Assembly (NCBI GenBank): GCA_037138355.1
Contig: JBAXIL010000003.1
Span: 13,065 to 77,064 of the forward strand
Origin: a bacterium
Lineage (GTDB): Bacteria > Oederibacteriota > PGYV01 > Palsa-1178
DNA length: 64,000 nt
Direction of reading: 5' to 3'
Shown: in pieces, positions 1 through 64,000 of the stretch
Numbering within the stretch: position 1 is the stretch's first letter
Layout: every line of letters begins with the position of its first letter
Notes under the pieces: generated by a model
The model's database searches: none
The model's input: only the letters and a program-made list of their open reading frames with translations
What the model was told of the DNA's origin: nothing
Made by a program: the position numbers and the translations under genes

Positions 1-152
1 GTTTTTATATCTTTTTTTCCATCTCCAAAATATGACTTGACCCTATTACGAAGTACTTTGGCCTTTCCTATGTAGATAACTTTTCCTGTCAAATCTCTAT
101 ATATGTAAACGCCTGGTTTTTCAGGCAACGAGCTTATCTTATCTTTATCCAT
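1..152 (-). CDS. uvrC: Excinuclease ABC subunit C, N-terminal fragment; the gene continues beyond the window start. It is absent from the ORF track because only about 51 codons are in view.
   Basis: The reverse-strand translation from the ATG at 152..150 reads [42 protein letters not shown]. This fits the GIY-YIG nuclease N-terminus of UvrC (PGVYxxxDxxGxVIYVGKAKNLxNRVxSYF). A GGAG RBS lies 8 nt upstream (revcomp CTTGGAGTTGAAAATG). Confidence 0.75.
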
Positions 153-249
153 TTTCAACTCCAAGATTTTTACCTCAAGTAACCAGTACCAAAACTATAT
201 CTTCATAAGAATTAGCTATTTTTTCATTAAACATTTATTACGCTTTTCT

Positions 250-543
250 TTATGCTAAATATGGTTTTATCTTTTCAAATACTTCATTAGCAATTTTCTG
301 TCCTTCTTCTTCTGTTTCTTGTCCAGTTACTTCCACACGAAGTGAAAATATATTATTCACACTTGTAAGATTTACCATGAGTCCCATAGCTCCTTTTGTT
401 GTTTCCTCTCCATTGAAGAAATACTTAACCTGCCTCTTTTTCTTTTCATATGAATCTACTATCTTTGCCATGGCTGCGCAAAACTCCATTGCTTTTGCTA
501 ATGATATGTTTTTTTCAACTATTACTTTGCTATGTTCACTCAT
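250..543 (-). CDS. Small hypothetical cytoplasmic protein (97 aa), family not recognised.
   Basis: ORF with coding-like composition sitting between uvrC and an upstream membrane protein on the same strand. No motif I can name with confidence. Confidence 0.45.
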   Translation of the reverse strand: MSEHSKVIVEKNISLAKAMEFCAAMAKIVDSYEKKKRQVKYFFNGEETTKGAMGLMVNLTSVNNIFSLRVEVTGQETEEEGQKIANEVFEKIKPYLA

Positions 544-577
544 TGAAATCTCCTTTTTTATAATGGATTTTTTAATT

Positions 578-1156
578 TTATTTATTAACTCGAAATGCCT
601 TTTCCGGAAGCACTTTTTTCATTTCTGTTAATACAAATTCCGCATCTTTTTTATCAGCACTCATACAAAATCTGTTTACTTTTCCTTCATAAAAAAAATT
701 TATAAGGCCTATACCTACAAATTTTCTTTTATCAGTCCTAAAATCTGCCTTTACTTCAAATAGTTTGGCACCAATTGTTACATTTATCTGCATATCATTA
801 ATGTTATTTACATAAAATATTCTTGGCTTGCCTATACCTACTATATCATTTTTGATTTTTACTATACCTTGATTTATAGTTATTATTTCTCTTCCAAAAA
901 TACCCCAAACCAGAATACCTATCATAATTATCTCACCAACAAACCAAATAATTGCCAATACTAAAAGTAAAACTATTTTTACTGTATCAACTGGATTACT
1001 TCCAATATCAATAAACATTTTCAGCAGCATATATCCAGCATAAGTCCAACCAAATAACCAAATTACCAATAAACCTGCAATAATACCAATATTACCTGAC
1101 TTAATCACAATTTCATGACCAGCAACTGTTTCTTTTGAAGTAATATTATTGTTCAT
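578..1156 (-). CDS. Hypothetical membrane protein with two N-terminal TM helices and a soluble C-terminal domain (192 aa).
   Basis: Two hydrophobic segments (IGIIAGLLVIWLFGW and IVLLLVLAIIWFVGEIIMIGILVW) followed by a charged region. No family recognised. Confidence 0.5.
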   Translation of the reverse strand: MNNNITSKETVAGHEIVIKSGNIGIIAGLLVIWLFGWTYAGYMLLKMFIDIGSNPVDTVKIVLLLVLAIIWFVGEIIMIGILVWGIFGREIITINQGIVKIKNDIVGIGKPRIFYVNNINDMQINVTIGAKLFEVKADFRTDKRKFVGIGLINFFYEGKVNRFCMSADKKDAEFVLTEMKKVLPEKAFRVNK

Positions 1157-1341
1157 TCAAACCTTTCATTATCATTGAATTTAAATTCATGCCTACCAGT
1201 AATTTGATAATCAGTATTATAAGTCAAATACCCCAGTGTTTCAATATGTATTTCCTAAAAGCATAAAACCACCACAAAATGCTCTTTCTTTTTTTAAATT
1301 ATGAGGTTATAATTGATATATGAAGCTACAGGAGGTGCCTT

Positions 1342-1524
1342 ATGGCAGATGAAAAGAAAATTGAGTTAAAACCTGATACAGCCCCAGAAGTTCCAGGAGA
1401 AGAGAAAAAACCTGTTTTTAAACAAGTGAAACCTTGGGAACAGTTCAAGCAATCATCGCATTTTAAGAACGCCAACAAGCGTGGTAATTTTTCACAAAGA
1501 AAAATGGGTGGAAAAGGCGGCTAA
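1342..1524 (+). CDS. Small lysine-rich basic protein (60 aa) ending in a KGG-like tail (RKMGGKGG).
   Basis: Strong RBS (ACAGGAGGTGCCTTATG, AGGAGG 7 nt upstream). Immediately followed by the strong intrinsic terminator at 1571..1603. Composition is K/E-rich with low hydrophobicity. Confidence 0.45.
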   Translation: MADEKKIELKPDTAPEVPGEEKKPVFKQVKPWEQFKQSSHFKNANKRGNFSQRKMGGKGG

Positions 1525-1570
1525 GCGCTTTATTTATTAATACTTTTAAAAATATATTTCAAATGAAAAT

Positions 1571-1603
1571 AAAAAGAGCGATCCAAAGGATCGCTCTTTT
1601 TTC
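1571..1603. terminator. Bidirectional intrinsic terminator between the convergent small-protein gene (+) and the DEAD-box helicase gene (-).
   Basis: AAAAAGAGCGATCC-AAAG-GGATCGCTCTTTTTT: a perfect 9-bp GC-containing stem with a 4-nt loop. It is flanked by an A-tract upstream and a T-tract downstream, so it can act on either strand. Confidence 0.75.
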
Positions 1604-1638
1604 ATTACTTTACTATTAAATAAATATCTTTAAAATTC

Positions 1639-3330
1639 TTATTTTTTTGCAACTTCTGCAAATATTCTAACACCTTTTATCTTTTTATTCTTTAATGCAT
1701 CTATAACATCATTTACAACCGTTGTATCTATCTGCACAAAAGTATATTTATCAAAAAGATCTATTCTTCCTATTTTTTCTCCTCTTATACCTGATTCACC
1801 TGTAATAGCTCCCAGTATGTCGCGAACCATAACGCCTTGACCTTTTCCTGCATTGATAAATACTCTGGTCATATCGCCATCAGCCATTCTTTCACTTTTG
1901 CCGTGGCTTTCACTTCTGTCACCCCTGTCACTTCTACTTCCTCTATCTCCACGGTCACCACGGTCGCCTCTTTCATTTCTATCATACTTTTTGTAAACAG
2001 GAGCATTCAAATCATTCTCTGCACCTATTTGGGCATTTTCTTCATCTGTCATTATTAATTTAACAAGTGCTGCGGCTATATCCATTGATGATAAATCTTC
2101 TTCCATAAGTTTTTCTATTACCTTTGTCTGTGTTTCAAGTCCTCCTGCTTCTATCTGAGTCTTAACTTTTACCATAAAGTTTTTTATTCTTTTTTCTTCT
2201 ATGTCATCCCTTGAAGGTATAACACCTGGTTTAATTTTTATCTTAGCATATCTTTGTATATCACGCAGTTTGTGCATTTCATTTCCATATACAAAAGTAT
2301 ATGCAGTGCCTGCTTTTCCAGCTCTACCTGTTCTTCCTATCCTATGCACATAATACTCTTCGTCTGACGGCACATCATAATTTACTACTGCCTCTATATC
2401 ATCTACATCTATACCGCGAGCAGCTACATCTGTGGCAATAAGAATGTCACACTTTGCAGCGCGAAATTTTTCCATTACTTTATCTCTCTGCTGTTGAGTC
2501 TTGTCTCCATGAAGACATTCTGAAAGATAACCACGCGAACGCATTTGGTCTGCAAGTTCATCCACCATTTTTTTAGTATTACAAAATATAAGCGTTGCTT
2601 TATAATTATTTGAATCAAGCACGCGCGTTAATGCCTCAATCTTTTTTCCATGCTTTACTTCAAAATAAAACTGTTCTATATTTGGGGCAGTAAGAACTTC
2701 ATGTGTGATTTTGACATATTTTGGATCCTTTTGATAATGTTTGGTTAGATCAAGTATCGGCTTAGGCATAGTCGCTGAAAATAAAACTGTCTGCCTATCT
2801 GCCGGTGCTGATTTTAATATGAGCTGTATATCTTCAATAAATCCCATATTTAGCATTTCATCTGCTTCGTCCAAAACAACTATTTTACAAGAATCAAGCT
2901 TAGCTGTCCGTCTTTCGATATGGTCAATCAGTCTCCCAGGAGTACCGATTACTACCTGAACACCTGCTCTAAGTGCCCTTATCTGTCTGTCTATAGGCTG
3001 TCCACCATATACTGCGAGCACATTAAAGCCCTTTATATATTTTCCAAGCTGTCTTATTTCCTCTGCAACTTGAACTGCAAGCTCTCTCGTAGGACACATA
3101 ACAAGCGCTTGTATATACTTCACTTTTGGGTCTATCATTTCCAAAAGTGGTATTCCAAAAGCCGCTGTCTTACCTGTTCCTGTTTGTGCCTGTCCAATTA
3201 AATCCACACCTGTCTTCATAAGCGGTATTGTGGCTGTCTGTATGTGGGTGGCTTCTTCAAACCCCATATCAGTTACTGCTTTCAGTATTTCTGGTGATAA
3301 ATCTAATTCTGTAAATTTAAGCTTATTCAT
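1639..3330 (-). CDS. DEAD-box ATP-dependent RNA helicase (CshA/DeaD-like) with a C-terminal DbpA-type RNA-binding domain and an RGD/RGS-rich low-complexity linker. The start is reassigned to the ATG at 3330 (MNKLKFTELDLS...), not the track start at 3420.
   Basis: Motifs AQTGTGKT (Walker A/motif I), PTRELA, VLDEADEM (DEAD), SAT, HRIGRTGRAG (motif VI). Q-motif context (F..ATHIQ). C-terminal DbpA-like domain (MTRVFINAGKGQGV...RIDLFDKYTFV). RBS GAGGT 7 nt upstream of the ATG at 3330. The longer track ORF would add 30 residues with no RBS. Confidence 0.9.
   Translation of the reverse strand: MNKLKFTELDLSPEILKAVTDMGFEEATHIQTATIPLMKTGVDLIGQAQTGTGKTAAFGIPLLEMIDPKVKYIQALVMCPTRELAVQVAEEIRQLGKYIKGFNVLAVYGGQPIDRQIRALRAGVQVVIGTPGRLIDHIERRTAKLDSCKIVVLDEADEMLNMGFIEDIQLILKSAPADRQTVLFSATMPKPILDLTKHYQKDPKYVKITHEVLTAPNIEQFYFEVKHGKKIEALTRVLDSNNYKATLIFCNTKKMVDELADQMRSRGYLSECLHGDKTQQQRDKVMEKFRAAKCDILIATDVAARGIDVDDIEAVVNYDVPSDEEYYVHRIGRTGRAGKAGTAYTFVYGNEMHKLRDIQRYAKIKIKPGVIPSRDDIEEKRIKNFMVKVKTQIEAGGLETQTKVIEKLMEEDLSSMDIAAALVKLIMTDEENAQIGAENDLNAPVYKKYDRNERGDRGDRGDRGSRSDRGDRSESHGKSERMADGDMTRVFINAGKGQGVMVRDILGAITGESGIRGEKIGRIDLFDKYTFVQIDTTVVNDVIDALKNKKIKGVRIFAEVAKK
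1915..1977 (-). repeat. Coding tandem low-complexity repeat (RGDRGDRGDRGSRSDRGDRSE) within the helicase C-terminal linker.
   Basis: DNA shows reiterated cacggtc/cctctatc units. The protein shows about 7 R-G-D/S triplets. Confidence 0.55.
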
Positions 3331-3611
3331 TGTTAACCTCGTTTTTATGGACATATAAATATGACCAAAAGTTTTTTGTGATTTTTTAGTGGTAATTGCG
3401 TTTGCAGGGGTAAAGCTCACCTGATCTAACTCTCACCGGATCCATAATGGCTATCCACACATAAATCACACGGCCAGTTAAACTGGCAGAAATTCTCACA
3501 ACTTATTATTACATTTATAATGTTTATTAGCAAGGGCAATCTTTCCTTGAGTATTTAGCTGTTTTGCCAAAATAGAGTAGCACAAATTGCTTGTTTTACG
3601 CAGTTTTCATT

Positions 3612-5615
3612 CTAAAACTTATATTTTTTCTTTTTTTGTTTCCTTACACCTACTTCTTTTATATCTTCTATCTTGTCCCTGAGTTTTGCTGCCTCTTCAA
3701 AGTTTAAAGCCTTTGCGTGCTTTACCATTTCAGTTTCCATTTGCCTAATTAAATCTTCTGTATTTTTATATGTAAATTCCGCATCTTCCTCGGCAAGAGG
3801 TACTGTAAAATAATCCATTTCAAAAACGCTATGCATTATATTTTTTATTTCCTTTTTAATTGAGGTAGGGGTGATATTATGTTTTTTATTATATGCAGTT
3901 TGTTTTTCGCGCCTACGGGATGTTTCATCTATAGCTCTGCGCATAGAATCTGTTATCTTGTCTGCATACATTATTACTTTTCCTTCTACATTTCTTGCAG
4001 CACGGCCTACAGTTTGAACCAAAGCTGTTGTAGAGCGCAAAAATCCTTCTTTATCAGCATCAAGTATAGCTACCAATGAAACTTCTGGAATATCAAGACC
4101 TTCCCTAAGGAGATTTATTCCTATGAGTGCAGTAAATTTTCCTTCACGCAATTCTCTAATTATTTGTATTCTCTCTAAAGTATCTATATCAGAGTGCAAA
4201 TACCTGCACTTCACATTCTTATCTTTTAAAAAAGAAGCCAAACTTTCTGCCATTTTTTTAGTTAATGTGGTAACAAGTACGCGTTCATTTTTTTCAGCCC
4301 GAATTTTTATTTCAGTCATAATGTCATCAACTTGATTTTTTGTCGGTTTAACTATTATTTCAGGATCCACAAGTCCTGTCGGTCTGACTATCTGCTCAGC
4401 TATATTAGTTTTACCACTTAAATCTAATTCATAAACATTTGGAGTTGCAGATACATATATCGCTTGATTTATCTTTTTTTCAAATTCATTAAACTTAAGT
4501 GGTCTATTATCATAAGCTGCTGGTAATCTAAAACCATAATCTATTAAATTTTTCTTTCTTGAAAAATCACCTGCCTGCATACCATGTATCTGAGGTATGG
4601 TCACATGCGATTCATCAATAAACATAAGATAGTCCGTTGGAAAATAATCAAGTAAAGTAAAAGGAGCAGTACCCGCAGCTCTGCCTTCTATGATTCTTGA
4701 ATAATTTTCTATTCCTTTGCAGTATCCCATTTCCTGAAGCATTTCAATATCATATCCTGTGCGAGCTTTTAAGCGTTCATATTCAACAGGTCTTCCAGCA
4801 AGTTCCTTAAGCCTTATTTCAAGTTCTTTTTGTATATCCTTTACAACTCTTTTTATTGTATTCTCTGGCATAACATAATGCGTAGCAGCAAAAATTGCAG
4901 TACTTTTTACTTTTGTTATTGAATTTTTACTGACTGGGTCTATCTCAACTATTGCCTCCACTTCATCCCCAAGCATTTCTATCCTTATAGCTGTTGTATC
5001 ATAAGCAGGATATATTTCCACTACATCGCCTTTTATTCTAAATATTCCCTGACTGAATTCAAATTCATTTCTTTTATACTGAAGCAAGACCAACTGCTCT
5101 GCTATGGAATTTATGGATATTTTATCCCCTACTTCCAGATATAATCTCATACTTTTGTATGTTTCAGGAGAACCAACACCATATATACACGATACACTCG
5201 CAACTATAATCACATCGCGTCTTGTCATAAGCTTATGTGTTGCAGACAAACGCAATCGTTCAAGTTCTGCATTGATTGCAGAATCTTTTTCTATAAACAT
5301 GTCCCTATGTGGTATATATGCTTCGGGTTGGTAATAATCATAATATGATACAAAATACTCCACAGCATTGTCAGGAAAAAACTCTTTAAACTCCATATAT
5401 AACTGAGCCGCAAGCGTTTTATTATGGGAAATTATAATTGCAGGTTTATTTACACTTTCTATAACCTTTGCCATGGTAAAAGTCTTTCCAGAGCCAGTTA
5501 CACCAAGCAAGGTTTGATTTTTTTCACCTTTGATTATAGCTTTAGCCAGTTTATCAATGGCTTCTGGCTGATCTCCGGCTGGTTGATATTTTGTATTTAT
5601 TTTGAACTTGTCCAT
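3612..5615 (-). CDS. uvrB: Excinuclease ABC subunit B.
   Basis: N-terminal YQPAGDQPEAI...GVTGSGKTF, helicase motifs, YVSYYDYYQPEAYIP beta-hairpin region, and a C-terminal UvrB/UvrC interaction helix (NFEEAAKLRDKI). Full length, 667 aa. Confidence 0.97.
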   Translation of the reverse strand: MDKFKINTKYQPAGDQPEAIDKLAKAIIKGEKNQTLLGVTGSGKTFTMAKVIESVNKPAIIISHNKTLAAQLYMEFKEFFPDNAVEYFVSYYDYYQPEAYIPHRDMFIEKDSAINAELERLRLSATHKLMTRRDVIIVASVSCIYGVGSPETYKSMRLYLEVGDKISINSIAEQLVLLQYKRNEFEFSQGIFRIKGDVVEIYPAYDTTAIRIEMLGDEVEAIVEIDPVSKNSITKVKSTAIFAATHYVMPENTIKRVVKDIQKELEIRLKELAGRPVEYERLKARTGYDIEMLQEMGYCKGIENYSRIIEGRAAGTAPFTLLDYFPTDYLMFIDESHVTIPQIHGMQAGDFSRKKNLIDYGFRLPAAYDNRPLKFNEFEKKINQAIYVSATPNVYELDLSGKTNIAEQIVRPTGLVDPEIIVKPTKNQVDDIMTEIKIRAEKNERVLVTTLTKKMAESLASFLKDKNVKCRYLHSDIDTLERIQIIRELREGKFTALIGINLLREGLDIPEVSLVAILDADKEGFLRSTTALVQTVGRAARNVEGKVIMYADKITDSMRRAIDETSRRREKQTAYNKKHNITPTSIKKEIKNIMHSVFEMDYFTVPLAEEDAEFTYKNTEDLIRQMETEMVKHAKALNFEEAAKLRDKIEDIKEVGVRKQKKKKYKF

Positions 5616-5682
5616 GGTTTTTCCTTATAGGACTTTGGTTTTAAAGATTAATTATTTTCCTTCTTCTCTTTTTGTTTCAGTT

Positions 5683-5719
5683 AAAAAAAAAGCCCGGGTA
5701 AAACACCCGGGCTTTTTAT
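5683..5719 (-). terminator. Intrinsic terminator downstream of hup (minus strand). The stem is symmetric and A/T-flanked on both sides.
   Basis: AAAAAAAAAGCCCGGGT-AAAAC-ACCCGGGCTTTTTAT. A 9-bp GC-rich stem followed by a T-tract on the relevant strand. Confidence 0.75.
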
Positions 5720-5732
5720 AACAATCTTTATT

Positions 5733-6005
5733 CTAGAGAACGGAAGCCTTTAAGTCCTTCGCAATTCTCATCTTAACTACTTTTTTTGCCGGTATGTTGA
5801 TGCTTGCACCCGTGGCTGGATTTCTTCCTATTCTTGCTTTGCGGTGCTTTACTGCAAGAATTCCGAGTCCTGGGAGTTTAACCTTTTTTTCTTTCTTAAG
5901 TGTTGCTATTACAACTTCTGTGAAAGCCTCTACTGTCTTCTTTACATCTTTCTTTGCTACTCCTGCTTTTAGTGCAATTGCTTCAATCATTTCTGTTTTC
6001 TTCAT
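5733..6005 (-). CDS. hup: HU family nucleoid-associated DNA-binding protein.
   Basis: 90 aa. Carries the HU signature arm RIGRNPATGASINIPAKKVVKMRIAKDLK and MKKTEMIEAIA (MNKTELI-like N-terminus). AGGAGG RBS 8 nt upstream. Confidence 0.93.
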   Translation of the reverse strand: MKKTEMIEAIALKAGVAKKDVKKTVEAFTEVVIATLKKEKKVKLPGLGILAVKHRKARIGRNPATGASINIPAKKVVKMRIAKDLKASVL

Positions 6006-6047
6006 TCTCTAACCTCCTGTTTTTATTTGACAAAAACTTGTGTTAAA

Positions 6048-6653
6048 TTAAAATGCCCAACCAATTGCTGCATCAAAACATGGTAATGTTCCTGGTAAAG
6101 CAGCTATTGTTGTAGATGATGTACCTGCTGACACTGAATTAACTATATTAAGCTGTACTCCAAGACCTATCTGTGTAGTAAATCCATTTGCAATTACTAT
6201 ATTATATCCAGCCATTACGCCTATGAAGTGCATCATTCCTGTGTATCCTGTTGAACTTGCAATCCAAGCATCATATCTTGGTCCGAAATACCAACCCTCT
6301 ATTCCTTTTTGTAAAGGATGCCAAAAAAGATCTACTCCAAGTCCAAAAAAGTTTACTCCATATCCAGAAACTCCAACCCATGTACCTCTTGGTCTAATAC
6401 TAAGGTTTGGACCTATCATTCTTTCATAACCAATATTATAAATCATTGCAAGCCAAGGCCAAACATTTGTTACTAACATATTTTCATAAATCTCTCCTGT
6501 TGCTGGAGCTACTGAAACAGCCTTTGTTACTGGTGCTACTGCTACAGCCTTTGTTACTGGGGCTACTACGCTTGCTTTTTTTGTTGATGCTGCAAATAGA
6601 CTTGCAGAAAAAGCCAACACTACTACTAATACCAATGACATCATTTTTTTCAT
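6048..6653 (-). CDS. Putative outer-membrane beta-barrel protein with signal peptide, an N-terminal K/A/V/T repeat linker and a C-terminal aromatic residue (…AAIGWAF).
   Basis: Sec signal MKKMMSLVLVVVLAFSASLFA. Three copies of VAPVTKAV-like 9-mers. Alternating hydrophobic, Gly/aromatic-rich strands and a terminal Phe typical of OMP barrels. AAAGGAG RBS. Confidence 0.5.
   Translation of the reverse strand: MKKMMSLVLVVVLAFSASLFAASTKKASVVAPVTKAVAVAPVTKAVSVAPATGEIYENMLVTNVWPWLAMIYNIGYERMIGPNLSIRPRGTWVGVSGYGVNFFGLGVDLFWHPLQKGIEGWYFGPRYDAWIASSTGYTGMMHFIGVMAGYNIVIANGFTTQIGLGVQLNIVNSVSAGTSSTTIAALPGTLPCFDAAIGWAF
6508..6570 (-). repeat. 27-nt coding tandem repeat (2 full copies plus 1 partial) encoding VAPVTKAV(A/S) in the OMP-like gene.
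   Basis: gctactg(a/c)(a/t)acagcctttgttactgg is reiterated with period 27 nt. Confidence 0.6.
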
Positions 6654-6859
6654 TTTTCAATCTCCTTTATCAAATTTAACTACTTTTCTAAGTCAATTTA
6701 TACCATATATTGTATTATATGAACTTATAGCACACAACACTCATTCTGTCAATTAAATAATGCTATTATTAAAGGCTTTTATTACTATTTTCATTTTAAT
6801 CTCGTTATTTGCCTTTAAATTGTGCTATTTTCAATATTATTGCCCTTATTGCTTACTTA

Positions 6860-7528
6860 TTATTTGTTTTTATTTCCATTATTTACAAAAACTTCTTTCA
6901 TTGTAATTTTTTCCTGCGATTCTTTTTGCAATAGAAATATAGCTTCTTCAGCAAATATATTTTCAAGTCCCATTTTGTTATTTGTTTTTGTTTCTCTTCC
7001 AACAAGGTATATTTCTTTTAATAGTTTAATATTATTGTTTTTGCAAAATTTTTTAAAATCTTTGATTGTGAGTTGATGTACATTAGGAGTACTAAACCAT
7101 TCAAATGGCAGTACTTCTGATTTGGGCATTTCGCCATTGAAAAGGAATTTAAATCTAAGCTTATAATAGGCAAAGTTTGGAAAAGTGACAATAACCTTTT
7201 TACCAACACGAGCTATCTGATTTAGCATAAAATCAGGCCTTTTAACAGCCTGCAATGTTTCCGAAAGTATTACATAATCAAAAGACTGATCCTTATAATT
7301 ATATATACCTGCTTCTATATCTTCCTGTATTACAGACACTCCCCGCTTAATGCACTTTAAAACTTCATCTGTATTAATATCTACTCCGAGTCCATATACA
7401 TTTCTTCTATTATATAGAAGTTCAAGAAGTTCCCCATCTCCGCAGCCCAAATCAAGAACGCGTGAATTATCCTCAATCATATTCACAATTTCTTCATATG
7501 TATGCTTTAAGTAAACTTCTTTTAACAT
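6860..7528 (-). CDS. metW: Methionine biosynthesis protein MetW (class I SAM-dependent methyltransferase-like partner of MetX).
   Basis: VLDLGCGDGELL methyltransferase-fold motif I. Size 222 aa. Lies immediately downstream of metX, the canonical metXW arrangement. AAGGAG RBS. Confidence 0.75.
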   Translation of the reverse strand: MLKEVYLKHTYEEIVNMIEDNSRVLDLGCGDGELLELLYNRRNVYGLGVDINTDEVLKCIKRGVSVIQEDIEAGIYNYKDQSFDYVILSETLQAVKRPDFMLNQIARVGKKVIVTFPNFAYYKLRFKFLFNGEMPKSEVLPFEWFSTPNVHQLTIKDFKKFCKNNNIKLLKEIYLVGRETKTNNKMGLENIFAEEAIFLLQKESQEKITMKEVFVNNGNKNK

Positions 7529-7626
7529 TTCAAACTCCTTTAAGTCAAGTTGTAAGTTTTAAACTACAAGTTTTAAGATGTTTCTACAAACTCAAAACTT
7601 TAAACTGCCCTTATCTGCCTTTCTCT

Positions 7627-8817
7627 TCATTTAATGTGTATTAAAAAGTTTTTAAAAGCCATTCCAAGTATTTTATTTTCTGCAACTGTCTTTTTTTCAA
7701 GTAAAAAGGCATCGTGCCCATGTATTGATTCTATTTCTATATAAGATACATCTTTATTATTAAGAGTTAAGGCCTGCACTATTTGTTTTGCTTGCGCTGG
7801 AGAGAATAACCAATCAGAAGTAAAAGATACCATGAGGACTTCCGCTTTTACCCTTTTCATTGCTTTATTAAGATTTCCTCCGCCATACTTTTCATCTACA
7901 TCGAAATAATCCATGGCTTTTGTTACATAAAGGTATGCATTTGCATCAAATCTGTCTACAAATTTTTTACCCTGATGTGCAAGATAACCTTCAACTGCAA
8001 ATCCATTTTCAAACTCTTTTTCAAAAGGAGTCATGGATTCAGCCATCTCACGATCCTCAAGCTTGCGTCCAAACTTAATTTCCATCCCTTGTTCACTCAA
8101 ATATGATATATGTCCTATCATTCTTGCTACAGCCAGTCCTTTTAACTTTGAATTCTTTCCATAATAATTTCCATTTTCCCACTTACTATCCATTTTTATC
8201 GCATTTCTACCCACAGCATCCAAAGCTATTTCCTGTGCTGATAAAGCAGCAGAAGCAGCTATCACTATTACGCTTTTAGGAATGTCAGGAAACTGCAGTG
8301 CCCATTCAAGTGCCTGCATGCCGCCCATAGATCCACCAATAGCACTAACAAGTTTTTCTATACCGAGATAATCTAAAAGATTTTTTTGAACTTTAACCAT
8401 ATCAGGAATAGTAATTTCAGGAAATTTCATGCCGTATTCTTTTTTTGTTGTAGGGTCAATTGAAGCTGGACCAGTAGTACCATAACAGCTTCCAAGGATA
8501 TTAGAACATATAACAAAATATTTATTAGTATCCATTGGCTTGCCAGGACCAATCATAAGATCCCACCAACCAGTATTTTTTTTTGGCCCTTTTATATCTT
8601 CATCAGTATAATATCCGGCAGCATGCGCACTTCCTGATAAAGCATGACATATAAGCAGTACATTTGATTTATCTTTATTGAGTGTGCCATAGGTTTCATA
8701 GGCCACAGTGATAGGGCCAAGCTTACCGCCTTTTTCAAGCAGCATTTCATTAGGAGATTCAGCGAAGGTATAATATTGCGTTTTAACAATCCCTACTGAA
8801 TCGGGGGGTTTTTCCAT
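7627..8817 (-). CDS. metX: Homoserine O-acetyltransferase (alpha/beta hydrolase fold).
   Basis: GGSMGGMQALEWA nucleophile elbow. N-terminal LGPITVAYETYG...LICHALSG. Size 396 aa. Confidence 0.9.
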   Translation of the reverse strand: MEKPPDSVGIVKTQYYTFAESPNEMLLEKGGKLGPITVAYETYGTLNKDKSNVLLICHALSGSAHAAGYYTDEDIKGPKKNTGWWDLMIGPGKPMDTNKYFVICSNILGSCYGTTGPASIDPTTKKEYGMKFPEITIPDMVKVQKNLLDYLGIEKLVSAIGGSMGGMQALEWALQFPDIPKSVIVIAASAALSAQEIALDAVGRNAIKMDSKWENGNYYGKNSKLKGLAVARMIGHISYLSEQGMEIKFGRKLEDREMAESMTPFEKEFENGFAVEGYLAHQGKKFVDRFDANAYLYVTKAMDYFDVDEKYGGGNLNKAMKRVKAEVLMVSFTSDWLFSPAQAKQIVQALTLNNKDVSYIEIESIHGHDAFLLEKKTVAENKILGMAFKNFLIHIK

Positions 8818-8937
8818 TTCTGCTTTTTATCTCCTTCTATTTTATTTGCTTTTTAAATTATAACACAATGACAAAAAAATGATAATACTTTTTTATAGTT
8901 TTTCATTTAACCTGTGTTATTTTATGTTCTTCTTTTA

Positions 8938-9876
8938 TTATCCCACGACATCCTTAAATAACCAAGTTGACAAATATCTTTCCCCAGTATCAGGCAATAT
9001 CACTACAATTGTCTTACCTTTGTTTTCTGGTCTTTTAGCAATTTCAATTGCCCCCCATAGTGCAGCGCCACTTGATATGCCAGCTAAAATTCCTTCTTGT
9101 TTTGCCAAGTTTCTCGCCGTCTCACCAGCATCAACTTCTTTTACTCTTATTATCTCGTCAATAACACTTTTATCAAGCACAGAAGGAATAAAATTTGCCC
9201 CTATGCCTTGTATTTTGTGTGACCCTGCCTGTCCAGCTGATAATAATGGAGAATCATCTGGTTCTACCGCAATTATTTTTATGTTTTTATTTTTTTTCTT
9301 TAATGTTTCTCCTACTCCAGTAATTGTCCCACCCGTTCCTATTCCTGATACAAATATATCCACTTTTCCATCTGTATCTTTCCATATCTCTTCGGCAGTG
9401 GTTTTTCTGTGTATTTCCGGATTTGCTGGATTATCAAACTGGCCCATAACTATAGATCCTTTTATTTCTTTACTCAAACTTTCAGCTTTTGCAACTGCAC
9501 CTTTCATACCTTCTACTCCTGGAGTTAAAACAAGCTGTGCGCCCAATATTGCAAGAAGTTGTCTGCGTTCCACACTCATAGTATCAGGCATAGTAAGTAT
9601 AAGTTTGTATCCTTTTGCTGCTGCCGTAAAAGCCAATGCCACTCCTGTATTTCCACTTGTAGGTTCTATAAGAGTGTCTCCTGGTTTTATTCTTCCTTTT
9701 ATTTCAGCATCCTCTATCATTGCTACGCCGATTCTATCTTTTACGCTTGATAAAGGATTAAAGGACTCAATCTTTACAAGTACCTGTGTGCCTGACTGTA
9801 TTCCTACTGTTAATTTATTTATTTTTACTAACGGAGTGTTTCCAACTGTCTGAGTGATATCATTAAATATTTTCAT
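8938..9876 (-). CDS. cysK: Cysteine synthase A (O-acetylserine sulfhydrylase, PLP-dependent). Start reassigned to the ATG at 9876 ([17 protein letters not shown]...).
   Basis: PLP-lysine motif [17 protein letters not shown]. Gly-rich PLP-phosphate loop [21 protein letters not shown] 5 nt upstream of the ATG at 9876, which lies inside the track's 7-codon N-terminal extension. Confidence 0.9.
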
Positions 9877-9952
9877 AAATCCTCCTTTTGTAGCCAAAGC
9901 CTAAACCCCAGTGGCATTTCTGCCACTTAGGGCATAAGTTATTAGCCAAAAA

Positions 9953-11245
9953 TTATATTTTACTCAGTGCCTGATCTATGTCTACCTTTATATCTTCTAT
10001 ATTTTCCAATCCTATTGAAAGTCTGATAAAATCATCAGTTACTCCTGTTGCCAACCTTTCGTCAGCCGTTAACTGTTGATGAGTTGTTGTGGCTGGATGT
10101 ATAGCAAGCGTTTTTGCATCTCCTATATTTGCTACATGTGCTATCAGCTGAAGAGAGTTAATAAACTTCTTACCTGCTTCTATTCCACCTTTTATACCAA
10201 ATCCAATAATACCACCAGCTCCGTGTTTTAAATATTTCTTAACTTTTTCTTTTTCTGGACTGTTGTCAAGTCCAGGATAATTTACCCATGCAACTTTAGG
10301 ATGCTTTTCAAGATACTTTGCAATTGCAAGTGCATTTTCAGAATGCTTTTCATATCTTAAATGTAGGGTTTCAATACCTTGTAATATCTGAAAAGCATTA
10401 AAAGGAGAAAGTGCTGGTCCTAAATCTCTCAAAAGAACAACTCTGGCTTTAATTATATATGCTATATTTCCTATCGGCTTTAGTGCCTGAACAAAATCCA
10501 AATTATGATAACTTGGATCTGGTCCTGAAATAAGTGGGAACTTACCATTTGTCCAATCAAATTTTCCTGAATCAACTATCACTCCACCAAGTGAAGTTCC
10601 GTGTCCACCAAGAAATTTTGTAGCGGAATAAACTACAATATCAACTCCAAAATCAATTGGTCTTAAAGTGTATGGGGTAGAAGTGTTATCAAGTATAAGC
10701 GGTATTCCATTTTTATGTGCTATCTTTGCTAAGGCTTCTAAATCTGCTACATCAAGTTTTGGATTTCCTACTGACTCGGCATATATGGCTTTTGTCTTAG
10801 GAGTAATTGCCTTTTCAAATCCTGCAAGGTCCGTTGATTTCACAAACTTAACATTGATACCAAACTTTTTGAAAGTGTAATGAAATAGATTGTATGTTCC
10901 TCCGTAAAGATTATCTGCCGATACAATCTCATCTCCGTTCTGTGCAATATTTAGCAAAGCGATTGTGATAGCAGATTGTCCGCTTGCAACTGCGAGTGCA
11001 GCAGCTCCTCCATCTAATAGTGCCACTCTTTTTTCTAATACATCAGTAGTCGGATTCATTAGTCTGGTGTAAATGTTTCCAAATTCTGCAAGTGCAAATA
11101 AATTTGCAGCATGCTCTGTGGAATTAAACTGATACGAAGTTGTCTGATAAATCGGGACTGCCAAAGACCCTGTAGTAGGATCTGCCGACTGTCCTCCATG
11201 AACTGCGAGTGTTTCTGATTTTAAATTTTTGTCGATTTTACTCAT
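9953..11245 (-). CDS. metY: O-acetylhomoserine sulfhydrylase / aminocarboxypropyltransferase (PLP-dependent, Cys/Met metabolism family). Start reassigned to MSKIDKN... at 11245.
   Basis: LAVHGGQ...PIYQTTSY N-terminal signature. [13 protein letters not shown]-lysine region. About 430 aa. AAGGAG RBS 8 nt upstream of the ATG at 11245. Confidence 0.88.
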
Positions 11246-11405
11246 TTCACTTTCTCCTTTTTTTATTTTTGTATTTTTAAATTTCAATTTTTTTATATTT
11301 TCTTTCTCCTAACTTTTTTCTCCTTTCTTTATTTTTTGCTTTCGCATGAAATCATCTTTTACCCAAATAACATACTCCTGAATTTTTCTCATTTTTTGGC
11401 TCCTC

Positions 11406-11876
11406 TTATATTTGATAAACAAATTGTTCTACTGACTTTTTCTTCCTTGCTTGTTCCATTTCAACCAGGTTTCTAAAACTAATATTATCTACTATATTTG
11501 ATATTGCTTCATTTACATTTTCCCAAATAGGTTTCAACACGCATCTTGCTTCAAAATCACAGGATTGATATGCTGACCGTGATACACATGCTATAGGAGC
11601 CAATGGTCCATCAATTAACCTTATGATCTCCCCGAGCTTTATAGACTCTGGCTTTTTTGCTATGGTGTAGCCGCCATTTTTTCCTCTTAGACTTTTTACA
11701 AAACCCGCATTTTTCAAAGTAAGCAGTATCTGCTCTAAAAACTTTTCAGGAATATCCTGATCCTTTGATATTTCATGTATTTGACTATACGAATCAGTTC
11801 CGTTTTCCCTGATATATCTTGCAGCAAGATATAACAACGATTTGATTGCATAATCTCCTTTATATGTTATCTTCAT
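11406..11876 (-). CDS. Rrf2 family transcriptional regulator (IscR/CymR-like) with a three-Cys cluster, likely Fe-S or redox sensing.
   Basis: N-terminal wHTH (ITYKGDYAIKSLLYLA...HEISKDQDIPEKFLEQILLTLKNAGFVKSLRGKNGGYTIA). C-terminal Cys residues (IACVS...SCDFEARC). Leads the metY-cysK-metX-metW string. AAGGAG RBS. Confidence 0.85.
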   Translation of the reverse strand: MKITYKGDYAIKSLLYLAARYIRENGTDSYSQIHEISKDQDIPEKFLEQILLTLKNAGFVKSLRGKNGGYTIAKKPESIKLGEIIRLIDGPLAPIACVSRSAYQSCDFEARCVLKPIWENVNEAISNIVDNISFRNLVEMEQARKKKSVEQFVYQI

Positions 11877-12117
11877 TTTGTCACTCCTTTTCTATATATT
11901 GTCTATCGCCTTTGTCGGCAAGATAAATATAACAAAGTCCATAGATTTTGTCAACAAGTATTTTAAGATATTTTGAAGTATTTTATATGCATTAAAAGTC
12001 TATGGCAGCATGTATTAAATGACATTATATATAATAAAACAATATTTTTTCTGTATTGCTCATCAATTCATTCAATAATATATGTTATACTAATTCATAA
12101 ATTCATAGGAGTATTAA

Positions 12118-12690
12118 ATGAAAAATAAAATTTTACTTAATGTATGCTGTGCACCTGATGCAACACATACTATCAATGCTCTCCGCGAAGAAGGTTTTGA
12201 ACCTGTGACATTTTTTTATAATCCAAATATACATCCAAAAAATGAATATTATAAACGCGTGGAAGATATGAAAAAACTTGCAGCACACACACACACAGAA
12301 AATATAGAAGACCTTGCTTATGATATTGAGGAATGGTTTAGTTTATGTAAACCATTTGCCAAAGAACCTGAACGGGGAAAACGCTGTGAAGTTTGTTTTG
12401 ATATGAGAATGGACAAAAGCGCAGAAAAAGCCAAAGAACTTGGAATTGAGATATTTGCTACCACCCTTACTATCTCTCCACATAAAGATACTGCTCTCAT
12501 CAACAAGCTTGGAAATAATGCTGCAAAAAAATATGGAATTAAATATTATGAATCAAATTTCAAGAAAAAAGATGGTTTTAAAAAATCAATCGTATTATCA
12601 AAAGAACACGACTTATATAGACAGGACTACTGCGGATGTTCATATTCATTACTTGATAGATTAAAACAGAAACGAAAAGATATTATTTAA
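12118..12690 (+). CDS. queH: Epoxyqueuosine reductase QueH (DUF208 family).
   Basis: LLNVCCAPDAT and CEVCF...YCGCSYS cysteine motifs characteristic of QueH. 190 aa. AGGAG RBS. Confidence 0.8.
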   Translation: MKNKILLNVCCAPDATHTINALREEGFEPVTFFYNPNIHPKNEYYKRVEDMKKLAAHTHTENIEDLAYDIEEWFSLCKPFAKEPERGKRCEVCFDMRMDKSAEKAKELGIEIFATTLTISPHKDTALINKLGNNAAKKYGIKYYESNFKKKDGFKKSIVLSKEHDLYRQDYCGCSYSLLDRLKQKRKDII

Positions 12691-15600
12691 TGTCACTTCT
12701 GTTTTTTCTTTTTCCTTCTACTGCCTCATAAACTACTGGTATTACAACAAGCGTTAAAAATGTTGATGTAATCAAACCACCTATGACAGCTATCGGCATC
12801 GTCTTTGCCATAATTATTGACTCACCAAAACCAAAGGCAAGTGGCAACATACCAAAAATCATAGAGAATGTAGTCATTAAAATTGGTCTTAACCTTATAG
12901 GACCCGCATGAATAAGAGCTTCTCTGGCATTCATTCCTTCTGCCCTTTTTTGATTTGTAAAATCTATTAACAAAATACCGTTTTTTGCCACAAGTCCAAG
13001 CACCATTAATAATCCTATCATAGCCATAATATCAAGCTGCTGCCCTGTCATTAGTAGAGCAAGAAAAGCCCCTATAACAGCCAATGGTACAGAAATCATA
13101 AGTATTAAAGGTTGAGTGAGCGAATTATATAATGATGCAAGTATCATATACATAAAAAGTAATGCCAGCAACATAGCAGCCCCCATTTGAAAAACTGTTT
13201 CATTAAGTTGTGAAGCTTGTCCTCCAAAACTATAATCATACCCATAAGGTATTTTTACTTTTTTCTTTATTGATTGTTTCAATGCATTAATTACATCACC
13301 TAAAGCATAATTTTGCTTTATATTGCCTGTCACTTTTATTATGCGTTTTTTATTTTCTCTTTTTATTTCAACCGGTCCTGCTCCATAACTCAAATTAGCC
13401 ACTGCAGCCAAAGGGACTTTAAGCCCATTATTACTTGTTAACATTATTCCTTTTAGTGATGCTATTGTTTTTTTCTCAGTTGCAGAAAGTTCCATTATTA
13501 TAGGATACTCTTTTTCGCCTTTTCTAAATCGTGATATTTCTTTTCCATTTACAAGTAGATTTATTACTGCTCCAATATCATAAGTCGATATTCCGAGTTT
13601 TGAAGCCTTAACTCTATCAGCTATTATTGAAATCTCAGGTTTTCCTGGCCTGTAAGTTGAATTCATATCTGCTACCCCTTGAGTTTCTTCAGCTGCTTTT
13701 TTTATTTGAGTGGCAATAGCTTCAATCACTTTTATATCTTTGCCTGTTACATTAATGGTAATTGCAAAACTATCACCACCACCTGATAAGACAGCTCCAG
13801 ATCCTGTATCCTGTAAAATCAAAAGTACATCTTTTCCAAGCACTGCACTTAATTTTTTATATTCTTCCATACTTGCAACAGTAGATTTTCTCCCACCTTT
13901 TTTTAGCTTTGCATATATACTTCCGAGATTTTTTGCTGCAGTGCCCCTACTACCTTCTCCTCCTGATACAACATAATACTTTTCTATATCATGTACTGTT
14001 TTCAAATATGCTTCCACAAGTTTCATTTTTTCATCAACAACTTTAATAGTTGCATCTGGTCTACATTCTATACTATATTCAATATCTCCATAATCTGAAT
14101 CCGGCATAAAAGCAATACCTATAAAAAATACCGCCATTATTGAAAGTATCATTAATCCAAGAGTTCCTGTAATAACTGTTTTTTTATGATTTAAAGCCCA
14201 AACCAAAATTTGCTCATATAGTTCTTTTACATTTTGATAAAAAGCTTCCCACTTTTCATGTATGATATCAAGAATCTTTAATATTCCAGTTCTTTGTTTT
14301 TTTACTTCTTCTTTTTTCCACCAGTAAGCCGATAACATAGGTGCCGTTGTAAAAGCATCTACAAGAGATATTAGCAGTGCAAAAGCTATCGTGAGCCCAA
14401 ATTGTTTAAAGAACTGACCAACCACACCATTTAAAAATGATATGGGTATAAATACGGCCATGATAGTGGCAGTTGTAGCTATAACAGCAAGAGCGACCTC
14501 ATTTGTTCCTTTTATAGCTGCTTCCTTAGGACTCATCCCTTTTTCTAAATATCTAAAAATATTCTCACGCACAACTATAGAATCGTCAATTAACAGTCCA
14601 ATAGAAAGGGAAAGAGCAAGCAGCACCATCATGTTTATTGTAAAACCTGCAATATGAATAAAAAAGAATGCCCCCAACAATGAATTTGGTAGAGCAATTG
14701 CAGTTATCATAGTTGACCTAAAGGAACCTAAAAATAACCAAACAATTAACATGGCACAAAGAGCACCAAGAAATATATCACCTTGAAGCCCGTCTATTGA
14801 CTGTTCCACATACTTTGTTGGATCTCTAAAAATTTCAAAATTAACATCTGCAGGAAGTTTTTTATTTATGTCTTTTACCTTATTTTTAACAAGTCTTGCT
14901 ATTTCTACGCTGTTTTCTCCAGATTGTTTGTAAACTCCAAATATCAACGCATTCTCCCCATTTACACGCGAACGCCTAACTTCATCCTTTAATCCAAAAG
15001 TCACCTTTGCTATATCTTTTATTCTCACAGTACTTTCACCATAGGTTTTAACAACTGTATTTTCTATTTCAGACAATGAATCAAACCTTCCTTTTATTCT
15101 CACATCAATACTACTATTAACCTTGTCAATATTTCCAGCCGGGATATTAATATTTTCTTTATTTATGGCCTCCATGACTTGATTAAAAGAAATCATTCGA
15201 GCTGACAGTGCTGCTTTATCAATAGTTATTTTTACTGCTCTGTCTTGACCTCCCCACAAATCTACTCTTCCAACTCCCTTTATTTTTTCTATATCTGGTT
15301 TAATTGAATCTTCAACAATTTCTTTTAATTCTGCTAAATCTTTTTTCCCCTTAATAGACATAGAAACTACTGGTATCCATTCTGCCGCAGAAAATCGATC
15401 TACAGATGGTTCCTGTGCATCATCTGGCAATTTCCATTTTGCTTTGTTTACTGCATCACGCACCCTTGTTTCTGCATATTTCACATCTGCTCCAAGAGAA
15501 AATCTCGCTGTTATTACCGATATCGATTCGGCTGAAGTCGATGATAAAGTATCGAGCCCTTCTACAACTGCAAGAGCATCTTCCAGAGGTTTTGTTACAA

Positions 15601-15784
15601 GATTTTCAATTTCTTCAGCTGAGGAACCAGCATATATAGTAGTAACTGATAAGGTAGGATATTCTATATCAGGCAACATATCTACACCCATTGATTTATA
15701 ACCAATTAAGCCAAGAACAATTATGGAAACTACTATCATAATCACAAAGATAGGTCTCTTTATTGCTAATTCTGATATATTCAT
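12683..15784 (-). CDS. RND family multidrug efflux transporter, inner-membrane component (AcrB/HAE1-like), copy 1.
   Basis: 1033 aa, 12-TM RND topology with two large periplasmic loops. Motifs IAIALPNSLLGAFFF..., AFALLISLVDAFT, and a GxSxxxGF..E C-terminal region. Confidence 0.95.
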   Translation of the reverse strand: MNISELAIKRPIFVIMIVVSIIVLGLIGYKSMGVDMLPDIEYPTLSVTTIYAGSSAEEIENLVTKPLEDALAVVEGLDTLSSTSAESISVITARFSLGADVKYAETRVRDAVNKAKWKLPDDAQEPSVDRFSAAEWIPVVSMSIKGKKDLAELKEIVEDSIKPDIEKIKGVGRVDLWGGQDRAVKITIDKAALSARMISFNQVMEAINKENINIPAGNIDKVNSSIDVRIKGRFDSLSEIENTVVKTYGESTVRIKDIAKVTFGLKDEVRRSRVNGENALIFGVYKQSGENSVEIARLVKNKVKDINKKLPADVNFEIFRDPTKYVEQSIDGLQGDIFLGALCAMLIVWLFLGSFRSTMITAIALPNSLLGAFFFIHIAGFTINMMVLLALSLSIGLLIDDSIVVRENIFRYLEKGMSPKEAAIKGTNEVALAVIATTATIMAVFIPISFLNGVVGQFFKQFGLTIAFALLISLVDAFTTAPMLSAYWWKKEEVKKQRTGILKILDIIHEKWEAFYQNVKELYEQILVWALNHKKTVITGTLGLMILSIMAVFFIGIAFMPDSDYGDIEYSIECRPDATIKVVDEKMKLVEAYLKTVHDIEKYYVVSGGEGSRGTAAKNLGSIYAKLKKGGRKSTVASMEEYKKLSAVLGKDVLLILQDTGSGAVLSGGGDSFAITINVTGKDIKVIEAIATQIKKAAEETQGVADMNSTYRPGKPEISIIADRVKASKLGISTYDIGAVINLLVNGKEISRFRKGEKEYPIIMELSATEKKTIASLKGIMLTSNNGLKVPLAAVANLSYGAGPVEIKRENKKRIIKVTGNIKQNYALGDVINALKQSIKKKVKIPYGYDYSFGGQASQLNETVFQMGAAMLLALLFMYMILASLYNSLTQPLILMISVPLAVIGAFLALLMTGQQLDIMAMIGLLMVLGLVAKNGILLIDFTNQKRAEGMNAREALIHAGPIRLRPILMTTFSMIFGMLPLAFGFGESIIMAKTMPIAVIGGLITSTFLTLVVIPVVYEAVEGKRKNRSDIK

Positions 15785-15829
15785 GTCTTTCTCCCCGATC
15801 GATTATATTAATAATAAAATAACAATTTT

Positions 15830-16723
15830 TTACTGAGTACTTACTTTCGTTCCATCACTTAACTTAAAATTACCTTCTACTATCACATTTGTGCCTTCCA
15901 TAAGTCCGTTTCTAATTTCTACTTCTGCCCCTGCCATATAGCCTAATTCAACATCCACTCTTTTTGCTACATTATTAGAAACTATATACACATAAGTTTT
16001 TCCATCTCCCATTAAAACTGCATTTTCTGGAAGCATGATTCCTTTTCTTTTTCCTGCATATACAGTTACTTCTACTGAGGAACCAGGTTTAATAATTCTA
16101 TCAACATTCATTCCCTTTACTATTACAGTTCCTGACATAGTATCCTTATCTATAAATGGAGTTAAAGAATATACTTTTGCTTTAATTTCTGCTAATTTAC
16201 CATAAACTGTTTTAATAGATGCTTCCATGCCATTTTTGAGCTTTGCCATATCCTCTTCACCAATATTCAAAACTACTTTTATATGCTCTGGATCTGCTAC
16301 TTCAGCTACTGGATATTGAGTTGAAACAGCCATTCCATTATCAAAGTAATATATTCTTGTCACAATACCACTTACTGGAGACTTTATTGGTACCAATTTA
16401 TATTTCATACCAACAATATCGCGATTGATATATAGAATTACATCATTTTTCTTAACAGAAGTACCTTCTCTCATTTTGGTTCTTTCAAATTTTCCTGATA
16501 CAACTGGATATATTTTTATTTGCGGATCGCCTTCTGCTACACCTTGCATGACAACACTTTCATTTATTTCCTTTAGTTCAGCTTGAATTACGGAAACACG
16601 AATTACACTTTCTTCTACCTTCGTGCCTGACTTAAGTATTTTAAAAGTTATTTGAAATACTATTATTACTAATATTATGCCAAAAAATATTAAAGAACCT
16701 TTTTTTACTTTTGAAATATTCAT
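15830..16723 (-). CDS. RND efflux periplasmic adaptor (membrane fusion protein, HlyD/AcrA family), copy 1.
   Basis: N-terminal TM anchor, lipoyl/beta-barrel repeats (ILYINRDIVGMKYKLVPIKSPVSGIV) and a C-terminal MP domain. Positioned directly upstream of the RND pump. Confidence 0.85.
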   Translation of the reverse strand: MNISKVKKGSLIFFGIILVIIVFQITFKILKSGTKVEESVIRVSVIQAELKEINESVVMQGVAEGDPQIKIYPVVSGKFERTKMREGTSVKKNDVILYINRDIVGMKYKLVPIKSPVSGIVTRIYYFDNGMAVSTQYPVAEVADPEHIKVVLNIGEEDMAKLKNGMEASIKTVYGKLAEIKAKVYSLTPFIDKDTMSGTVIVKGMNVDRIIKPGSSVEVTVYAGKRKGIMLPENAVLMGDGKTYVYIVSNNVAKRVDVELGYMAGAEVEIRNGLMEGTNVIVEGNFKLSDGTKVSTQ

Positions 16724-16754
16724 AAAAATCCTCCTGTTTTATTAACATTAGAAA

Positions 16755-17204
16755 TTACAGCTTAAACCTTTTAGTAACAATCTCTTTTGTTCTATTGACT
16801 ATGGTCGTTGCAAGTTTTCTCTCGAGTACACCAAGATTTGAAAGATATTTATTAATATATTCTATTCCTATCAACCTATTATAATTTACAAGTTTTTTTC
16901 CTTTTTCTGTTATTGTCATAATCACCTTGCGCCTATCATTCTGTGCACTTTTTCTTGAAGCGTAGCCTTTCCCCACAAGCACTGATATAGTATCCGTCAT
17001 TGTTGGCATTTTAACTCCTGCCAGCTTTGATAAGATCCCCATAGTCATTTCTTCGCCATCATAAAGATAATACAATGCTGTTATCTGTGAAAAGTTAAGT
17101 TTTTCCATACCTCCCTGAAATATTTCTATTTCACGGTTTGAACGCACAGCGCGGACAATATCAACTATATCTGAAAATATCTTTTCAGCATCTCTTGTAC
17201 TCAT
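16755..17204 (-). CDS. MarR family transcriptional regulator (heads efflux operon 1).
   Basis: wHTH with MarR wing (GKGYASRKSAQNDRRKVIMTITEKGKKLV). 149 aa. Confidence 0.85.
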   Translation of the reverse strand: MSTRDAEKIFSDIVDIVRAVRSNREIEIFQGGMEKLNFSQITALYYLYDGEEMTMGILSKLAGVKMPTMTDTISVLVGKGYASRKSAQNDRRKVIMTITEKGKKLVNYNRLIGIEYINKYLSNLGVLERKLATTIVNRTKEIVTKRFKL

Positions 17205-17250
17205 TTTGTATCTCCTTTATTTAGTCATATATAATATTTAGGCAGTCCTA

Positions 17251-17283
17251 AGTATATAATACATTATTATTTTGTCAAGACAA
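17251..17283 (-). promoter_or_regulatory. Sigma70-like promoter of MarR-efflux operon 1 (minus strand: TTGACA-16nt-TATACT). An imperfect palindrome TTGTC-aa-GACAA overlaps the -35.
   Basis: Minus-strand reading gives cTTGACAaaataataatgtattaTATACTtagg. The plus strand reads ttgtcaagacaa, which is an IR with 5-bp arms. Confidence 0.4.
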
Positions 17284-17300
17284 TATTGATAGGGGAAAAT

Positions 17301-17334
17301 AAAAAAGCGCGGTTTCCCGCGCTTTTTTATTTTA
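17301..17334. terminator. Bidirectional intrinsic terminator separating efflux operon 2 (upstream on minus strand) from the MarR operon 1 promoter.
   Basis: AAAAAAGCGCGG-TTTC-CCGCGCTTTTTTATTTT: perfect 6-bp GC stem, with an A-tract and a T-tract flanking. Confidence 0.75.
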
Positions 17335-17344
17335 GCATTTTTTA

Positions 17345-20300
17345 TTATTTAATTTCGTTTAGCTTCTGCTTTTGTTGAGCTTTTTTTAAGATTCGAGTTT
17401 CAAAATATTCATAAACAACAGGAACTACTACTAAGGTTAAGAATGTAGAAGTTAACAAGCCCCCAATAACAACCGTAGCAAGTCCTTCCCTTCCTTTAGA
17501 CCCTTCACCGAGTGACATGGCAATAGGAAGCATACCAAAAATCATTGCAAATGTTGTCATCAAGATAGGTCTTAAACGCACTGGTCCAGCATGAAGTAAA
17601 GCTTCTCTCATAGACATACCCTGAGCACGCATTTTATTAGTGAAATCAAGCAACAATATTCCATTTTTGGCAACAAGTCCTAAGACCATTAGCATTCCAA
17701 TAAACCCAAACAAATCCAAATTATAACCTGTCAAAAGAAGAGCTAAAAATGCACCTATCATAGCTAAAGGAACAGCCACCATGATATACAGTGGTTGCAC
17801 AAAAGAATTGTAAAGAGATGCCAAAATCATATACATAAATAATATTGCCAAAAGCATGGCTTTGCCCATTTCAATTCCAATCGAAGCAAACTCTTTTGAT
17901 TGTCCGCCAAAAGTGTAACTATATCCCTTTGGAAATTTAATATCTTTTTCAATTGCTGCTTTTATCTTTGAATTCACCATGCCTATACTGGCTCCTGGTG
18001 CTACATTGGCAGAAACTTTTACTATTCTTACTTTATTTTCCCTGCGTATTTCTGATGGTCCTGAACTATATTTAAAATCTACCACAGAAGATAAAGGTAT
18101 TTTCTTTCCAGTTTTTGTAGTAATAACCAAGTTCTTTAAATCATCAACCTTTCTTCTATTTGTTTTATCCATTTGCATTGTTATATCATACTGCTTTTCA
18201 GCTTTTTTATAATTCGTAATTTTTGTTCCCTGCATAAGCGTTCTCATCAACCCGCCGATTTCTGCTGTGGATATACCCATTTTTTCCGACTTTATCGGAT
18301 CAACTTTCAGTACTACTTCAGGAAGACCTGGTTTTAATGAAACATCCGCATCCGCAGCTCCTGGAGTTTCCTGAACTATCTTCTTAATCTGTCCAGAAAG
18401 GTTTTCAAGCACTCTAAGATCATCTCCTGTTAAGCTAATCAACACAGGCATATATGAATCATCTCCGCCGCCCATACCACTTACTATATTCACATTTATA
18501 TATTTGTCCAATTTGCTTTTATTAACAAAATCTCTTACCTTCTGTGCTTCATTATCTGTTGTGATTTTTCTCTTATTTAATGGCTTCATTGAGACAAGTA
18601 AAGATCCTATATTACTTGCAGCAGTACCACCCATATCTGCTCCAGCCATTACAAAATATGAATCAATATCTTTTTCATTTGCTATAAAGGTTTCCAATTC
18701 TGCTATATATTGCGATGTTTTTTCAAGTGGTGCTCCTGAGTATGTTTGAATATTCGCACTAAACATACCTCTATCAGAGTTCATAAAACTTTTTCCTAAA
18801 AACGGCACTATAAAAAAGCTTGCAATAAAAAGACCCACAGCAGATGCTATAACCGTTTTTTTATGATTAAGTGCCCATTCTAATATTTCTCCATACCATT
18901 TTGCCATATCATTATAGAACTCATTCCATTTATCAGACACAGCATATGCTGCCTTTAATAAACCTTTTTTCTCTTTCTTATCTTCTTTTTTATACCAGTA
19001 TGCTGATAGCATAGGAGCTGTTGTGAAAGCATCCAAAAGAGATATGGCCAAAGCAAAAGCTACCGTAAGTCCAAATTGTTTGAAGAACTGTCCGATAATC
19101 CCAGAAAGAAAAGATATAGGAAGAAAAACTGCCATGATTGACAAAGTAGTGGATATTACAGCAAGAGATACTTCGTTCGTACCTACTTCAGCCGCTTCTT
19201 TTGGGCTCATACCCGCTTCTATATGCCTAAATATATTTTCTCGAACAACTATAGAATCATCTATAAGCAAACCTACTGCCAGTGATAAAGAAAGTAAGGT
19301 TATAGTATTTATTGAGAAACCCGCTATCATCATAATAAAGAAGGAACCTATTATAGAATTAGGAAGCGCCACTGCAGTAATAATTGCAGATCTAAAATTC
19401 CCTAAAAAGAGCCATACTATAAGAATAGCAAGTATGGCACCAATTATTATATTTTCAAGTATGCCCTCAACACTTCTTTTTATTCCGGTAGTTGTATCGC
19501 CTGCTGAAGCAAGCTTAATATCTGAAGGCAAAGTCTTTTGTATTTCTTTAACTTGTTTCATAACATCCGCCGCTACTTTCACGGAATTTGAGCCACTCTG
19601 TTTTAAGACACTAAACATAACTGCAGGAACTTGATTAACCCTTACTTTTACAGTTTCGTCTTCTAATGTAAAAGATACTTTTGCAATATCTTTAATCCTT
19701 AACATTTTTCCCGTATTAGATGTAAGTGGCATATTAGCAATATCATCAACATTTTGAAACTCTCCAACTATCCTAACCGTAATATTTTTTTCTGTTCCTT
19801 CCACGGTCCCAACTGGATAATTAAGATTTCTTGCATTAATAGCATTAGTTATCTGGCTTGTAGTAATACCTTTTGCCAACAATAAAGCTTTATTTACTTC
19901 TACCTTCACTATTTTCTTCTGTCCACCAAATATATTTATAGAGGCAACTCCTGGAATTCTTTCAAGCTGTGGTTTTATATCATCTTCGAGAAGTTCACGA
20001 AGATCTGATGATTGTTTTTTTCCTGAAAGAGACATAAACTGTATAGGAATATCAGAAAAACTAAATTTTTGAATTATAGGTTCTAACATGTCCGTTGGTA
20101 ATATTGGTTTTGTTGATGCAACTTTATCTCGCACTTTTATTTCTGCAAATTTTACATCTGTGCCCAGCGTAAAAGCAATATTTATCATTGCTAAACCTTC
20201 CCTGCAAGAACTCGTTACTTTATCCAATCCTTCAAGAGTTGCAAAAGCATCTTCAAGCGGTTTGGCTACTATTGTTTCCATTTCTTCAGCAGATGCTCCT

Positions 20301-20455
20301 GGATAATATACTATAACTGACACAGTTGGAAAATCTACATTTGGCATTAAATCCCACGGAAGACTTGAGTAGCCGAGCCAACCAAGTGTAATAATTGATA
20401 AAACTATCATTACAACAAATACAGGCTTTTTTATGGCTAATCCTGCTATATTCAT
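17345..20455 (-). CDS. RND family multidrug efflux transporter (AcrB/HAE1-like), copy 2, a paralog of 12683..15784.
   Basis: 1036 aa. Colinear similarity to copy 1 throughout (e.g. MNIAGLAIKKPVFVVMIV vs MNISELAIKRPIFVIMIV). 12-TM RND architecture. Confidence 0.95.
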   Translation of the reverse strand: MNIAGLAIKKPVFVVMIVLSIITLGWLGYSSLPWDLMPNVDFPTVSVIVYYPGASAEEMETIVAKPLEDAFATLEGLDKVTSSCREGLAMINIAFTLGTDVKFAEIKVRDKVASTKPILPTDMLEPIIQKFSFSDIPIQFMSLSGKKQSSDLRELLEDDIKPQLERIPGVASINIFGGQKKIVKVEVNKALLLAKGITTSQITNAINARNLNYPVGTVEGTEKNITVRIVGEFQNVDDIANMPLTSNTGKMLRIKDIAKVSFTLEDETVKVRVNQVPAVMFSVLKQSGSNSVKVAADVMKQVKEIQKTLPSDIKLASAGDTTTGIKRSVEGILENIIIGAILAILIVWLFLGNFRSAIITAVALPNSIIGSFFIMMIAGFSINTITLLSLSLAVGLLIDDSIVVRENIFRHIEAGMSPKEAAEVGTNEVSLAVISTTLSIMAVFLPISFLSGIIGQFFKQFGLTVAFALAISLLDAFTTAPMLSAYWYKKEDKKEKKGLLKAAYAVSDKWNEFYNDMAKWYGEILEWALNHKKTVIASAVGLFIASFFIVPFLGKSFMNSDRGMFSANIQTYSGAPLEKTSQYIAELETFIANEKDIDSYFVMAGADMGGTAASNIGSLLVSMKPLNKRKITTDNEAQKVRDFVNKSKLDKYINVNIVSGMGGGDDSYMPVLISLTGDDLRVLENLSGQIKKIVQETPGAADADVSLKPGLPEVVLKVDPIKSEKMGISTAEIGGLMRTLMQGTKITNYKKAEKQYDITMQMDKTNRRKVDDLKNLVITTKTGKKIPLSSVVDFKYSSGPSEIRRENKVRIVKVSANVAPGASIGMVNSKIKAAIEKDIKFPKGYSYTFGGQSKEFASIGIEMGKAMLLAILFMYMILASLYNSFVQPLYIMVAVPLAMIGAFLALLLTGYNLDLFGFIGMLMVLGLVAKNGILLLDFTNKMRAQGMSMREALLHAGPVRLRPILMTTFAMIFGMLPIAMSLGEGSKGREGLATVVIGGLLTSTFLTLVVVPVVYEYFETRILKKAQQKQKLNEIK

Positions 20456-20513
20456 ACCAATCTCCTTATTATTAGCTTGAAACCGCGATGCTTAAATATT
20501 GCCGCAACGCCGC

Positions 20514-21443
20514 TTATTTGCCGTTTTTTATTTTTAAATTTTGTTTTGAGTTTCCGTTATCTACTATGGCCCCTTCAAAAAGCCTAAAATTTCCGTCAGT
20601 AATTACATTGTCGCCATCTGCTAATAAGCCATCTACTTCAATATTGTCATTAATTCTAAATCCTGTAATTACTTTTACCTGAGAAGCTTTTCCATTTCTG
20701 TTTACATAAACATATGCTCCATCTTCTCCTAAAAGAACAGCTTTTTCTGGAACAACATAACTTTCTTTATTTTCAGTTAATATATCTACATTTACAGACA
20801 TTCCTATTTTTAAAATTTTTCCTTTATTAGCCGCTTTTGCTACTACCGTCCCTGCCATAATATCCTTATCTACAACTGGTGGAACAGAAGCCACAATTGC
20901 ATTTAATGATATGGTCTTGTCATTGGCATAATATATCTGAGCACTTTGTCCTTTTTGAACTTTTAATAAATCATCTTGTCCAAGATTAAAAACTACCTTA
21001 ATTTTATTTTCATTAGCCACTTCAGCCACAGGCATTTGTGGAGATACTGTATCACCCTTGTCCATATAATAAAGTTTTGTAATCATACCTGACACAGGAG
21101 CCTTCACAGGTGCCAGTTCAAAAGTGGCACCTACTATATCGCGGTCTATGTAAGCAATAATATCACCACGCTTAACCATCTGTCCTTCTACTGTATTATT
21201 TTTAGCAAACTTTCCAGCCACTTGAGGATATACCTTCACCTGTGGATCTCCTTCAAGTATTCCTTGAACCGAAAGTACATGTGGGACATTTTGCTTTACA
21301 AGTTTCACATCAGAAATATTAAAGACTACTTCTTTTTGCTTTTTTAAACCATTTGTTACAGAAGTCCCTATCCTATAAATAATAAGAGCAGCTATAACAA
21401 TGCCCAACAAAATTAAAATTCTCTTTACAAGGTTCCTATTCAT
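20514..21443 (-). CDS. RND efflux periplasmic adaptor (MFP), copy 2.
   Basis: TM anchor plus a lipoyl/beta-barrel region (IIAYIDRDIVGATFELAPVKAPVSGMI) paralogous to copy 1. Confidence 0.85.
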   Translation of the reverse strand: MNRNLVKRILILLGIVIAALIIYRIGTSVTNGLKKQKEVVFNISDVKLVKQNVPHVLSVQGILEGDPQVKVYPQVAGKFAKNNTVEGQMVKRGDIIAYIDRDIVGATFELAPVKAPVSGMITKLYYMDKGDTVSPQMPVAEVANENKIKVVFNLGQDDLLKVQKGQSAQIYYANDKTISLNAIVASVPPVVDKDIMAGTVVAKAANKGKILKIGMSVNVDILTENKESYVVPEKAVLLGEDGAYVYVNRNGKASQVKVITGFRINDNIEVDGLLADGDNVITDGNFRLFEGAIVDNGNSKQNLKIKNGK

Positions 21444-21463
21444 TTTTTTGCCTCCAAATTATT

Positions 21464-22900
21464 TTAATTTATAAAATCCTTAAGTTTTTGTGCAGTTGTA
21501 ATATAATTAAACATAGCACTCAAATAATTCATTTTTGCTTTTAATAAACCATTTTCTGCATTTAATAAATCCACTGACTGTATAAGCCCATTTTTATAGG
21601 ACTCCTTTGCTATTCTATAACCTTCCTGGGCAGTTTTAATAAGATCATCTGCAGCTTCTATGACCTGTCTATTTTGTTCAAGAGAAGTGTAAAGCTGCTC
21701 AAGCTGTATAGCGAGCATATTGTCAATATTTTCTTTGTTAAGATCTGCTTTCTCAGTATTTGCCTCTGCTTCTTTTAATGATGCAACATTTTTAAAAGAA
21801 TCAAATACTGTCCACTGGAAACCTATAGTGACATCCCATGAATTCTGCCAATATGCGCTTTCTGTATGAAATGCTTTTTCCGTTGAGTAATAATTGTAAT
21901 TTGCATTCAATGCTATATTTGGCAAAAACATAGCTGCTTGGAGATTTCTGTTAAGCTTTGCTATGTTTGCAACTGATTCCACTATCTCTTTGTCATCATT
22001 TTTTTCCTTAAACTGTTTTAACATATCTTTATATGTAAAATCAAATTTTTTATATTCGGCCACACCCGATAATTTGATGTTTTCATCAAGTGGAATGCCT
22101 ATGGTATTTTTTAACATTTGAAGTGATAGCTTAGCTCCATCATCTGCTTTTTGTGCATCTGGCACAGAATTTGAAAACTGAACCTGCGCCTGTAAAACAT
22201 CAAAGTTTGATGCTTGTCCATTAGCATATTTGGTCTTAGTTATTCTGTAGTATTCTTCATTACTTTTTAATGTTTCTTGCATTGTTTTTGCCATTTCCTG
22301 AGCAATTAAGGCTCCATAAAACGAATTAATAACATCTAAATTTAATTTCTCTGCTGCCTTTTTATAGTTTATCCGAGCAATATTATAACTTTCTTCCGCC
22401 ATTTTCACTCCAAAAAATGTTTTTCCAAAAGTAAAGATCGGTTGTGTCAAAGATACTCTTGCTGAATAATAATTTTGTGGCATAAGCGCTAAAGCTGTAT
22501 CTGATGCAGGAAAACCAGGTCCAAAAGAATTTGCAGGAAGCAATGTACTTGCTAATTTACTGAATGGCTCATAACCACCAGCAATTACAATGGTTGGTCC
22601 AAAAGACCCTGTGGCTTTTGAAAGTTGAGCTTCTGCAGCAGTCTTATCAAGCCCTGCTATTTTATAATCTCTATTCTTTTCAGCTGCCATTTTATAGCAA
22701 TCATCAAAACTCATAACAGTTTTTGTTTGGGTGCTTTCAACTTCAGGAACTAAAGTCGCCTGAATTGTCGGTATTTGTTTTACTACAACTACTTTTTTTG
22801 GTGTTGCTTTTGCAGCAAATATCCCACTCGCTAAAATTAAGCCAACAAACAGAATAATGTTAATTCTCTTCATAATTAATTGCATTGTATTTTCCTCCAT
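21464..22900 (-). CDS. TolC-like outer membrane efflux protein (outer membrane factor).
   Basis: Signal peptide. Two repeated coiled-coil/beta-strand halves with conserved LxxAxxxYxxGxxxxxDVLxA-type motifs (YKNGLIQSVDLLNAENGL, YANGQASNFDVLQAQ). 478 aa. Confidence 0.85.
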   Translation of the reverse strand: MEENTMQLIMKRINIILFVGLILASGIFAAKATPKKVVVVKQIPTIQATLVPEVESTQTKTVMSFDDCYKMAAEKNRDYKIAGLDKTAAEAQLSKATGSFGPTIVIAGGYEPFSKLASTLLPANSFGPGFPASDTALALMPQNYYSARVSLTQPIFTFGKTFFGVKMAEESYNIARINYKKAAEKLNLDVINSFYGALIAQEMAKTMQETLKSNEEYYRITKTKYANGQASNFDVLQAQVQFSNSVPDAQKADDGAKLSLQMLKNTIGIPLDENIKLSGVAEYKKFDFTYKDMLKQFKEKNDDKEIVESVANIAKLNRNLQAAMFLPNIALNANYNYYSTEKAFHTESAYWQNSWDVTIGFQWTVFDSFKNVASLKEAEANTEKADLNKENIDNMLAIQLEQLYTSLEQNRQVIEAADDLIKTAQEGYRIAKESYKNGLIQSVDLLNAENGLLKAKMNYLSAMFNYITTAQKLKDFIN

Positions 22901-23481
22901 TAGTATAATATTTTCCAGGCAAAGCCTGTTTTAATAATCTGTAATTCTCCATAAGACACATTTAGATTTGAATAAGTTGGTCTTTCAATCCTGAGTGACA
23001 AAACTGATGTGTCATTCACATTCCAATTAAGCCCAAATCCAAAATTATAATAATCAGCAAGCCAAGTATTATCTCTATCACCGTTATATCCAGGAATTAT
23101 TTCATACTGACTATGTCTATTAGCAAATGCCCTACCATACTCAAAACATATATCAGGGTAAACTAATAAATTTGGACATATATTAACCCTGATACCTGCA
23201 AAGACAGGATAAAAAGTATAATATTCCTGAGAATTGCTCCTATCGACAAAAAACTGAAAACCTGCTCCAGCATATAGGTCCACCCACTTCGCAATAGTGC
23301 CACCTAACTTAGCATCAAAGACCGCCGTATCATAAGAACCAGTACTATTATTTTCCAGAGTACGCGGCGTAATTAATGATGCGTAGGAAACTCCAAACTC
23401 ACTGAAAATAATTTTTTCAGCCATAAGTGGACTCAAAACTGTTAAAAACATAAACAAAACTAAAATTAATATTTTTTTCAT
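22900..23481 (-). CDS. Small outer-membrane beta-barrel-like protein (193 aa) embedded in efflux operon 2.
   Basis: Signal peptide MKKILILVLFMFLTVLSPLMA. Alternating aromatic/Gly beta-strands. Terminal aromatic (…AWKILY). Stop overlaps the start of the TolC-like gene (22900). Confidence 0.5.
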   Translation of the reverse strand: MKKILILVLFMFLTVLSPLMAEKIIFSEFGVSYASLITPRTLENNSTGSYDTAVFDAKLGGTIAKWVDLYAGAGFQFFVDRSNSQEYYTFYPVFAGIRVNICPNLLVYPDICFEYGRAFANRHSQYEIIPGYNGDRDNTWLADYYNFGFGLNWNVNDTSVLSLRIERPTYSNLNVSYGELQIIKTGFAWKILY

Positions 23482-23483
23482 TT

Positions 23484-23921
23484 TTACTCCCTTTCCATTT
23501 TCTTCTGAATTTTCTTCAGTATATTTAATGCCTGCTTTTTCTCCTGATTCGACAAAACCCCTAAAATCTCAACAAACTGTTTTTTCTTTGTTTCTATATG
23601 ACTGCAGACCATTTGCTCCACATTTTTAGTCACATGTACCCACACCGTGCGCCTATCCGACTCATTATGTTCCCTTTTTAATACACCAAAAGAAACAAGT
23701 TTATTGACTGTTTCTGTCATAGACGGTAATTTGACTCCAGCATGTTTTGCCAAATCACTCATTTTTACTTTTTTATGCTTATAAAGATAAGCCATAAGAT
23801 CAAGCTGGGACAAGGTAAGATCTTTTACGCCACTTTTCATAAAGTGCGTATTTTTTTGATTTCTCATAAAACCTGATAATGTTTCAATACATTCTGTAAT
23901 TTGTTTCATCGTTTCTTCCAT
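23484..23921 (-). CDS. MarR family transcriptional regulator (heads efflux operon 2).
   Basis: MarR wHTH with wing (REHNESDRRTVWVHVTKNVEQ). 145 aa. Confidence 0.85.
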   Translation of the reverse strand: MEETMKQITECIETLSGFMRNQKNTHFMKSGVKDLTLSQLDLMAYLYKHKKVKMSDLAKHAGVKLPSMTETVNKLVSFGVLKREHNESDRRTVWVHVTKNVEQMVCSHIETKKKQFVEILGVLSNQEKKQALNILKKIQKKMERE

Positions 23922-23947
23922 AGTTCAAACCTCGAATAATTTATATT

Positions 23948-23996
23948 CCTAATAGTTAGGTATCCTTAATATAAACAAAAAATGTTTATTTGTCAA
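23948..23996 (-). promoter_or_regulatory. Sigma70-like promoter of efflux operon 2 (minus strand TTGACA-17nt-TATATT), with an inverted repeat CCTAA-N3-TTAGG immediately downstream in the leader.
   Basis: Minus-strand reading gives cTTGACAaataaacattttttgttTATATTaagg. Palindrome cctaatagttagg at 23948..23960. Confidence 0.4.
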
Positions 23997-24071
23997 GTTT
24001 TTATTAATATTTTTTTGCCCAATTCCATATAACCAGATATTGGCTATATATATAGGTTTAAAAGATTATCC

Positions 24072-24446
24072 TTATTCGAAGTATTCCATAAATTTATCAC
24101 TTGTCATAATTTTCATAAAGTGTTTTGTTGCAAAATTGGTTATCTCTCTATCTGATGAAACTATAAGATGTGTCTTTGCTTTACCTGTCCGCTTTTCAAT
24201 CATTTCCATTATATACTCATCCGCCGTTTCACCCTGTGCCGAATAAAATATTTTTATTCCATGTTTGACTTCTTTACCGCGTTGTTTGGAAGGATTATTT
24301 TTGCCATCAAAGACAACTATCATATCAGCAGGATTGACTGTTAAAAATTCAGCTAAAGCCTCAAGTAATTTTTCACGCTTTTGTTCTAAAGTACCTGTCA
24401 CTTCCATTCTGTACATTAAATTATAACCATCTATGATGACCTTCAT
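24072..24446 (-). CDS. YacP-like NYN-domain protein (putative ribonuclease, PIN-like fold).
   Basis: MKVIIDGYNLMY... and VVFDG...IKIFYSAQGETADEYI...LIVSSDREI match the YacP/Rae1 NYN family layout. 124 aa. Confidence 0.7.
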   Translation of the reverse strand: MKVIIDGYNLMYRMEVTGTLEQKREKLLEALAEFLTVNPADMIVVFDGKNNPSKQRGKEVKHGIKIFYSAQGETADEYIMEMIEKRTGKAKTHLIVSSDREITNFATKHFMKIMTSDKFMEYFE

Positions 24447-24466
24447 AAATACCTCATCTTTTTTAT

Positions 24467-26089
24467 TTACATATTATCTTTTACTATTTTTTTCTTAACT
24501 CCACTTGATGCCAATATCACATGATAAGCAGATAAGGCTGGCATTTCTAAAGTGAATGTATTATTAATTATTTTGTCTATATCCTGTCTCCGTGTTATTT
24601 TAGCCTGACTTAACTTATCAAAGCCATAAGCCTTTCCTGTTTGATATATTTGGTCCGATTTGATTACAATTCTAACCATTGTTGTATTTATTAAATCTTT
24701 ATTTATGATTATGATATGAAGATTTGTTTCGTCGTTACCTTCTATTGAAGCATAAGTTGTTATTTTTGCTACATCAGAAGTATCTGCTTTTATATTTGTA
24801 TCACCATACTTGCCGCTATTTCCGTCATAATTTCTGTATAATCTAAAACCTGCCAAAGTATATGCTCCAAGTTCTGCCATCCAATAATTAGCCATATACA
24901 CTCCATATTTACCAAATATTCCCAATACATCTGCCTCTGCAATACCGCCCGATGGATGATAACCTGCTCCATATTCATATTCCGTAAAAGCAAGCTTGGT
25001 TCCTGGATAATATTTATCAATCATTTCATTTAGCTTTGGAATTAAGCGTATAGGACAATGTCCTGACGCGCATATCCAACTTGTTTCAATATAATTTGGA
25101 TCCCATAAAGACCTCGGGGCTTGAACTCTCGCCTCTGCTGTTTCTTCCGCCACACCTGCGGCCTGTGTGAATACTATTCTTTTTCCATTGGTTGAAGCTT
25201 CTGGATACCAGTGAACATCAAGCGCATCCAGCAAACGCATTCCTTTTGCTTTTGAGGCTTCATTTAACTTTTCTAAATAATACGCCAGATACCAACCGTA
25301 AACATAATAAGGTTTAATGTAATCAGGAGCATCCTGAAAAGTTCTGAATCCATTAAAACCATATGAGGCTGGTCCGTAGATTTCGGCGCTTGGATCTATT
25401 TTTTTCACAGCGCTTGCCGCATCAATAGAAAGCTGAACATACTCTTGTGCCCCAACTTTATTTTGGTGCAACCTTGGATGTGTGGTGGACCAAATATCAG
25501 GTTCATTATCAAGTGAATAACCCTTAACACCTGTTGACGTATCTGCTTTTCCGTATTTATTCACCAGAAAATTTACTTCTTCATCTACATAAACAAACCC
25601 ATCATTTTTATCAGGTTCTAATGATAATTCTTTTCCTTTAGTAAATATTACTTTTGCCCATCTGTCAGATGGTGCTATTTCTTTTACTCCAACAGGTCCA
25701 TTCTTATCTTTTGACACATAACCAGCAAGAGGTAGAGTTATTATAGAATACGCATTTAATGTAAGTGATTTATCGTGAAATGTAGTCAATACAGCACCAG
25801 CTTTATCTTGATCACCTGTCACATTTGCCCAATCTGCCAAATAATTATCAGAAGATTGCTGCCAATCACTACCAGCATTTGAAGCATTATTTTCCCAATT
25901 GTAACCAGTCATTCTATTACCACCTAAACGCCTCGCCGTGTAATTTGTATCCCTCGCAATATCTTGATTGACACCGTATATATAAGGAGAGATTTTTGTT
26001 CTGTCTTTTGATGTATCAATTGTTACATCAACAGCAAAAAGCAATGAAGCATTCAGAAATAATAGTAAGCCAGTCAGTATCCTTTTCAC
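24467..26089 (-). CDS. Secreted glycoside hydrolase, clan GH-A TIM-barrel. Family uncertain, possibly GH44-like.
   Basis: Signal peptide. RLGGNRMTGYNWENNASNAG block. NEP acid/base motif (YSLDNEPDIW) and a TEYE-type nucleophile motif (LAFTEYEYG), as in clan GH-A retaining glycosidases. Confidence 0.55.
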   Translation of the reverse strand: MKRILTGLLLFLNASLLFAVDVTIDTSKDRTKISPYIYGVNQDIARDTNYTARRLGGNRMTGYNWENNASNAGSDWQQSSDNYLADWANVTGDQDKAGAVLTTFHDKSLTLNAYSIITLPLAGYVSKDKNGPVGVKEIAPSDRWAKVIFTKGKELSLEPDKNDGFVYVDEEVNFLVNKYGKADTSTGVKGYSLDNEPDIWSTTHPRLHQNKVGAQEYVQLSIDAASAVKKIDPSAEIYGPASYGFNGFRTFQDAPDYIKPYYVYGWYLAYYLEKLNEASKAKGMRLLDALDVHWYPEASTNGKRIVFTQAAGVAEETAEARVQAPRSLWDPNYIETSWICASGHCPIRLIPKLNEMIDKYYPGTKLAFTEYEYGAGYHPSGGIAEADVLGIFGKYGVYMANYWMAELGAYTLAGFRLYRNYDGNSGKYGDTNIKADTSDVAKITTYASIEGNDETNLHIIIINKDLINTTMVRIVIKSDQIYQTGKAYGFDKLSQAKITRRQDIDKIINNTFTLEMPALSAYHVILASSGVKKKIVKDNM

Positions 26090-26239
26090 AATTCACCTCG
26101 TTTTATTGTATTAATCCTATAAAAGAAGAAACATCTGTGATTTGAATCAAGTAATTGTCTTTAAGTCCCTATAACTATAACGCAAATAAAGCCAAAATGT
26201 TGCTTTTGGGGAGTATGTTTTAGATTTAAGGTATTATGA

Positions 26240-27883
26240 TCAGACTTTATATTTATAAAATGTCTTTATTGCTTCATATAATGTTAGATTGGCGTATGGT
26301 TCAAAAGGCGCACGCAAGGCTTTCATCATTAAAGGACTATGCAATATATAACGATAATTTGCGGAGAATTTTACTCCTGTATGTCCGTCCAATTCATCAG
26401 TGGTATAAGGAAGGTTTAATACCCAAACCGTGCTTCCTTTTATCTTATATCCAGTAATTAATGAGTAAGCATTATTAACAAGCGCTATTCTCTTTCCATT
26501 TTGTATTTCCCTACTAATAAATATATTGTCATCAAGCATTTCTTCCGCACCGCGAAAAGTTATGGTCTCTACCTGTATGTGGTCTTCTAATTCTTCTATT
26601 TCAAAATATTTTTTTAAACATTTAGCGGCTTCCACAGTTAAAACAATATTTTTTCTATTTTTGATAAGGAAGGCAAAAAGTGCTGGAAAATCTTCTTTGC
26701 GTGCTGACTGAGCTGTTAGAATTACTATCTTTTCCTTTACATTTCTTTTATCCGTAAGATAAGCAGGGATTCCTGCCATTAAAAAATATTGTGCAAGCAG
26801 TTCATCTCCATAAGTATTTGCTTCTCTTATCATAGGTATAGTAAATATCTTTCCAAAAGATGACAAGCGTCCCATCTTATCAGTTTTTTCTATAAGTTCT
26901 TCTACTAAAGGTCTCATTATAGGTTGAGGCATAATACCTGCACAGAACAATATAATTTCTTCTGCTCCACCCAAGACAGACTGAAAAGCTTGTTCTGTGT
27001 ATATTTCTTTATTGCACTGGTATATGTCAAACCATGCCTTTTTAACCTTACCTGGAGCAATTTGTTTTATATATTTAAAGAACATTGAACCATAAGCAGG
27101 CAAAAACCTTGCTTGTTTAAAATCACGGGTTTCCGTTCCAACGCCTATCTCATCATATATATCAATAAGCTTTGTGAGATCATAACCACGATCATAAAAA
27201 CGCTCATACCACTGAGGAAGCTTAAGTATAATATTCACATTTGGATTTACTTTTTTTGCTGGTTCAATAATAAATTTCTTTGAAACATCAAAAAGTAATT
27301 TAGACCTATACTCCTGCCATGTCTTTTTTCCTTTACCTTTTTTACATTCAGTACATTCACAAGAAGTAAAAAACCAATCATCTATTATTATCTCATCAAA
27401 TAGACCTGCTGTTATTTCAAAAACTTTCTTCATTTTTTTATTTGCTTCTTTATCAGAAAAACAACCTGAAGCTGTTGGAGTTTCATTTTTCACTTTGTCA
27501 GAAAAATGCGTAGGTGTAACAGCCCCAGAAACTTCGTATCCCTCTTCTATTAATTCGGCTTTCATAGCTTCTATTACAGGTATGTCTACCGTGTAACCAT
27601 CTCTATATGTTTCAAGATATACTTTCTTAATAGATAAAGGAGAAAAAATACCCATAAATTTTTTAATAATAGGTCCATAATCGCGTACATCAAAAGCAGT
27701 AAAGAAAAGTGCATAATAAAAATTCTTAGGGGATATGGTTTTTCCTTTAAAAGGCGTAAAATCATTTATAAGGGGGTCTTTTGGAACTGAAATAGGCCAC
27801 TTAGCAAGCGGCCTTAAGTTCTTAGCGGGGTAATTCAAACTTTCTACAAATTCAATCTGTTTTTGTTTAATCTTTTCGGTCAT
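26240..27883 (-). CDS. Uncharacterised cytoplasmic protein (547 aa) with a CxCxxC motif. Possibly a glycoside-hydrolase-like enzyme functionally linked to the adjacent secreted GH.
   Basis: No signal peptide. TSCECTEC cysteine triad (GH42 beta-galactosidases carry a CxCxxC zinc site, but the rest does not clearly match). Sits between the GH gene and the divergent MarR-emrAB promoter region. Confidence 0.4.
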   Translation of the reverse strand: MTEKIKQKQIEFVESLNYPAKNLRPLAKWPISVPKDPLINDFTPFKGKTISPKNFYYALFFTAFDVRDYGPIIKKFMGIFSPLSIKKVYLETYRDGYTVDIPVIEAMKAELIEEGYEVSGAVTPTHFSDKVKNETPTASGCFSDKEANKKMKKVFEITAGLFDEIIIDDWFFTSCECTECKKGKGKKTWQEYRSKLLFDVSKKFIIEPAKKVNPNVNIILKLPQWYERFYDRGYDLTKLIDIYDEIGVGTETRDFKQARFLPAYGSMFFKYIKQIAPGKVKKAWFDIYQCNKEIYTEQAFQSVLGGAEEIILFCAGIMPQPIMRPLVEELIEKTDKMGRLSSFGKIFTIPMIREANTYGDELLAQYFLMAGIPAYLTDKRNVKEKIVILTAQSARKEDFPALFAFLIKNRKNIVLTVEAAKCLKKYFEIEELEDHIQVETITFRGAEEMLDDNIFISREIQNGKRIALVNNAYSLITGYKIKGSTVWVLNLPYTTDELDGHTGVKFSANYRYILHSPLMMKALRAPFEPYANLTLYEAIKTFYKYKV

Positions 27884-28002
27884 TTAGTACTCCCTTTTCT
27901 ATAAATAAATTATACTACTAATAATTTTTTATTACAAGAAGTATAAACACTTGCATTTCATTAAAACTTTAATAACTTGACTACTATAAACATAAATGGT
28001 AT

Positions 28003-28039
28003 AACTGTTGAACTTGGAACAGTTCCATTTGGAACAATT
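28003..28039. promoter_or_regulatory. Candidate MarR operator: overlapping palindromes AACTGTT-N8-AACAGTT and GGAACAGTTCC, followed by a third GGAACA half-site. Lies about 23 nt upstream of the marR-emrAB start codon.
   Basis: Sequence ataACTGTTgaactTGGAACAGTTCCatttGGAACAattat. GGAACAGTTCC is a perfect 11-bp palindrome. RBS AGGAG at 28051..28055. Confidence 0.45.
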
Positions 28040-28061
28040 ATAATAGTTTTAGGAGTTTTAA

Positions 28062-28502
28062 GTGAAAAAGCATAAAAACATGAAATCACAGGTGAGTAGT
28101 TCTCGTCGCATTATAGGTTTAATAAGAGATGCCCATGCCCTTCTCCGTAGTCGCTTTATGTCAAAAGCGCAGAATATGGGTTATAGTATGCCACAATTCA
28201 TGGTAATGTATGAATTAACTTCAGCCGGTGATATGACAATGCACGAACTTAATGGAAGACTGAAGCTTCCTAAATCCACAGTTTCAAGAATAGTTGACCA
28301 GCTCGTGGACAAAAAAATGTTAAAACGAATTAGGCCTGAAAATAACCGTCGAGTAGTTATGTTAAAAGCCACTCCAAGTTATATAAAGGGAAAAATGGCT
28401 ATTAGGAATCTTGTGGTTGAAGATATAGATAAAGTATTAAGCCACAGCAAAGCAAAGATATTATTACAAGCTCTCGAAGAACTTGTAGAATCAATCAAAT
28501 AA
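28062..28502 (+). CDS. MarR family transcriptional regulator (GTG start) heading the EmrAB-type operon.
   Basis: MarR wHTH (LPKSTVSRIVDQLVDKKMLKRIRPENNRRVVMLKATP). AGGAG RBS 6 nt before GTG. Confidence 0.8.
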   Translation: MKKHKNMKSQVSSSRRIIGLIRDAHALLRSRFMSKAQNMGYSMPQFMVMYELTSAGDMTMHELNGRLKLPKSTVSRIVDQLVDKKMLKRIRPENNRRVVMLKATPSYIKGKMAIRNLVVEDIDKVLSHSKAKILLQALEELVESIK

Positions 28503-28535
28503 CTAATTTTAATATAACATCAATGAGGTGAACAA

Positions 28536-29402
28536 ATGACTGAGAAAAACTTGCAACATCACGAAACGATCCATGAACCAAAAGTAGCTAAGCAACCATG
28601 GTGGAAAAACAAAAGGACAATAATAACTGCCCAAATTATGGGAGCTTTATTTGTAGCCATTTTTGTATTTTGGTTTATTTATTTAATGCCTTTTGTTTCA
28701 ACCGACGATGCCAGAATTGATGCCGATACAATAAAAATTGCCAATCTCGGTACTACTGGGCAAATTATAAAAGTTTTTGTAAAAGAAGGCGACAAAGTTG
28801 AAGCCGGTACCATACTGGCAGAGCTTGACCACGCCTCAGCAGAAGCCCAACTTTCAAGAGTGCAAGCTGCGTCACATTTTGCTAAAATTGACTTAAAAAG
28901 AACAAAAGCCATTGCTTCACAACAAGGTTTAAGCCAACAATCTGTGGATAAAACCATTCAAATGAATACCATAACACAAGCAGACTTAAAGCTTGCAGAA
29001 ATAGCGCTTGATAGAACTTACATAAAAAGTCCTGTTTCCGGTATAGTTGTTCAAAAGTCAGCTCAAGAAGGCAATATTCTTGAAAGCAATCAAACTGCAT
29101 TTATGGTAGCAGACATAGAACATGCAAGTATTTCAGCAAACATACTTGAAAAATCAGTTGGGGTTGTAAAAAATGGACAAGTGGTTTTTATTAAAATAGA
29201 TGAAGGTGGTAAATTAAAAGGTAAAGTTGTAGATGTACGCAGAGCAGCTGCTTCTGTTTTTGCTTTGATTCCATCTGATAATGCTTCTGGTAATTTTGTA
29301 AAAGTTGAACAACGCATCCCTATCAAAATAGAACTTGAACCAAACCATACAAAAAACTTAAGAGTTGGACAGTCCGTTGAAATTAAAATAAAAGTAAGAT
29401 AG
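28536..29402 (+). CDS. EmrA-like membrane fusion protein (HlyD family secretion protein) for an MFS pump.
   Basis: Single N-terminal TM. Biotinyl/lipoyl-like GDKVEAGTILAELD motif. YIKSPVSGIV beta-barrel motif. 288 aa. Confidence 0.85.
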   Translation: MTEKNLQHHETIHEPKVAKQPWWKNKRTIITAQIMGALFVAIFVFWFIYLMPFVSTDDARIDADTIKIANLGTTGQIIKVFVKEGDKVEAGTILAELDHASAEAQLSRVQAASHFAKIDLKRTKAIASQQGLSQQSVDKTIQMNTITQADLKLAEIALDRTYIKSPVSGIVVQKSAQEGNILESNQTAFMVADIEHASISANILEKSVGVVKNGQVVFIKIDEGGKLKGKVVDVRRAAASVFALIPSDNASGNFVKVEQRIPIKIELEPNHTKNLRVGQSVEIKIKVR

Positions 29403-29438
29403 TTTTTTTTACTTATGCAAAAAAATAAAAGGTGAATA

Positions 29439-31034
29439 ATGGATCGTAATCTACACGAAACTTTTCCTCCTGGCTATAAATGGAAAGTACTGGCCATTAT
29501 AATGATAGGCACAATGATGGCGACCCTTGACTCATCCATCGTAAATGTTTCTATCCCAGCAATCATGTCAGATTTTGGATCAAACTTAGAAGACATAGAA
29601 TGGATTATGACTGGTTATATGCTCGCTTTTGCAGCGCTTATGCCATTAACGGGTTGGCTCAGAGAAAGAATTGGTTACAAAAATATTCTAATCAGTTCTC
29701 TTATTTTATTTACTGTGGGTTCCCTATTGTGCGGTATGGCATGGAATCTTCCATCTCTCATTACAGCCAGAATCTTACAGGCTATAGGCGGTGGTGCCAT
29801 AATGCCCACTGGTATGGCTATGCTTTTTGAAGTTTTTCCACTTAAAGAAAGAGGAAAAGCCATGGGTTTTTGGGGCATGGGCATTATAGTTGGTCCTGCG
29901 ATAGGACCTACTCTCGGAGGTTATCTAACACACTCTTTCGGCTGGCGTTCTATATTTCTTGTCAACCTTCCTATAGGAATAATTGCTGTTATGATGGCAG
30001 CTGAAATGTTATTAAAAGATAATCTTCTTTCCAAAATAAAAAAATCATTTGATTTTTGGGGTTTTGCTTTTCTTACAATATTTCTTGTATCGTTTCTTTT
30101 AGGCATGTCAAAAGGCGAAAAAGAAGGTTGGCTATCTGTTTTTATTATTTCATGTTTTATATTAGCCATAACCAGTTTTGTTGGATTTATGCTTGTAGAA
30201 CTGCATTTAAAAGAAGGTCACGGAATTGTTGATTTATCACTTTTCAAATCCCCTGTATTTTCCATAGCGGCAATAATAGCTGTTGTCAGATCTATAGGTT
30301 TATTTGGGGGTGTATTTTTAATTCCTTTATTTTTGCAACAGCAAATGGGCTACAATGAATTGCAAAGTGGACTTATTATGCTTCCAAGTTCCCTACTTAT
30401 GGCCTTTGTCCTTCCTTTTGTAGGCCGTATGGCAGACAAAGTTGGGCCAAAAATACCTTCACTTATTGGTTTAGTCCTCATGGCATATAGTTTAATTGTC
30501 TATAAAACCATTGATGTCAATACCAGCCTATGGGATTTAATAAATCCTATGTTAATCAGAAGTTTTGGTATGGCTCTTTTAATGGCTCCTATTACTACAG
30601 CTGCCATGAATTCCGTGCCTTCAAGAAAAGCAGGTATGGCATCTTCACTAATGAATATTATACAGCAAGTAGGTGGATCTATAGGTATTGCCTTTTTCGC
30701 TACTGCTCTTTCCAACCGCGCACATTATCATATAAGCATAGTAAGCGAATCAGCAAAAAGTACTAACCCTGCTTTTATAGAAGCAGCTTCAAAAATAATG
30801 CAACATGTACACACCATGGGATTTTCATATTCACAATCCATGACTGCAGCAAAAATCGCCATTGTAAAAACAATGACAAAAGCCGCTATGGTCATGTCAT
30901 TTCAAGATGCTTTTATTATAGGCGGTATTATCGTTGCCTTAGCCATACCTATGGCAATTTTTCTTCCAAGCAAGGCCGTTCACCATGTTCATGGAGAATC
31001 AAAAGAAGGCGGGAGAGCAATTATAATAGATTGA
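29439..31034 (+). CDS. DHA2-family major facilitator superfamily drug:H+ antiporter (EmrB/QacA-like, 14 TM).
   Basis: MFS motif A (GWLRERIGYKNIL), motif C (GPAIGPTLGGYL), 14 predicted TM segments. 531 aa. Confidence 0.9.
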   Translation: MDRNLHETFPPGYKWKVLAIIMIGTMMATLDSSIVNVSIPAIMSDFGSNLEDIEWIMTGYMLAFAALMPLTGWLRERIGYKNILISSLILFTVGSLLCGMAWNLPSLITARILQAIGGGAIMPTGMAMLFEVFPLKERGKAMGFWGMGIIVGPAIGPTLGGYLTHSFGWRSIFLVNLPIGIIAVMMAAEMLLKDNLLSKIKKSFDFWGFAFLTIFLVSFLLGMSKGEKEGWLSVFIISCFILAITSFVGFMLVELHLKEGHGIVDLSLFKSPVFSIAAIIAVVRSIGLFGGVFLIPLFLQQQMGYNELQSGLIMLPSSLLMAFVLPFVGRMADKVGPKIPSLIGLVLMAYSLIVYKTIDVNTSLWDLINPMLIRSFGMALLMAPITTAAMNSVPSRKAGMASSLMNIIQQVGGSIGIAFFATALSNRAHYHISIVSESAKSTNPAFIEAASKIMQHVHTMGFSYSQSMTAAKIAIVKTMTKAAMVMSFQDAFIIGGIIVALAIPMAIFLPSKAVHHVHGESKEGGRAIIID

Positions 31035-31039
31035 TTTTT

Positions 31040-32434
31040 TTATTTAACATCAATTAATGTTATCTTTCCTTCTACTCTTTTCCCTGAATGATAATCTACA
31101 TAAACAATTGTCTTAAAATTTTTATATTTTCTATTTAAAAAAAGTGCCGTTTTTTCAGCATCAGGATTTTTAATATACACCGGATAAATACCATGATAGA
31201 TTGCCATTTGATAGTAGAGATTTCTCTTTTCCGTTATAGCTATAACTGGTTTTTCAGGTCTATAATCAGACATATAAGTTATGTCATGAAGTTCTTTTGT
31301 TTTTATTGCAATTCCGCAATTTTTCAGAACTCTCGGCATACACGCCGCTGCATACGACAAAGCATTTTCACTTTTATTTTCTTTTATCATAATATTTAAA
31401 TCAGGTTTTCTATTTTTTATCATATCTGCTTCTGCTTTTTTTATTATTTCAGACATACTCTTAACTGTTTTTTCAGGATACTTTCCTATAGATGTTTCTC
31501 CAGACAACATAAGAGTATCAGCTCCGTCTAAAACTGCATTATATACGTCAGTAACTTCCGCTCTTTCAGGATAGGGATTATTTGTCATTGATTCTAACAT
31601 TTGAGTGGCGACTATTACAAGTTTTCCTGTTTCATTAGCTTTTAAAATCATTTTTTTCTGCATTTGAGGTACATTCATATAACCAGCTTCTACAGCCAAG
31701 TCACCGCGTGCTACCATAATCCCATCTGAAACCTTTAAAATAGCATCTATATCTTTAACAGCTTCAGGTTTTTCTATCTTGGCTATTACCAAAGGAGAAC
31801 AATTTTTATGTTTTAAAATTATTTTCTTTAGTGCAGTCATATCATCAGCAGAACGAACAAATGACAAGCACACTATATCAACTTTATTTTTAAGTCCGTA
31901 TTTTAAATTAACACTGTCCCGCTTTGTTAGAGAGTTAACAGGCAATTTTGCGCCAGGAAGATTGACGCCCTTTCTTCCAGCTATATCACCACCAGCAATT
32001 ACCAAACATAATATTTTATCATTTTTTATTTTATTTACCTTAAGCTCTACTAATCCATCATTTATCATTATTTTTTGTCCGACAGTTATGTGTTTGTATA
32101 AATTTTTTATATCAATTGCTATAGTTTTATTGCTATCGTCCGTAAAGTGCTTTTCATTACATATAGTAATGATTTCACCCTTTTTTACAGTTACTATGTT
32201 TTCCATAGCGATAGTCCTTATTTTAGGTCCTTGCAAGTCCTGCATTATAGCCACTGCTTCGCCACTATTTTCTCTGGCTTTTTTTATATTTTTAATCACC
32301 TTGTCGAAGAAATTCATATCCCCATGTGAAAAATTAAGCCGGAAAACATTTACTCCAGCCTTAATCAACGCAACAATTTTTAAATACCCAGCAGTAGCAG
32401 GTCCGAGTGTCGCTATAATCTTTGTTTTTTTCAT
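31040..32434 (-). CDS. pyk: Pyruvate kinase.
   Basis: TKIIATLGP...NFSHG. K+/substrate site MVARGDLAVE. C-terminal allosteric domain. 464 aa. Confidence 0.93.
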   Translation of the reverse strand: MKKTKIIATLGPATAGYLKIVALIKAGVNVFRLNFSHGDMNFFDKVIKNIKKARENSGEAVAIMQDLQGPKIRTIAMENIVTVKKGEIITICNEKHFTDDSNKTIAIDIKNLYKHITVGQKIMINDGLVELKVNKIKNDKILCLVIAGGDIAGRKGVNLPGAKLPVNSLTKRDSVNLKYGLKNKVDIVCLSFVRSADDMTALKKIILKHKNCSPLVIAKIEKPEAVKDIDAILKVSDGIMVARGDLAVEAGYMNVPQMQKKMILKANETGKLVIVATQMLESMTNNPYPERAEVTDVYNAVLDGADTLMLSGETSIGKYPEKTVKSMSEIIKKAEADMIKNRKPDLNIMIKENKSENALSYAAACMPRVLKNCGIAIKTKELHDITYMSDYRPEKPVIAITEKRNLYYQMAIYHGIYPVYIKNPDAEKTALFLNRKYKNFKTIVYVDYHSGKRVEGKITLIDVK

Positions 32435-32524
32435 TTATGTACTTCCTCCATTTTTTACCATATACATGACCATATTTCTATTTAATTGATTATAACACAA
32501 AAAATGTTTTAAGGCCTATTTTGA

Positions 32525-32590
32525 ACAAAAAAAACAGGCACACCCTGCGCTATGACCCGTATTACTACGGTCCGGTGTGCCTGTTTTGAA
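32525..32590 (-). terminator. Intrinsic terminator for the small secreted-protein genes (minus strand): 12-bp perfect stem with a long structured loop and a T8 tract.
   Basis: AACAGGCACACC...GGTGTGCCTGTT at 32533..32544 and 32574..32585. Inner hairpin CCGTA-ttac-TACGG. The minus strand continues TTTTTTTTGTTC. Confidence 0.6.
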
Positions 32591-32605
32591 ATATCTTAAA
32601 GTAAA

Positions 32606-32821
32606 TTACTTTGCTGCAACTGGTGTTACTACTACTGTTGCTACTACTGCTGCTTTTGCTTTCTTTGCTTTTCTTACTTTTTTTACTTTTACTACTTTAG
32701 CTGTTTCTGTTGTTGATACTGGTACCACTGCTGTTGTTACTGCTGCTACTTTTGTTTCTGCTGCAAATACCATTGTTGAAGCTAATGCCAATGCCATAAC
32801 GATTACTACGAACTTTTTCAT
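32606..32821 (-). CDS. Small secreted cationic protein (71 aa precursor), A/V/T-rich with a central lysine cluster. Paralog of 32874..33089.
   Basis: Sec signal MKKFVVIVMALALASTMVFA/AE. Mature region is ...KVVKVKKVRKAKKAKAAVV... Consensus AGGAGG RBS 6 nt upstream. Confidence 0.6.
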   Translation of the reverse strand: MKKFVVIVMALALASTMVFAAETKVAAVTTAVVPVSTTETAKVVKVKKVRKAKKAKAAVVATVVVTPVAAK

Positions 32822-32873
32822 GCTGTTCCTCCTGAGTTTTTTTGTCTTTCTATTGCGCAGTTTTTTTATTTTA

Positions 32874-33089
32874 TTACTGTGCTACTGTCGTTGCTACTTT
32901 GTGCAAAGCTGCTTTCTTTTTGTGATGATTTCTTTTTTTACTCTTTGTTTTCTTTACTTTTACTGGAGCAGTGACTACAGCAGTTGTTGAATCTACTCCT
33001 GCAGTATTCTCAACTGGTTTGCTCTCCGCAGCAAAAATCATTGTAGTTGCAAACGCAAACGCTAAAACTAAAATAAATACTTTTTTCAT
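32874..33089 (-). CDS. Small secreted cationic protein, paralog. Start reassigned to MKKVFIL... at 33089.
   Basis: Sec signal MKKVFILVLAFAFATTMIFA/AE. Lysine/His cluster KVKKTKSKKRNHHKKK. AAGGAGG RBS lies inside the track's MKEDF extension, 6 nt before the second ATG. Confidence 0.6.
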   Translation of the reverse strand: MKKVFILVLAFAFATTMIFAAESKPVENTAGVDSTTAVVTAPVKVKKTKSKKRNHHKKKAALHKVATTVAQ

Positions 33090-33172
33090 AAAATCCTCCT
33101 TCATTTTTTTTAATATAAAAATATAATAAATGTAATTATCAAGATAGAGGGGGAAAATAAAACAGGGGATGT

Positions 33173-33538
33173 TTATTTACGGGTTCTAATTATAGTAAGA
33201 TTTACCTTTGTTTTATAAATAGCATCTGTATTTACACTTGAATATGCAGGTGCAGTTTCATATTTAAAATCAGTTCTGTGAATAAACGTATTATTTTCAA
33301 ATCCAAACTTATTATTTTCTTCAGCTGTAAACGATACAATACTCCTGGAATTAGTTGAATGTCTATGATTATGTTTCTTATGTATTGCTTGTTTGAATCC
33401 AGAATTTGTAATAGTTTCTTGTGAAATGCCAGTCAAAATATCTGTTTTATGATATTGATTAACTATTTCAGGTTGTATTTGTGCATATGCAACTGTAATA
33501 ATTGCAAGCAAAATTGCTATTATCATTGCTTTTTTCAC
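33173..33538 (-). CDS. Small secreted hypothetical protein (121 aa, GTG start).
   Basis: Sec signal (V/M)KKAMIIAILLAIITVAYA/Q. AGGAGG RBS 6 nt before GTG. No family recognised. Confidence 0.5.
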   Translation of the reverse strand: MKKAMIIAILLAIITVAYAQIQPEIVNQYHKTDILTGISQETITNSGFKQAIHKKHNHRHSTNSRSIVSFTAEENNKFGFENNTFIHRTDFKYETAPAYSSVNTDAIYKTKVNLTIIRTRK

Positions 33539-33786
33539 AATATACCTCCTGAAATTGTATTTTATTTAAACAACAGCAATTAGACGATTGCAAATACCTT
33601 AAAGTTCCATTTACTTTGGATTTTTTCCGCATTATTCACCAATCATATTTCAACTCTATTGATATGCAGCAATGCTTATCAAAATGTAAAAATAGAATTA
33701 ATTATCTTTGTTTAAGATGCTTTCTTGAATAATAAAACATTATATCTTTAAAAAAAGCTAAAAAACGCCATAAACACCTTTAATTC

Positions 33787-33815
33787 TTGACATACCCATT
33801 AATCCTTGTTAGAAT
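33787..33815 (+). promoter_or_regulatory. Near-consensus sigma70 promoter for the lipoprotein-UbiA-kinase operon (TTGACA-17nt-TAGAAT).
   Basis: TTGACA at 33787..33792. 17-nt spacer. TAGAAT at 33810..33815. About 37 nt upstream of the TTG start with GGAGGA RBS. Confidence 0.5.
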
Positions 33816-33852
33816 AATTTGATTTTACAACATAATTTCATGGAGGAAAATT

Positions 33853-34476
33853 TTGAAAAAAACTACTTTTTTGAGCTTATTTGGTGTATTGTTGCTATCT
33901 TCCCTATTCTTAATCTCAGGTTGTGGTACAGATGTAAAAAGAGCAAGAAAAGATGCAGCTCTATTAAATAGCTTTGAAACATTACAATCTGAACTCTCCA
34001 TAGGTGACTTTAACTTAGACACAAACGGATATGTTAATTTAGAACAAATAAAGAAATATGCTTCGCAAGGTAAGTTCTCAGCTAAAGCGGTTTTTTCCGT
34101 ACCTGTAGATTTTCTCACTACAACACAGGCTGCTAAAGCCAAAACATGGATTTCTTCCTTATCTATGGGTATTAATACTCTTACAAAACTAAAAACAACG
34201 GATTGGCAATATTATAAGAAATTTTCTATTGATATATATGTAGCCGATCCGACAGCACCAGATATTTTCATAAAGTTAGTAGATATGTACGGAAATGAGT
34301 ATTTAACACAAAGAGTTCTTAAAAACGGAAGAAACAAACTTGAGATAATTTTAGAAGATGTAAAAAATTCCAGAGTAAGTATATCTGCAATTACATCATT
34401 TTCAATATATATGGATACAATAAACCAACCAAAAGATATCACACTTTATCTTGATAATATAAGATTGGTTTTATAA
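33853..34476 (+). CDS. Hypothetical lipoprotein (207 aa, TTG start).
   Basis: Lipobox LFLISGC following an n/h-region. GGAGGA RBS. A 5-nt gap to the next gene suggests co-transcription. Confidence 0.55.
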   Translation: MKKTTFLSLFGVLLLSSLFLISGCGTDVKRARKDAALLNSFETLQSELSIGDFNLDTNGYVNLEQIKKYASQGKFSAKAVFSVPVDFLTTTQAAKAKTWISSLSMGINTLTKLKTTDWQYYKKFSIDIYVADPTAPDIFIKLVDMYGNEYLTQRVLKNGRNKLEIILEDVKNSRVSISAITSFSIYMDTINQPKDITLYLDNIRLVL

Positions 34477-34481
34477 GTTTT

Positions 34482-35351
34482 ATGAAATCAATCGGTGTAC
34501 TTTTTGACCTACTCAGGGTTAAACAGTGGACAAAAAATCTTTTAATTTACGCCGCCCTTGTTTTTACCAGCAATCTTTTTAATCCTATTTATTTTCGCAG
34601 TGTTACTATAGGATTTTTTCTTCTTTGTTTTGCGGCAAGCTCTCTTTATATCTTTAACGACTTAGCTGATTACGAATCAGACCGACTTCACCCCCAAAAG
34701 AGAAATAGACCTATTGCCTCAAATAAAGTTAATAAAATTTTTGCGTTGAGCTTAGCCATTCTTTTAATGTCATTTTCCTTAATTGGTGCTTATTTTCTTA
34801 ACTTTAGTTTTTTCATCCTAATTATATGCTATCTCACTATGACTACACTTTATACTTTATTTTTAAAACATATTGTTATAGTTGATGTCTTCATATTATC
34901 TATAGGTTTCGTTTTAAGAGCGATTGCAGGTGCCCTTGTGTTATCTGTTTCCATATCACCTTGGTTATTAATTTGTACCCTTTTATTGGCACTCTTTTTG
35001 GCTTTAGCAAAAAGAAGAAACGAACTCACCATACCAGATGCTCACAAACACAGAAAAATTTTAGAAGAATACTCCATACCACTTTTGGATGAAATGATAT
35101 CAGTAGTTACAGCTTCTACAGTTATTGCCTATTCGCTTTATACCTTTTATTCTCCAACAGCAGTCAAACATAGCTATCTTATGCTAACCATACCTTTTGT
35201 ATTATACGGAATTTTCAGATATTTGTATTTAATACACAAAAAAAATATGGGCGGAAGTCCTGAAGCAATTCTTCTTAAAGATTTACCAATAATGATAAAT
35301 GTAATTCTTTTTGTCTTGACCACAATAATAATTGTTTATTTTGTTAAATGA
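34482..35351 (+). CDS. UbiA-family prenyltransferase, most similar in motif to decaprenyl-phosphate phosphoribosyltransferase (DPPR synthase) class.
   Basis: About 8 TM helices. First Asp-rich motif NDLADYESDRLHPQKRNRPIASNKV (cf. NDxxDxExDRxHPxKRxRPIAxG of DPPR synthases). Second DxxxD-like region later. 289 aa. Confidence 0.75.
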   Translation: MKSIGVLFDLLRVKQWTKNLLIYAALVFTSNLFNPIYFRSVTIGFFLLCFAASSLYIFNDLADYESDRLHPQKRNRPIASNKVNKIFALSLAILLMSFSLIGAYFLNFSFFILIICYLTMTTLYTLFLKHIVIVDVFILSIGFVLRAIAGALVLSVSISPWLLICTLLLALFLALAKRRNELTIPDAHKHRKILEEYSIPLLDEMISVVTASTVIAYSLYTFYSPTAVKHSYLMLTIPFVLYGIFRYLYLIHKKNMGGSPEAILLKDLPIMINVILFVLTTIIIVYFVK

Positions 35352-36286
35352 TTCTTGCAGTTACTTTAAACTCCACCATAGACATTGTAATCCCTGTAAA
35401 TAATCTAAAACCTGGCTCTGTTTCTCGAACTAAAGCCATATACACCTACCCCGGTGGTAAAGCAACTAATGTTGCCCGCGCCTTAAAACAACTCGGTGCC
35501 ACTGCCCACGCTATTGGATTTGTAGGTATTAGGGATTCTCGCGAAACAGAACATTTTCTTAAACACCACGGCGTTACTTCGTCTTATATCCCATGTACTG
35601 GTTCAAATAGAATATGCCTTCTTTTAACCGAAACTAAGGATGTCCCGAGAGAAACGGTAATAAACAGCGAATCTGACATAGACATAACAAAAAAAGAAAT
35701 AGACATATTTTTACAACAACTTAAAACACTATCAATTAAAGCTTCACACATTATCTTTTCAGGCAGTTTACCCTTATCATTGCCATCAAACTTTTATGAA
35801 ACAGCCTTAAAAGTGGTAGATAAAAATTGTATCTCCATACTTGACACTTCGGCCAAATATCTATTTCATGGTATAAAAGCATCCCCTAAAATAATAAAAC
35901 AGAATCTAAGTGAGCTTGAATCAGCTTTTCATGTAAAACTAACAAATCCATCCAAAATTAAAAAATTTGTATCAGCACTTTCAATAAAATATAAGGTACC
36001 CATAATTATAGTAACTATGGATAAAAAGGGTTCGCTTGTGTTTGATAATGGAAGTTTTTATTTTTATCCAGCCATAAAAGTTAAAAAAATTATATCTCCT
36101 GTTGGTTCTGGTGATGCTTTTTCGGCAGGTTTAGTTTATGGATTATCAAAAGGATATAGCGTAAAAAACTCATGTAAATGGGCTGCCTCAGCTGCTTCTG
36201 CAAATTTGTCGCACTTGGGTTCGTGTTTTATTAGTAGGAAGAATGTATTAAAATATCTTGCCAATGCTAAAATTACTAATTATTGA
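35348..36286 (+). CDS. PfkB-family sugar kinase of the FruK/LacC (1-phosphofructokinase / tagatose-6-phosphate kinase) subfamily.
   Basis: N-terminal ILAVTLNSTIDIV...YPGGKATNVARAL. C-terminal anion hole PVGSGDAFSAGLVYG. ATGA overlap with the upstream gene indicates translational coupling. Confidence 0.78.
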   Translation: MILAVTLNSTIDIVIPVNNLKPGSVSRTKAIYTYPGGKATNVARALKQLGATAHAIGFVGIRDSRETEHFLKHHGVTSSYIPCTGSNRICLLLTETKDVPRETVINSESDIDITKKEIDIFLQQLKTLSIKASHIIFSGSLPLSLPSNFYETALKVVDKNCISILDTSAKYLFHGIKASPKIIKQNLSELESAFHVKLTNPSKIKKFVSALSIKYKVPIIIVTMDKKGSLVFDNGSFYFYPAIKVKKIISPVGSGDAFSAGLVYGLSKGYSVKNSCKWAASAASANLSHLGSCFISRKNVLKYLANAKITNY

Positions 36287-36310
36287 TTTTAAAAATTAGT
36301 TTTAGTAAAA

Positions 36311-37210
36311 TTAATGTTTATAAAAAGGTTCAATGTGAATTAAAACATTCACTTCCCCATATAATTCAGCAATCTTTGTTTCTATTTTTTTTGTAAGTTC
36401 ATGTGAGGCTTCTACTGTCATATTTCTATCTACTTTAACATGCATATCCACAAATATGGTTGAACCACTCTGCCGAGTTCTAATCTTATGGTAATCCCTA
36501 ACCTCAGTAAAACATGCCAACATTTCATATATTTTAATAAGTTCATTTTCATTTAAACCTTTATCAATTATCTGGTGCGTAAGTTTGTAAGACAACCTTA
36601 TAAATATACCAATTACCCAAACTCCAACAAATATGGCACCAATCGGATCTATCTGCCAAATTTTCGTAAACTGCATAATAATAAGTGCACCTGCTATACC
36701 AAAAGATGTAACCACATCCGCACGCAAATGTTCTCCATCTACCTCTATACCCACTGAACGAAGCTCTTTACCTTTTTTTATAAGATAATTAGAAACAAAC
36801 AAATTTACTACACCAGATATCAACATCACAATAATACCTGGAATAATGATTTCTGCGTGTGTCCCTTTCATAAATTTTCTATAACCTTCGTGTACAATTC
36901 CTACACCTATAATAAGAATGAGCACATTTTCTATCCAACCAGTTATAATTTCTACTTTACCATGTCCATATGGATGTTCTCTGTCCGGAGGACGTAAGGA
37001 ACCCTTTACTCCAAAATAAGCAATCAATGACGCGAGGAGATCATTTGCCGAATGAAGCGCTTCTGCCACAACACTAACTAAACCTGTTAATAGTCCTACT
37101 ACAAGCTTTAAAATAACTAAAACTATATTTGAAATTACTGAAAGCATTATTATTTTTTCTTTTTCTTTTTTTACTTTTTCAGCCATTCCTTCATAATTTT
37201 CAGTACTCAT
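36311..37210 (-). CDS. Cation diffusion facilitator family divalent metal efflux transporter (CzcD/FieF-like).
   Basis: 6 TM. HSANDLLASL and HPYGHGKVE motifs. C-terminal cytoplasmic domain. 299 aa. Confidence 0.88.
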   Translation of the reverse strand: MSTENYEGMAEKVKKEKEKIIMLSVISNIVLVILKLVVGLLTGLVSVVAEALHSANDLLASLIAYFGVKGSLRPPDREHPYGHGKVEIITGWIENVLILIIGVGIVHEGYRKFMKGTHAEIIIPGIIVMLISGVVNLFVSNYLIKKGKELRSVGIEVDGEHLRADVVTSFGIAGALIIMQFTKIWQIDPIGAIFVGVWVIGIFIRLSYKLTHQIIDKGLNENELIKIYEMLACFTEVRDYHKIRTRQSGSTIFVDMHVKVDRNMTVEASHELTKKIETKIAELYGEVNVLIHIEPFYKH

Positions 37211-37234
37211 TTAATTCCTCTTTTAAAATTTTAT

Positions 37235-38926
37235 TTATTCCCTATATTTATTTGTTATTGGCATTCTTCTATCTCTACCAAAAGCTTTTGGTGTAATCTT
37301 TATACCTGGAGGGGCTTGTCTTCTCTTATATTCGTTAATATCAATCAAGCGTATAACTCTACGAAGAATCTCATCATCATATTTTCCTTTTAAATCACCA
37401 TAAGTCTTATCATTTTCCACATAATCTTCAATTATTTTATCTAACACTTCGTATTCCGGTAATGAATCAGAATCTTTTTGATTAAATTTAAGCTCCGCTG
37501 TTGGGGCTTTATTTATTATATTTTCTGGAATAAGTTGCTTTCCTGCTTTATTATTTATCATTTTTGATATTCTATAAACAAGTGTTTTAGGAACATCCTT
37601 TATAACCGCAAATCCACCTGCCATATCTCCGTATAAAGTAGCATAGCCAGTTGACATTTCACTTTTATTCCCAGTTGTTAGTACAAGCCAGTTAAATTTA
37701 TTAGATAAAGCCATATTTATATTTCCGCGTATTCTTGCCTGAAGATTTTCTTCCGTAGTATCTGTTTTGGTGTTTTTGAACTCATGTTTTAAGTGTCCAA
37801 GCAGTGTGTCCACAGTTTCCTGTATGTCTATATTTTTCATTTTAATTTTAAGATTATTTGATAATTGTTCAGCATCATCATGAGATTCCACTGAAGAAAA
37901 CTTAGACGGCATAAAAACGAGATTTACATTTTCTGCCCCTAAAGCATCTGCCGCTATAACAGCCACAAGTGCTGAATCAATTCCACCGCTCAAACCCAAT
38001 ACCACCTTTTTGAAACCATTCTTTTTCACATAATCATGCGTACCCATAACTAATGCTTCATACACTTCCTCTTCCAAAGAAAAAGGTTCATATTTTTCTG
38101 GTTGTAATATTTTTGTTTTTTCCACACTAACTTGCAGCTTCTCTTTTTTTATCTTATTGTTTGAAGGAAGTTCAAAAACCATATCTTTTTCCTTAAACTG
38201 CGATCCGTGTAATAGTATAGAACCTTTTTCATTTATAACGAGACTATGACCATCAAATACAAGTTCATCCTGTCCGCCTACTAAATTACAATAAACAATA
38301 ATAACCCCATATTTTTTAGCTTGTTTTTTAAAAACATCTGTCCTTTCTTTCCATTTTTCCATATGATAAGGAGAAGCGCTCATATTTATCAAAAAATCCA
38401 TTTTCCTTTTTTGCTTTTCAAGAACAGCACATGGCTGCCATAAATCCTCGCATATAGAAAGTCCCATATTGGTACCTTTCACCTTGAAAATAAGTCCTTT
38501 ATTACCTGCCTTAAAATATCTTTTTTCATCAAAGACACCATAATTAGGAAGATTTATCTTGTCATAAGATGCCAGTATTTTACCATCTGCCAATACAGCT
38601 GCAGAATTATATAGACCATCTTTTTTTGAATTAACATACCCCACTACGGCTGTAATACCCCTTGTTTCATAAGCTATTTCCTTAAGTGCCTTTAAATTGC
38701 TATCAACGAACCTTTTTTTATGCAGAAGATCTTCAGGGGGATACCCCGTAATCGTCATTTCTGGAAATATTATTATATCCGCTCCAGCGCGCGAAGCTTC
38801 TTTTATTTTGTGTATAATAAGATTTTTATTGCCGCTTATATCTCCAACGGTTATATTCAGCTGCGCAAGAAAAAACCTTATTTTATTTTTTTTATCTTTC
38901 AACAAACTTTCTCCTTTTATTACCAC
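37235..38926 (-). CDS. nadE: Glutamine-dependent NAD+ synthetase (N-terminal CN-hydrolase/nitrilase domain plus C-terminal NAD synthetase domain).
   Basis: CN hydrolase (IIFPEMTITGYPPEDL, catalytic Cys in GLSICEDLW). PP-loop GLSGGIDS. 563 aa. Confidence 0.9.
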   Translation of the reverse strand: MVIKGESLLKDKKNKIRFFLAQLNITVGDISGNKNLIIHKIKEASRAGADIIIFPEMTITGYPPEDLLHKKRFVDSNLKALKEIAYETRGITAVVGYVNSKKDGLYNSAAVLADGKILASYDKINLPNYGVFDEKRYFKAGNKGLIFKVKGTNMGLSICEDLWQPCAVLEKQKRKMDFLINMSASPYHMEKWKERTDVFKKQAKKYGVIIVYCNLVGGQDELVFDGHSLVINEKGSILLHGSQFKEKDMVFELPSNNKIKKEKLQVSVEKTKILQPEKYEPFSLEEEVYEALVMGTHDYVKKNGFKKVVLGLSGGIDSALVAVIAADALGAENVNLVFMPSKFSSVESHDDAEQLSNNLKIKMKNIDIQETVDTLLGHLKHEFKNTKTDTTEENLQARIRGNINMALSNKFNWLVLTTGNKSEMSTGYATLYGDMAGGFAVIKDVPKTLVYRISKMINNKAGKQLIPENIINKAPTAELKFNQKDSDSLPEYEVLDKIIEDYVENDKTYGDLKGKYDDEILRRVIRLIDINEYKRRQAPPGIKITPKAFGRDRRMPITNKYRE

Positions 38927-38960
38927 ATCAAATCATTTTTCCAAAAGCTATTACAATACG

Positions 38961-40163
38961 CTAAACTTTTTCATAAGGATCAAATAGTTTTTTATATTCT
39001 TCAAGTATAAACCTGTCCGTCATACCAGCAATATAATCGCAAATGACGCGTCTTATAGAATCTTTTCCAAGCCTTTTTCTGGCTTCAGGTGGAAGTATGG
39101 ACGACTCAACTCCTCTTTTGTCAATTACAGAACCACGCTTGTCATATATCATAAATAGTTCTTCTATTATTTTTTCTGCCTTATATTCCATTCTTATAAC
39201 CTTGTAGTGCTTGTAAAAATTTTTATACAAAAACTCCTTTAAATTTTTGTGTGTTTTTACCATATCATCATCAAACTCAACTAAACTTTTTTTATGAGCT
39301 CTCACTTTTTCAACAGAATCTATCTCATATTTTTTTATATTTGATAAGGTATTTTCAACTAAGTTTGTAATTTGAAGGTTTATTAAAGCTCTACATATAT
39401 TATATTTTTTCATATCAAGTGGAAGGCTATCAAATTTATTCTTATCTAAAGTCTTTTCTATTTTTCCCCAGATTACTGTTTCTTTTAACATTTCCACACT
39501 TAGTATTCCTGATGTAATTCCGTCATCCATATCATGTGAGTTATAAGCTATCTCATCTGCTAAGTTTACTATTTGTGCTTCCATAGTTGGAGATAGGTGT
39601 GGATCATAATCTTTACATGCTGGATTATCATACTCTGTAGAATGTTTTATTATTCCTTCTTTTGTTTCCCATGTAAGGTTTATACCATCAAAATCAGGAT
39701 ATTTTTGTTCTAATTCATGTAGGACTCTCAAGCTCTGCTTATTATGCTCAAATCCGCCATCTTCTTTCATTAATCTATTTAATACCGTTTCTCCAGAGTG
39801 TCCAAACGGGGTATGTCCAATATCATGTGCAAGTGCGATTGACTCAGTTAATTCTTCATTCAAACGAAGCGTTTTTGCTACACTTCTCGCAATCTGTGCT
39901 ACTTCACTTGTGTGAGTTAACCTCGTCCGGTAATAATCGCCTTCAAGATTTACAAATACCTGCGTTTTATATTCAAGCCTTCTAAAAGCAGTGGAGTGTA
40001 TTATTCTATCCCTATCTCTCTGATATACTGATCGAAATGGGTGTTCTTCTTCTTTATAGGTACGCCCTTTGGTCTGTGAGCTTTTCATGGCATAATTGGC
40101 AAGAGTATTTTCTTCAAACTCTTCAAGTTTTTTTCTTGTAAGCAGATACTGATTTTCTTTCAT
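38961..40163 (-). CDS. dgt: dGTP triphosphohydrolase-like HD-domain protein.
   Basis: SVYQRDRDRIIHSTAFRRLEYKTQVF and HTRLTHTSEVAQIAR...HDIGHTPFGH HD motifs. 400 aa. Confidence 0.85.
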   Translation of the reverse strand: MKENQYLLTRKKLEEFEENTLANYAMKSSQTKGRTYKEEEHPFRSVYQRDRDRIIHSTAFRRLEYKTQVFVNLEGDYYRTRLTHTSEVAQIARSVAKTLRLNEELTESIALAHDIGHTPFGHSGETVLNRLMKEDGGFEHNKQSLRVLHELEQKYPDFDGINLTWETKEGIIKHSTEYDNPACKDYDPHLSPTMEAQIVNLADEIAYNSHDMDDGITSGILSVEMLKETVIWGKIEKTLDKNKFDSLPLDMKKYNICRALINLQITNLVENTLSNIKKYEIDSVEKVRAHKKSLVEFDDDMVKTHKNLKEFLYKNFYKHYKVIRMEYKAEKIIEELFMIYDKRGSVIDKRGVESSILPPEARKRLGKDSIRRVICDYIAGMTDRFILEEYKKLFDPYEKV

Positions 40164-40352
40164 TTTGACTCCTAATAAACGAGGTTTGAACTATCCCCTA
40201 TGTAATAAATCAATCGATAATATATTGATTATACACTGCTCACTTCCTGCTTGCAAGTTGTAAATGTCCATATATGTAAGTATTAACCTATAAAAAATTC
40301 AAGTGAAGTATAATTTATTATTTTTTTTTAATACAATTGAAAAACTAATGAA

Positions 40353-42557
40353 CTATAATTTTTCCAGGTTTGCTAATTTTGCTGACAAAAGTTTTTTTCC
40401 ATCATGACGGAATAAAATCGTGACATATACATCATCTCCGCGTAGTTCCGCCTTCAATATGGTACCTTGTCCATATTTTTTGTGTTTTACTTTTTGGCCT
40501 GGTATATATTGTGCTTCTGCCGGTTCATCATCATAAATAATTGTCGAGTCTGTATTTTGATTAGAAACCAGCGTCTCGTCATCTGGGCCATTTCCATAAT
40601 ATTTTTCATGCGTTTGTTTTACAGGCAATCTACCTTTGCGTTCTAAAATATCCTCAGGTATCTCATCTACAAATCTTGATATTTTCGCCCTATTTGTTTC
40701 TCCAAACTGCTTACGAGATACTGCACTCATTATATATAATTTTTTTCTCGCCCTTGTTATAGCCACATACGCCAACCTGCGTTCTTCTTCTATCCCACCT
40801 GGTTCATCTATGGAATTTCTGTGTGGAAATATACCTTCGTCCATACCTGTCAAAAATACAAGGTCAAATTCAAGACCTTTTGCACTATGTATAGTCATGA
40901 GTGTGACGGCCTCTTCATTTTCATCAAGTTTGTCCACTTGAGACATTAGAGCCACCTGCTGAAGAAAGTCATCTAAAGTTGCGTCCTTTTTTTCGTCTTC
41001 ATATTCTGCCATAGCTGAGACAAGTTCCTTTACATTCTCAATTCTTTCTTTTGCCTTAGGAGTATGATCGCTTTCCCAATGGCTTATGTAACCTGTCTCC
41101 GTTAATATCCTTGCCATTATTTCTTTTAACCTAATAGTATCTTTATGTTTATTCATTGACATCATAAAATCATGAAAACTTTTCAATGCAGTTTTTGCAG
41201 CACCTTTCACATCCACCATTGCATCTGATTTTTCCATAGCCTCAAAAAATGATAAATTATGTTGAAAAGCAAAAGCTTCGAGCTTATCAACTGTAGTATC
41301 ACTAATTCCACGCGGTGGAACATTTATTATTCGTTTTGTTGACAAAACATCACGGGGATTTGAAATAACCCGCAAATATGCAAGCATATCTTTTATTTCC
41401 ATTCTGCCATAAAAAGACAGGCCACCAATTAACTTATATCTGACACCAGCTCTGATAAACCGTTCTTCAATAACTCGTGACTGCGCATTAGTTCTATAAA
41501 ACACTGCTATATCTTTCAATTTTATATCATTATTATTGATAGTTTTATATATTTCTTTTATCACAGTCTCTGCTTCCATAACTTCATTCTCTAAATAATA
41601 AAATGTTATTTTTTCACCTATATCATTCTCTGTCCAAAGTTCTTTACCTTTTCTTCCTTCATTATTTTTGATAACAGCATGCGCAGCTTTTAGTATAGTT
41701 TTAGTAGAACGATAATTTTGTTCCAACCTTATTACTTTAGTATTCTTATAATCTTCTTCAAATTCCAATATATTGGTTATGTCTGCTCCGCGAAAACGAT
41801 ATATTGACTGGTCGTCATCTCCAACAACACAAATATTTTTATATTTCTCAGCTAACATTGATATGAGTGTGTATTGAGAATTATTGATATCTTGATACTC
41901 ATCTATTAATATATATTTAAATTTTTCCCTATAGGCCTCGAGAATACTTGGATTTTTCTTAAGTAATTCAATTGGTTTAGATATCAAATCATCAAAATCC
42001 ACAGCATTATTTTTAGCAAGCTTGAATTCGCTTAAAGCATACACCCTTGCTATGGCTTTGGATTCATAATCATCTGCATATAAATCTTCAAACTGTTTTG
42101 GGGATAAAAGTTCGTTTTTAATTGAGGATATGCGTTTTATAATTTCATATGGTCGCATTTCTTTATCTGAAACTTTTACCTCATGCATGCATTCCTTAAT
42201 AAGTCTTTCCCTGTCATCCTCATCATATATGGAAAAACTTTTTGTATAACCAAGTCGTTCTGCGTGAGCCCTTAGTATTCTACATCCCAAAGAATGAAAA
42301 GTTGACATAAATATCTTGTCTGCCTCTTTGCCCACTGCTTTTTTGATACGCAGCTTCATTTCCTGAGCGGCCTTATTGGTAAATGTAACAGCAAGAATAT
42401 TTTCAGGTTTTACACTATGTTCTTTAAGTAAGTTTGCTATGCGATAAGTAATTACCCTGGTTTTGCCACTACCTGCACCAGCAAGTATCAGTATAGGACC
42501 ATCTTTATGGCACACAGCTTCGTATTGTTCTTTATTCATTATTTTTTTTATATCCAT
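40353..42557 (-). CDS. pcrA: ATP-dependent DNA helicase PcrA/UvrD (superfamily 1).
   Basis: AGAGSGKTRVITYRIA (motif I), VDEYQDIN (II), TNYRS, IHSAKGLEFD, VAITRARKKLY. 734 aa. Confidence 0.93.
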   Translation of the reverse strand: MDIKKIMNKEQYEAVCHKDGPILILAGAGSGKTRVITYRIANLLKEHSVKPENILAVTFTNKAAQEMKLRIKKAVGKEADKIFMSTFHSLGCRILRAHAERLGYTKSFSIYDEDDRERLIKECMHEVKVSDKEMRPYEIIKRISSIKNELLSPKQFEDLYADDYESKAIARVYALSEFKLAKNNAVDFDDLISKPIELLKKNPSILEAYREKFKYILIDEYQDINNSQYTLISMLAEKYKNICVVGDDDQSIYRFRGADITNILEFEEDYKNTKVIRLEQNYRSTKTILKAAHAVIKNNEGRKGKELWTENDIGEKITFYYLENEVMEAETVIKEIYKTINNNDIKLKDIAVFYRTNAQSRVIEERFIRAGVRYKLIGGLSFYGRMEIKDMLAYLRVISNPRDVLSTKRIINVPPRGISDTTVDKLEAFAFQHNLSFFEAMEKSDAMVDVKGAAKTALKSFHDFMMSMNKHKDTIRLKEIMARILTETGYISHWESDHTPKAKERIENVKELVSAMAEYEDEKKDATLDDFLQQVALMSQVDKLDENEEAVTLMTIHSAKGLEFDLVFLTGMDEGIFPHRNSIDEPGGIEEERRLAYVAITRARKKLYIMSAVSRKQFGETNRAKISRFVDEIPEDILERKGRLPVKQTHEKYYGNGPDDETLVSNQNTDSTIIYDDEPAEAQYIPGQKVKHKKYGQGTILKAELRGDDVYVTILFRHDGKKLLSAKLANLEKL

Positions 42558-42650
42558 GATTTCCTTTTTCTTGTATGAGTATTTTAAGTAGATTAAATAT
42601 TTTTTTGAAAATATAACTTGAATGATTATATAAGTGTTTTGGCTTTTGTC

Positions 42651-42683
42651 AATAAAAGAAAAAGAGCGGCAATGTCCGCTCTC
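42651..42683 (-). terminator. Intrinsic terminator downstream of the small HTH protein gene (minus strand).
   Basis: Minus strand reads GAGCGG-ACATTG-CCGCTC followed by TTTTTCTTTTATT. Confidence 0.65.
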
Positions 42684-42704
42684 CTTACAAAATTGAATAT
42701 AATA

Positions 42705-42902
42705 TTATTGTTTAATTGATTTTAGTTTTAGCACGCCAGAGTGAACTAATGACATAATAGTAACTGTAGATACGCCTGTTTTTAAAGAGACATCCATAAC
42801 CGAAGCCATAGGATTCTTATTTAAATATTCTTTTACCTTTTTAATATCAGGTAAATTATTTTCCTGTATGAATTTCCTAACTTTATCCCTGTCATTATTC
42901 AT
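42705..42902 (-). CDS. Small hypothetical protein (65 aa) with a possible helix-turn-helix (SVMDVSLKTGVSTVTIMSLVHSG).
   Basis: Last gene before a terminator at the end of the long minus-strand operon. No family recognised. Confidence 0.4.
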   Translation of the reverse strand: MNNDRDKVRKFIQENNLPDIKKVKEYLNKNPMASVMDVSLKTGVSTVTIMSLVHSGVLKLKSIKQ

Positions 42903-42949
42903 TATTTACCCTTTCAAATTATTTGAGCCTTGTTGTTCATTACAAAAAC

Positions 42950-43510
42950 TTAAAATATTTTCAAATGCTCAATTAATATCTTAACACCTATTCCTATCAA
43001 AATCAACCCTCCAAGAATTTCAGCACGCCTACCAAACATTTGACCTACTTTTTTACCAATTGCCCCACCTAAAAGCGTAAATGCAAATGAAACCGATCCA
43101 ATTAAAACAACTGGTATTAACATATCATATTTCATTACAGAAAAACTTACACCCACTGCCAGTGCATCTATGCTCGTTGCAAAAGACAACCATATGAGTG
43201 CTTTTCCAGTAGTATAATCACTTTTTCCCTCACTGTTTTTTTCTAAACCCTCTTTTAACATTTTAGTTCCTATTAGTACAAGCAAACCAAAGGCAATCCA
43301 ATGATCAAAGTTTTTTATCAGTGCTATAAAACTATTTCCAGCCAACCACCCAAATAAAGTCATGAGTGACTGGAAAATACCAAATAATAAACCCATAGAT
43401 AAAAGATTATTTAACTTAAAACCCTTTCCCGTTGTGCCTGCTGATATTGCTACCGCAAAACAATCCATAGCAAGTCCAATTGAAATAAGAATCATTGTAA
43501 GTAAGTCCAT
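42950..43510 (-). CDS. mntP: Manganese efflux pump MntP (DUF204/LysE-like).
   Basis: MDLLTMILISIGLAMDCFAVAISAG... with the duplicated DxxAV(G) motif (SIDALAVGVSF). 6 TM. 186 aa. Confidence 0.85.
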   Translation of the reverse strand: MDLLTMILISIGLAMDCFAVAISAGTTGKGFKLNNLLSMGLLFGIFQSLMTLFGWLAGNSFIALIKNFDHWIAFGLLVLIGTKMLKEGLEKNSEGKSDYTTGKALIWLSFATSIDALAVGVSFSVMKYDMLIPVVLIGSVSFAFTLLGGAIGKKVGQMFGRRAEILGGLILIGIGVKILIEHLKIF

Positions 43511-43525
43511 TAATACCTCTCTTCA

Positions 43526-44479
43526 TTAATTGGCGAGTTTCACCGTCTTCGAAAGTTCGCCTAAATCATTTGTATTAAGCGAGCGTTTTCCGCTATCACG
43601 CTTTCTTGACATGCGTGATAAAAATGTCCCTGGCCCTATTTCTACAAATGTATTAACTGCATTTTTTAACATAGTTTCCAAACTTAAATCTATTCGTGAA
43701 GGTTTGAAAATATAATCAGTAAACTTCTCTTTGATTTCCTGTACATTATCATAATAATTTCCTGTTGTTTGGCAAATTATACGCTGCTTTGGTTTGTCCA
43801 TAGGTATTTTTTTAAAAACTTCCTTTAATCTATCTGCTATTGGCTTTAATATAGAAAAACAAGCCGACTCTTCATGTGGTATATTAATAACTGATCCGTT
43901 TAATTTTTTAAATAATTCAGTTAATTTATCCTTATCCTTAGTCTCACAAACTATAATGGTAGAATCTTTTCCATTGTATGATACTATTTCTGCCTTAACT
44001 GTGTTTTTCAACTCTGAGATAACCTTTTCAACCTGCATTACCTGCACAGTATTTATGAGCAAATGTTGAAAAAAACCTTTACCCACTTCATCACTAATCA
44101 TTTGTTTTTTAACAAAAAGAAAATCAATGGCATTATCAAAAGATATTGCTTCGGAACACACAAGAGCCATTAGCTCTCCAGCTTTATACCCAAACATTTG
44201 TTCAGGCATAACTTTGTAATCTTTTAAAATATCAAAAATACCTCTCTGATAAACAGCATTTATTATGATTCCATTTTCTTCAAGCATAAGCTCTTCCACA
44301 GGTCCTAAAAATGAGAGTTTATTTATCTTAAAATCACTATATTTTTTTTCTACTTTATCGTAGTACTGCCTCATAATCCAAGATGAATCATATGCTTTTT
44401 TGCCGAGGCTCACATACTGATATCCAGCGCCAGTAAACATATAACCTATAGCTGCCAAAATATACCTCCTAAAATGCAC
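43526..44479 (-). CDS. FabD-fold (malonyl-CoA:ACP transacylase-like) protein with a substituted active site: the GHSxG nucleophile elbow reads GYKAG.
   Basis: Colinear with FabD. FTGAGYQ vs FPGQGSQ. MFGYKAGELMALVCSEAISFDNAI vs MAGHSLGEYSALVCAGVIDFADAV. EIGPGTFLSRM vs EVGPGKVLTGL. Ser92-equivalent is Lys, Arg117-equivalent is Lys. Confidence 0.65.
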   Translation of the reverse strand: MHFRRYILAAIGYMFTGAGYQYVSLGKKAYDSSWIMRQYYDKVEKKYSDFKINKLSFLGPVEELMLEENGIIINAVYQRGIFDILKDYKVMPEQMFGYKAGELMALVCSEAISFDNAIDFLFVKKQMISDEVGKGFFQHLLINTVQVMQVEKVISELKNTVKAEIVSYNGKDSTIIVCETKDKDKLTELFKKLNGSVINIPHEESACFSILKPIADRLKEVFKKIPMDKPKQRIICQTTGNYYDNVQEIKEKFTDYIFKPSRIDLSLETMLKNAVNTFVEIGPGTFLSRMSRKRDSGKRSLNTNDLGELSKTVKLAN

Positions 44480-44482
44480 CTT

Positions 44483-45160
44483 CTATTTTTTAGTTATGAC
44501 TACCATTCCAAAATCACCTAAAGGAAGATTTATCTTTTCTAATACATCATCCGCAAATGGAAATAAATAACCAACCGTAATAGGCATATAAAGCGTATAT
44601 TTTACAGTATATTTATAACTGATATCCTTAACTCCCAAAGCTTCCTTTATTATGGTTGTTATTTCAGTCCCTGATAAAGGTGCCGAATCATTATAAACAG
44701 CCCTACGCTCTCTCACTTTAAATATTTTTGAAAGAGAGTTTTTATTCAGAAAACCTATTGCCACTTTTTTTGCTGCTACCCGAAAAGCTTCTTTTAAAGC
44801 GGCTTTTTTATCAAACGCAAATCCAAAAGTGTTCATAAATATAACATTATCAAAAGAACCGTTTCCAAGAGGCAATTTTTCATACGGACACCTAATAAGC
44901 TGTTCATTTTTTATAGTGGATTTCTGTCGAGCTTTTTTTATAAGTTCTTCAACTGGTTCTACTCCTACTGCTTCAAGACCTAAATCACACAAATATTCAA
45001 GGTTTCTTCCTGTGCCGCAGCCTATTTCTAATACACGCTCACTTCTTTTAAAACGAATACTATTAATAAGCAATTCTTTTTCTTTGTCATCTGTGTACAT
45101 CCCTGCAGGTGACAAAAACCATCTCTCATAATTTGAAACTATATCGCGTTCTACAACCAT
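44483..45160 (-). CDS. Class I SAM-dependent methyltransferase (Methyltransf_11/UbiE-like).
   Basis: VLEIGCGTGRNLEYL motif I. GSFDNVIFMNTF post-II. 225 aa. Confidence 0.8.
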   Translation of the reverse strand: MVVERDIVSNYERWFLSPAGMYTDDKEKELLINSIRFKRSERVLEIGCGTGRNLEYLCDLGLEAVGVEPVEELIKKARQKSTIKNEQLIRCPYEKLPLGNGSFDNVIFMNTFGFAFDKKAALKEAFRVAAKKVAIGFLNKNSLSKIFKVRERRAVYNDSAPLSGTEITTIIKEALGVKDISYKYTVKYTLYMPITVGYLFPFADDVLEKINLPLGDFGMVVITKK

Positions 45161-45174
45161 GTATTGTCTCCTGT

Positions 45175-46140
45175 CTATTTTGTTTCCTTAGCCCAGTTAA
45201 TAACATCTCTCAGTCCGTCTTTAAATTGTATCATTGGTTTCCATTTCAACAATTTGGCAGTTTTTGATATATCCGCTTGCATGTGCCTCTGATCGCCAGG
45301 CCGTGCAGTTTTATAAATTACTTTATTTGTTTTTCTGGTTTTTCCAAAACTTTTCAAAGTAATGTCTATTAATTGATTAACCGATACCCTTATACCAGAA
45401 CCTAAATTAAATACTTCATTAAAAGATTTTTTATTATCTATGGCACCAATCCAAGCTTTTGCAACATCACTAATGTGCACATAGTCACGAGATTGTAAAC
45501 CATCACCAAATACTGTAACTGCTTCACCACGCAGTACATTACCTATAAATATTGAAACAACTCCCTGATAAGGATTAGTCAGCGACTGTCTGCGCCCATA
45601 TACATTAAACATTCTAAAAGCAGTAGTATTTAATTTAAACCCCATATCTGTTCTTAAACCTGTGGCTAATACATATCTCTCGCCTGCATATTTTGTAATA
45701 CCATAATATGCAATCGGCCTGGTGCCCATTGTTTCTTTTACTGGTATAGCATCAGGTACTCCATACGAGGTCATGGAAGAAGCATATAATAACCTATTCA
45801 CTTTATACTTTATCGCATAATTAATAATATTTATAGTTCCCAAGACATTTGTATTGAGATCCGCTGCTGGGTCATCAAATGATTTAATTGTTGAAGCACA
45901 ACCAGCTATGTGAAAAATAGCATCTATTTTATTTTTAAATACTTTGTCCAAATCTTTTGGATTCCTAACATCTCCTTTGATAAAGAGAGCTTTGGAATTA
46001 ATATTTTCCTTAAGACCAGTGGAAAGATTATCAACTACAATAACCTTATAACCACTATCTAATAAAGCATCTGTCATATTTGAACCAATAAAACCCGCCC
46101 CACCTGTAACCAATACTGTTTTTTCCATGTTTGCCTCCAT
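45175..46140 (-). CDS. NAD-dependent nucleotide-sugar epimerase (GalE-like SDR; UDP-hexose or UDP-pentose 4-epimerase).
   Basis: VLVTGGAGFIGSN Rossmann. YxxxK (YGITKYAGE). 321 aa. Confidence 0.85.
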   Translation of the reverse strand: MEANMEKTVLVTGGAGFIGSNMTDALLDSGYKVIVVDNLSTGLKENINSKALFIKGDVRNPKDLDKVFKNKIDAIFHIAGCASTIKSFDDPAADLNTNVLGTINIINYAIKYKVNRLLYASSMTSYGVPDAIPVKETMGTRPIAYYGITKYAGERYVLATGLRTDMGFKLNTTAFRMFNVYGRRQSLTNPYQGVVSIFIGNVLRGEAVTVFGDGLQSRDYVHISDVAKAWIGAIDNKKSFNEVFNLGSGIRVSVNQLIDITLKSFGKTRKTNKVIYKTARPGDQRHMQADISKTAKLLKWKPMIQFKDGLRDVINWAKETK

Positions 46141-46160
46141 ATATTAGTAAATATATTAAC

Positions 46161-46859
46161 TCATAACTTAAGTTTTAACTTCCATACTATCCACGCGGCT
46201 TCTAAAATCACTTTTCTTGACATTTTGGAAGACCCTGAGTGGCGGTCAACAAATATTATTGGTATCTCTTTAATTTTGAATGATCTTTCCCATGCTTTAT
46301 AGTGCATTTCTATCTGAAAAGCATAACCATCAGAATGTATTTTATCGAGATCAATTGCTTTTAAAACACTACTTTTATAACACTTAAAACCACTTGTTAA
46401 ATCAGTAAGCGGAAGACCTGTTATTATTTTAGCATATAAGTTCGCAAGTTTTGAAAGCACAAGTCGCCTAAGCGGCCAGTTAACTACTGATAGTCCGTTG
46501 ATATACCTTGAACCTATTACCAAATCATTGGTTTTAAGTGTTTCTATAAAAACAGGTAGATAATTTGGATCATGAGAAAAATCAGCATCCATTTCAAATA
46601 TAATGTCATATTTTTTGGCTAAAGCATACTTAAATCCTTCAACATAAGCAGTTCCCAAACCGAGTTTTTTTGCTCTTTCTATGAGCTTTACTCTTTTATT
46701 TTTTTCCATTATTACTTTTACTGCTGCTCCAGTACCATCAGGAGATTTGTCATCCACAATAAGTATGTCAGCAGCAGGCAGAGTTTTCATTATCATTGGA
46801 ATAAGTTTTTTTATATTATCTTTTTCATTAAAAGTAGGTATTACTATAAGTATTCTCAT
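46161..46859 (-). CDS. GT2-family polyprenol-phosphate glycosyltransferase (Dpm1/ArnC/CsbB-like).
   Basis: ILIVIPTFNEKDNI. DDKSPDGTG. DxD (FEMDADFSHDP). 232 aa soluble GT-A domain, typical of Und-P-sugar synthases. Confidence 0.82.
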   Translation of the reverse strand: MRILIVIPTFNEKDNIKKLIPMIMKTLPAADILIVDDKSPDGTGAAVKVIMEKNKRVKLIERAKKLGLGTAYVEGFKYALAKKYDIIFEMDADFSHDPNYLPVFIETLKTNDLVIGSRYINGLSVVNWPLRRLVLSKLANLYAKIITGLPLTDLTSGFKCYKSSVLKAIDLDKIHSDGYAFQIEMHYKAWERSFKIKEIPIIFVDRHSGSSKMSRKVILEAAWIVWKLKLKL

Positions 46860-49150
46860 TTATCACCTTTATGTATTTTCCTTTCTCTAAAATATATTAT
46901 CACATAAAATAATATACCAATTAAGGTCAAAAGTAAACCTAAGTAAAACCCATCCTTTGAATAATAAAGTTCTATGTCATGCGTTCCGGTTTTTAAAGGT
47001 ATCCCCATAAAAGCATAATTTACATTATAAATTTTATTTAATTTATTATCAACTTTAGCTTTCCACTCAGGATAGTAAGAATTCTTTACCACCAACATTC
47101 CATCTTTTTCTGTTTCAACAATCATCTTAATCCTATTAGGAGTATATGATTGAATGCCTATCTTATATGATAAAAGATCTGGTGACGGCATCAAATCAAT
47201 GTCATCTTTTATCAAAACTCCCTTAAAATCATAAGTCCCACTTTTCATGTAATTTAATATCTCTTCATTTGTATTATACTTAAATATTTTATCAGTAAAA
47301 ACGATTCTTGGAGAAACAGCTTTGTTACTATAAACTTTAACCTTTCCATCTAACAACTTATATAAACCTGGTATATTTATGTCCTCAGACATTAAGAAAT
47401 ACTTAATATTAAAATAACTATCTGCAGCCAAAATATTGAAAAGTCCTGCTTTCTCAAGTGCTAAATATGATTTAGGTATTAAACCATGTATCCCTTTTAA
47501 CCCTTCTATATCATAGTATATATTTCTATTAGGCGACCAAGAGAACGAGAAATCTGTCATCCTATAGATATCTTTATCCTGCTTTATTGCTATGGCTACT
47601 GGATCAATAACGGGTACATAATTTTTGTATTCCTCATAAATAATAAATTTATTATCAATTCTATGCATATCCACAAAGTTAATAGATGCCAATATTATTG
47701 ATACGAGAAAAATATTCTTTATTTTTTTTGAAATAAAAGCATAAATAATAGCAAGACCAGCTGCTGACACAAAAATAAAATATACTACATCCTGTCTTAT
47801 GCCAGCTAATATATTTCCTAATATTTGCGGTGATATCTGTGTTTTCTTAATAGTCATATATAAGCTACTGACTATCTGTGTTAAGTTATTGCCAATAAAC
47901 ATTATAGATAAGGTAATAAATATAATTCCCATAATGACTGAAATACCAGTCAGAATCTTTAACATAGTATTTTTACTTGCCTGTCCAAAATTAAATATAT
48001 TATTAAGTCCTACTGCTGACAGTGCCATAATAAAAAAAGTAAATACATATAGGAACCGTGATGGATTTCTAAATTGATTAAAAACTGGAATATAATAAAA
48101 TAGCTTGTATATTGGAGTAAAACCACCAAACGAAAGAATAAGAAATAATATAGAGGAAAAAGTCAAAAACTTAGCAAAAGAAGAGAGTTTTTTATCTACA
48201 AAAGCAAAAGGAACAAGCAAAAATGAAATGATTCCAAAATAATAGGTGGTTAGATTAAACGGCATAAACCCATAATAGTTTTCTGCCCTTAAACCGAAAA
48301 ATCGCGGAAGAAAAAATGTCAGTGTTTCAATTGGGTGAAATGACCATGAAACAAAATCACTATAAGTAAAACTCCCTCTCCAAGAATAATCAGTATAAGG
48401 AATAGAAGGTATAAGCTGGAGGGACGCATATATAATAATAGCCAAGGTGCTCAACATAAACAATCCAATTGGTTTTATATAATTAATTTTATTTCTGGCT
48501 TCTATCCAAATTTTGTAAATAGCAAGCATAAGAACTCCCAGATATGTATAGGCCATGATCTGCATACCAGTTGCAAGTATTTGCAAAGCCATAAGCACTG
48601 CTGCATTTAAAAATGGAAGCATTTTTTTATTATCAAAACCCCTTGCTGTAAAATAAAATATAAATGGTATAAGTGCTCCTGCCTTAATATTATTCCAGTG
48701 ACCAACATAAATATACGAAAGCATGAATCCACTTATGGTGAAAGCAACAGCAGAGAAAAAAGCCGCCTCTCTTCTGATACTAAACTGTCTCAAAAATAAA
48801 AACATACCAAGAAATGAAACCAACAGATGAATTAATAGATCAATAGTGTAGGTAAACTGCAGGGGAATAGGTAAAAACATAAACAATAAATCAGTCGGGT
48901 AATAATATAAAAGACTTGAAGAGCCTATCAGTGGCATTCCAAAAAACAAATGTGGCATCCAAAGTGGCAAATCGTGATATTTTACAGCCATTTCCTGAGC
49001 AAATAATTTGAATGGTAAATAAATAGTAAAAAAATCAGTTCCAAATAATATTTTTCCTGGCTGAAGTGCCCCATTAAAAAAAATTAATCCTGTTATAAAA
49101 AGAAATAAACCAATTAACCAGTTTTGTATCTTCTTATTGTCCATCAGCAA
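46856..49150 (-). CDS. YfhO-family GT-C membrane glycosyltransferase (polytopic N-domain plus C-terminal extracytoplasmic domain and final TM).
   Basis: 764 aa, more than 12 TM. C-terminal signature ...NSYYPEWKAKVDNK...VNYAFMGIPLKTGTHDIELYY...LLLTLIGILFYVIIYF matches the YfhO family ending. ATGA overlap with the downstream GT2 and a 17-nt overlap with the upstream UXS-like gene. Confidence 0.72.
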   Translation of the reverse strand: MLMDNKKIQNWLIGLFLFITGLIFFNGALQPGKILFGTDFFTIYLPFKLFAQEMAVKYHDLPLWMPHLFFGMPLIGSSSLLYYYPTDLLFMFLPIPLQFTYTIDLLIHLLVSFLGMFLFLRQFSIRREAAFFSAVAFTISGFMLSYIYVGHWNNIKAGALIPFIFYFTARGFDNKKMLPFLNAAVLMALQILATGMQIMAYTYLGVLMLAIYKIWIEARNKINYIKPIGLFMLSTLAIIIYASLQLIPSIPYTDYSWRGSFTYSDFVSWSFHPIETLTFFLPRFFGLRAENYYGFMPFNLTTYYFGIISFLLVPFAFVDKKLSSFAKFLTFSSILFLILSFGGFTPIYKLFYYIPVFNQFRNPSRFLYVFTFFIMALSAVGLNNIFNFGQASKNTMLKILTGISVIMGIIFITLSIMFIGNNLTQIVSSLYMTIKKTQISPQILGNILAGIRQDVVYFIFVSAAGLAIIYAFISKKIKNIFLVSIILASINFVDMHRIDNKFIIYEEYKNYVPVIDPVAIAIKQDKDIYRMTDFSFSWSPNRNIYYDIEGLKGIHGLIPKSYLALEKAGLFNILAADSYFNIKYFLMSEDINIPGLYKLLDGKVKVYSNKAVSPRIVFTDKIFKYNTNEEILNYMKSGTYDFKGVLIKDDIDLMPSPDLLSYKIGIQSYTPNRIKMIVETEKDGMLVVKNSYYPEWKAKVDNKLNKIYNVNYAFMGIPLKTGTHDIELYYSKDGFYLGLLLTLIGILFYVIIYFRERKIHKGDK

Positions 49151-50075
49151 ACCATTTAATGGTATGGCTTAACCCTTCACGAAGTTTTATTCTTGGTTCC
49201 CAACCAAGCAGTTTTTTTGCCTTTGTTATATCAGGTTTTCTGCGAGTGGGATCATCAGTAGGTAATTTTTTATACACTATTTTTGACTTTGAACCCGTCA
49301 TTTCCTTTATTATTACGGCTGCTTCCTTCACCGTAAACTCATCTGGGTTGCCTATGTTAATAACTTCTCCTGCTAATCCATCTTTAAGCATTGCCGTAAT
49401 TAAACCTTTAACTTGATCAGAAACATAACAAAAACTTCTTGTCTGAGAACCATCCCCATATATAGTCAAATCCAGATTATGCTGGGCCTGCCAAATAAAG
49501 TTTGATATAACTCTTCCATCATCTTTTTGTAACCGTGGTCCATAAGTGTTAAATATCCTAATTATTCTGGCATCTACCTTATGTTTTCTAACAAATTCCA
49601 TAGTTAGAGCCTCAGCAAATCTTTTGGCTTCATCATAACAAGACCTTATACCCACTGGATTTACATTTCCCCAGTAAGTTTCTTTTTGCGGGTGTTCTTT
49701 TGGATCTCCATATGTTTCAGAAGTAGAAGTAATTAAATAACGCGCCTTTTTTGCTCTACAAAATTCAAGTATATTATATGTACCTAAAGAATTTGTAAGC
49801 AAGGTTTCTATAGACTTTGCCTGATAGTACGGTGGTGAAGCATATGAAGCCAAATGAAATACATAATCCACGGCACCTTTTATTTTTATTGTTTTTTGAA
49901 CATCATGTTTAATAAATTTAAAATTTCTATTTTTAATAATTGTTTTTAGATTTGACATTCTACCAGTTCCTAAATTATCAAGGCATATTACCCTGTATCC
50001 TTTTTCAATAAGGTTTTCACATAAATGTGAACCTATAAACCCTGCTCCACCAGCCACAACAACAGTTTTATTCAT
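49134..50075 (-). CDS. UDP-glucuronate decarboxylase (UDP-xylose synthase, UXS/ArnA-C-terminal-like SDR).
   Basis: VVVAGGAGFIGSHLCENLIEKGYRVICLDNLGTGR. YDEAKR catalytic motif. 313 aa. Closely resembles eukaryotic/bacterial UXS. Confidence 0.8.
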   Translation of the reverse strand: MNKTVVVAGGAGFIGSHLCENLIEKGYRVICLDNLGTGRMSNLKTIIKNRNFKFIKHDVQKTIKIKGAVDYVFHLASYASPPYYQAKSIETLLTNSLGTYNILEFCRAKKARYLITSTSETYGDPKEHPQKETYWGNVNPVGIRSCYDEAKRFAEALTMEFVRKHKVDARIIRIFNTYGPRLQKDDGRVISNFIWQAQHNLDLTIYGDGSQTRSFCYVSDQVKGLITAMLKDGLAGEVINIGNPDEFTVKEAAVIIKEMTGSKSKIVYKKLPTDDPTRRKPDITKAKKLLGWEPRIKLREGLSHTIKWFADGQ

Positions 50076-50126
50076 TTTTGCTCCTCATATCATTATGTTA
50101 GATATTTTATTCCAAAAAAAATATTT

Positions 50127-51323
50127 CTAAACAATTTTTAAAATGGCTCCTTTAAGATAAAATGTTTCTGGTATCTGAGTTGAATAAGGATGGTCCTTAG
50201 CCTGAAATAGTTGGGCCTTTAATTCCACTTTGTGATGAAGTTTTCTTGCGGCATCCTTTGCAGATTGTATAAGTTCTGCCATAGAAATGTTTTGTGAACA
50301 CGAAAAAGTAAAAATAACACCATCTTTATTAAGGAGTCTCATAGCTTTCAAATGCAAGTCAAAATAGCCTTTGAGCCCACCTTTTTTTTCTGTTTTACCT
50401 CTAGAAAAAGGAGGTGGATCAATTATGATGACATTATATTTTTCAGCTGCAGCATTTAAGTTCTTCAGTTCATCAAACACATCTGCCTTTACGAGACAAT
50501 AATCTTTTAAATTATTCAATTCCATATTTTTTTCTGCCATTTCTATGGCTTCTGCGGATGAATCTACTCCCTTAACTGATGCCGCCCCAAAATGTAAAGC
50601 GCTCGCGGCAAAACCGCCTGTGTAACAAAATAGATCTAATACATTTTTATCTTTTACATAATTTTTAAGCTTTTCCCTATTATCTCTTTGGTCAAGATAA
50701 AAGCCAGTTTTCGAACCACCTGCTGGATCTACATAATATTGAATATCGTTTTCTGTTATTATAACTGGTTTTATACTTCCTTTAATTGACTTTTCAACCT
50801 TTTCCAGCCCTTCCTTTATTCTTGAGGAAGAAATAGATTTCTCATAAATATGTTTTGGCTTTAATTTTTCATCTATTATTTTAACTATAATATCTTTCAA
50901 TTTATCCATTCCTAAAGTAGTTATCTGAATTACTGCTGTTTTTCCATACATATCCACCACTAACCCAGCTAAAGAATCAGCTTCTGAGTAAATATACCTT
51001 ATAGCATCAGTATTTTTTATCTTATCGCGTTTTAATATTGCTTTACTAATTTTGTCTTCTAAAAGTGCTTCCACACTGCTATATTTATCATATACTTCTG
51101 CAGGAGTCTTTAAGACATCTAACAGTCTGCCTGTAATAACAGACTTTTCATTCATGTAACCTACACCAAGACACAAATTTTCTGAGGTTTTAAAAACGAA
51201 CATGCCTCCATTTTCATACTCTTCTGATATTTCAGCTATTTCATTATCATATACCCATGGATGTCCTTTTAATATTCTATCTTCTTCTTTTGGCTTAAGT
51301 ATTATAATCGGAAGGTTTTGCAT
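50127..51323 (-). CDS. PUA-domain class I SAM-dependent rRNA methyltransferase (RlmI/RlmK-like 23S rRNA m5C methyltransferase).
   Basis: N-terminal PUA (ILKGHPWVYDNEI). VLDLFCYTGGFA motif I. DPPPFS motif IV. 398 aa. Confidence 0.78.
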   Translation of the reverse strand: MQNLPIIILKPKEEDRILKGHPWVYDNEIAEISEEYENGGMFVFKTSENLCLGVGYMNEKSVITGRLLDVLKTPAEVYDKYSSVEALLEDKISKAILKRDKIKNTDAIRYIYSEADSLAGLVVDMYGKTAVIQITTLGMDKLKDIIVKIIDEKLKPKHIYEKSISSSRIKEGLEKVEKSIKGSIKPVIITENDIQYYVDPAGGSKTGFYLDQRDNREKLKNYVKDKNVLDLFCYTGGFAASALHFGAASVKGVDSSAEAIEMAEKNMELNNLKDYCLVKADVFDELKNLNAAAEKYNVIIIDPPPFSRGKTEKKGGLKGYFDLHLKAMRLLNKDGVIFTFSCSQNISMAELIQSAKDAARKLHHKVELKAQLFQAKDHPYSTQIPETFYLKGAILKIV

Positions 51324-51366
51324 TTTTCACCATTTCTTTTTTTTTATTTAAAATCTCTATCATTGG

Positions 51367-53181
51367 CTATTCTACAGTTACCGATTTCGCCAGATTTCTT
51401 GGCTTATCTACATCTATTCCTTTTTTTATACCTATGTAATAAGCCAACAACTGCAGTGGTATAGCAGCGAGCAAAGGATAGTAATCTTCATCTATATCAG
51501 GAATATATATAATATCATCTGCAAATTTTTTCATGGTTTTATTAGATTTGTTTGTTATCGCAATTATTGTACCTGAACGCGCTTTTATTTCCTGTATATT
51601 GCTTATTATTTTTTCATATAACTTGTTTTCTGGCGCCAAAAAAACATTTGGAGTTTTATCATCAACCAAAGCAATAGGGCCATGCTTCATTTCTCCGGCT
51701 GCATATCCTTCAGCATGTATGTATGATATTTCTTTTAACTTCAAAGCACCTTCTAATGCCATTGGATAGTTTATATTTCTGCCGTAATATAGAAAATCTC
51801 TTTGCTTTGCGTATTTAGTAGCTATTTTTTCCACTTTTGCTTTATCTTTTAATATCACTTTAATCAAAGCCGGTACTTTTCTTAAACTCCTCAAACTTTT
51901 TTTCATTTCTTCAGATCTTATTTTTCCATGAATTTTTCCCAAATGAAGACTTAATAAATATAAAACAGCAAGTTGACTAATAAATGTTTTTGTAGCAGCC
52001 ACTCCAATCTCGGGCCCTGCATATGTATAAATGACTCCGTCAAGCATTCTACTTAAAGTGGAACCTACAACATTTACTATGGCAAGTGAATATCCGGCCT
52101 TGTTCTGCATATTTTTAAAAGCTTCTATAGTATCTATGGTCTCCCCTGACTGCGAAACCGCTATCAAGAGTGTATTTTTATCCACAACTGGATTACCATA
52201 TCGTATTTCCGAAGCCACATCAACATAAGTATTTATTCCTGCATGTTTTTCAATTAGATACTTAGCCGTATATGCAGCATGATAAGATGTGCCGCAAGCT
52301 ATAATTCTAATATTATTTATTTTTTTTAATTTATTATCATCTATGCTTTCAAATTTTACGGTATTACCTTCTATTCTTCCTATTATGGTGTCCTCAAAAG
52401 CCTGAGCCTCTTCAGATATTTCCTTTAACATGAAGTGCGGATATCCTGATTTTTCAGCCTGTTCAGCAGTCCATTTAATATCTTTAACCTGTCTTGAAAC
52501 TATTTTACCGTTATTAAATATTTTTACATCTTTTTTTGTAATTATCGCAGCATCTCCATCTTCAAGAAACATTGCTTTTTTTGTATATTTTAAAAATGAA
52601 GGCACATCTGATGCTATAAAATTTTCACATTTTCCTATTCCTATTACGAGTGGAGAACCCTGTCTTGCCGCTATAAGCTTATCAGGCTCACCTGAATAAA
52701 GTATGACCATGGCATACATTCCGCGTATCTGCTTTAAGGCTGCAAATACAGCTTTTTCAAAACCATTTTTTATATTGTCTTCTATAAGATGGGCAAATAT
52801 TTCCGTATCAGTTTCCGAAGCAAACCTGTGATGTTTCTTTTTAAGTTCTTCTTTTAGTTCAAAATAATTTTCTATAATTCCATTGTGGATTATGGTTATT
52901 TTTCCTGAACAATCTATATGTGGATGTGCGTTCTCTTCAGAAGGTTTACCGTGTGTAGCCCAGCGTGTATGACCTATCCCTATTGAACCATTTAAGGCCT
53001 CATTTTCTATTTTAGTTTTTAGATTTTCAAGTTTTCCTTTGCTACGAAAACGAATAAGCTTTCCATTGTCAATAATAGCAATCCCTGCTGAATCATAACC
53101 ACGGTATTCAAGTTTTGAAAGCCCATAAATAATTCTTTCCGAGGCATTCTCTTCTCCTATATAACCTATAATCCCGCACAT
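51367..53181 (-). CDS. glmS: Glutamine--fructose-6-phosphate aminotransferase (isomerizing).
   Basis: MCGIIGYIG N-terminal nucleophile. Two SIS domains. C-terminal ...VDKPRNLAKSVTVE. 604 aa. Confidence 0.96.
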   Translation of the reverse strand: MCGIIGYIGEENASERIIYGLSKLEYRGYDSAGIAIIDNGKLIRFRSKGKLENLKTKIENEALNGSIGIGHTRWATHGKPSEENAHPHIDCSGKITIIHNGIIENYFELKEELKKKHHRFASETDTEIFAHLIEDNIKNGFEKAVFAALKQIRGMYAMVILYSGEPDKLIAARQGSPLVIGIGKCENFIASDVPSFLKYTKKAMFLEDGDAAIITKKDVKIFNNGKIVSRQVKDIKWTAEQAEKSGYPHFMLKEISEEAQAFEDTIIGRIEGNTVKFESIDDNKLKKINNIRIIACGTSYHAAYTAKYLIEKHAGINTYVDVASEIRYGNPVVDKNTLLIAVSQSGETIDTIEAFKNMQNKAGYSLAIVNVVGSTLSRMLDGVIYTYAGPEIGVAATKTFISQLAVLYLLSLHLGKIHGKIRSEEMKKSLRSLRKVPALIKVILKDKAKVEKIATKYAKQRDFLYYGRNINYPMALEGALKLKEISYIHAEGYAAGEMKHGPIALVDDKTPNVFLAPENKLYEKIISNIQEIKARSGTIIAITNKSNKTMKKFADDIIYIPDIDEDYYPLLAAIPLQLLAYYIGIKKGIDVDKPRNLAKSVTVE

Positions 53182-53256
53182 TTTTAAATCCTCCAGAAAA
53201 CCTTTAATTTTAATGCTATTTCAGCACTACTCTCACATAAAAAATTAACTATTACT

Positions 53257-54093
53257 TTAAGAATTATACAGCAAGTCCGCAAGTTTTGCAAAACTTAATA
53301 TGGAAACAGCTTCTGCTCGTGCTTTTATGTCAATGTTTGCTATTTCAAAGGCCTTTTTTAATACTGGCTCACTCATCTCCAGAGTCCGTTTTAAATTATT
53401 CATAAGCATTTTTCTGCGCTGTGTAAATCCCCCACGCGTCACCTTAAAAAAGAACTCTTCATTTATTACTTTTATAGGCTCTTTTTTTTCAAAATCAATT
53501 TCTATAAAAGCAGAATCCACTTCTGGCACTGGAACAAAGTTTTCTTTACCTATCTTTAATAGAACTTTACAATCTGCATAATACTGACAAAAAATTGAAA
53601 GAGAACCATATATTTTTGAACCTTCTTTTGCGGTAATTCTTTCTGCTACTTCTTTTTGTACCATAAGATATGCCTTACTTATAATTTCCTTATTTTCAAT
53701 AAGTTTTTCTATTATAGGAGTAGTAATATAATAAGGTATGTTTCCTATAACTTTTATCTTTTTTTCAAATGCCTGAGGTCCTGCAATTGTCTTTATATCT
53801 GATTGCATTACATCCGCATTGATAAGTTCAATATTTTCTTTTCCTGTAAATTTTGCCTGTAATATATTAAAAGCTTCTCTATCTATTTCTATGGCATGTA
53901 ACTTTTTCACCTTATCTACAAGTTCTAAAGTTAAAAAGCCAGTTCCAGCACCTATTTCTATATAAGTTTCGTCTTTTGCAGGTGCTATCGCTTCGATAAT
54001 CCGCAAGACTTTTTCCTTCTGATGCAGAAAATTCTGACCAAGGCGCTTTTTGTAATGAAATTTCTCTTTTTTAATCTTTTCTTCGTATTTCAA
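53257..54093 (-). CDS. rsmA: 16S rRNA (adenine1518/1519-N6)-dimethyltransferase.
   Basis: RLGQNFL. EIGAGTGFLT. NIPYYITT motifs. 278 aa. Confidence 0.92.
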   Translation of the reverse strand: MKYEEKIKKEKFHYKKRLGQNFLHQKEKVLRIIEAIAPAKDETYIEIGAGTGFLTLELVDKVKKLHAIEIDREAFNILQAKFTGKENIELINADVMQSDIKTIAGPQAFEKKIKVIGNIPYYITTPIIEKLIENKEIISKAYLMVQKEVAERITAKEGSKIYGSLSIFCQYYADCKVLLKIGKENFVPVPEVDSAFIEIDFEKKEPIKVINEEFFFKVTRGGFTQRRKMLMNNLKRTLEMSEPVLKKAFEIANIDIKARAEAVSILSFAKLADLLYNS

Positions 54094-54151
54094 TGTTTAT
54101 CCTTTTTAATTTCTTTAATAATATATTTTGCTATAAACAATAATATCTATA

Positions 54152-55156
54152 TTACTTTTTCCTATTCTTTGCCATTTCTATAGCCGTATAAAATGCAGCA
54201 AGTATTGATAATTCGCTTGCCTTGCCTGTACCTGCTATATCATATGCTGTACCATGGTCAGGTGATGTCCTAATAATAGGAAGCCCAAGCGTGACATTAA
54301 CTCCTGTATCAAAAGACAAAAGTTTTAATGGGACTAAACCCTGATCATGATACATAGCAATAACAGCATCATGAGTTTTATATCGAACTACTTTATCAAA
54401 TAGCGTATCCGCAGGAAATGGACCTTCTAATTTTATACCTTTTGCTTTTGCTTTTTTTATTGCAGGTATAATTATTTTTTCCTCTTCTTTTCCAAAAGCA
54501 CCTTTTTCACCAGCGTGTGGATTAAGTCCGCAAACTGCAATATTAGGCCTTTTAATACCAAAATCCTTTGAAAGTGACTTATCTGTAAGCTCAAAAAGCG
54601 ATGTTAAACCTTTTGCAGTTAATTTTTGAGGTACATTTTTTAGAGCCGTATGTATTGTTGCAAGAATTACTTTTAGTTTCTCACCCATTAACATCATGGC
54701 GTATTTTTTTGTTTTCGTGTAATGTGCAAATATTTCAGTATGCCCAGGGAAATTAATACCTGCTAAGTGTAAGCTATGTTTGTTAATAGGTGCCGTTACT
54801 ACAGCATCAATCTTATTTGCAAGAGCAAAGGCAATTGATTTCTTTATGTATTCAAAAGAAGCTATGCCTGAAACCTTACCTGTTTCACCCAAACTGTAAT
54901 CCTCTGAATTTATCTTTTCCATATCAAAAAGATTTATTATTCCTGTTTCTTTTGATAAATTATTTATATTTTTTATAGGTCTTATTGATATTTTATTTGA
55001 TATCCTTCTCTGTGCACCAAGCATTGGAAATAAATCGCCAATAACGAAAACATCCGCATATTTATAAATATTATGCTTTGCAAACATTTTCACTATTATT
55101 TCAGGTCCGACTCCAGCAGGGTCCCCCATAGTAATTGCTATCTTAAATCTTTTCAA
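54152..55156 (-). CDS. pdxA: 4-hydroxythreonine-4-phosphate dehydrogenase.
   Basis: ITMGDPAGVGPEI. GHTE. TSPDHGTAYDIAG motifs. 334 aa. Confidence 0.9.
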   Translation of the reverse strand: MKRFKIAITMGDPAGVGPEIIVKMFAKHNIYKYADVFVIGDLFPMLGAQRRISNKISIRPIKNINNLSKETGIINLFDMEKINSEDYSLGETGKVSGIASFEYIKKSIAFALANKIDAVVTAPINKHSLHLAGINFPGHTEIFAHYTKTKKYAMMLMGEKLKVILATIHTALKNVPQKLTAKGLTSLFELTDKSLSKDFGIKRPNIAVCGLNPHAGEKGAFGKEEEKIIIPAIKKAKAKGIKLEGPFPADTLFDKVVRYKTHDAVIAMYHDQGLVPLKLLSFDTGVNVTLGLPIIRTSPDHGTAYDIAGTGKASELSILAAFYTAIEMAKNRKK

Positions 55157-55174
55157 GGACTTCTCCTATGTACT

Positions 55175-56404
55175 TTATTTAACTTCTTTTATAATACTTT
55201 CAAAATTAATATTATGCTGTTCACCATTTGCCATATTTTTCAGTGAGTAAACCCCTGATTTTATCTCTGCTTCCCCTATTATGACAACAAACCTTGATTT
55301 TTTTGACTCTGCTTCCCTAAATTGTGATTTAAAACTATTTCCTTCAAAGTTCATAGCGGTCTTTATACCTTGAGCCCTTAATTTATTTAATAAAGTAAAA
55401 CCCTCATTTAGATATTCCTTATCAGAAACAATAAAAACATCAAGTCCTATAACTTCAACAGCTTTACCTTCCGCTGCTAATACCTCTACCATTCTTTCTA
55501 TACCAAGAGCGAAACCAGTCGCTGCAGTTTTCTTTCCACCAAGCTCTTCCACTAAGTTGTCATATCTTCCGCCAGCAAGTATTGTATTTTGCTGCGGTCC
55601 AAGCTTATCTGTAGTAAATTCAAAAACCGTTCCTGTATAGTAATCAAGTCCTCGTACCATTGTAGGATTTTCTACGAAAGCTGTGCCAGTGGAGGTAAGC
55701 AGTTCTTTTACTTTTAAATAATGCTCTGCTGCTTCTGGTTTTAAATTTTGTGTAATAAGTGGTGCGGCTGCAACTGCTTTTTTACAAGCTTCATTTTTGC
55801 AGTCAAGCACTCTAATTGGTACACGCTCAATTTTATTTAAACAATCCTGGCAAAGTAATGATTTTTTCGTCTCTAAAAACTTTTTCAATTTATCATAATA
55901 ACCATCTGCTGCTGCCAAGCAATTTATATTCAAAATACTTCCCTTTATTCCAATGGCTGTGATAATATCCGCTGCCATATTTATAACTTCAGCATCTTTA
56001 TATGGACTACCATCCCCGAAAGACTCAACTCCTATCTGAAAAAACTCTCTATAACGACCTGCCTGAGGTCTTTCATATCTAAACATTTGACCTGAATAAT
56101 ACAAATTGGCTTTTGGACCTAAATTATTCTCTATAAATGCTCTAACTACTGATGCTGTTCCTTCTGGGCGTAAAACTATATGTCTTCCTTTTTTGTCCTT
56201 AAAATCATACATTTCTTTCATAACTATGTCTGAACTTTCACCTATTCCTCGTGTAAAAAGACCAATTTCTTCTATTGTAGGAGTGATTATTAGCCTGTAG
56301 TCGTAGAGCTTAAAAATACCTGAGGCTATTTTTAAAATATTTTCCCAAGCTGGTGTTATTTCAGGCAATACATCCTTGACTCCGCGTAATCGCTGATATT
56401 TCAT
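55175..56404 (-). CDS. hisS: Histidine--tRNA ligase.
   Basis: Class II aaRS motifs (RGVKDVLP, FRYERPQAGRYREFFQ, GGRYD). C-terminal anticodon-binding domain. 409 aa. Confidence 0.93.
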   Translation of the reverse strand: MKYQRLRGVKDVLPEITPAWENILKIASGIFKLYDYRLIITPTIEEIGLFTRGIGESSDIVMKEMYDFKDKKGRHIVLRPEGTASVVRAFIENNLGPKANLYYSGQMFRYERPQAGRYREFFQIGVESFGDGSPYKDAEVINMAADIITAIGIKGSILNINCLAAADGYYDKLKKFLETKKSLLCQDCLNKIERVPIRVLDCKNEACKKAVAAAPLITQNLKPEAAEHYLKVKELLTSTGTAFVENPTMVRGLDYYTGTVFEFTTDKLGPQQNTILAGGRYDNLVEELGGKKTAATGFALGIERMVEVLAAEGKAVEVIGLDVFIVSDKEYLNEGFTLLNKLRAQGIKTAMNFEGNSFKSQFREAESKKSRFVVIIGEAEIKSGVYSLKNMANGEQHNINFESIIKEVK

Positions 56405-56405
56405 T

Positions 56406-58748
56406 TTATTCCCCCGTAACTTTTTTTAGGAATATCTGATTTTCCTTCCCTGCCTGCATCATATAATATTCTTTTACAGAATCACCATTAGAATCAAAAG
56501 AAAAATTTCCTGTTGCCCCAGGATAATTTTTTACTGAAGCCATTGCATTTCTAAAATTTTCCCTGGAAGTAATCTGTCTGTTTATAATCGAACCAACAAT
56601 CATTAAAGCATCATAAGATGTGGCTGCTATTACTTCAGGAGTATTAGCATATTTATCTTTATATTTTTTTACAAATTCTGACACTGGCACTTCTACATCA
56701 TCAGGATAAAATTCCAATGGATAAATAATTCCTTCTACATTTTCCTTAAAGCTATCTATATAACCAGACGACATGGCAGAACTTCCAAAAACTGGTAAAT
56801 CAAAATCATAGAACTTCAACTGGTCTTTTATTAAAACCATTTTTCTGTCTGTTGCAGGAATATATAAAGCATCTATTGTTATTGGATTTTTTTTCGGATC
56901 TTTAATTTTTCTATAATCTAAAATCAGCTCATCTAATAATGCCTCATCTTTTACTGATATGGTTTGCAATGTAATACTAAATTTCAGATAATCATCTTCA
57001 GTAAAATTATAAACAATACTTGTATTTCCCGTTGCATCTGTCACAACATCAGGCATAAAATTAGCATAAATAGTATTAGATTTTTCCTCAACAATCTTTC
57101 CCCATATCAGCACATCGGCTCCCTGTTTTGAGGCTATATTTAGGGCTGTTTCTCTGTCCAAATCTTCAGCATCAACTCCCATAGAAACCATATCATCATC
57201 TACACTTTTTTGTTTAATCACTTCTGAAGCGCTTGATTTTGCTAAAGTATAACTTAGCTTATTTGTCATATCTTCGTCTATCAAAAGTCTCCTTATATTT
57301 TCCCCATGAGGAGACAAATGAACAAGACAAATACTAATATGTTTTATTTTCGGATCAGGTGTAGGTTTTGGTATAGCATTATCGTTTGGAGGTATTATAT
57401 TCATATAATCATATACTTTTGCCAGCATTTTTTTTCCTGCTGATTCCATTTGTTCATCAAGTTTCATTTTTTCTGTGGCATGTTTTTCTTTAAGCAGTAT
57501 TGTATTAATTCCTCCTAAAAGAACCATTTGGTCCTGAAAATCATTTACCTTTGGATCATACACAACCTGTTTTACTAAATTTCCGCCATGACTTTTTATT
57601 TTTTCTACAAATGAATCATTTAATATTTTTCCATAAGCATTATCGGAATATAAAGTAGCTATATTTCTAAAAGAAGTATTCTCCATAATATATTTGGCTG
57701 TAGAGTAAGCCTGTCCTTTGGCAGTTCCGCAATTTCTAAAGAAATACGAACTTTTCCCAGTTAAATCAGGCTGTCCAGCTGTTGAGGAAAAAAGCACAGT
57801 ATTATATTGATCCATTATCGGGATAAGAGTTTTAACTGTTTTAGAATAAAGTGGTCCCATAAAAGCTATTATACCTTGTGTATCTATGGCACTAATTACT
57901 TGTGCTTTAAGATCTGGGCTTTCTTCATCTATATAAATCAAGTTCAAAGTCATACCCGTCTTGTTTGTTTCATTATAGTCATCCATAGCTATGTCAAAGC
58001 CATTTTTAACCAAACTACCTATATCCATGGATTTACCAGTGAGGGGTATTATCACACCTATTTTATTTGCTTTTAATGGTTTATATTTTAAAGCCGCTTT
58101 ATAGTCGTCAGTTATTTCCTGATAGAAAAGACTATCCCTAAAATCAATTAAGAAAATATTTGCATTAAAATAAAATTCATCAAAACTATTCTCTGTATAA
58201 TCCATTTTGCACAAGTAATATATTGCGTATTCATCAATCATTTGATAAATATGTTTTGCGTATACATTTTTTAAATCTTCTTTTTTCATAGAAGCTATAG
58301 TTGCCTTAAGCCTATCGATTGCCACATCCTGAAAAACTGAGAACTGATGGCGTTTTTCAAGTAATAGCTTAAGCCTCTCGAGTCCTTTATCAATTTCATT
58401 TTGTTCAATATTTATATCAAACAATCTTACTACTGAAAGATAACCCATATCAGTATCGGAATAATATTTTTCATTAAATTCAAAATATTTTATAGCATCA
58501 GAATAATTTTTTTTATTGTAATAATATTGTCCTGACCAAAAGGTCCCGCGTGATCTCTCTATTGAATCTTTTCCATCCTGTGCTGTTTTTTTCCAATAAT
58601 CAAAATCCTCATCAGACACCTGTACGCTTTTATCTATTCCAGAGGCATTAGGTGTTATGGCAATTTTGGCGGTAGCACATCCAGACATGGAGTATGCCAA
58701 AATGCTTAAAATAAAAAACAATGTAAAGAATTTAATAATGTTTTTCAT
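56406..58748 (-). CDS. Lipoprotein with an N-terminal TPR-like helical region and a C-terminal periplasmic-binding-protein type I (LivK-like) domain carrying a large insertion. LpoA-like architecture.
   Basis: Lipobox YSMSGC. Helical repeats with W/Y-rich TPR-like segments. KIGVIIPLTGK...GIIAFMGPLYS and C-lobe ...ATSYDALMIV... of type I PBPs. 780 aa. Confidence 0.55.
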   Translation of the reverse strand: MKNIIKFFTLFFILSILAYSMSGCATAKIAITPNASGIDKSVQVSDEDFDYWKKTAQDGKDSIERSRGTFWSGQYYYNKKNYSDAIKYFEFNEKYYSDTDMGYLSVVRLFDINIEQNEIDKGLERLKLLLEKRHQFSVFQDVAIDRLKATIASMKKEDLKNVYAKHIYQMIDEYAIYYLCKMDYTENSFDEFYFNANIFLIDFRDSLFYQEITDDYKAALKYKPLKANKIGVIIPLTGKSMDIGSLVKNGFDIAMDDYNETNKTGMTLNLIYIDEESPDLKAQVISAIDTQGIIAFMGPLYSKTVKTLIPIMDQYNTVLFSSTAGQPDLTGKSSYFFRNCGTAKGQAYSTAKYIMENTSFRNIATLYSDNAYGKILNDSFVEKIKSHGGNLVKQVVYDPKVNDFQDQMVLLGGINTILLKEKHATEKMKLDEQMESAGKKMLAKVYDYMNIIPPNDNAIPKPTPDPKIKHISICLVHLSPHGENIRRLLIDEDMTNKLSYTLAKSSASEVIKQKSVDDDMVSMGVDAEDLDRETALNIASKQGADVLIWGKIVEEKSNTIYANFMPDVVTDATGNTSIVYNFTEDDYLKFSITLQTISVKDEALLDELILDYRKIKDPKKNPITIDALYIPATDRKMVLIKDQLKFYDFDLPVFGSSAMSSGYIDSFKENVEGIIYPLEFYPDDVEVPVSEFVKKYKDKYANTPEVIAATSYDALMIVGSIINRQITSRENFRNAMASVKNYPGATGNFSFDSNGDSVKEYYMMQAGKENQIFLKKVTGE

Positions 58749-58774
58749 GTTTTCCTTTTCATTTCTTTCAAAAT

Positions 58775-59704
58775 TTACTTAGAAGTATCTTGGTTTACTG
58801 TAACTTTATATTTATTTTTTAATTCGGTAATAGTACTTTCAAATAGTTGCTGTTGCTTTTTTGCCTTTATCATTTTGTTTATTTTATCTTTTGAATCATC
58901 ATATGAATATTTTTTTCTATCCAAAACTTTTATTATATGGTAACCATATACAGATTTTACAGGTTGTGATACTTCTCCGTCTGCTAAAGCAAAAGCTGTG
59001 TCTTCAAATTCTTGAACCATAACTCCTTTTGTAAAAGTTCCAAGATTTCCACCTTTTTCTTTGGTAGTAGTATCCTCAGAATATTTTTTTGCTATTTCAT
59101 CAAAGGCCTCACCGCCTATTATTCTTTTATATAAAGAATCAACAAGCTGTTTGTTTTTTATCAATATATGTTGTGCCTTTAGTTCAACAAAATCTCCTAT
59201 ATGGGCATCATAATAGTTTTTTGCATCTTTTTCTGATACTTGTGATTTTTTTTCTACATTATCTAAATAATACTGATGAGACAATAGCTCATCCATATCC
59301 CAATCATATTTAGCTTTTGTATCTGCTTTTTCTGTATACCCAAGTGACCGTGCTTCCATAGCCATCATTTTTTTATTTATTATATACTGTATAAACTCTT
59401 TTTCTTGTTCATCAGTCAGTTTGTAATCAAACTTTTGTTTCATATAATCAGTGATTACCTTAAACTTTTCTTTTGTTAGGACATAGTCTCCAATTGTGGC
59501 TATTGTCCTTTTATCAAGCTTTTTAAAATCTTCCCCTGCAAAAGAATCCATTTCCTGTTTGTCTGAATCACTTGCTGACGCTTGCATTTGTTCACTTGTG
59601 GTGAGTAAGCTGTTGTCTGGTTTCACTTGCGTAGTTGTTGTATCACAAGCCGACATAAATAAAATCACTGTAGCCACAGCAAAAATAATCATTAATTTTT
59701 TCAT
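58775..59704 (-). CDS. Parvulin-type peptidyl-prolyl cis-trans isomerase lipoprotein (SurA/PrsA-like).
   Basis: Lipobox LFMSAC. SurA-N-like helical domain. Parvulin domain (GGNLGTFTKGVMVQEFEDTAFAL...GYHIIKV). 309 aa. Confidence 0.8.
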   Translation of the reverse strand: MKKLMIIFAVATVILFMSACDTTTTQVKPDNSLLTTSEQMQASASDSDKQEMDSFAGEDFKKLDKRTIATIGDYVLTKEKFKVITDYMKQKFDYKLTDEQEKEFIQYIINKKMMAMEARSLGYTEKADTKAKYDWDMDELLSHQYYLDNVEKKSQVSEKDAKNYYDAHIGDFVELKAQHILIKNKQLVDSLYKRIIGGEAFDEIAKKYSEDTTTKEKGGNLGTFTKGVMVQEFEDTAFALADGEVSQPVKSVYGYHIIKVLDRKKYSYDDSKDKINKMIKAKKQQQLFESTITELKNKYKVTVNQDTSK

Positions 59705-59714
59705 TTTTCTCCTC

Positions 59715-61037
59715 TTATGCTTTATAATATTTTTTGTAATACATTAACGGATTAGGTTTTGTTTCGCACTCAGTTCCTATTAATATCTTAGATATCCTTT
59801 TTTCTCGTCTGGCTTCATGTAATCTTGTAATAATTTTATCCCTCAATTCATAAGGGTTCATAGGATTTATATAAACTTTTGTGCCCCCTTCAAAACCAGC
59901 CGGTGTATTTACCCTGAGCTTTATAAGAATATGTAAAGGCATTACATCTATGGAATCTTTTGGAGTATAGTACCACTCTTCATTAGTTGCTATCTGATTT
60001 GTGATTGCATGATGAACTGCATGAACTATATCCGAGAAGCCGCGTAATTCTTTGTCTGACATTTCGTATGGATAAACAGCTTCACTTTTTGAAAAAATTC
60101 CTATAGTTGGGAACCTGTGTCCTATGTCAGAAAATGCAATTGCATAATCATTTTCCGCCACCACCAGATTAAAATATGTCGCCATATTTGCTCCCATCTC
60201 ATTATATATGTTCGGGTTTTTTCTGATTAGATTTATTTCTCTTTCTATAGAAACGCCCCACTCATCTATAGCCACAAGTTGCTTATGAAGATGATCAAAA
60301 GATGCCCCTGCAGGTTTTAACCAATTTTGAAATATAGAAACATATCTGGCATATTTATTGTATGTATAAATATCCACAAGACCCTTAATAGTGAATTTTA
60401 GATATTGATAGTGTTCTTTTGGTGACATTTCACCTGAACTACACAGTTGAGTTTCAAATTCGGCATCTTTAATATAATGACTCCTGCCTACAATGAGTTC
60501 GTGTCCTCCAGCAAAAAAAGCATCCGACATATCAATCTTTTCTTTTTCTGAGACTTGCGTTGGATCCCTTCCCAAAAGTTGTAATTTCATATTGATTATA
60601 TGCATTACATGTTCATATCCAGCTTTGTCTGCAAGATAATCGTCTTTTCTTTTCTTTACATCTTCTGGATACTGATATCCAAAATTCTTTTTCCAATATT
60701 CCATAGTAACTATTTCAAAAAGGTTTGGAACGCGTCTAAATTCCGCCGTGGTCTGTCTAAGTATTCCTGGTTTTAAACCTTTGATTGCTACATACTTTCC
60801 ACCTATTTTTACAAGTCGTTCTTTTTCAGGTGGTGTATTTTCATATTTTTCCTCACAAAAATTACAATAATCTTCTTTTTTCTTTTTCTCTATTTTTTTT
60901 GCAGTAGTCGGTATAGAGTTTGTAATCGGTTTGCTCGCCCTTCCAGGAACTGTCCAAACTTCTGTTCCTGTAAATGGGTTAATTTGTTTTATAGTACCAT
61001 CTTGCATTCTGATAAAAAACTGATTGTAATTTGACAT
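59715..61037 (-). CDS. GalT-like HIT-superfamily nucleotidyltransferase (galactose-1-phosphate uridylyltransferase family).
   Basis: N-terminal INPFTGTEVWTVPGRASKP... with CxxC (CNFCEE). HxHxQ active-site motif (FDHLHKQLV). 440 aa. Confidence 0.65.
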   Translation of the reverse strand: MSNYNQFFIRMQDGTIKQINPFTGTEVWTVPGRASKPITNSIPTTAKKIEKKKKEDYCNFCEEKYENTPPEKERLVKIGGKYVAIKGLKPGILRQTTAEFRRVPNLFEIVTMEYWKKNFGYQYPEDVKKRKDDYLADKAGYEHVMHIINMKLQLLGRDPTQVSEKEKIDMSDAFFAGGHELIVGRSHYIKDAEFETQLCSSGEMSPKEHYQYLKFTIKGLVDIYTYNKYARYVSIFQNWLKPAGASFDHLHKQLVAIDEWGVSIEREINLIRKNPNIYNEMGANMATYFNLVVAENDYAIAFSDIGHRFPTIGIFSKSEAVYPYEMSDKELRGFSDIVHAVHHAITNQIATNEEWYYTPKDSIDVMPLHILIKLRVNTPAGFEGGTKVYINPMNPYELRDKIITRLHEARREKRISKILIGTECETKPNPLMYYKKYYKA

Positions 61038-61301
61038 AAATCCACCTCTTTCCTTATTATATTTCCTGCTGGATTAGTGAATAGTTTAAATTATATATGA
61101 TTTTAGGTTTTAAGTAAATAGATGAAATTGCTTTATAAATAGGCTATTATCTTGTTTTTTTATTAATAAACCTACCCTATAATCAGTAAATAGATCACAA
61201 CAGAAAGTTATTACATTAATGTTATATAAACATTTATGTATTGCTATTTTTCAGGCATTATTCTAAAATTAATTAGAAACATAAAATTAATGGGGTGTTA
61301 T

Positions 61302-63269
61302 TTGAAAAAACTAACAATAGCATCATTTCTAATAATAAGTTTTTACATGTATATCTTTGGTGCCGCCGACTTTGTCGGGACTACAAGTGCTAATTTTATC
61401 AAAATACCTCCATTTGCCCGTGCAGCAGCTATGGGCGAAGCTTTTACTGCAGTATCTGACGGTACCTACGGGCTTTATTATAATCCTGCCGGAATATCCT
61501 CGGTTTTAGGTTATGAAGTGCAGTTCTCACACATTAACTGGTTTCAAAATATACAGTATGAACATTTAGCGCTGGTTTGTCCTGTGCCTTTTACCGATAC
61601 TGGAAAACTCGGTTTTGCCATTTCCTTATTTCGCGTGGGAGATATGACTCGCACCACAGCATTAGCTTCTTATGATCCTTCTTACTTATCAACTATTGAC
61701 TGGTCCCAATTTTCAAATCGTTTTTCACCTTATGACTTGGGAATTACTATAGGTTATGCCATGGACATTAAAGATTATTTATCTGCTGGAATAACAATCA
61801 AATACATATCACAAAATATTGATACAAATTCTGGTTCAAACATTACTGCCGATATAGGTCTAATGTACAAACAATATTCAAATGGAAATTATCTGAGACT
61901 TGCCGTAGACATGTCAAACTTAGGAACAGAACTAAAAATGCATTTATTATCTTTTGAACCACCACAAATTTTTAAAGTAGGACTATCTGACGAATTTAAA
62001 ATTTGGACAGGCACTCTTTTGATATCATCTCAAGGGCTCATACAACCTGATTATGATCCATTATATTCTATTGGTTTTGAATATTGGTTTAACGAAATAT
62101 TTGCCATTCGTTTTGGTTATGAAACTGGAGCCTTTGACCGTCCTACTTTTGGCTTAGGCTTGCGTTACTGGGGCGCAGAAATAGATTATGCCTTCATTAA
62201 CTACGATGAACTTGGCCCGACACACAGATTTTCAGTTTTATATGCTTGGGGCACACCTTCTGCCAAACTTAAAGTTTACCCAACTATTTTTTCTCCTAAC
62301 AATGATAAATTTTTGGATACCACTGTCTTTACACCAGTGCTTAAATTGCAAGAAAAATTACGCTCAGTGAAGCTTAATATTTATGGAACGGATGGTTTTA
62401 CTTTACTTGCTAAATTTCCACTAAAAGATAAATTACAAAAATCAATTCTCTGGGGAGGAATGGTTACAGGAAAAACACTTCCTGATGGAGTTTATCAAGC
62501 AAGTATCACTGCCGAATATGATAACGGCACTACTGATTCAAACAAGGTTCCAATAGAAATAGACAATACTCCTCCTGAAATACGCGTGGATGCTGACCCA
62601 AAACTACTTAAACCAAATCAAAAAGACGCCCTCATAGTACCTGCCACCTTTACCTTCTTTTCACAGGACAGAAATAAAGTAGTCAAATGGCAATTTGTTA
62701 TTTGGGATTATAATAAAAAATTATTTAACACTATACACGGAGACGGAGAACCCCCTCTGTCATATATATGGGATGGAAAAGGACTAAATAATCAATACAT
62801 TCAAACAGGTGAAGTTTACTACTATAGTTTCATAACTTTTGACTCTGTAGGTAATAAAGCCCAAACCAAAGTAGAAGCCATAGTAGTTTTGCTTAAAGAA
62901 ATAAAACTTACCTTTTCTTCAGATGCCCTTTTTGATCTCGGTAAAGCAGATGTTAAAATTTCCGCCTACTCGGTTTTAAAGACCATAAAAAATGTTATCG
63001 ATAAAAATCCTGAATCAGATATTGTAGTCGCTGGATATACCGATAATAGTCCTCTGCTTGGCCTAAAATATCGTGACAATACTGAACTTTCTAAAGCCCG
63101 TGCGGATGCTGTAAAGTTTTTTATGGTAAACCTACTCGGATATGAAGAAAAAAGGATAAAAACTCAAGGGTATGGGGAGCTCAATCCTATAGCGGATAAC
63201 GGAACAGTTGAAGGTCGTTTAAAAAATAGACGAGTTGAGATAATTATTCAAAGCACCATTTATAAATAA
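61302..63269 (+). CDS. Outer-membrane fusion protein: PorV/UPF0164-like FadL-type beta-barrel, two FlgD-Ig-like (T9SS-CTD-related) domains, and a C-terminal OmpA peptidoglycan-binding domain. Start most likely the TTG at 61302 (MKKLTIASFLIISFYMYIFGA/ADF); the alternative ATG is at 61290.
   Basis: Barrel signature FIKIPPFARAAAMGEAFTAVSDGTYGLYYNPAGI. Ig-like segments starting IFSPNNDKFLDT... and a second copy (ATFTFFSQDRNKVV...). OmpA domain (AGYTDNSPL...LSKARADAV...NRRVEI). Confidence 0.68.
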   Translation: MKKLTIASFLIISFYMYIFGAADFVGTTSANFIKIPPFARAAAMGEAFTAVSDGTYGLYYNPAGISSVLGYEVQFSHINWFQNIQYEHLALVCPVPFTDTGKLGFAISLFRVGDMTRTTALASYDPSYLSTIDWSQFSNRFSPYDLGITIGYAMDIKDYLSAGITIKYISQNIDTNSGSNITADIGLMYKQYSNGNYLRLAVDMSNLGTELKMHLLSFEPPQIFKVGLSDEFKIWTGTLLISSQGLIQPDYDPLYSIGFEYWFNEIFAIRFGYETGAFDRPTFGLGLRYWGAEIDYAFINYDELGPTHRFSVLYAWGTPSAKLKVYPTIFSPNNDKFLDTTVFTPVLKLQEKLRSVKLNIYGTDGFTLLAKFPLKDKLQKSILWGGMVTGKTLPDGVYQASITAEYDNGTTDSNKVPIEIDNTPPEIRVDADPKLLKPNQKDALIVPATFTFFSQDRNKVVKWQFVIWDYNKKLFNTIHGDGEPPLSYIWDGKGLNNQYIQTGEVYYYSFITFDSVGNKAQTKVEAIVVLLKEIKLTFSSDALFDLGKADVKISAYSVLKTIKNVIDKNPESDIVVAGYTDNSPLLGLKYRDNTELSKARADAVKFFMVNLLGYEEKRIKTQGYGELNPIADNGTVEGRLKNRRVEIIIQSTIYK

Positions 63270-63311
63270 AATATTATTTTAATTTTTGAGTTTATCCTTA
63301 TCTAATGTAAA

Positions 63312-64000
63312 TTACTTTATTTTTCTAATTTCAACTCTTCTTATCTTCCCACTAATTGTTTTTGGTAATTCTTTCACAAACTCTATTATGCGTGGATATT
63401 TATATGGAGCGGTTACTTTTTTTACATGCTCCTGCAAGGTTTTTACAAGTTCCTCCGAAGCAATATAATTTTTCGTCAATACTATTGTAGCTTTTACCAC
63501 CAATCCGCGCTCTTCGTCTGGCTCTGCTGTTATCGCACATTCCAACACTGCTGGATGTTCTAAAAGTGCACTCTCTATTTCAAAAGGACCTATGCGGTAG
63601 CCCGAACTTTTAAAACAATCATCAGCCCTGCCAACAAACCAATAATAACCATCTTCATCCTTAAATGCCACATCTCCGGTATAATACATACCATCATGCC
63701 ATGCTTTTTGTGTAAGTTTCTCATCCTTATAATATTCATCAAACATACCTGCTGGTTTATGCTTCGCGGTTCTTATTATTATCTGACCTTCTTCCCCAGC
63801 TTCGCAGGTTTGTCCTTGTTCATCAACTATATCTACATCATATCCTGGCGAGGGTTTTCCCATAGAGCCAGGCTTTGGTACTATCCACGGATAAGTAGCA
63901 ACTGCGATAACAGTTTCGGTCTGTCCAAAACCTTCCATAAGTTTTAGTCCTGTCATTTTTAGAAACTGATTATATACTTCTGGATTAAGGGGTTCACCAG
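63312..64000 (-). CDS. AMP-dependent synthetase/ligase (acyl- or aryl-CoA synthetase family), C-terminal portion. The gene continues beyond the window end.
   Basis: [41 protein letters not shown] (A8 motif/hinge region) and [10 protein letters not shown] (A10 lysine). The reading frame stays open to the window edge. Confidence 0.8.

Follow-up and report, generated by a model that had tools for sequence, protein, structure and literature searches.

Closest described systems

The nearest described counterpart of the proteins considered here is Asr of E. coli. This disordered protein of the periplasm acts as a chaperone/aggregase, helps to keep the outer membrane intact and shows massive induction under stress (PMC10746267, PMC13425233). 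Asr belongs to the Enterobacteriaceae, is encoded in the arrangement asr-ydgU(samT) under the two-component systems RstBA/PhoBR, and consists of 81 aa with repeated K/H/Q/P units. A second point of comparison is offered by Braun's lipoprotein Lpp/OprI, a small and abundant protein of the envelope; Lpp terminates in YRK. The third is formed by the histone H1-like proteins and the C-terminal domain of mycobacterial HBHA, in whose lysine-rich repeats KKAKKAKKA-type cores serve as classic polyanion-binding sequences.

In the present study, a cluster of three small genes, designated C, B and A, was compared with these systems. It lies in a 64-kb stretch of DNA (the window, meaning the whole of the stretch analysed) from an uncultivated bacterium related to FCPU426/Goldbacteria. 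The cluster is best read as an operon under ECF control whose products, disordered polycationic mini-proteins of the periplasm, may protect the envelope much as Asr does, an interpretation to which we give about an even chance of being correct.

Genes C, B and A and their conservation

The three small genes reported in the initial annotation were all recovered as ORFs, each on the minus strand, and are listed here together with the signals around them:

33580..33608, minus strand: putative ECF sigma-type promoter GGAAC-N17-CGTCTAA, with the end of the -10 element 41 nt from the gene C start codon
33173-33538, minus strand: gene C, 121-aa precursor, GTG start
32874-33089, minus strand: gene B, 71-aa precursor, predicted 51-aa mature peptide with a Lys/His core
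32848..32861, minus strand: conserved 14-mer ACTGCGCAATAGAA in the B-A intergenic spacer
32606-32821, minus strand: gene A, 71-aa precursor, predicted 51-aa mature peptide with a poly-Lys core between Val/Thr/Ala arms
32524..32587, minus strand: predicted intrinsic terminator, a 14-bp stem with an inner hairpin followed by a U-run, at the end of the operon

An alternative start of gene B is possible at 33104; its Shine-Dalgarno site and the orthologues support the start at 33089. The gene B product is deposited at NCBI as hypothetical protein MEI7541824.1, and the exact sequence of the gene A product was absent from a large protein collection.

The order C-B-A was found again at the related loci L087, L094 and L088 and in part at L093 and L089, the GC content of the metagenomic relatives being 32-47%. 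Orthologues of gene C were represented by P0010 (76% identity), L087:476-844, L094:809-1180 and a C-terminal fragment in L088, and those of gene B occupied the same position in L087 (P0005), L094, L088 (P0006) and L093. Homologues of gene A comprised P0001-P0003, L088:674-922 and a partial copy in L087, and an additional copy of the A/B-type paralogue was carried by L093. The flanking genes varied from locus to locus (pyruvate kinase, a lipoprotein, a UbiA-family enzyme, a GGDEF protein or an MCP), so that only the C-B-A linkage was conserved, and gene C is an obligate conserved partner and not a chance neighbour. A functional link to the divergent lipoprotein/UbiA (DPPR synthase)/PfkB genes was considered and rejected, since their synteny was confined to close relatives; in L087 and L094, a GGDEF gene stands in place of this set.

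The family is small, with seven matches among 1.84 billion representative proteins. The statement that the products match no recognised family was borne out, as no Pfam, NCBIfam or PADLOC match above cut-off was obtained for A, B or C; the other members of the family likewise stayed under every Pfam and NCBIfam cut-off, and the weak DUF6520 and mini-MOMP matches were restricted to the signal peptide region. A search of Rfam with the 31.5-34.5 kb region gave nothing meaningful, and among the sequences of the PDB the family profile picked up chance matches only. Scanning of genome contigs with the family profile yielded 600 pattern matches and no confirmed relative; two scans of metagenome contigs with gene C profiles likewise confirmed none, the patterns picked automatically being either too degenerate or located within the signal peptide.

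The scarcity of database relatives, the missing gene A sequence and the low complexity of the proteins could be taken to mean that C, B and A are non-functional ORFs arising from AT-rich sequence, and on the plus strand an antisense ORF of 137 aa (32577-32990) is likewise open. However, gene order, length, starts, Shine-Dalgarno sites, promoter and terminator are conserved over relatives of 32-47% GC, the signal peptides are conserved, and orthologues differ mostly in the third codon position of the annotated frame, which makes this explanation extremely unlikely. The features of the cluster exceed chance: both the Lys-rich core and the order of the genes are retained in relatives of 42-47% GC. 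The possibility that the genes are degenerate fragments of a larger gene, proposed at the outset as the observation that would undo the reading, was not upheld: all relatives are stand-alone proteins of 56-82 aa, each with its own start, Shine-Dalgarno site and stop. By these measures, C, B and A are real genes. The 137-aa plus-strand ORF was itself rejected as a gene; it has no ribosome-binding site, crosses the intergenic spacer and is an antisense artefact of stop-free K/A/V/T codons.

Expression signals

A full AGGAGG precedes all three starts by 5-6 nt (in gene C as AGGAGGT, 5 nt upstream), in agreement with the ideal spacing claimed initially; within the window, it was present in 4 of 52 genes, three of which are C, B and A. 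The strong terminator that the cluster was said to share corresponded to a single perfect 14-nt inverted repeat with a U-run after gene A (arms 32531-32544 and 32574-32587; folding energy -31.4 kcal/mol, z = -3.0), and no terminator-like sites were found between the three genes. This terminator was kept in L093, with two compensatory A-U to G-C pairs, and in L095, and at the same place after gene A a different one, consisting of a hairpin and a T-run, was seen in L088. With the candidate promoter above gene C, three optimal ribosome-binding sites and one terminator, C, B and A are best read as one operon.

The 14-mer of the B-A spacer has the same sequence in L093, L094 and L095 as in the window, with a similar one in L087, and it may represent an RNA processing site or an internal regulatory site. 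Pairing of the spacer motif CUGCGCAAUAG with the complementary CAUAGCGCAG in the terminator loop was tried and discarded, the loop of L095 being changed with the spacer uncompensated.

Upstream of gene C, the elements of TGGAAC-N17-CGTCTAAT were invariant and the 17-nt spacer divergent at all four loci covering the region (window, L089, L087 and L094). The core pattern GGAAC-N17-CGTCTAA had a single match in the 64-kb window against an expectation of 0. To our knowledge, poly-lysine mini-proteins have no precedent in a described ECF regulon, whereas the promoter pattern AAC / CGT(C) and the predicted extracytoplasmic nature of the products are shared with regulons of ECF sigma factors of the sigma-E, sigma-M and sigma-W type. 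The GGAAC (-35) and CGTCT (-10) elements, 17 nt apart and retained at the related loci despite the diverging spacer, fit the ECF pattern of GGAAC and CGTC(T) separated by 16-17 nt and match the envelope-stress promoters of Streptomyces sigma-E given in PMC6767563. The unit is, on this comparison, equipped with a conserved, putative ECF-type (envelope-stress) promoter. A sigma-54 reading of the same conserved block was rejected for its wrong GG-to-GC spacing, and none of the window genes scanned encoded an ECF sigma or anti-sigma factor (Sigma70_r2 or r4).

Export signals, charge and predicted order of the products

By sequence rules, the A and B precursors carry Sec-type signal peptides, in which an MKK n-region is combined with a hydrophobic stretch of 13-15 residues and with V-F-A/A-E at -3/-1; the ends TMVFA/AE and TMIFA/AE were confirmed, and in gene C the signal peptide would end in ...TVAYA/QIQPE. 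The designation of A and B as tandem paralogues can be retained chiefly for these signal peptides (58% identity over 24 residues, E 7e-9), to which a common architecture and length are added. As for the initial description of the proteins as Sec-secreted, the signal peptides stood and release from the cell did not: the window encodes TolC, RND pumps and an OmpA-family protein, which marks the host as a diderm with a periplasm, so that a Sec signal would imply export to the periplasm and not secretion from the cell.

The basic cores were exactly those first quoted, KVVKVKKVRKAKKAKAA and KVKKTKSKKRNHHKKKAALHK, and the expectation of cationic mature peptides of about 50 aa was borne out by two 51-aa peptides with a net charge of about +9. 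For gene B, the calculated charge was +9 at pH 7 and +13 at pH 4.5, and for the gene C product, which contains the His/Lys motif HKKHNHRH and an invariant C-terminus NLTI..[TA]RK, it rose from +5 to +14.5 at pH 4.5, the increase at low pH being due to His in both. The mature gene A peptide (net charge +9) has no His, contains 29% V, ends in Lys and, with a GRAVY of +0.48, falls on the folded side of the charge-hydropathy boundary. AlphaFold2 gave a mean pLDDT of 41 for gene C, with residues 22-121 below 50, and of 53 for gene A, where the helix at residues 2-28 was the signal peptide only and the rest was mostly below 50; since the alignments were shallow (3-5 sequences), this low confidence is weak evidence of disorder. 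The mature products of C, B and A all appear intrinsically disordered.

Small size, strong positive charge and signal peptides would also suit Sec-dependent cationic antimicrobial (bacteriocin-like) peptides directed against competitors. The gene A product pairs hydrophobic arms with a cationic core, the paralogues stand in tandem with an extra copy in L093, and weak matches to JUQZ_fam_ocin were obtained (13-14 bits vs a cut-off of 40). Nevertheless, immunity, ABC-export or processing genes were not found beside the cluster at any locus, and the cluster is syntenic and conserved in related genomes in a housekeeping context instead of being strain-variable. Moreover, Sec export in a diderm stops at the periplasm, bacteriocins are not usually controlled by an ECF envelope-stress promoter, and no amphipathic fold was predicted by AlphaFold2 for gene A, so an antimicrobial role seems quite improbable.

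The KKAKKAKKA-type cores raise the question of whether the peptides serve a biofilm matrix or adhesion by binding polyanions outside the cell or on its surface, such as extracellular DNA and acidic polysaccharides, and a diguanylate-cyclase (GGDEF) gene lies directly upstream in L087 and L094. Such a neighbour is lacking in the window and in L089, no route through the outer membrane is evident, and no DNA-binding or adhesin domain was found with Pfam/NCBIfam. Although polyanion binding would be expected from the sequence likeness to the H1-like proteins and HBHA, their repeat is a domain of a larger cytoplasmic or surface protein, the H1-like proteins being cytoplasmic and devoid of signal peptides, whereas the present proteins are stand-alone and carry them. 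We therefore regard a matrix or adhesion function as unlikely.

Chain ends and possible attachment to the cell wall

Almost all complete A/B members end in Lys (...AAK, ...ASK, ...VAK, ...ATK, ...TTK), and five of five C sequences end in [TSA]RK, recalling the Lpp terminus. These ends raise the possibility that the peptides are wall-attached, either through joining of the C-terminal Lys to peptidoglycan by an L,D-transpeptidase, as in Lpp, or by non-covalent binding; polycationic chains on the wall would then keep the anionic outer membrane in place or make the envelope more stable. An ECF promoter would suit a cell-wall role, L,D-transpeptidases being among the ECF targets in Streptomyces (PMC6767563). 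The minus-strand OMP-like gene at 6048-6653, to which a linker similar to the peptides had been ascribed, encodes three VAPVTKAV copies after its signal peptide; the A/V/T/K character of this putatively periplasmic linker was confirmed and is related to that of the peptides, but it contains no poly-lysine. Several observations, on the other hand, tell against wall attachment. The terminal Lys is unremarkable because the proteins contain 20-28% Lys, the sequences counted are phylogenetically related and hence not independent, window B ends in Gln, and a terminal Lys may instead mask an ...AA tail from a tail-specific protease. The likeness to Lpp/OprI is limited to small size in the envelope and to a C-terminal Lys after Arg, as in C (...TRK): the A, B and C precursors are without any Cys and hence without a lipobox, no alanine-zipper coiled-coil signal was present, and the Lpp/OprI model was matched by one relative only (17.7 bits vs a cut-off of 43). 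Neither was a YkuD-type transpeptidase seen in the window. Covalent linkage is hypothetical, and wall attachment as a whole improbable.

A broader reading, which we consider doubtful, would see here an undescribed envelope-charge system, in which ECF-induced ribosomal oligo-lysine peptides are bound to peptidoglycan/LPS or covalently linked to them through the C-terminal Lys, with C as a dedicated partner. The peptides would take the place of polyamines, D-alanylation and aminoarabinose, neutralising the envelope, tethering the outer membrane and giving resistance to cationic antimicrobials.

If the envelope-charge reading were true, similar tandem pairs in an unrelated high-GC lineage (L090 and L097) would point to a widespread, overlooked class.

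Comparison with Asr

Asr is, on sequence features, the nearest known analogue of the family, with no demonstrable relatedness. With the NCBIfam model NF033636 (acid_shock_Asr; curated cut-off 50 bits), scores calculated with the signal peptide included were 14.4 bits for gene A, 18.4 for gene B and 15.3-27.4 for the relatives (best E 4.7e-6), all under the cut-off, as compared with E 3.5e-29 for E. coli Asr itself. The same model was nonetheless the recurrent best NCBIfam match, at E<0.1, for 8 of the 11 family members. The Pfam Asr repeat PF06392, which recognises E. coli Asr with E 2.2e-12, was found in none of the 11 even at E<=10, hhalign of the mature parts against Asr gave a probability of 5%, and BLASTP of the family against Asr found nothing.

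The resemblance lies in the design of the proteins. Both have a Sec signal ending in ...FA/AE(T), followed by a Thr/Ala-rich arm and a basic Lys(/His)/Ala region; B shares with Asr the FAAET start before a Thr-rich arm. Ala, Lys and Thr are the top three residues in mature E. coli Asr and in B of L087, L094 and L088, whereas in window B, Val is level with Ala and above Thr. The mature proteins included in the Asr-likeness test had a pI of 10.2-11.1 and a net charge of +8 to +14. Like Asr, the proteins are small with no predicted fold, the charge of B and C goes up at low pH via His, and expression is designed to be very strong from a stress-type promoter, as judged here by sequence.

The differences are also considerable. 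Instead of the repeated units of Asr, a single basic core is present in about 51 aa, and the gene A product is Val-rich, hydrophobic outside the core and free of His. Asr has no C-like partner, whereas two tandem paralogues are accompanied here by C; putative ECF sigma control replaces the two-component systems, and a candidate phylum the enterobacterial host.

Proposed function and its implications

According to the preferred reading, that of an Asr-like protective operon, an extracytoplasmic stress signal would strongly induce C, B and A, and the three precursors would be exported by Sec into the periplasm with removal of their signal peptides, leaving two mature peptides (each about 51 aa, net charge about +9) and a basic protein roughly 100 aa long. 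These soluble polycations may then bind anionic parts of the envelope (LPS/lipid head groups, peptidoglycan) and unfolded proteins, and such binding would protect the integrity of the outer membrane and the periplasm in the manner of E. coli Asr. Since the peptides are only 51 aa long, their direct synthesis and testing for binding of LPS, peptidoglycan, DNA and client proteins is feasible.

The case illustrates how such genes escape annotation, the gene A sequence being missing from a large collection and relatives being so few in a database of this size. The conserved promoter provides a handle on the ECF regulon of an uncultivated lineage. If the preferred reading is true, a three-gene module under ECF control would operate in a candidate phylum without cultured members, and periplasmic disordered polycations of the Asr type would not be limited to enterobacteria and would represent a recurrent solution to the protection of the envelope.

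Gene organization and host

The cluster consists of three minus-strand genes for small, basic, putatively exported proteins in the operon order C-B-A, at exactly the coordinates assigned to them by the initial annotation:

32606-32821, minus strand, gene A, 71 aa
32874-33089, minus strand, gene B, 71 aa
33173-33538, minus strand, gene C, 121 aa, GTG start

Each precursor begins with MKK, and 13-15 hydrophobic residues lead from there to a cleavage motif of small residues (VFA/AE in A, IFA/AE in B and AYA/QI in C). Mature A and B, each of 51 aa and with a net charge of about +9, have a common layout of a neutral Thr/Ala/Val arm, a Lys-rich core, which reads in both as first quoted, and a short tail. 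Their description as tandem paralogs holds for the signal peptide (58% identity over 24 residues), to which clear similarity is confined. The full AGGAGG Shine-Dalgarno site is indeed located 5-6 nt 5' of the start codon in all three genes; it was found in four of the 52 window genes, three of which are C, B and A. The single shared terminator proposed for the cluster is present 3' of A as a perfect 14-nt inverted repeat (32531-32544/32574-32587) with a U-run, and no terminator-like sites were found between C, B and A.

The 29-nt loop of this terminator (window 32524-32587, minus strand), with its inner hairpin, is kept in two comparison loci, L093 (395-455) and L095. Two stem pairs differ between the window and L093 by compensatory changes from A-U to G-C, with no pair disrupted, and the element may be more than a plain terminator, e.g., the source of a 3' UTR-derived small RNA. 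A 14-mer in the B-A spacer, ACTGCGCAATAGAA (window 32848-32861, minus strand), is kept across loci differing in GC content; the idea that it pairs with the terminator loop was not supported.

At NCBI, B and C are listed as hypothetical proteins and assigned to an unclassified MAG. Protein A (32606-32821, minus strand) has no exact match in a collection of 15 billion proteins, although B and C of the same MAG are in NCBI, and gene A may have been overlooked by the annotation pipeline.

The UvrB protein of the window is 77%, 75% and 71% identical to those of MAGs labelled uncultured Spirochaetia, candidate division FCPU426 and Candidatus Goldbacteria, respectively, with all remaining matches at 59% or lower. 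The presence of TolC, RND pumps, an OmpA-family protein and a SurA-like PPIase in the window indicates a diderm host, in which a Sec signal implies periplasmic delivery.

Conservation of the locus

The A/B peptide family is tiny. In a full HMMER scan, the family profile gave seven matches among 1.84 billion representative proteins, and the word index returned three homologues for A and, for B, only B itself; exact copies of the region's genes occur on nine metagenomic contigs. Among the comparison loci, L087 (47% GC) and L094 (42% GC) reproduce the C-B-A order of the window with a similar gene at each position. In L088 (47% GC), the C-like gene is represented by its 3' end, which encodes the same ...ITIARSRK tail, and two such peptides come after it. 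L093 has a B-like gene, an A-like gene and the same terminator, beyond which lies one more A-like copy. In L089, a 76% identical C lies at the contig end, the contig stopping directly after the gene. Conservation is limited to the C-B-A linkage, and the flanking genes vary: a lipoprotein, a UbiA-family gene and PfkB in the window and L089, a GGDEF gene in L087 and L094, and an MCP gene downstream in L088.

The orthologous loci retain the start codons, C's GTG among them, as well as the Shine-Dalgarno sites, and orthologue differences fall mostly at third codon positions of the annotated frame. Because of these features and the conserved gene order, the readings as fragments of a larger gene, raised in the initial annotation, and as a low-complexity artefact were both rejected, and it is hardly credible that A, B and C are artefactual. 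A 137-aa plus-strand ORF was dismissed as an antisense artefact.

The extra A-like gene of L093 (616-756) lies approximately 240 bp past the operon terminator and has its own AGGAGG site, so that loci differ in how many peptide genes they carry. In L094, the sequence at 1713-1928, past an A-like gene cut short at 56 aa (P0003, ending AAAAAS), appears unrelated and has a higher GC content, and this contig is probably chimeric or misassembled at a low-complexity repeat. Peptide genes seem to break assemblies, which may be why so few relatives were found.

In an unrelated high-GC organism (L090, 401-928; L097, 8001-8588), two secreted Ser/Thr/Lys-rich peptides of 71-91 aa and 60 aa are encoded in tandem, each with a signal peptide, a Ser/Thr arm and a KKxKK core, and both ending ...APK. 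The pair sits between a homocitrate/isopropylmalate-synthase-like (HMGL-like) gene and a peptidase M20/M28 gene, with no C homologue. Whether by distant relatedness or by convergence, it hints at a wider unannotated class.

Other genes of the window

The A/V/T/K linker noted earlier in the OMP-like gene at 6048-6653 (minus strand) was borne out as three VAPVTKAV copies. The 201-aa product, which has no Pfam or NCBIfam family, comprises a signal peptide, these repeats and a probable small beta-barrel ending ...IGWAF; the linker has its composition in common with peptide A and may be of a periplasmic type typical of the lineage. Another small OMP-like protein (22900-23481, minus strand; 193 aa, signal peptide, ending ...WKILY), also without a family match, is encoded directly upstream of a TolC-like gene in a MarR-OMP-TolC-HlyD-RND cluster.

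The UbiA-family gene (34482-35351, plus strand), located beside an unassigned lipoprotein (33853-34476, plus strand) and a PfkB-family sugar kinase (35348-36286, plus strand), scores 285 bits as decaprenyl-phosphate phosphoribosyltransferase against an NCBIfam cut-off of 234. The enzyme belongs to arabinan synthesis in mycobacteria, and one would not expect it in a diderm bacterium of a candidate phylum. A 547-aa ORF without a Pfam match (26240-27883, minus strand) adjoins a GH44 glycoside hydrolase gene (24467-26089, minus strand).

Predicted promoter

Alignment of the regions upstream of C in the window and L089 revealed a conserved block, TGGAAC-N17-CGTCTAAT, 40-70 nt 5' of the start codon. 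Both elements are invariant in the window, L089, L087 and L094, and the 17-nt spacers are unrelated in sequence. The arrangement occurs once in the 64-kb window against zero expected, and among 98 loci all C-upstream sites carry it, with only three further occurrences elsewhere. ECF sigma promoters carry "AAC" at -35 and "CGTC(T)" at -10, spaced by 17 nt, and owing to this match the unit is read as P(ECF)-C-B-A-terminator. Envelope-stress targets of Streptomyces sigma-E offer an ECF example, the mreBCD promoter GGGAAC-N17-CGTCTC (PMC6767563). From the consensus match and the phylogenetic footprint, we infer a predicted ECF-type promoter upstream of C; no ECF sigma gene was seen among the scanned genes of the window.

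Charge and size would also fit Sec-dependent antimicrobial peptides, but the ECF type of the promoter, the conserved locus in a housekeeping context and the absence of immunity or export genes make such a role quite unlikely.

Resemblance to Asr

As the initial annotation had suspected, A, B and C match no Pfam, NCBIfam or PADLOC model above cut-off, and no family member reaches a Pfam or NCBIfam one. The recurrent best NCBIfam match, below its cut-off, is NF033636, "acid resistance repetitive basic protein Asr"; of the 11 members from outside E. coli, 8 score against it at E<0.1.

Scores against NF033636 (cut-off 50 bits)
Window B: 18.4 bits, E 0.003
Window A: 14.4 bits, E 0.05
L087 B-orthologue: 27.4 bits, E 4.7e-6
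P0007 (family member): 26.3 bits, E 1e-5

E. coli Asr (from MG1655) has the layout of the peptides, with a signal peptide ending AAFA/AETTTT, a Thr/Ala/Pro arm and K/H/A-rich basic repeats. Its top residues (A 28%, K 21%, T 14%) also lead in the L087, L094 and L088 orthologues of B, whereas window B differs in having Val equal to Ala and above Thr. BLASTP found no homology to Asr, hhalign of the mature parts gave a probability of 5%, and the Pfam Asr repeat matched 0 of 11 family members; the peptides are therefore Asr-like in design and not demonstrable Asr family members. The passages on Asr in PMC10746267 and PMC13425233 (citing Seputiene 2003 and Ren 2022) describe a positively charged, intrinsically disordered periplasmic chaperone/aggregase required for acid survival and outer-membrane integrity.

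AlphaFold2 confidence was limited to the signal-peptide helices, and pLDDT was below 50 for C residues 22-121 and most of A past the signal peptide, which, given the shallow alignments, is weak support for disorder. Charge-hydropathy placement of B and window C agrees with disorder; window A (29% Val, GRAVY +0.48) and the L087 and L094 C orthologues fall on the "folded" side of the boundary.

Proposed function

Nearly all A and B family members have a C-terminal Lys, and every C sequence ends [TSA]RK, which recalls the YRK terminus of Lpp, as would suit attachment to peptidoglycan or the outer membrane. We consider such attachment unlikely: the peptides have neither lipobox nor coiled coil, no L,D-transpeptidase was seen in the window, window B ends in Gln, and the terminal Lys might simply shield an ...AA tail from tail-specific protease. 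Binding of extracellular DNA or matrix polyanions would accord with the K/A repeats and with the GGDEF gene next to the cluster in two loci, but there is no sign of a route across the outer membrane, and this role is likewise improbable.

Our confidence in the preferred explanation, Asr-like envelope protection, is evenly balanced when it is taken as a whole. Strong conditional expression would follow from the stress-responsive promoter of ECF type together with the optimal ribosome-binding sites, the precursors would be exported by Sec and their signal peptides cleaved off, and small disordered polycations would reach the periplasm, where His in B and C would add charge at low pH; these steps draw on sequence features and their conservation. 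By analogy with Asr, the polycations may then bind anionic envelope components or unfolded proteins, thereby protecting the envelope.

The finding holds up, and nothing in it overturns current understanding. C-B-A is a conserved three-gene operon with a putative ECF-type promoter, better defined than the initial annotation could see, and its products are best described as a variation on the basic, disordered periplasmic proteins of the Asr kind.

Follow-up and report, generated by a model that had tools for sequence, protein, structure and literature searches.

A polyprenyl-phosphate phosphoribosyltransferase homologue in an operon with a divergent PfkB-family kinase and a putative carbohydrate-binding lipoprotein in Goldbacteria-like bacteria

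Polyprenyl-phosphoribose synthases begin the pathways by which bacteria decorate their surfaces with ribo-, arabino- and xylofuranose. They are a target for drugs against tuberculosis and, among Gram-negative bacteria, give rise to antigenic diversity. In a Goldbacteria-like genome (assembly GCA_037138355.1, contig JBAXIL010000003.1), a membrane protein of the UbiA superfamily is encoded between a small lipoprotein and a sugar-phosphate kinase, which raises the question of what this protein transfers and what a kinase does beside it. A preliminary description of the 64,000-nt stretch of the contig that we analysed (hereafter the window) had noted the open reading frames, an Asp-rich motif, an ATGA overlap, a lipobox and a promoter, all of which are indeed present (Table 1), and had read them as a new lipid-linked sugar route. 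We find that the three-gene unit with its promoter is a real single operon, specific to Goldbacteria-like bacteria, and that the pairing of transferase and kinase is unusual, whereas the transferase itself is ordinary and already annotated.

Table 1. Features of the lipoprotein/transferase/kinase operon (positions in the window)
Feature	Position	Strand	Details
Sigma-70-type promoter	33787..33815	+	TTGACA-17 nt-TAGAAT, extended -10 TG; 11/12 positions match, best site in region
Ribosome-binding site GGAGG	33842..33846	+	Read from sequence, 5' of TTG start
Lipoprotein, 207 aa, TTG start	33853..34476	+	Lipobox L-I-S-G-C24, then predicted beta-sandwich resembling a carbohydrate-binding module
Polyprenyl-phosphate 5-phosphoribosyltransferase (PPPRS, DPPR synthase homologue), UbiA-superfamily membrane protein, 289 aa	34482..35351	+	NF008977, PF01040
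Divergent PfkB-family sugar-phosphate kinase, FruK/LacC/Pfk-2 branch, 312 aa	35348..36286	+	PF00294

From its sequence, the 289-aa protein is an ordinary member of the polyprenyl-phosphate phosphoribosyltransferase family (DPPR synthase/PPPRS), with predicted catalytic activity. It scores 285.1 bits against the NCBIfam model of this family (NF008977), whose curated equivalog cutoff is 234, and 93.5 bits against the Pfam UbiA model (PF01040), whereas the models for quinone, heme, chlorophyll and archaeal-lipid UbiA enzymes give 16-44 bits against cutoffs of 180-392. Its sole matches in the PDB are the structures of Rv3806c (8j8j and 8j8k; E=1.5e-36, ~31% identity over 271 columns, residues 9-281 aligned with 19-295), the UbiA decaprenyl-phosphate 5-phosphoribosyltransferase of Mycobacterium tuberculosis known by cryo-EM, which has a similar length and shares the NDxxDxxxD motif. 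The Asp-rich motif of the Goldbacteria protein, NDLADYESDRLHPQKRNRPIASNKV, lies at residues 59-83.

Twelve of the 14 residues that contact PRPP and Mg2+ in Rv3806c are identical here. These include the Mg2+ ligands N73 and D77 (N59 and D63 in the Goldbacteria protein), the 5'-phosphate ligands K28 and Y70 (K18 and Y56), and the pyrophosphate ligands R22, K87, R90, Y138 and K143 (R12, K73, R76, Y124 and K129), all of them invariant across 14 diverse family members. The two non-identical contacts are Q135, replaced by Thr at a position that is Q, T, N or S in the family, and Y157, replaced by Phe, as also seen in mycobacteria. An aromatic prenyltransferase (4-hydroxybenzoate, DHNA or MqnP type, heme O synthase or DGGGP synthase) might be suspected from the label ‘4-hydroxybenzoate polyprenyltransferase’ that JGI automatically attaches to many homologues, and from a Pfam match to the generic UbiA family only. 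However, such an identity has next to no probability given the gap between the scores of its models and that of the DPPR synthase model, and the conservation of phosphoribose-binding residues of Rv3806c that have no counterpart in classical UbiA enzymes. These scores and residues effectively refute a quinone-pathway role and bear out the preliminary assignment to the DPPR synthase type over the UbiA, MenA, MqnP and DGGGP types.

Contrary to what had been proposed, the pathway type is not new outside Actinobacteria. Biochemical work has established a lipid-linked pentofuranose donor pathway in Citrobacter, and the pathway is known from, or predicted for, Pseudomonas and numerous other bacteria (Kelly et al., 2024; PMC11127046); the transferase family has more than 585 relatives in many phyla, and the exact 289-aa protein is already named by NCBI. 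To our knowledge, the family members that have been studied experimentally are all proteobacterial or actinobacterial. The Citrobacter youngae O1/O2 system consists of ORF15 (PPPRS-PRP), a MATE flippase and a GT136 GT-C enzyme, pilin arabinosylation in Pseudomonas aeruginosa PA7 is another three-component pentofuranose system, and the published three-component scheme contains no kinase (Kelly et al., PNAS 2024; PMC11127046). In these systems too, the first enzyme is a UbiA-like polyprenyl phosphoribose synthase using PRPP in a non-actinobacterial envelope, but the Goldbacteria homologue has no linked phosphatase domain or gene, flippase or GT-C, and is translationally coupled to a PfkB kinase instead. 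The context of Rv3806c also differs, as no Rv3807c-like phosphatase, DprE1/DprE2 or Emb/Aft GT-C genes adjoin the Goldbacteria transferase, whose operon partners are the lipoprotein and the kinase.

The same holds for the PPPRS loci of other phyla in the NF008977 group (Paenibacillus, Thermincola, Aminicenantes, Acidobacteriota, Chloroflexota and others), where the transferase is 44-53% identical and its active-site residues are invariant. Neighbours in the same direction include DUF362 proteins (19 of 79 loci), NAD epimerases (11), small SMR/EamA transporters (9), DUF6080 proteins (8) and HAD-IB phosphatases (6), as well as GT4 glycosyltransferases, and PMT_2 or GT87 GT-C enzymes are encoded near the UbiA homologue in Thermincola and Aminicenantes. 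These neighbours agree with the published pentofuranose systems (PMC11127046). None of these loci carries the lipoprotein, and a PfkB gene lies beside the UbiA homologue in 0 of 77 loci from other phyla; a literature search likewise returned no report of a DPPR synthase paired with a PfkB kinase. The overlapped slot directly 3' of the transferase, held by a HAD-IB phosphatase or DUF362 gene in other phyla, is occupied by the kinase in Goldbacteria-like genomes.

Based on its homology to Rv3806c and Citrobacter ORF15 and on its conserved active site, the transferase would move ribose-5-phosphate from PRPP onto polyprenyl phosphate at the inner membrane face, releasing pyrophosphate. The lipid is presumably undecaprenyl rather than decaprenyl phosphate, since the host is a diderm bacterium of a candidate phylum. 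The product would serve as a lipid-linked pentofuranose precursor for extracytoplasmic glycosylation of envelope glycans, after 5'-dephosphorylation, optional epimerisation, flipping and GT-C transfer, by enzymes that would have to be encoded elsewhere, outside the operon. This downstream part of the pathway is unseen: neither the window nor four orthologous loci (L006, L008, L014 and L016) showed a 5'-phosphatase, flippase (MATE, SMR, GtrA) or GT-C gene closer than about 8 kb to the trio. Another locus (L005) encodes a PMT_2 GT-C some 3 kb upstream.

Concerning the kinase, its family placement was made from curated profile scores and from the identity gap among its matches. It belongs to the PfkB family (158.5 bits against PF00294) and, to judge from its intact catalytic residues, is predicted to be active in the cytoplasm as a sugar-phosphate kinase of the FruK/LacC type. 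It falls in one fold family with FruK, LacC and Pfk-2 and has every catalytic and ATP motif that they have (D12, R27, GGK, N41, R88, SGSLP, D166, K184, N186-x-x-E189 and G253-S-G-D256); the NXXE motif (N186-L-S-E189) and the GXGD motif of the catalytic base (G253-S-G-D256) are invariant within its own clade. Its best PDB matches are LacC 2awd and FruK 2abq. However, it is ~30% identical to these enzyme types and remains below every equivalog cutoff: 195 bits against 292 for FruK (TIGR03828), 115-123 against 409-469 for LacC, and 67.8 against 353 for Pfk-2. Against the 1-PFK hexose kinase subfamily model (TIGR03168) it scores 205.4 bits, just under the cutoff of 216.4. Several glycines conserved in FruK and LacC are replaced by lineage-specific substitutions, the lac context is absent, and we could not find fruA, fruR or any other fru or PTS gene in any Goldbacteria-like locus examined. 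The kinase therefore sits in the FruK/LacC/PfkB-2 branch, as the preliminary description had it, without being a conventional FruK. Its clade was found in Goldbacteria-like genomes only, and match scores drop sharply outside it, from 271 to 127 bits. A 460-aa protein on a 2-kb contig (P0141), considered as a possible UbiA-kinase fusion, combines DUF1295 with PfkB; its N-terminus is not UbiA, and it gives no evidence either way.

According to the preliminary description, this kinase, rather than PRPP synthetase, would make the activated donor for the transferase. FruK, LacC and Pfk-2 add phosphate to primary hydroxyls, giving 1,6-bisphosphates, whereas a PPPRS-type transferase requires an anomeric diphosphate. 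Conservation of the pyrophosphate site, with its Lys/Arg cluster, argues against any replacement of PRPP synthetase by the kinase: the transferase keeps all the residues by which Rv3806c binds the pyrophosphate and the 5'-phosphate of PRPP, and more than 70 loci from other phyla encode an orthologue of it with no PfkB partner. Even though one phylum has kept the operon and its translational coupling, and the kinase falls outside every characterised equivalog family, we consider a new donor route of this kind very improbable.

The trio is kept in eight distinct Goldbacteria-like lineages, with identity down to 59% for the UbiA homologue and to ~31% for the kinase, and among the Goldbacteria-like genomes found, the kinase and lipoprotein clades always occur as this same trio. 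The UbiA stop and the kinase start overlap by 4 nt (AAATGA, with the ATG at 35348 and the TGA at 35349-35351), an arrangement present in every orthologous locus (L005, L006, L008, L014, L016, L018, L019 and L020), so that the proposed conservation of the pair, extended to the lipoprotein, stands within its own lineage. Conservation of the promoter, ribosome-binding site and overlap was judged on orthologous loci reaching far enough to show them. The promoter, in the form TTGAC(A/G)-N17/18-TGTTAnAAT, recurs in 8/8 loci examined at a constant distance from the start codon, and GGAGG followed by a non-ATG start (GTG or TTG) of the lipoprotein recurs in seven of the eight, the exception being L018. 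Promoter-like sites are not enriched in the region overall (22 found, 23.2 expected), and it is this conservation among loci, not the match to consensus alone, that places the expression signals beyond chance. No intrinsic terminator was detected 3' of the kinase. A convergent cation-efflux gene ends 25 bp from it.

In these genomes, conservation also extends to the wider neighbourhood, with its genes for pyruvate kinase, small secreted proteins, cation efflux and NAD synthase. Since transferase and kinase are paired in a single candidate phylum only, where general synteny is strong, the pairing speaks no more than moderately for functional coupling. This general synteny, together with the lack of any such pairing in the 77 loci from other phyla, would fit an inherited adjacency with no functional link, in which the kinase is simply the housekeeping or catabolic ketose-phosphate kinase of the lineage, equivalent to a PfkB-type 6-phosphofructokinase, FruK or LacC. 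The kinase retains all the residues typical of F1P, T6P and F6P kinases, and in two loci (L016 and L017) a gene for an AGE-family sugar epimerase/isomerase lies 3' of the kinase and overlaps it, which suggests sugar catabolism; moreover, a cellulolytic lifestyle and a complete glycolysis are attributed to Goldbacteria (PMC7031533). Neither phosphofructokinase nor transaldolase nor prenyltransferase is mentioned in the supplements of the genome paper on this group. The neighbouring pyruvate kinase gene does not mark a glycolytic cluster, as it is on the opposite strand, is separated from the trio by the small secreted-protein genes and is missing in L016. In that same locus, however, the trio and its 4-nt overlap survive a rearranged, different upstream flank; the trio is likewise intact where the kinase has drifted to 31.5% identity (L019), and a mere housekeeping kinase would sit poorly with the failed FruK, LacC and Pfk-2 cutoffs and with the lack of nearby PTS or fru genes. 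We therefore regard this reading as rather unlikely. If it were correct, the locus would be a matter of routine annotation and the practical result a correction, the pathway type being known, and the proposal of a kinase standing in for PRPP synthetase should then be dropped.

The occupation by the kinase of a slot held elsewhere by a HAD phosphatase or DUF362 gene hints at a more direct role. By analogy with fructofuranose-1-phosphate, the kinase might act within the lipid-linked pentose pathway on a substrate of the ribofuranosyl-1-phosphate type. It could interconvert polyprenyl-P-ribose and polyprenyl-P-ribose-5-P, the reverse run replacing the missing 5'-phosphatase and recovering ATP, or it could convert free ribose-1-phosphate into ribose-1,5-bisphosphate as a salvage step toward PRPP. 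PfkB-family ribose-1-phosphate kinases do occur in archaea, and their models match weakly here; the operon has no phosphatase gene, and the glycine replacements in the kinase clade are lineage-specific. E. coli FruK, moreover, is reversible and works in reverse at physiological concentrations (PMC11157272). However, the argument is one of analogy throughout: the two ribose-1-phosphate kinase models give 42 and 26 bits (NF041134 and NF053626) against cutoffs of 500 and 330, and the phosphatase could sit elsewhere in the genome. PfkB kinases are soluble, and we know of none that acts on a lipid-linked sugar. A direct role of the kinase is thus a long shot.

As read from its sequence, the 207-aa protein encoded by the first gene of the operon is a bacterial lipoprotein: its N-terminus, MKKTTFLSLFGVLLLSSLFLISGCG, has basic residues and a hydrophobic stretch followed by I-S-G-C24, in agreement with the lipobox pattern [LVI][ASTVI][GAS]C, and G23-C24-G25 is invariant in 14 orthologues. 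We could not find any Pfam family for it, a match to Rad10/ERCC1 (19.6 bits against a cutoff of 28.1) being noise. An AlphaFold2 model of low confidence (mean pLDDT 60) is an all-beta sandwich, whose weak matches by Foldseek in the PDB (TM about 0.43-0.46) are CBM-like domains of agarases, CBM11 and CBM28; the protein does look like a carbohydrate-binding module, as far as a low-confidence model and weak fold matches can predict. Close homologues were found in Goldbacteria-like genomes only. A profile search recovered repeated copies of the C-terminal domain (residues about 115-206) within large proteins in which GH123, heparinase II/III, Glyco_hydro_cc or weak, below-cutoff Agarase_CBM matches also occur. 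The lipoprotein would be a module anchored in the membrane on its extracytoplasmic side, where its ligand is probably the acceptor glycan or the product glycan, although this is less secure than the role of the transferase; that it is the periplasmic partner of the pathway, as previously suggested, is something we infer. A carbohydrate-binding module is a domain of the GT-C enzyme in Citrobacter, and may be a separate lipoprotein in the Goldbacteria operon.

Taken together, we lean, with modest confidence, towards a PPPRS operon in which a glycan-binding-like lipoprotein and a kinase are co-regulated or supply partners of the transferase. By default, the coupling of the kinase would most likely reflect co-regulation or precursor supply, for instance of ketose phosphates to the pentose-phosphate/PRPP pool, and new activation chemistry is less likely. 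It appears distinctly unlikely that the kinase acts on ribose-1-phosphate or polyprenyl-phosphoribose, with a kinase/phosphotransferase step instead of a 5'-phosphatase and the lipoprotein as a separate acceptor-binding subunit; if true, this would give extracytoplasmic pentofuranosylation a new architecture. The PPPRS family with an intact PRPP site reaches an uncultured, cellulolytic candidate phylum, where its usual partners are exchanged for a kinase and a CBM-like lipoprotein, and the locus raises a concrete and cheap biochemical question: which substrate does the kinase phosphorylate?

The window also holds a second polyprenyl-phosphate-sugar system, at 46161..49150, as the preliminary description had recognised. 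It comprises a GT2 enzyme and a YfhO/PgfM-like GT-C, and the latter (46856..49150), the sole GT-C of the window, adjoins its own GT2 donor synthase.

What is new in this stretch is a lineage-specific operon, not previously described, in which a lipoprotein with a putative carbohydrate-binding-module (CBM)-like domain precedes a polyprenyl-phosphate 5-phosphoribosyltransferase (PPPRS, a DPPR synthase homologue) and a divergent FruK-like kinase. The window is otherwise an ordinary chromosome of a diderm bacterium (~33% GC), with TolC/AcrB-type efflux systems, OmpA, a GH44 glycoside hydrolase and housekeeping genes. NCBI already lists the exact UbiA-family and kinase proteins, which come from a metagenome-assembled genome; their named close relatives belong to Candidatus Goldiibacteriota (Goldbacteria), apart from a few that carry a Spirochaetia label.

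Features of the window, with window coordinates
Feature	Position	Strand	Remarks
Efflux modules	12683..23921	-	
Efflux modules	28062..31034	+	
GH44 glycoside hydrolase	24467..26089		Between efflux modules
Small secreted-protein genes	32606..32821, 32874..33104, 33173..33538	-	Divergent from the trio
Promoter	33787..33815	+	TTGACA-17-TAGAAT with extended -10 TG; sequence search
GGAGG		+	6 nt 5' of the lipoprotein TTG start; read from sequence
Lipoprotein ORF	33853..34476	+	207 aa, TTG start; direct ORF reading
UbiA-family ORF	34482..35351	+	289 aa, holds the Asp-rich motif; direct ORF reading
PfkB kinase ORF	35348..36286	+	312 aa; direct ORF reading
Second glycosylation cluster	42950..50075	-	
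GT2	46161..46859	-	Second cluster; polyprenyl-phosphate hexose synthase-like (PpgS, PgfS, AglJ-like)
YfhO/PgfM-like GT-C	46856..49150	-	Second cluster; 764 aa

All that the preliminary description had read directly from this trio of co-directional ORFs is present: the Asp-rich motif, the 4-nt overlap (ATGA) of the UbiA TGA and the kinase ATG, the lipoprotein signal and the promoter. Taken together, promoter-like sites are no more frequent in this AT-rich region than in shuffles (22 observed vs 23.2 expected), so a consensus match alone is weak evidence. Conservation across loci strengthens the case, as TTGAC(A/G)-N17/18-TGTTAnAAT lies at the same distance in 8/8 orthologous loci examined, and GGAGG with a non-ATG start in seven of these (the exception being L018). 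The UbiA/kinase overlap is kept in every orthologous locus.

In Pfam, the UbiA-family protein matches the generic UbiA family only, with no finer placement. Against NCBIfam, it reaches 285.1 bits with the decaprenyl-phosphate phosphoribosyltransferase model (NF008977, cutoff 234), versus 16-44 bits with the 4-hydroxybenzoate, MqnP, heme O, chlorophyll and DGGGP synthase models (cutoffs 180-392). Its sole solved relatives are structures of the M. tuberculosis DPPR synthase Rv3806c (E=1.5e-36; ~31% identity over 271 aligned columns). We mapped the ligand contacts of PRPP-bound Rv3806c (PMC10994848) onto the window transferase: those to pyrophosphate (R22, K87, R90, Y138, K143), to the 5'-phosphate (K28, Y70) and to Mg2+/ribose (N73, D77) are identical, as are D74, D81 and K208. 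Q135, which contacts ribose O3, is replaced by Thr (Q/T/N/S family-wide), and Y157 by Phe, also found in some mycobacteria. Nine contact positions are invariant in an alignment (n=14) covering Goldbacteria, Firmicutes, Aminicenantes, Armatimonadota and others. Because classical UbiA enzymes do not share the phosphoribose-binding residues (PMC10994848), these contacts are specific evidence for a PRPP donor, and the protein had been correctly placed with DPPR synthases and not with quinone enzymes. From its sequence, a step in which PRPP and polyprenyl phosphate would give polyprenyl-phospho-ribose-5-phosphate and PPi at the cytoplasmic face is well supported; we infer further pathway steps, the genes for which are not in the operon.

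This family assignment is right but already in databases, and the suggested novelty of such an enzyme outside Actinobacteria does not hold. Scanning one genome per species gave more than 585 relatives among the matches listed, including Paenibacillus, Brevibacillus, Herpetosiphon and other Chloroflexota, Acidobacteriota, Omnitrophota, Zixibacteria, Planctomycetota and more. Moreover, a UbiA-like polyprenyl phosphoribose synthase leading to the pentofuranose side chains of Citrobacter O antigens has been shown biochemically, with a 5'-phosphatase, a flippase and a GT-C glycosyltransferase as its three partners, in a pathway termed widespread, an earlier Pseudomonas pilin arabinosylation system being cited (Kelly et al., PMC11127046). 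The co-directional neighbours of the transferase, clustered over 79 non-Goldbacteria loci, fit this scheme: DUF362 (19/79), GT4 glycosyltransferases (largest cluster, 15/79), NAD-dependent epimerases (11/79), small SMR/EamA-type transporters (9/79), DUF6080 (8/79) and HAD-IB phosphatases (6/79), with PMT_2 or GT87 GT-C enzymes nearby in Thermincola and Aminicenantes.

The commonest of these neighbours, DUF362 (PF04015), often directly abuts the transferase (e.g. L012:7880-8956, L010:9165-10247, L080:10401-11492, and 16 further loci), yet is not among the components of the published three-component scheme. As it shares a Pfam clan with the N-terminal domain of the LarA racemase/epimerase (PMC11770544), it may serve lipid-linked pentose pathways as an epimerase or accessory enzyme not yet recognised as such. 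In Thermincola, the transferase is directly followed 3' by an ABC1/UbiB-family atypical kinase (L010:8015-9160), then by DUF362, an LPG_synthase_TM protein, an epimerase and a PMT_2 GT-C; this kinase family is unrelated to the PfkB of the Goldbacteria trio.

The window kinase belongs to the PfkB family (158.5 bits in Pfam) and falls under the cutoff of every one of its best models: the 1-PFK hexose kinase subfamily (205.4 bits vs 216.4), FruK (195 vs 292), LacC (115-123 vs 409-469) and Pfk-2 (68 vs 353). Its top solved relatives are LacC 2awd and FruK 2abq. Searching a large protein database groups its homologues in a compact clade (identities of 45% or more) seen in Goldbacteria-like assemblies only, after which scores drop sharply from 271 to 127 bits, down to ~30%-identical Firmicute FruK/LacC proteins. 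An alignment of 17 clade members with 54 FruK/LacC-like proteins as outgroup shows conservation of the catalytic and nucleotide-binding positions (D12, R27, G36-G37-K38, N41, R88, S138-G-S-L-P142, D166, K184, N186, E189, G253, G255, D256), from which we predict an active kinase that acts on a phosphorylated furanose-type sugar. The clade has other residues at six positions (61, 64, 110, 144, 169, 225) where glycine is 83-100% conserved in the outgroup, and by its model scores the protein is predicted to stand outside all characterised specificity groups.

In the preliminary description, this kinase replaces PRPP synthetase as the supplier of the donor. FruK, LacC and Pfk-2 phosphorylate a primary hydroxyl to give a 1,6-bisphosphate, whereas a DPPR-type transferase needs an anomeric diphosphate leaving group, so the idea conflicts with the chemistry of both families. 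The window transferase keeps every residue that binds the anomeric diphosphate, and in many phyla its orthologues have no kinase of this type in their vicinity. The proposed novel route to a lipid-linked sugar donor finds no support. We prefer a reading in which the kinase would be coupled to the transferase for reasons of expression or supply. It may be a sedoheptulose-7-phosphate or fructose-phosphate kinase step feeding the pentose-phosphate/PRPP pool, by analogy with cellulolytic clostridia devoid of transaldolase, in which phosphofructokinases play such a role. A minority reading is that the kinase might convert a ribosyl-1-phosphate compound between its 5'-phosphorylated and dephosphorylated states: it occupies the exact slot held in other phyla by a HAD phosphatase or DUF362, ribofuranosyl-1-phosphates closely resemble fructofuranose-1-phosphate, archaeal PfkB-type ribose-1-phosphate kinases exist (weak matches of the window kinase), and E. 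coli FruK is reversible, running backwards at physiological concentrations (PMC11157272).

The lipoprotein-UbiA-PfkB order is kept in eight distinct Goldbacteria-like lineages (L005, L006, L008, L014, L016, L018, L019, L020) besides the window's own genome. The trio is intact in L016 and L017, where upstream genes differ (CheR, HD, YfiO), and in L019 the 4-nt overlap with the UbiA stop persists although the kinase is only 31.5% identical to that of the window, against 63% for UbiA. Together with the conserved promoter, these observations favour selection on the trio as a unit. This is weakened by the flanks being also syntenic across Goldbacteria-like genomes (pyruvate kinase, small secreted proteins, cation-efflux gene, NAD synthase) and by the association being absent elsewhere: no co-directional PfkB gene lies beside the UbiA homologue in 77 loci of other phyla, 65 of them with at least 1.2 kb downstream, the sole PfkB-family match being weak and on the opposite strand (L054). 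The co-occurrence of the pair thus stands within the Goldbacteria-like lineages and not in those 77 loci, and pure synteny, in which kinase and transferase would adjoin without a functional link, ranks only slightly below coupling for expression or supply.

The L019 kinase (L019:3070-3939) also reads SGKG for GGKG and GAGD for GSGD, and its divergence indicates either much faster evolution or replacement in that lineage. The operon of one Goldbacteria-like lineage ends with an additional gene that overlaps the kinase stop (L016:7942-9411, L017:2485-3954) and encodes an AGE-superfamily protein of 489 aa, N-acylglucosamine 2-epimerase/cellobiose 2-epimerase-like and far under equivalog cutoffs; a sugar isomerase/epimerase beside the PfkB kinase hints at a role in sugar processing. 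A 460-aa protein from a 2-kb contig (P0141) joins a DUF1295-like N-terminal membrane domain to a kinase-clade member devoid of its first ~20 residues, and is either a real fusion or an assembly/gene-calling artefact.

The lipoprotein has a typical signal ending L-I-S-G-C24, matches no Pfam family, and has close homologues in the same Goldbacteria-like clade only. An AlphaFold2 model (14 orthologues; low confidence, mean pLDDT 60) gives an all-beta sandwich after the signal peptide, for which Foldseek against the PDB retrieves agarase CBM-like domains, a mannanase CBM, CBM11 and CBM28 (TM ~0.43-0.46). Independent support comes from a profile search of 1.8 billion representatives, where the C-terminal ~90 residues recur as a module, often repeated, in large proteins that also bear GH123, heparinase II/III, Glyco_hydro_cc, or weak Agarase_CBM/SGBP-B matches. 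It is best read as an extracytoplasmic domain, anchored to the membrane, that is probably CBM-like. In the Citrobacter GT-C enzyme a CBM is part of the protein, and the likeness is by analogy only.

The second glycosylation cluster, which also encodes MntP, an acyltransferase-like protein, a methyltransferase and two NAD-dependent sugar epimerases/dehydratases, is a conventional polyprenyl-phosphate-sugar glycosylation module. With its GT2 and GT-C, the earlier proposal of two lipid-carrier sugar systems in this organism is reasonable; we found no link in the window between this GT-C and a phosphoribose donor.

Among the other neighbours, the three closely spaced efflux modules, each with a MarR-family regulator, comprise two AcrB-type RND pumps with HlyD-like adaptors, one of them with a TolC-like OEP, and an MFS (EmrB-like) pump with an HlyD-like adaptor. 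The genes divergent from the trio encode two tandem paralogous secreted proteins (~71-76 aa, Lys/Ala/Val/Thr-rich) and a 121-aa secreted protein, and in L005, L006 and L007 the corresponding position holds arrays of comparable ORFs (67-122 aa) that match no Pfam family.

Follow-up and report, generated by a model that had tools for sequence, protein, structure and literature searches.

A candidate lipid-linked glycosylation block tightly linked to a FabD-like protein without its catalytic dyad

Introduction

Do the closely packed genes at positions 42705-50075 of a 64,000-nucleotide stretch of bacterial DNA (here, the window) form a single pathway and, if so, which genes belong to it and which sugar does it handle? 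On balance, we favor a reading in which the block, conserved in uncultured FCPU426/Goldbacteria-type bacteria, charges a lipid carrier in the membrane with a sugar (probably xylose or arabinose) and passes this sugar to the cell surface. The parts of the system are well known, their combination is new, and a catalytically rewired FabD-like protein is tightly linked to them. Genes for a TolC-like OEP and for OmpA within the window indicate that the host cell is a diderm with a periplasm.

Results and Discussion

Organization of the locus

The region holds eight ORFs, all co-directional on the minus strand and all present where an earlier note on this DNA had placed them (Table 1). The overlaps that it described are likewise in the sequence: the stop of UXS (predicted UDP-xylose synthase) overlaps the start of the GT-C gene by 17 nt if the latter begins at a TTG or by 11 nt if it begins at the ATG at 49144, which is the start used by public gene callers, and the GT-C and GT2 genes share an ATGA. 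The remaining gaps, in the direction from UXS to HTH65, are 20, 14, 3, 15, and 47 nt. A Shine-Dalgarno sequence (GAGGAG) precedes UXS. Where a terminator was anticipated, at the 3' end of the gene string, lies a terminator-like hairpin with an 11-pair stem (five G-C pairs), a 6-nt loop, and a T-rich tail; it is the sole minus-strand match of this kind within 42000-54500. After it, in front of uvrD, lies a 12/12 match to the sigma-70 consensus (42652..42625).

Table 1. Features of the locus, in order of transcription
Feature	Position in window	Strand	Remarks
UXS	49134..50075	-	313 aa
GT-C, YfhO family	46856..49150	-	764 aa (762 aa from ATG at 49144)
GT2, Dpm1/Ppm1-type	46161..46859	-	232 aa, without transmembrane segment
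Epimerase, GalE-like extended SDR	45175..46140	-	321 aa (317 aa in public gene calls)
Class I SAM-dependent methyltransferase	44483..45160	-	225 aa
FabD-like protein, without catalytic Ser/His dyad	43526..44479	-	317 aa (310 aa in public gene calls)
MntP-family membrane protein	42950..43510	-	Pfam Mntp; neighbor, outside conserved block
HTH65	42705..42902	-	65 aa; weak YvyF-like match; membership uncertain
Terminator-like hairpin with T-run	42659..42686	-	End of co-directional gene string

Tight packing is not peculiar to the block from UXS to the FabD-like gene. Between 36.3 and 61 kb all genes lie on the minus strand, with gaps of 1-75 nt even between unrelated housekeeping genes (hisS, pdxA, ksgA, glmS, and rlmI among others), and the transcript may therefore begin upstream of UXS. 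Promoter-like matches in the region occur at chance level (67 found versus 61.5 expected). The feature of the block that does rise above chance is the conservation of its six-gene order with changing flanks.

Conservation of the block and its boundaries

Related loci came from MAGs labelled FCPU426/Goldbacteria/'Spirochaetia', and gene order was counted in sufficiently complete loci only. In every such locus, the order UXS-GT-C-GT2-epimerase-(ThpR)-methyltransferase-FabD-like is kept, confirming that these six genes are co-conserved. Upstream, by contrast, rlmI is adjacent, absent, or 1-7 kb away, and the downstream flanks also differ. The overlap of the UXS stop with the GT-C start is common to the window and at least 10 related loci, which indicates co-expression, and UXS and the epimerase gene flank the GT-C/GT2 pair on either side in every locus. 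Across the related loci, UXS is 69-88% and the epimerase 68-87% identical; for all block genes pN is 0.08-0.20 and synonymous sites are saturated. Because all loci belong to one lineage, in which unrelated housekeeping synteny around the region (ksgA, glmS, rlmI, uvrD, dGTPase) is also kept, this co-conservation counts for less than the same arrangement recurring in independent lineages would.

The MntP gene (Pfam Mntp, 165.5 bits) had been counted as a component of the block, and the comparison argues otherwise. Only the window and three close relatives (L007, L008, L023) have MntP after the FabD-like gene, whereas mutually unrelated genes occupy this place in the other loci. MntP is thus an inserted neighbor, incidental and unrelated to the system. 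HTH65 has no Pfam or PDB match and scores 21.7 bits against TIGR03826 (cut-off 124). In L007-L012, L021, and L026 a homologue occupies the interval from the FabD-like gene to uvrD, and in L020 it is encoded on the opposite strand.

A predicted route from UDP-glucuronate to a periplasmic acceptor

In a phmmer search against the PDB, the UXS protein matched human UXS1 (4gll/2b69) over residues 3-309 with 330 bits (E=1e-97), compared with 145 bits for the next family, and its STSE, YDEAKR, and SQTRSF motifs align with the catalytic residues of UXS1. The UXS assignment made earlier accordingly survives the profile search and an RmlB-type dTDP-glucose 4,6-dehydratase is excluded; by homology, the first gene is identified as a UDP-glucuronate decarboxylase (UDP-xylose synthase). 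A UDP-glucose 6-dehydrogenase was not found within the 64-kb window.

The GT-C protein matches Pfam YfhO with 65.5 bits (cut-off 28.5), in a match limited to the C-terminal 80 aa, and PTPS_related with 35.4 bits. Its AF2 model (pLDDT 87.9) has a membrane domain of multiple helices, a C-terminal domain rich in beta structure, and a final helix, and Foldseek aligned it with AftD, ArnT, STT3/PglB, and AftA, each with probability 1.0. G37 and D39, immediately past the first helix, are invariant. Profile and fold together uphold the previous call of a YfhO-family GT-C. Relatives outside the lineage are at most 28% identical, and the GT-C to GT2 pairing is retained even for relatives of other lineages at 27-28% identity. 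Such pairing is a hallmark of lipid-linked transmembrane glycosylation systems (PMC8035078).

We propose that UXS would convert UDP-glucuronate to UDP-xylose and that, as its gene context suggests, the epimerase may convert UDP-xylose to UDP-L-arabinose or else epimerize the sugar once it is on the lipid. The soluble GT2 would then load the sugar, presumably a pentose, onto undecaprenyl phosphate on the inner side of the membrane, an unlinked flippase would move the lipid-linked sugar outward, and the YfhO-type GT-C would transfer it to a periplasmic acceptor, e.g., LPS, another glycan, or a protein. As noted before, the block contains neither an ArnB aminotransferase nor a GtrA-type gene, and a flippase was not found within the 64-kb window. 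The lack of a flippase gene had been set out as a difference from known systems but is not unusual, because these often encode the flippase elsewhere (PMC8035078).

The methyltransferase/FabD-like pair and the extent of the system

The methyltransferase matches Pfam Methyltransf_11/25, and its top NCBIfam match is the DVU_1556 family (60.6 bits, cut-off 155). At ≥41% identity, its family is restricted to the lineage; the next relatives, at 31-37%, occupy unrelated gene contexts. In all loci that extend far enough, the FabD-like gene follows it directly, and the two genes, closely adjacent and specific to the lineage, make up the 3' end of the block.

The FabD-like protein has the length and the two-subdomain fold of FabD (AF2 model pLDDT 89; Foldseek TM 0.88 to several FabD structures) but scores below the cut-offs of Pfam Acyl_transf_1 (28.1 versus 32.7 bits) and TIGR00128 (93.8 versus 260.9 bits). 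Compared to E. coli FabD, Q11 is replaced by A/T, S92 by an invariant K, H201 by C/N/G, and Q250 by R; the suspected loss of the active site, including the Ser/His dyad, is therefore real. The protein also has invariant Glu-Glu and C-terminal KLAN motifs that FabD lacks, and it is encoded beside methyltransferase and glycosylation genes rather than fab genes. With about 55 relatives at ≥49% identity and the next best at ≤29%, it is confined to the FCPU426/Goldbacteria-type lineage. Because it evolves as slowly as GlmS (pN 0.08, pS saturated), it is not decaying. It cannot be a malonyl-CoA:ACP transacylase yet is strongly constrained, and our working guess is that it partners the methyltransferase in a binding or scaffolding role.

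Whether this pair belongs to the glycosylation system is a question of the system's extent, and an answer in the negative is compatible with the route proposed for the core. The block may consist of two merely syntenic modules, one for glycosylation (UXS, GT-C, GT2, and epimerase) and one for housekeeping, e.g., RNA, cofactor, or lipid metabolism ((ThpR), methyltransferase, and FabD-like protein); we rate this somewhat below an even chance. A gene for ThpR/LigT, a 2H phosphoesterase, separates the epimerase and methyltransferase genes in about ten relatives (L012, L013, L016-L018, L020, L021, L026, L037, and L039; L023 keeps a remnant of it), and for this reason the pair may be a separate module that lies outside the glycosylation function. 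The conserved housekeeping synteny around the region and the unrelated contexts of the methyltransferase relatives in Desulfovibrio and Thermovibrio point the same way, as do distant GT-C/GT2 pairs, which have no FabD-like gene and in one case an upstream class I methyltransferase just 27% identical over 89 residues. However, no sufficiently complete locus has the pair detached from the glycosylation genes, even where both outer flanks differ, and in the window only 14 nt and no terminator lie between the epimerase and methyltransferase genes.

The donor sugar

The GT2 matches Pfam Glycos_transf_2 with 97.8 bits and, in the PDB, Pyrococcus furiosus DPMS (5mlz) with 114 bits, versus 34-39 bits for ArnC (39 against an NCBIfam cut-off of 529). 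It carries the DPMS signatures DADFSH and GYAFQ and is 39% identical to what we take to be the human DPM1 sequence. The DAD motif is kept, as are equivalents of Arg117, Arg131, and Ser135, which in DPMS contact the acceptor phosphate (PMC5526996). Of the "Dpm1/ArnC-type" assignment given earlier, the polyprenyl-phosphate Dpm1/Ppm1 part stands, and the ArnC part is ruled out by these scores; judged by its sequence, the protein is a Dpm1/Ppm1-type polyprenyl-phosphate glycosyltransferase, far closer to the mannose- or hexose-loading Dpm1/Ppm1/AglJ/PpgS than to the pentose enzyme ArnC. The donor sugar is not readable from the sequence, and we infer pentose loading from gene context rather than from the enzyme.

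The same resemblance would suit an ordinary polyprenyl-phosphate hexose system, such as Und-P-mannose or Und-P-glucose in Ppm1/Pmt or GtrB/GtrC, with UXS and the epimerase making UDP-pentoses for other, unlinked glycosyltransferases and their adjacency reflecting shared envelope-glycan regulation rather than one pathway. Outside the lineage, moreover, GT2s of 57-60% identity adjoin distant relatives of the GT-C, and neither UXS nor an epimerase gene lies within 8 kb of them, so a common hexose may be the donor. Nevertheless, we consider a hexose system rather unlikely, because UXS overlaps the GT-C start in so many loci and, in every locus, brackets the GT-C/GT2 pair together with the epimerase gene, while the block has no other glycosyltransferase able to use UDP-Xyl or UDP-Ara. 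Furthermore, the Dpm1-like family includes users of UDP-Glc, UDP-GlcNAc, and UDP-GalNAc (NCBIfam names AglJ, PpgS), so family resemblance does not fix the sugar.

In the favored pentose pathway, the stage at which the epimerase acts has to be considered. The GalE-like call holds: the protein matches Pfam Epimerase with 194.6 bits, has the Ser/Tyr/Lys triad of an SDR, and finds Thermotoga maritima GalE (4zrm, 210 bits) as its best PDB match, followed by WbgU/WbpP. The earlier proposal of a UDP-sugar substrate needs qualification, since an SDR epimerase in a similar system can work on the lipid-linked sugar instead. In the three-component pentofuranose system of Citrobacter youngae O2, genetic evidence indicates that a GalE-like SDR, ORF13, determines the pentose (Ribf or Xylf), and according to the authors it acts once the sugar is linked to the lipid (PMC11127046). 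An analogous conversion of Und-P-Xyl to its epimer would suit a protein that falls under the GalE equivalog cut-off (TIGR01179, 191 versus 262 bits) but is improbable here, given that the nearest solved relatives (T. maritima GalE, WbgU, WbpP) are nucleotide-sugar 4-epimerases and that the known case belongs to a PRPP/UbiA-type rather than a UDP-sugar/Dpm1-type pathway.

Relation to known systems

The Arn pathway (ArnA C-terminal decarboxylase, ArnB, ArnC, ArnD, ArnE/F, and ArnT) places L-Ara4N on lipid A and shares with the proposed route the logic of UDP-GlcA decarboxylation, pentose loading onto undecaprenyl phosphate, and periplasmic transfer by a GT-C. By contrast, the block lacks an aminotransferase, formyltransferase, deformylase, and ArnE/F; its UXS is of the true UDP-xylose synthase type and not ArnA-like (330 bits to UXS1 versus 91 to the ArnA model), its GT2 is not ArnC, and its GT-C is of the YfhO rather than the ArnT/PMT_2 type.

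In the CsbB/GtlA-GtcA-YfhO/GtlB systems for multicomponent transmembrane glycosylation of teichoic acids in Bacillus, Staphylococcus, and Listeria, a GT2 making a C55-P-monosaccharide also adjoins a YfhO-family GT-C that transfers outside the membrane, and the flippase need not be linked (PMC8035078). The block differs in its diderm candidate-phylum host, its short, soluble Dpm1-type GT2 without membrane helices, the dedicated UXS and epimerase genes built into its putative operon, and a GT-C whose match to the YfhO profile is confined to the final 80 positions and which is distant from all relatives outside the lineage. The Pgf operon of Streptococcus mutans likewise combines a GT2 (PgfS), YfhO-like GT-Cs (PgfM1/PgfM2), and a GalE-like 4-epimerase (PgfE), but it lacks UXS, methyltransferase, and FabD-like genes and glycosylates surface adhesins in a monoderm (PMC5856776). 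PgfM1/PgfM2 are the only NCBIfam matches of the GT-C, and PgfS is among those of the GT2, with scores far under the cut-offs (31-34 versus 1400-1500 bits and 52 versus 500 bits, respectively).

Three-component pentofuranose systems (polyprenyl phosphoribose synthase, MATE flippase, and GT136 GT-C, with or without an SDR epimerase) also use a polyprenyl-phosphate donor to add a pentose on the extracytoplasmic side, with the auxiliary epimerase setting the pentose; however, their sugars are furanoses, and the donor is derived from PRPP via a UbiA-type enzyme rather than from a UDP-sugar via a GT2 (PMC11127046). Separately, a DPPR-synthase-like gene is present at 34482-35351 of the window, outside the block.

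Conservation and layout of the gene block

Here, we find that six minus-strand genes encoding a UDP-glucuronate decarboxylase (UXS), a YfhO-type membrane glycosyltransferase (GT-C), the glycosyltransferase GT2, a GalE-like epimerase (Epi), a class I SAM-dependent methyltransferase (MT) and a FabD-like protein are co-conserved, in the same order, in each related locus that extends far enough. The window sequence itself is identical to metagenome contigs. The locus scan, which took one genome per species and compared related loci as 22-kb slices, returned 20 loci from MAGs labeled candidate division FCPU426, Goldbacteria/Goldiibacteriota, "Spirochaetia" or "bacterium"; loci L037 to L039 (L numbers denote compared loci), from extra look-ups, have the same order wherever the contig extends. 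Across these loci, GT-C identity drops as low as 38%, and the overlap between UXS and GT-C is retained in at least 10. Upstream, rlmI is adjacent to UXS, absent or 1 to 7 kb away, depending on the locus, and in some loci a B12-binding radical SAM gene, glyA or surface proteins lie between the two. Downstream of the FabD-like gene follow, by locus, lipoproteins, toxin-antitoxin genes, sensor proteins, MntP or the 65-aa gene. Because the block order is kept while both flanks vary, its conservation exceeds background synteny.

This co-conservation does not extend to MntP, which the earlier note had counted as a member of the system. MntP is a good family match (Pfam, 165.5 bits), but the window, L007, L008 and L023 are the only loci in which it comes after the FabD-like gene, mutually unrelated genes taking its place elsewhere; it is, therefore, a recent insertion. 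Not being conserved with the block, it is also ruled out as the missing flippase. The 65-aa protein has no significant match in Pfam, NCBIfam or the PDB.

About 10 loci carry a LigT/ThpR 2H phosphoesterase of 175 to 193 aa, with two HxT motifs, between Epi and MT. The window and its closest relatives have lost this gene, whose position implies that the MT/FabD-like pair may be a separate module. In six loci, a B12-binding-domain radical SAM protein of ∼460 aa, with no homologue anywhere within the window, is encoded upstream of UXS. Its gene is the direct neighbor of UXS in L010, L011 and L015, while a methyltransferase gene (L009), glyA (L014) or ∼2.6 kb (L021) intervenes in the others; the protein may be an optional addition to the block.

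All eight reading frames proposed for the window are present. The stop codon of UXS lies inside the start of GT-C, with an overlap of 17 nt from a TTG at 49150 or of 11 nt from an ATG at 49144, two codons downstream, which is the start in public gene calls; an exact-sequence look-up of the TTG-initiated protein in public records gave no match. As read from the sequence, the GT-C stop and GT2 start overlap as ATGA; the other gaps are, in order, 20, 14, 3, 15 and 47 nt, and the ribosome-binding site of UXS is GAGGAG. The packing described in the earlier note is thus accurate, but as evidence for an operon it is weak, because the minus strand carries every gene from 36.3 to 61 kb, and there the spacing between unrelated housekeeping genes (hisS, pdxA, ksgA, glmS, rlmI and nadE) is just 1 to 75 nt. 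Promoter-like matches in the region are at chance level (67 found versus 61.5 expected) and, taken with the all-minus tight packing, this suggests that the transcript may start upstream of UXS. The terminator proposed 3' of the block was recovered as a terminator-like hairpin, the sole one on the minus strand within 42.0 to 54.5 kb; directly after it, before uvrD/pcrA, lies TTGACA-16-TATAAT, which agrees with the sigma-70 consensus at 12 of 12 positions. An Rfam scan of the whole window gave zero matches, so there is no Mn riboswitch ahead of mntP and no glmS ribozyme.

Features of the window and of the compared loci (L numbers)
Feature	Sequence	Position	Strand
UXS	window	49134-50075	-
GT-C	window	46856-49150	-
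GT2	window	46161-46859	-
Epi	window	45175-46140	-
MT	window	44483-45160	-
FabD-like	window	43526-44479	-
MntP	window	42950-43510	-
65-aa gene	window	42705-42902	-
Terminator-like hairpin	window	42686..42659	-
Sigma-70 consensus match	window	42625-42652	-
UbiA-family protein	window	34482-35351	+
207-aa predicted lipoprotein	window	33853-34476	+
PfkB-type hexose kinase	window	35348-36286	+
GH44 glycoside hydrolase	window	24467-26089	-
DUF4921 protein	window	59715-61037	-
LigT/ThpR	L012	14072-14614	
LigT/ThpR	L013	13979-14515	
LigT/ThpR	L016	5777-6313	
LigT/ThpR	L037	1757-2296	
LigT/ThpR	L039	1036-1578	
LigT/ThpR	L017, L018, L020, L021, L026		
LigT/ThpR remnant	L023	11164-11352	
B12-binding radical SAM	L009	6909-8312	
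B12-binding radical SAM	L010	7507-8907	
B12-binding radical SAM	L011	7551-8951	
B12-binding radical SAM	L014	5992-7359	
B12-binding radical SAM	L015	7484-8851	
B12-binding radical SAM	L021	2777-4171	
LPG_synthase_TM protein	L029	6691-7617	
LPG_synthase_TM protein	L031	1078-1938	
Tandem YfhO-like copies	L021	7681-9996, 9956-12283	
Distant YfhO-like copy	L009	18196-20646	
Distant YfhO-like copy	L010	18548-21019	
Lone second GT-C copy	L025	9980-12325	
Degenerate FabD P0132	L027	3351-4280	
Degenerate FabD P0132	L028	1232-2161	

The sugar-nucleotide enzymes and glycosyltransferases

Among PDB sequences, UXS matches human UXS1 with 330 bits (E = 1e-97), the next family with 145 bits, dTDP-glucose dehydratases with at most 109 bits and ArnA with 80 bits, and its TIGR01181 score of 156 is far under the cut-off of 365. 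Its segments GGAGFIGSH, STSETYG, CYDEAKR and SQTRSF align column by column with UXS1, and it has the NAD-binding GxxGxxG, the Thr/Ser-Glu pair, Tyr-x3-Lys and the active-site Arg, whose roles we take to be those in UXS1. An RmlB-type dehydratase, which the earlier note had named among its refuting outcomes, is ruled out by the distance between 330 and 109 bits. UXS is predicted to convert UDP-GlcA to UDP-Xyl. Epi, likewise, is a GalE-like extended SDR as proposed: the Ser-Tyr-Lys triad is present (SSMTSYG and YGITKYAGE), and the nearest solved relative is the UDP-hexose 4-epimerase of T. maritima (210 bits), followed by WbgU and WbpP. Its TIGR01179 score (191.3) lies under the GalE equivalog cut-off (262.3).

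For GT2, the earlier note had offered a joint Dpm1/ArnC type, of which the Dpm1 half stands. GT2 is a soluble protein of 232 aa whose sequence stops short of any membrane helix. Among solved proteins, its nearest relative is the dolichyl-phosphate mannose synthase of P. furiosus (PfDPMS; 114 bits), ArnC structures scoring 34 bits, and it shares 39% identity with human DPM1. Aligned to 5mlz, it has the GT-A catalytic domain and retains D-A-D, H94, R117, R131 and S135 (PfDPMS numbering), among them the acceptor-phosphate residues Arg117, Arg131 and Ser135 (PMC5526996). By these scores, residues and identities, GT2 is a Dpm1/Ppm1-type polyprenyl-phosphate sugar synthase. ArnC itself is ruled out by 39.3 bits against the NF007986 cut-off of 529 and by the lack of C-terminal membrane helices. 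By NCBIfam names, enzymes for mannose, glucose, GlcNAc and GalNAc all belong to the family of GT2, so its sequence does not fix the donor.

GT-C passes Pfam PF09586 (YfhO) with 65.5 bits against a cut-off of 28.5, the match covering its last 80 residues and profile positions 755 to 835 only, and NCBI names an identical protein "YfhO family protein". Residues 86 to 432 match PTPS_related (35.4 bits), a large membrane-protein family that we take to share the Pfam clan of YfhO. In the AlphaFold (AF2) model (pLDDT 87.9), the membrane domain is built of multiple helices, the C-terminal domain (∼500-730) is rich in beta structure, and the chain ends in a helix. With this model, Foldseek returned AftD, ArnT, STT3/PglB and AftA (probability 1.0; modest TM-scores), which agrees with the proposed GT-C fold; the placement among solved enzymes is by fold search only, because the GT-C family profile found no PDB sequence at E ≤ 1. 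G37 and D39, which directly follow the first helix, do not vary within the family, and we infer that the loop carrying D39 faces outward. The lineage has extra YfhO-like paralogues: a tandem second copy in L021 (35% identity), distant copies past uvrD in L009 and L010 (24-30%) and, in the genome that also holds L012, a lone second GT-C copy (42%).

The FabD-like protein and the methyltransferase

As the earlier note had recognized, the FabD-like protein has a FabD fold with a substituted active site. Its AF2 model (pLDDT 89) superimposes on FabD structures with TM-scores of 0.84 to 0.89 and an rmsd of 2.1 to 3.1 Å, yet it scores only 93.8 against the TIGR00128 cut-off of 260.9 and 28.1 against the Pfam cut-off of 32.7. 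Relative to E. coli FabD, Ser92 of the GHSLG motif is an invariant Lys (Lys99), His201 is Cys, Asn or Gly, His91 is Tyr or Phe, Gln11 is Ala or Thr, Gln250 is Arg and Arg117 is Lys or Arg, while a Glu-Glu motif and a C-terminal KLAN are newly invariant in the family. The replacement of the catalytic Ser92 and His201, and of Gln11, rules out a malonyl transacylase. The family comprises ∼55 proteins at least 49% identical; beyond these, none exceeds 29% identity when 1.84 billion representatives are scanned exhaustively with HMMER.

Against the L007 and L008 orthologues, the FabD-like protein has 0.08 to 0.14 nonsynonymous differences per site with saturated synonymous sites, a pattern shared by GlmS, UXS and the epimerase; because of this saturation, we express selection as pN and pS rather than dN/dS. 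Since its pN is the same as for GlmS and UXS, a decaying pseudogene is ruled out. Thus, the FabD-like protein is a strongly conserved, catalytically rewired paralogue that merits biochemical study. The public-record name "ACP S-malonyltransferase" is very likely wrong and would mislead metabolic reconstruction of these MAGs. A second, independent-looking degenerate FabD, P0132 (28% identical, GVGPG replacing GHSLG, same KLAN C-terminus), occurs on short soil-metagenome contigs beside a thioredoxin gene and a HicA-toxin gene, which with a small upstream ORF is probably HicAB.

MT, also as proposed, is a SAM methyltransferase, a generic class I enzyme scoring under the cut-off of its nearest named family, DVU_1556, and matching just uncharacterized structural-genomics proteins in the PDB. 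The neighborhoods of its nearest relatives outside the lineage (Pseudodesulfovibrio and Thermovibrio) have no FabD-like or glycosylation genes.

Discussion

GT-C enzymes of this kind would take part in a three-step scheme in which a GT-A enzyme produces a C55-P-monosaccharide, a flippase, whose gene often lies elsewhere, carries it across the membrane, and the GT-C enzyme moves the sugar from the C55-P carrier to an extracytoplasmic acceptor. GT2 and GT-C would fit the first and last steps. The window carries TolC-like and OmpA genes, a sign that the host is a diderm. UXS is translationally coupled to GT-C, and UXS and Epi are the only sugar-nucleotide enzymes in the block; therefore, the most economical donor would be UDP-xylose or its 4-epimer UDP-L-arabinose. 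Neither a UDP-glucose dehydrogenase nor a flippase was found in the 64-kb window.

Other readings bear on this donor. It might be a common hexose, and the main argument comes from outside the lineage. There, GT-C relatives 27 to 28% identical have a GT2 57 to 60% identical directly downstream, and no UXS, epimerase, FabD-like or orthologous MT gene within 8 kb. A class I methyltransferase upstream of one such pair (L031) is 27% identical to MT over 89 residues and was rejected as its orthologue. The GT-C/GT2 adjacency of the window, with its ATGA overlap, is kept even at this distance; the pair is the old core of the system, to which UXS and Epi were added in this lineage. An MprF-type "LPG_synthase_TM" membrane protein encoded directly upstream of these distant pairs is a candidate flippase for their systems, and the window's block has no equivalent. 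The substrate of the epimerase could be the lipid-linked sugar rather than the UDP-sugar, by analogy with the GalE-like SDR of pentofuranose systems, for which such action has been proposed (PMC11127046).

The block would work like CsbB/YfhO and the S. mutans Pgf operon (GT2, YfhO-like GT-C and epimerase; PMC5856776) and, in its logic, resembles the Arn pathway; by score it is a member of none of these families. In the searchable literature, we found no description of a YfhO-type system fed by UXS, of an undecaprenyl-phosphate xylopyranose or arabinopyranose donor, or of a UDP-xylose 4-epimerase combined with an undecaprenyl system; the sole match to "UndP-Xyl" was a xylofuranose made via the PRPP route. 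If the pentose reading is true, a neutral pentopyranose (xylose or L-arabinose) would be linked to Und-P from a UDP-sugar by a Dpm1-type enzyme, a route of which we also found no description in the literature. It would widen the donor range known for YfhO-type GT-C enzymes and give a first handle on the envelope chemistry of never-cultured phyla.

That all seven genes of the ancestral block (UXS, GT-C, GT2, Epi, ThpR, MT and FabD-like) form a single pathway, an envelope modification specific to FCPU426/Goldbacteria, strikes us as improbable. In such a pathway, the lipid-linked pentose would be tailored further, e.g., O-methylated, and the FabD-fold protein with Lys for Ser would gain a new activity or binding role; it might present an acyl/malonyl thioester or the lipid-linked sugar to MT. 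Such a role, if true, would give the FabD fold a new task beyond the synthesis of fatty acids and polyketides.

The genome may also make a second lipid-linked pentose donor, as suggested by a UbiA-family protein that matches NF008977 ("decaprenyl-phosphate phosphoribosyltransferase") with 285 bits against a cut-off of 234. The enzyme so named is the first of the PRPP-based lipid-linked pentofuranose pathways (PMC11127046). No GT-C gene adjoins the UbiA-family gene in the window; its flanks encode a predicted lipoprotein without a family match and a PfkB-type hexose kinase. The window also holds genes for a GH44 glycoside hydrolase and a full-length DUF4921 protein (601 bits).
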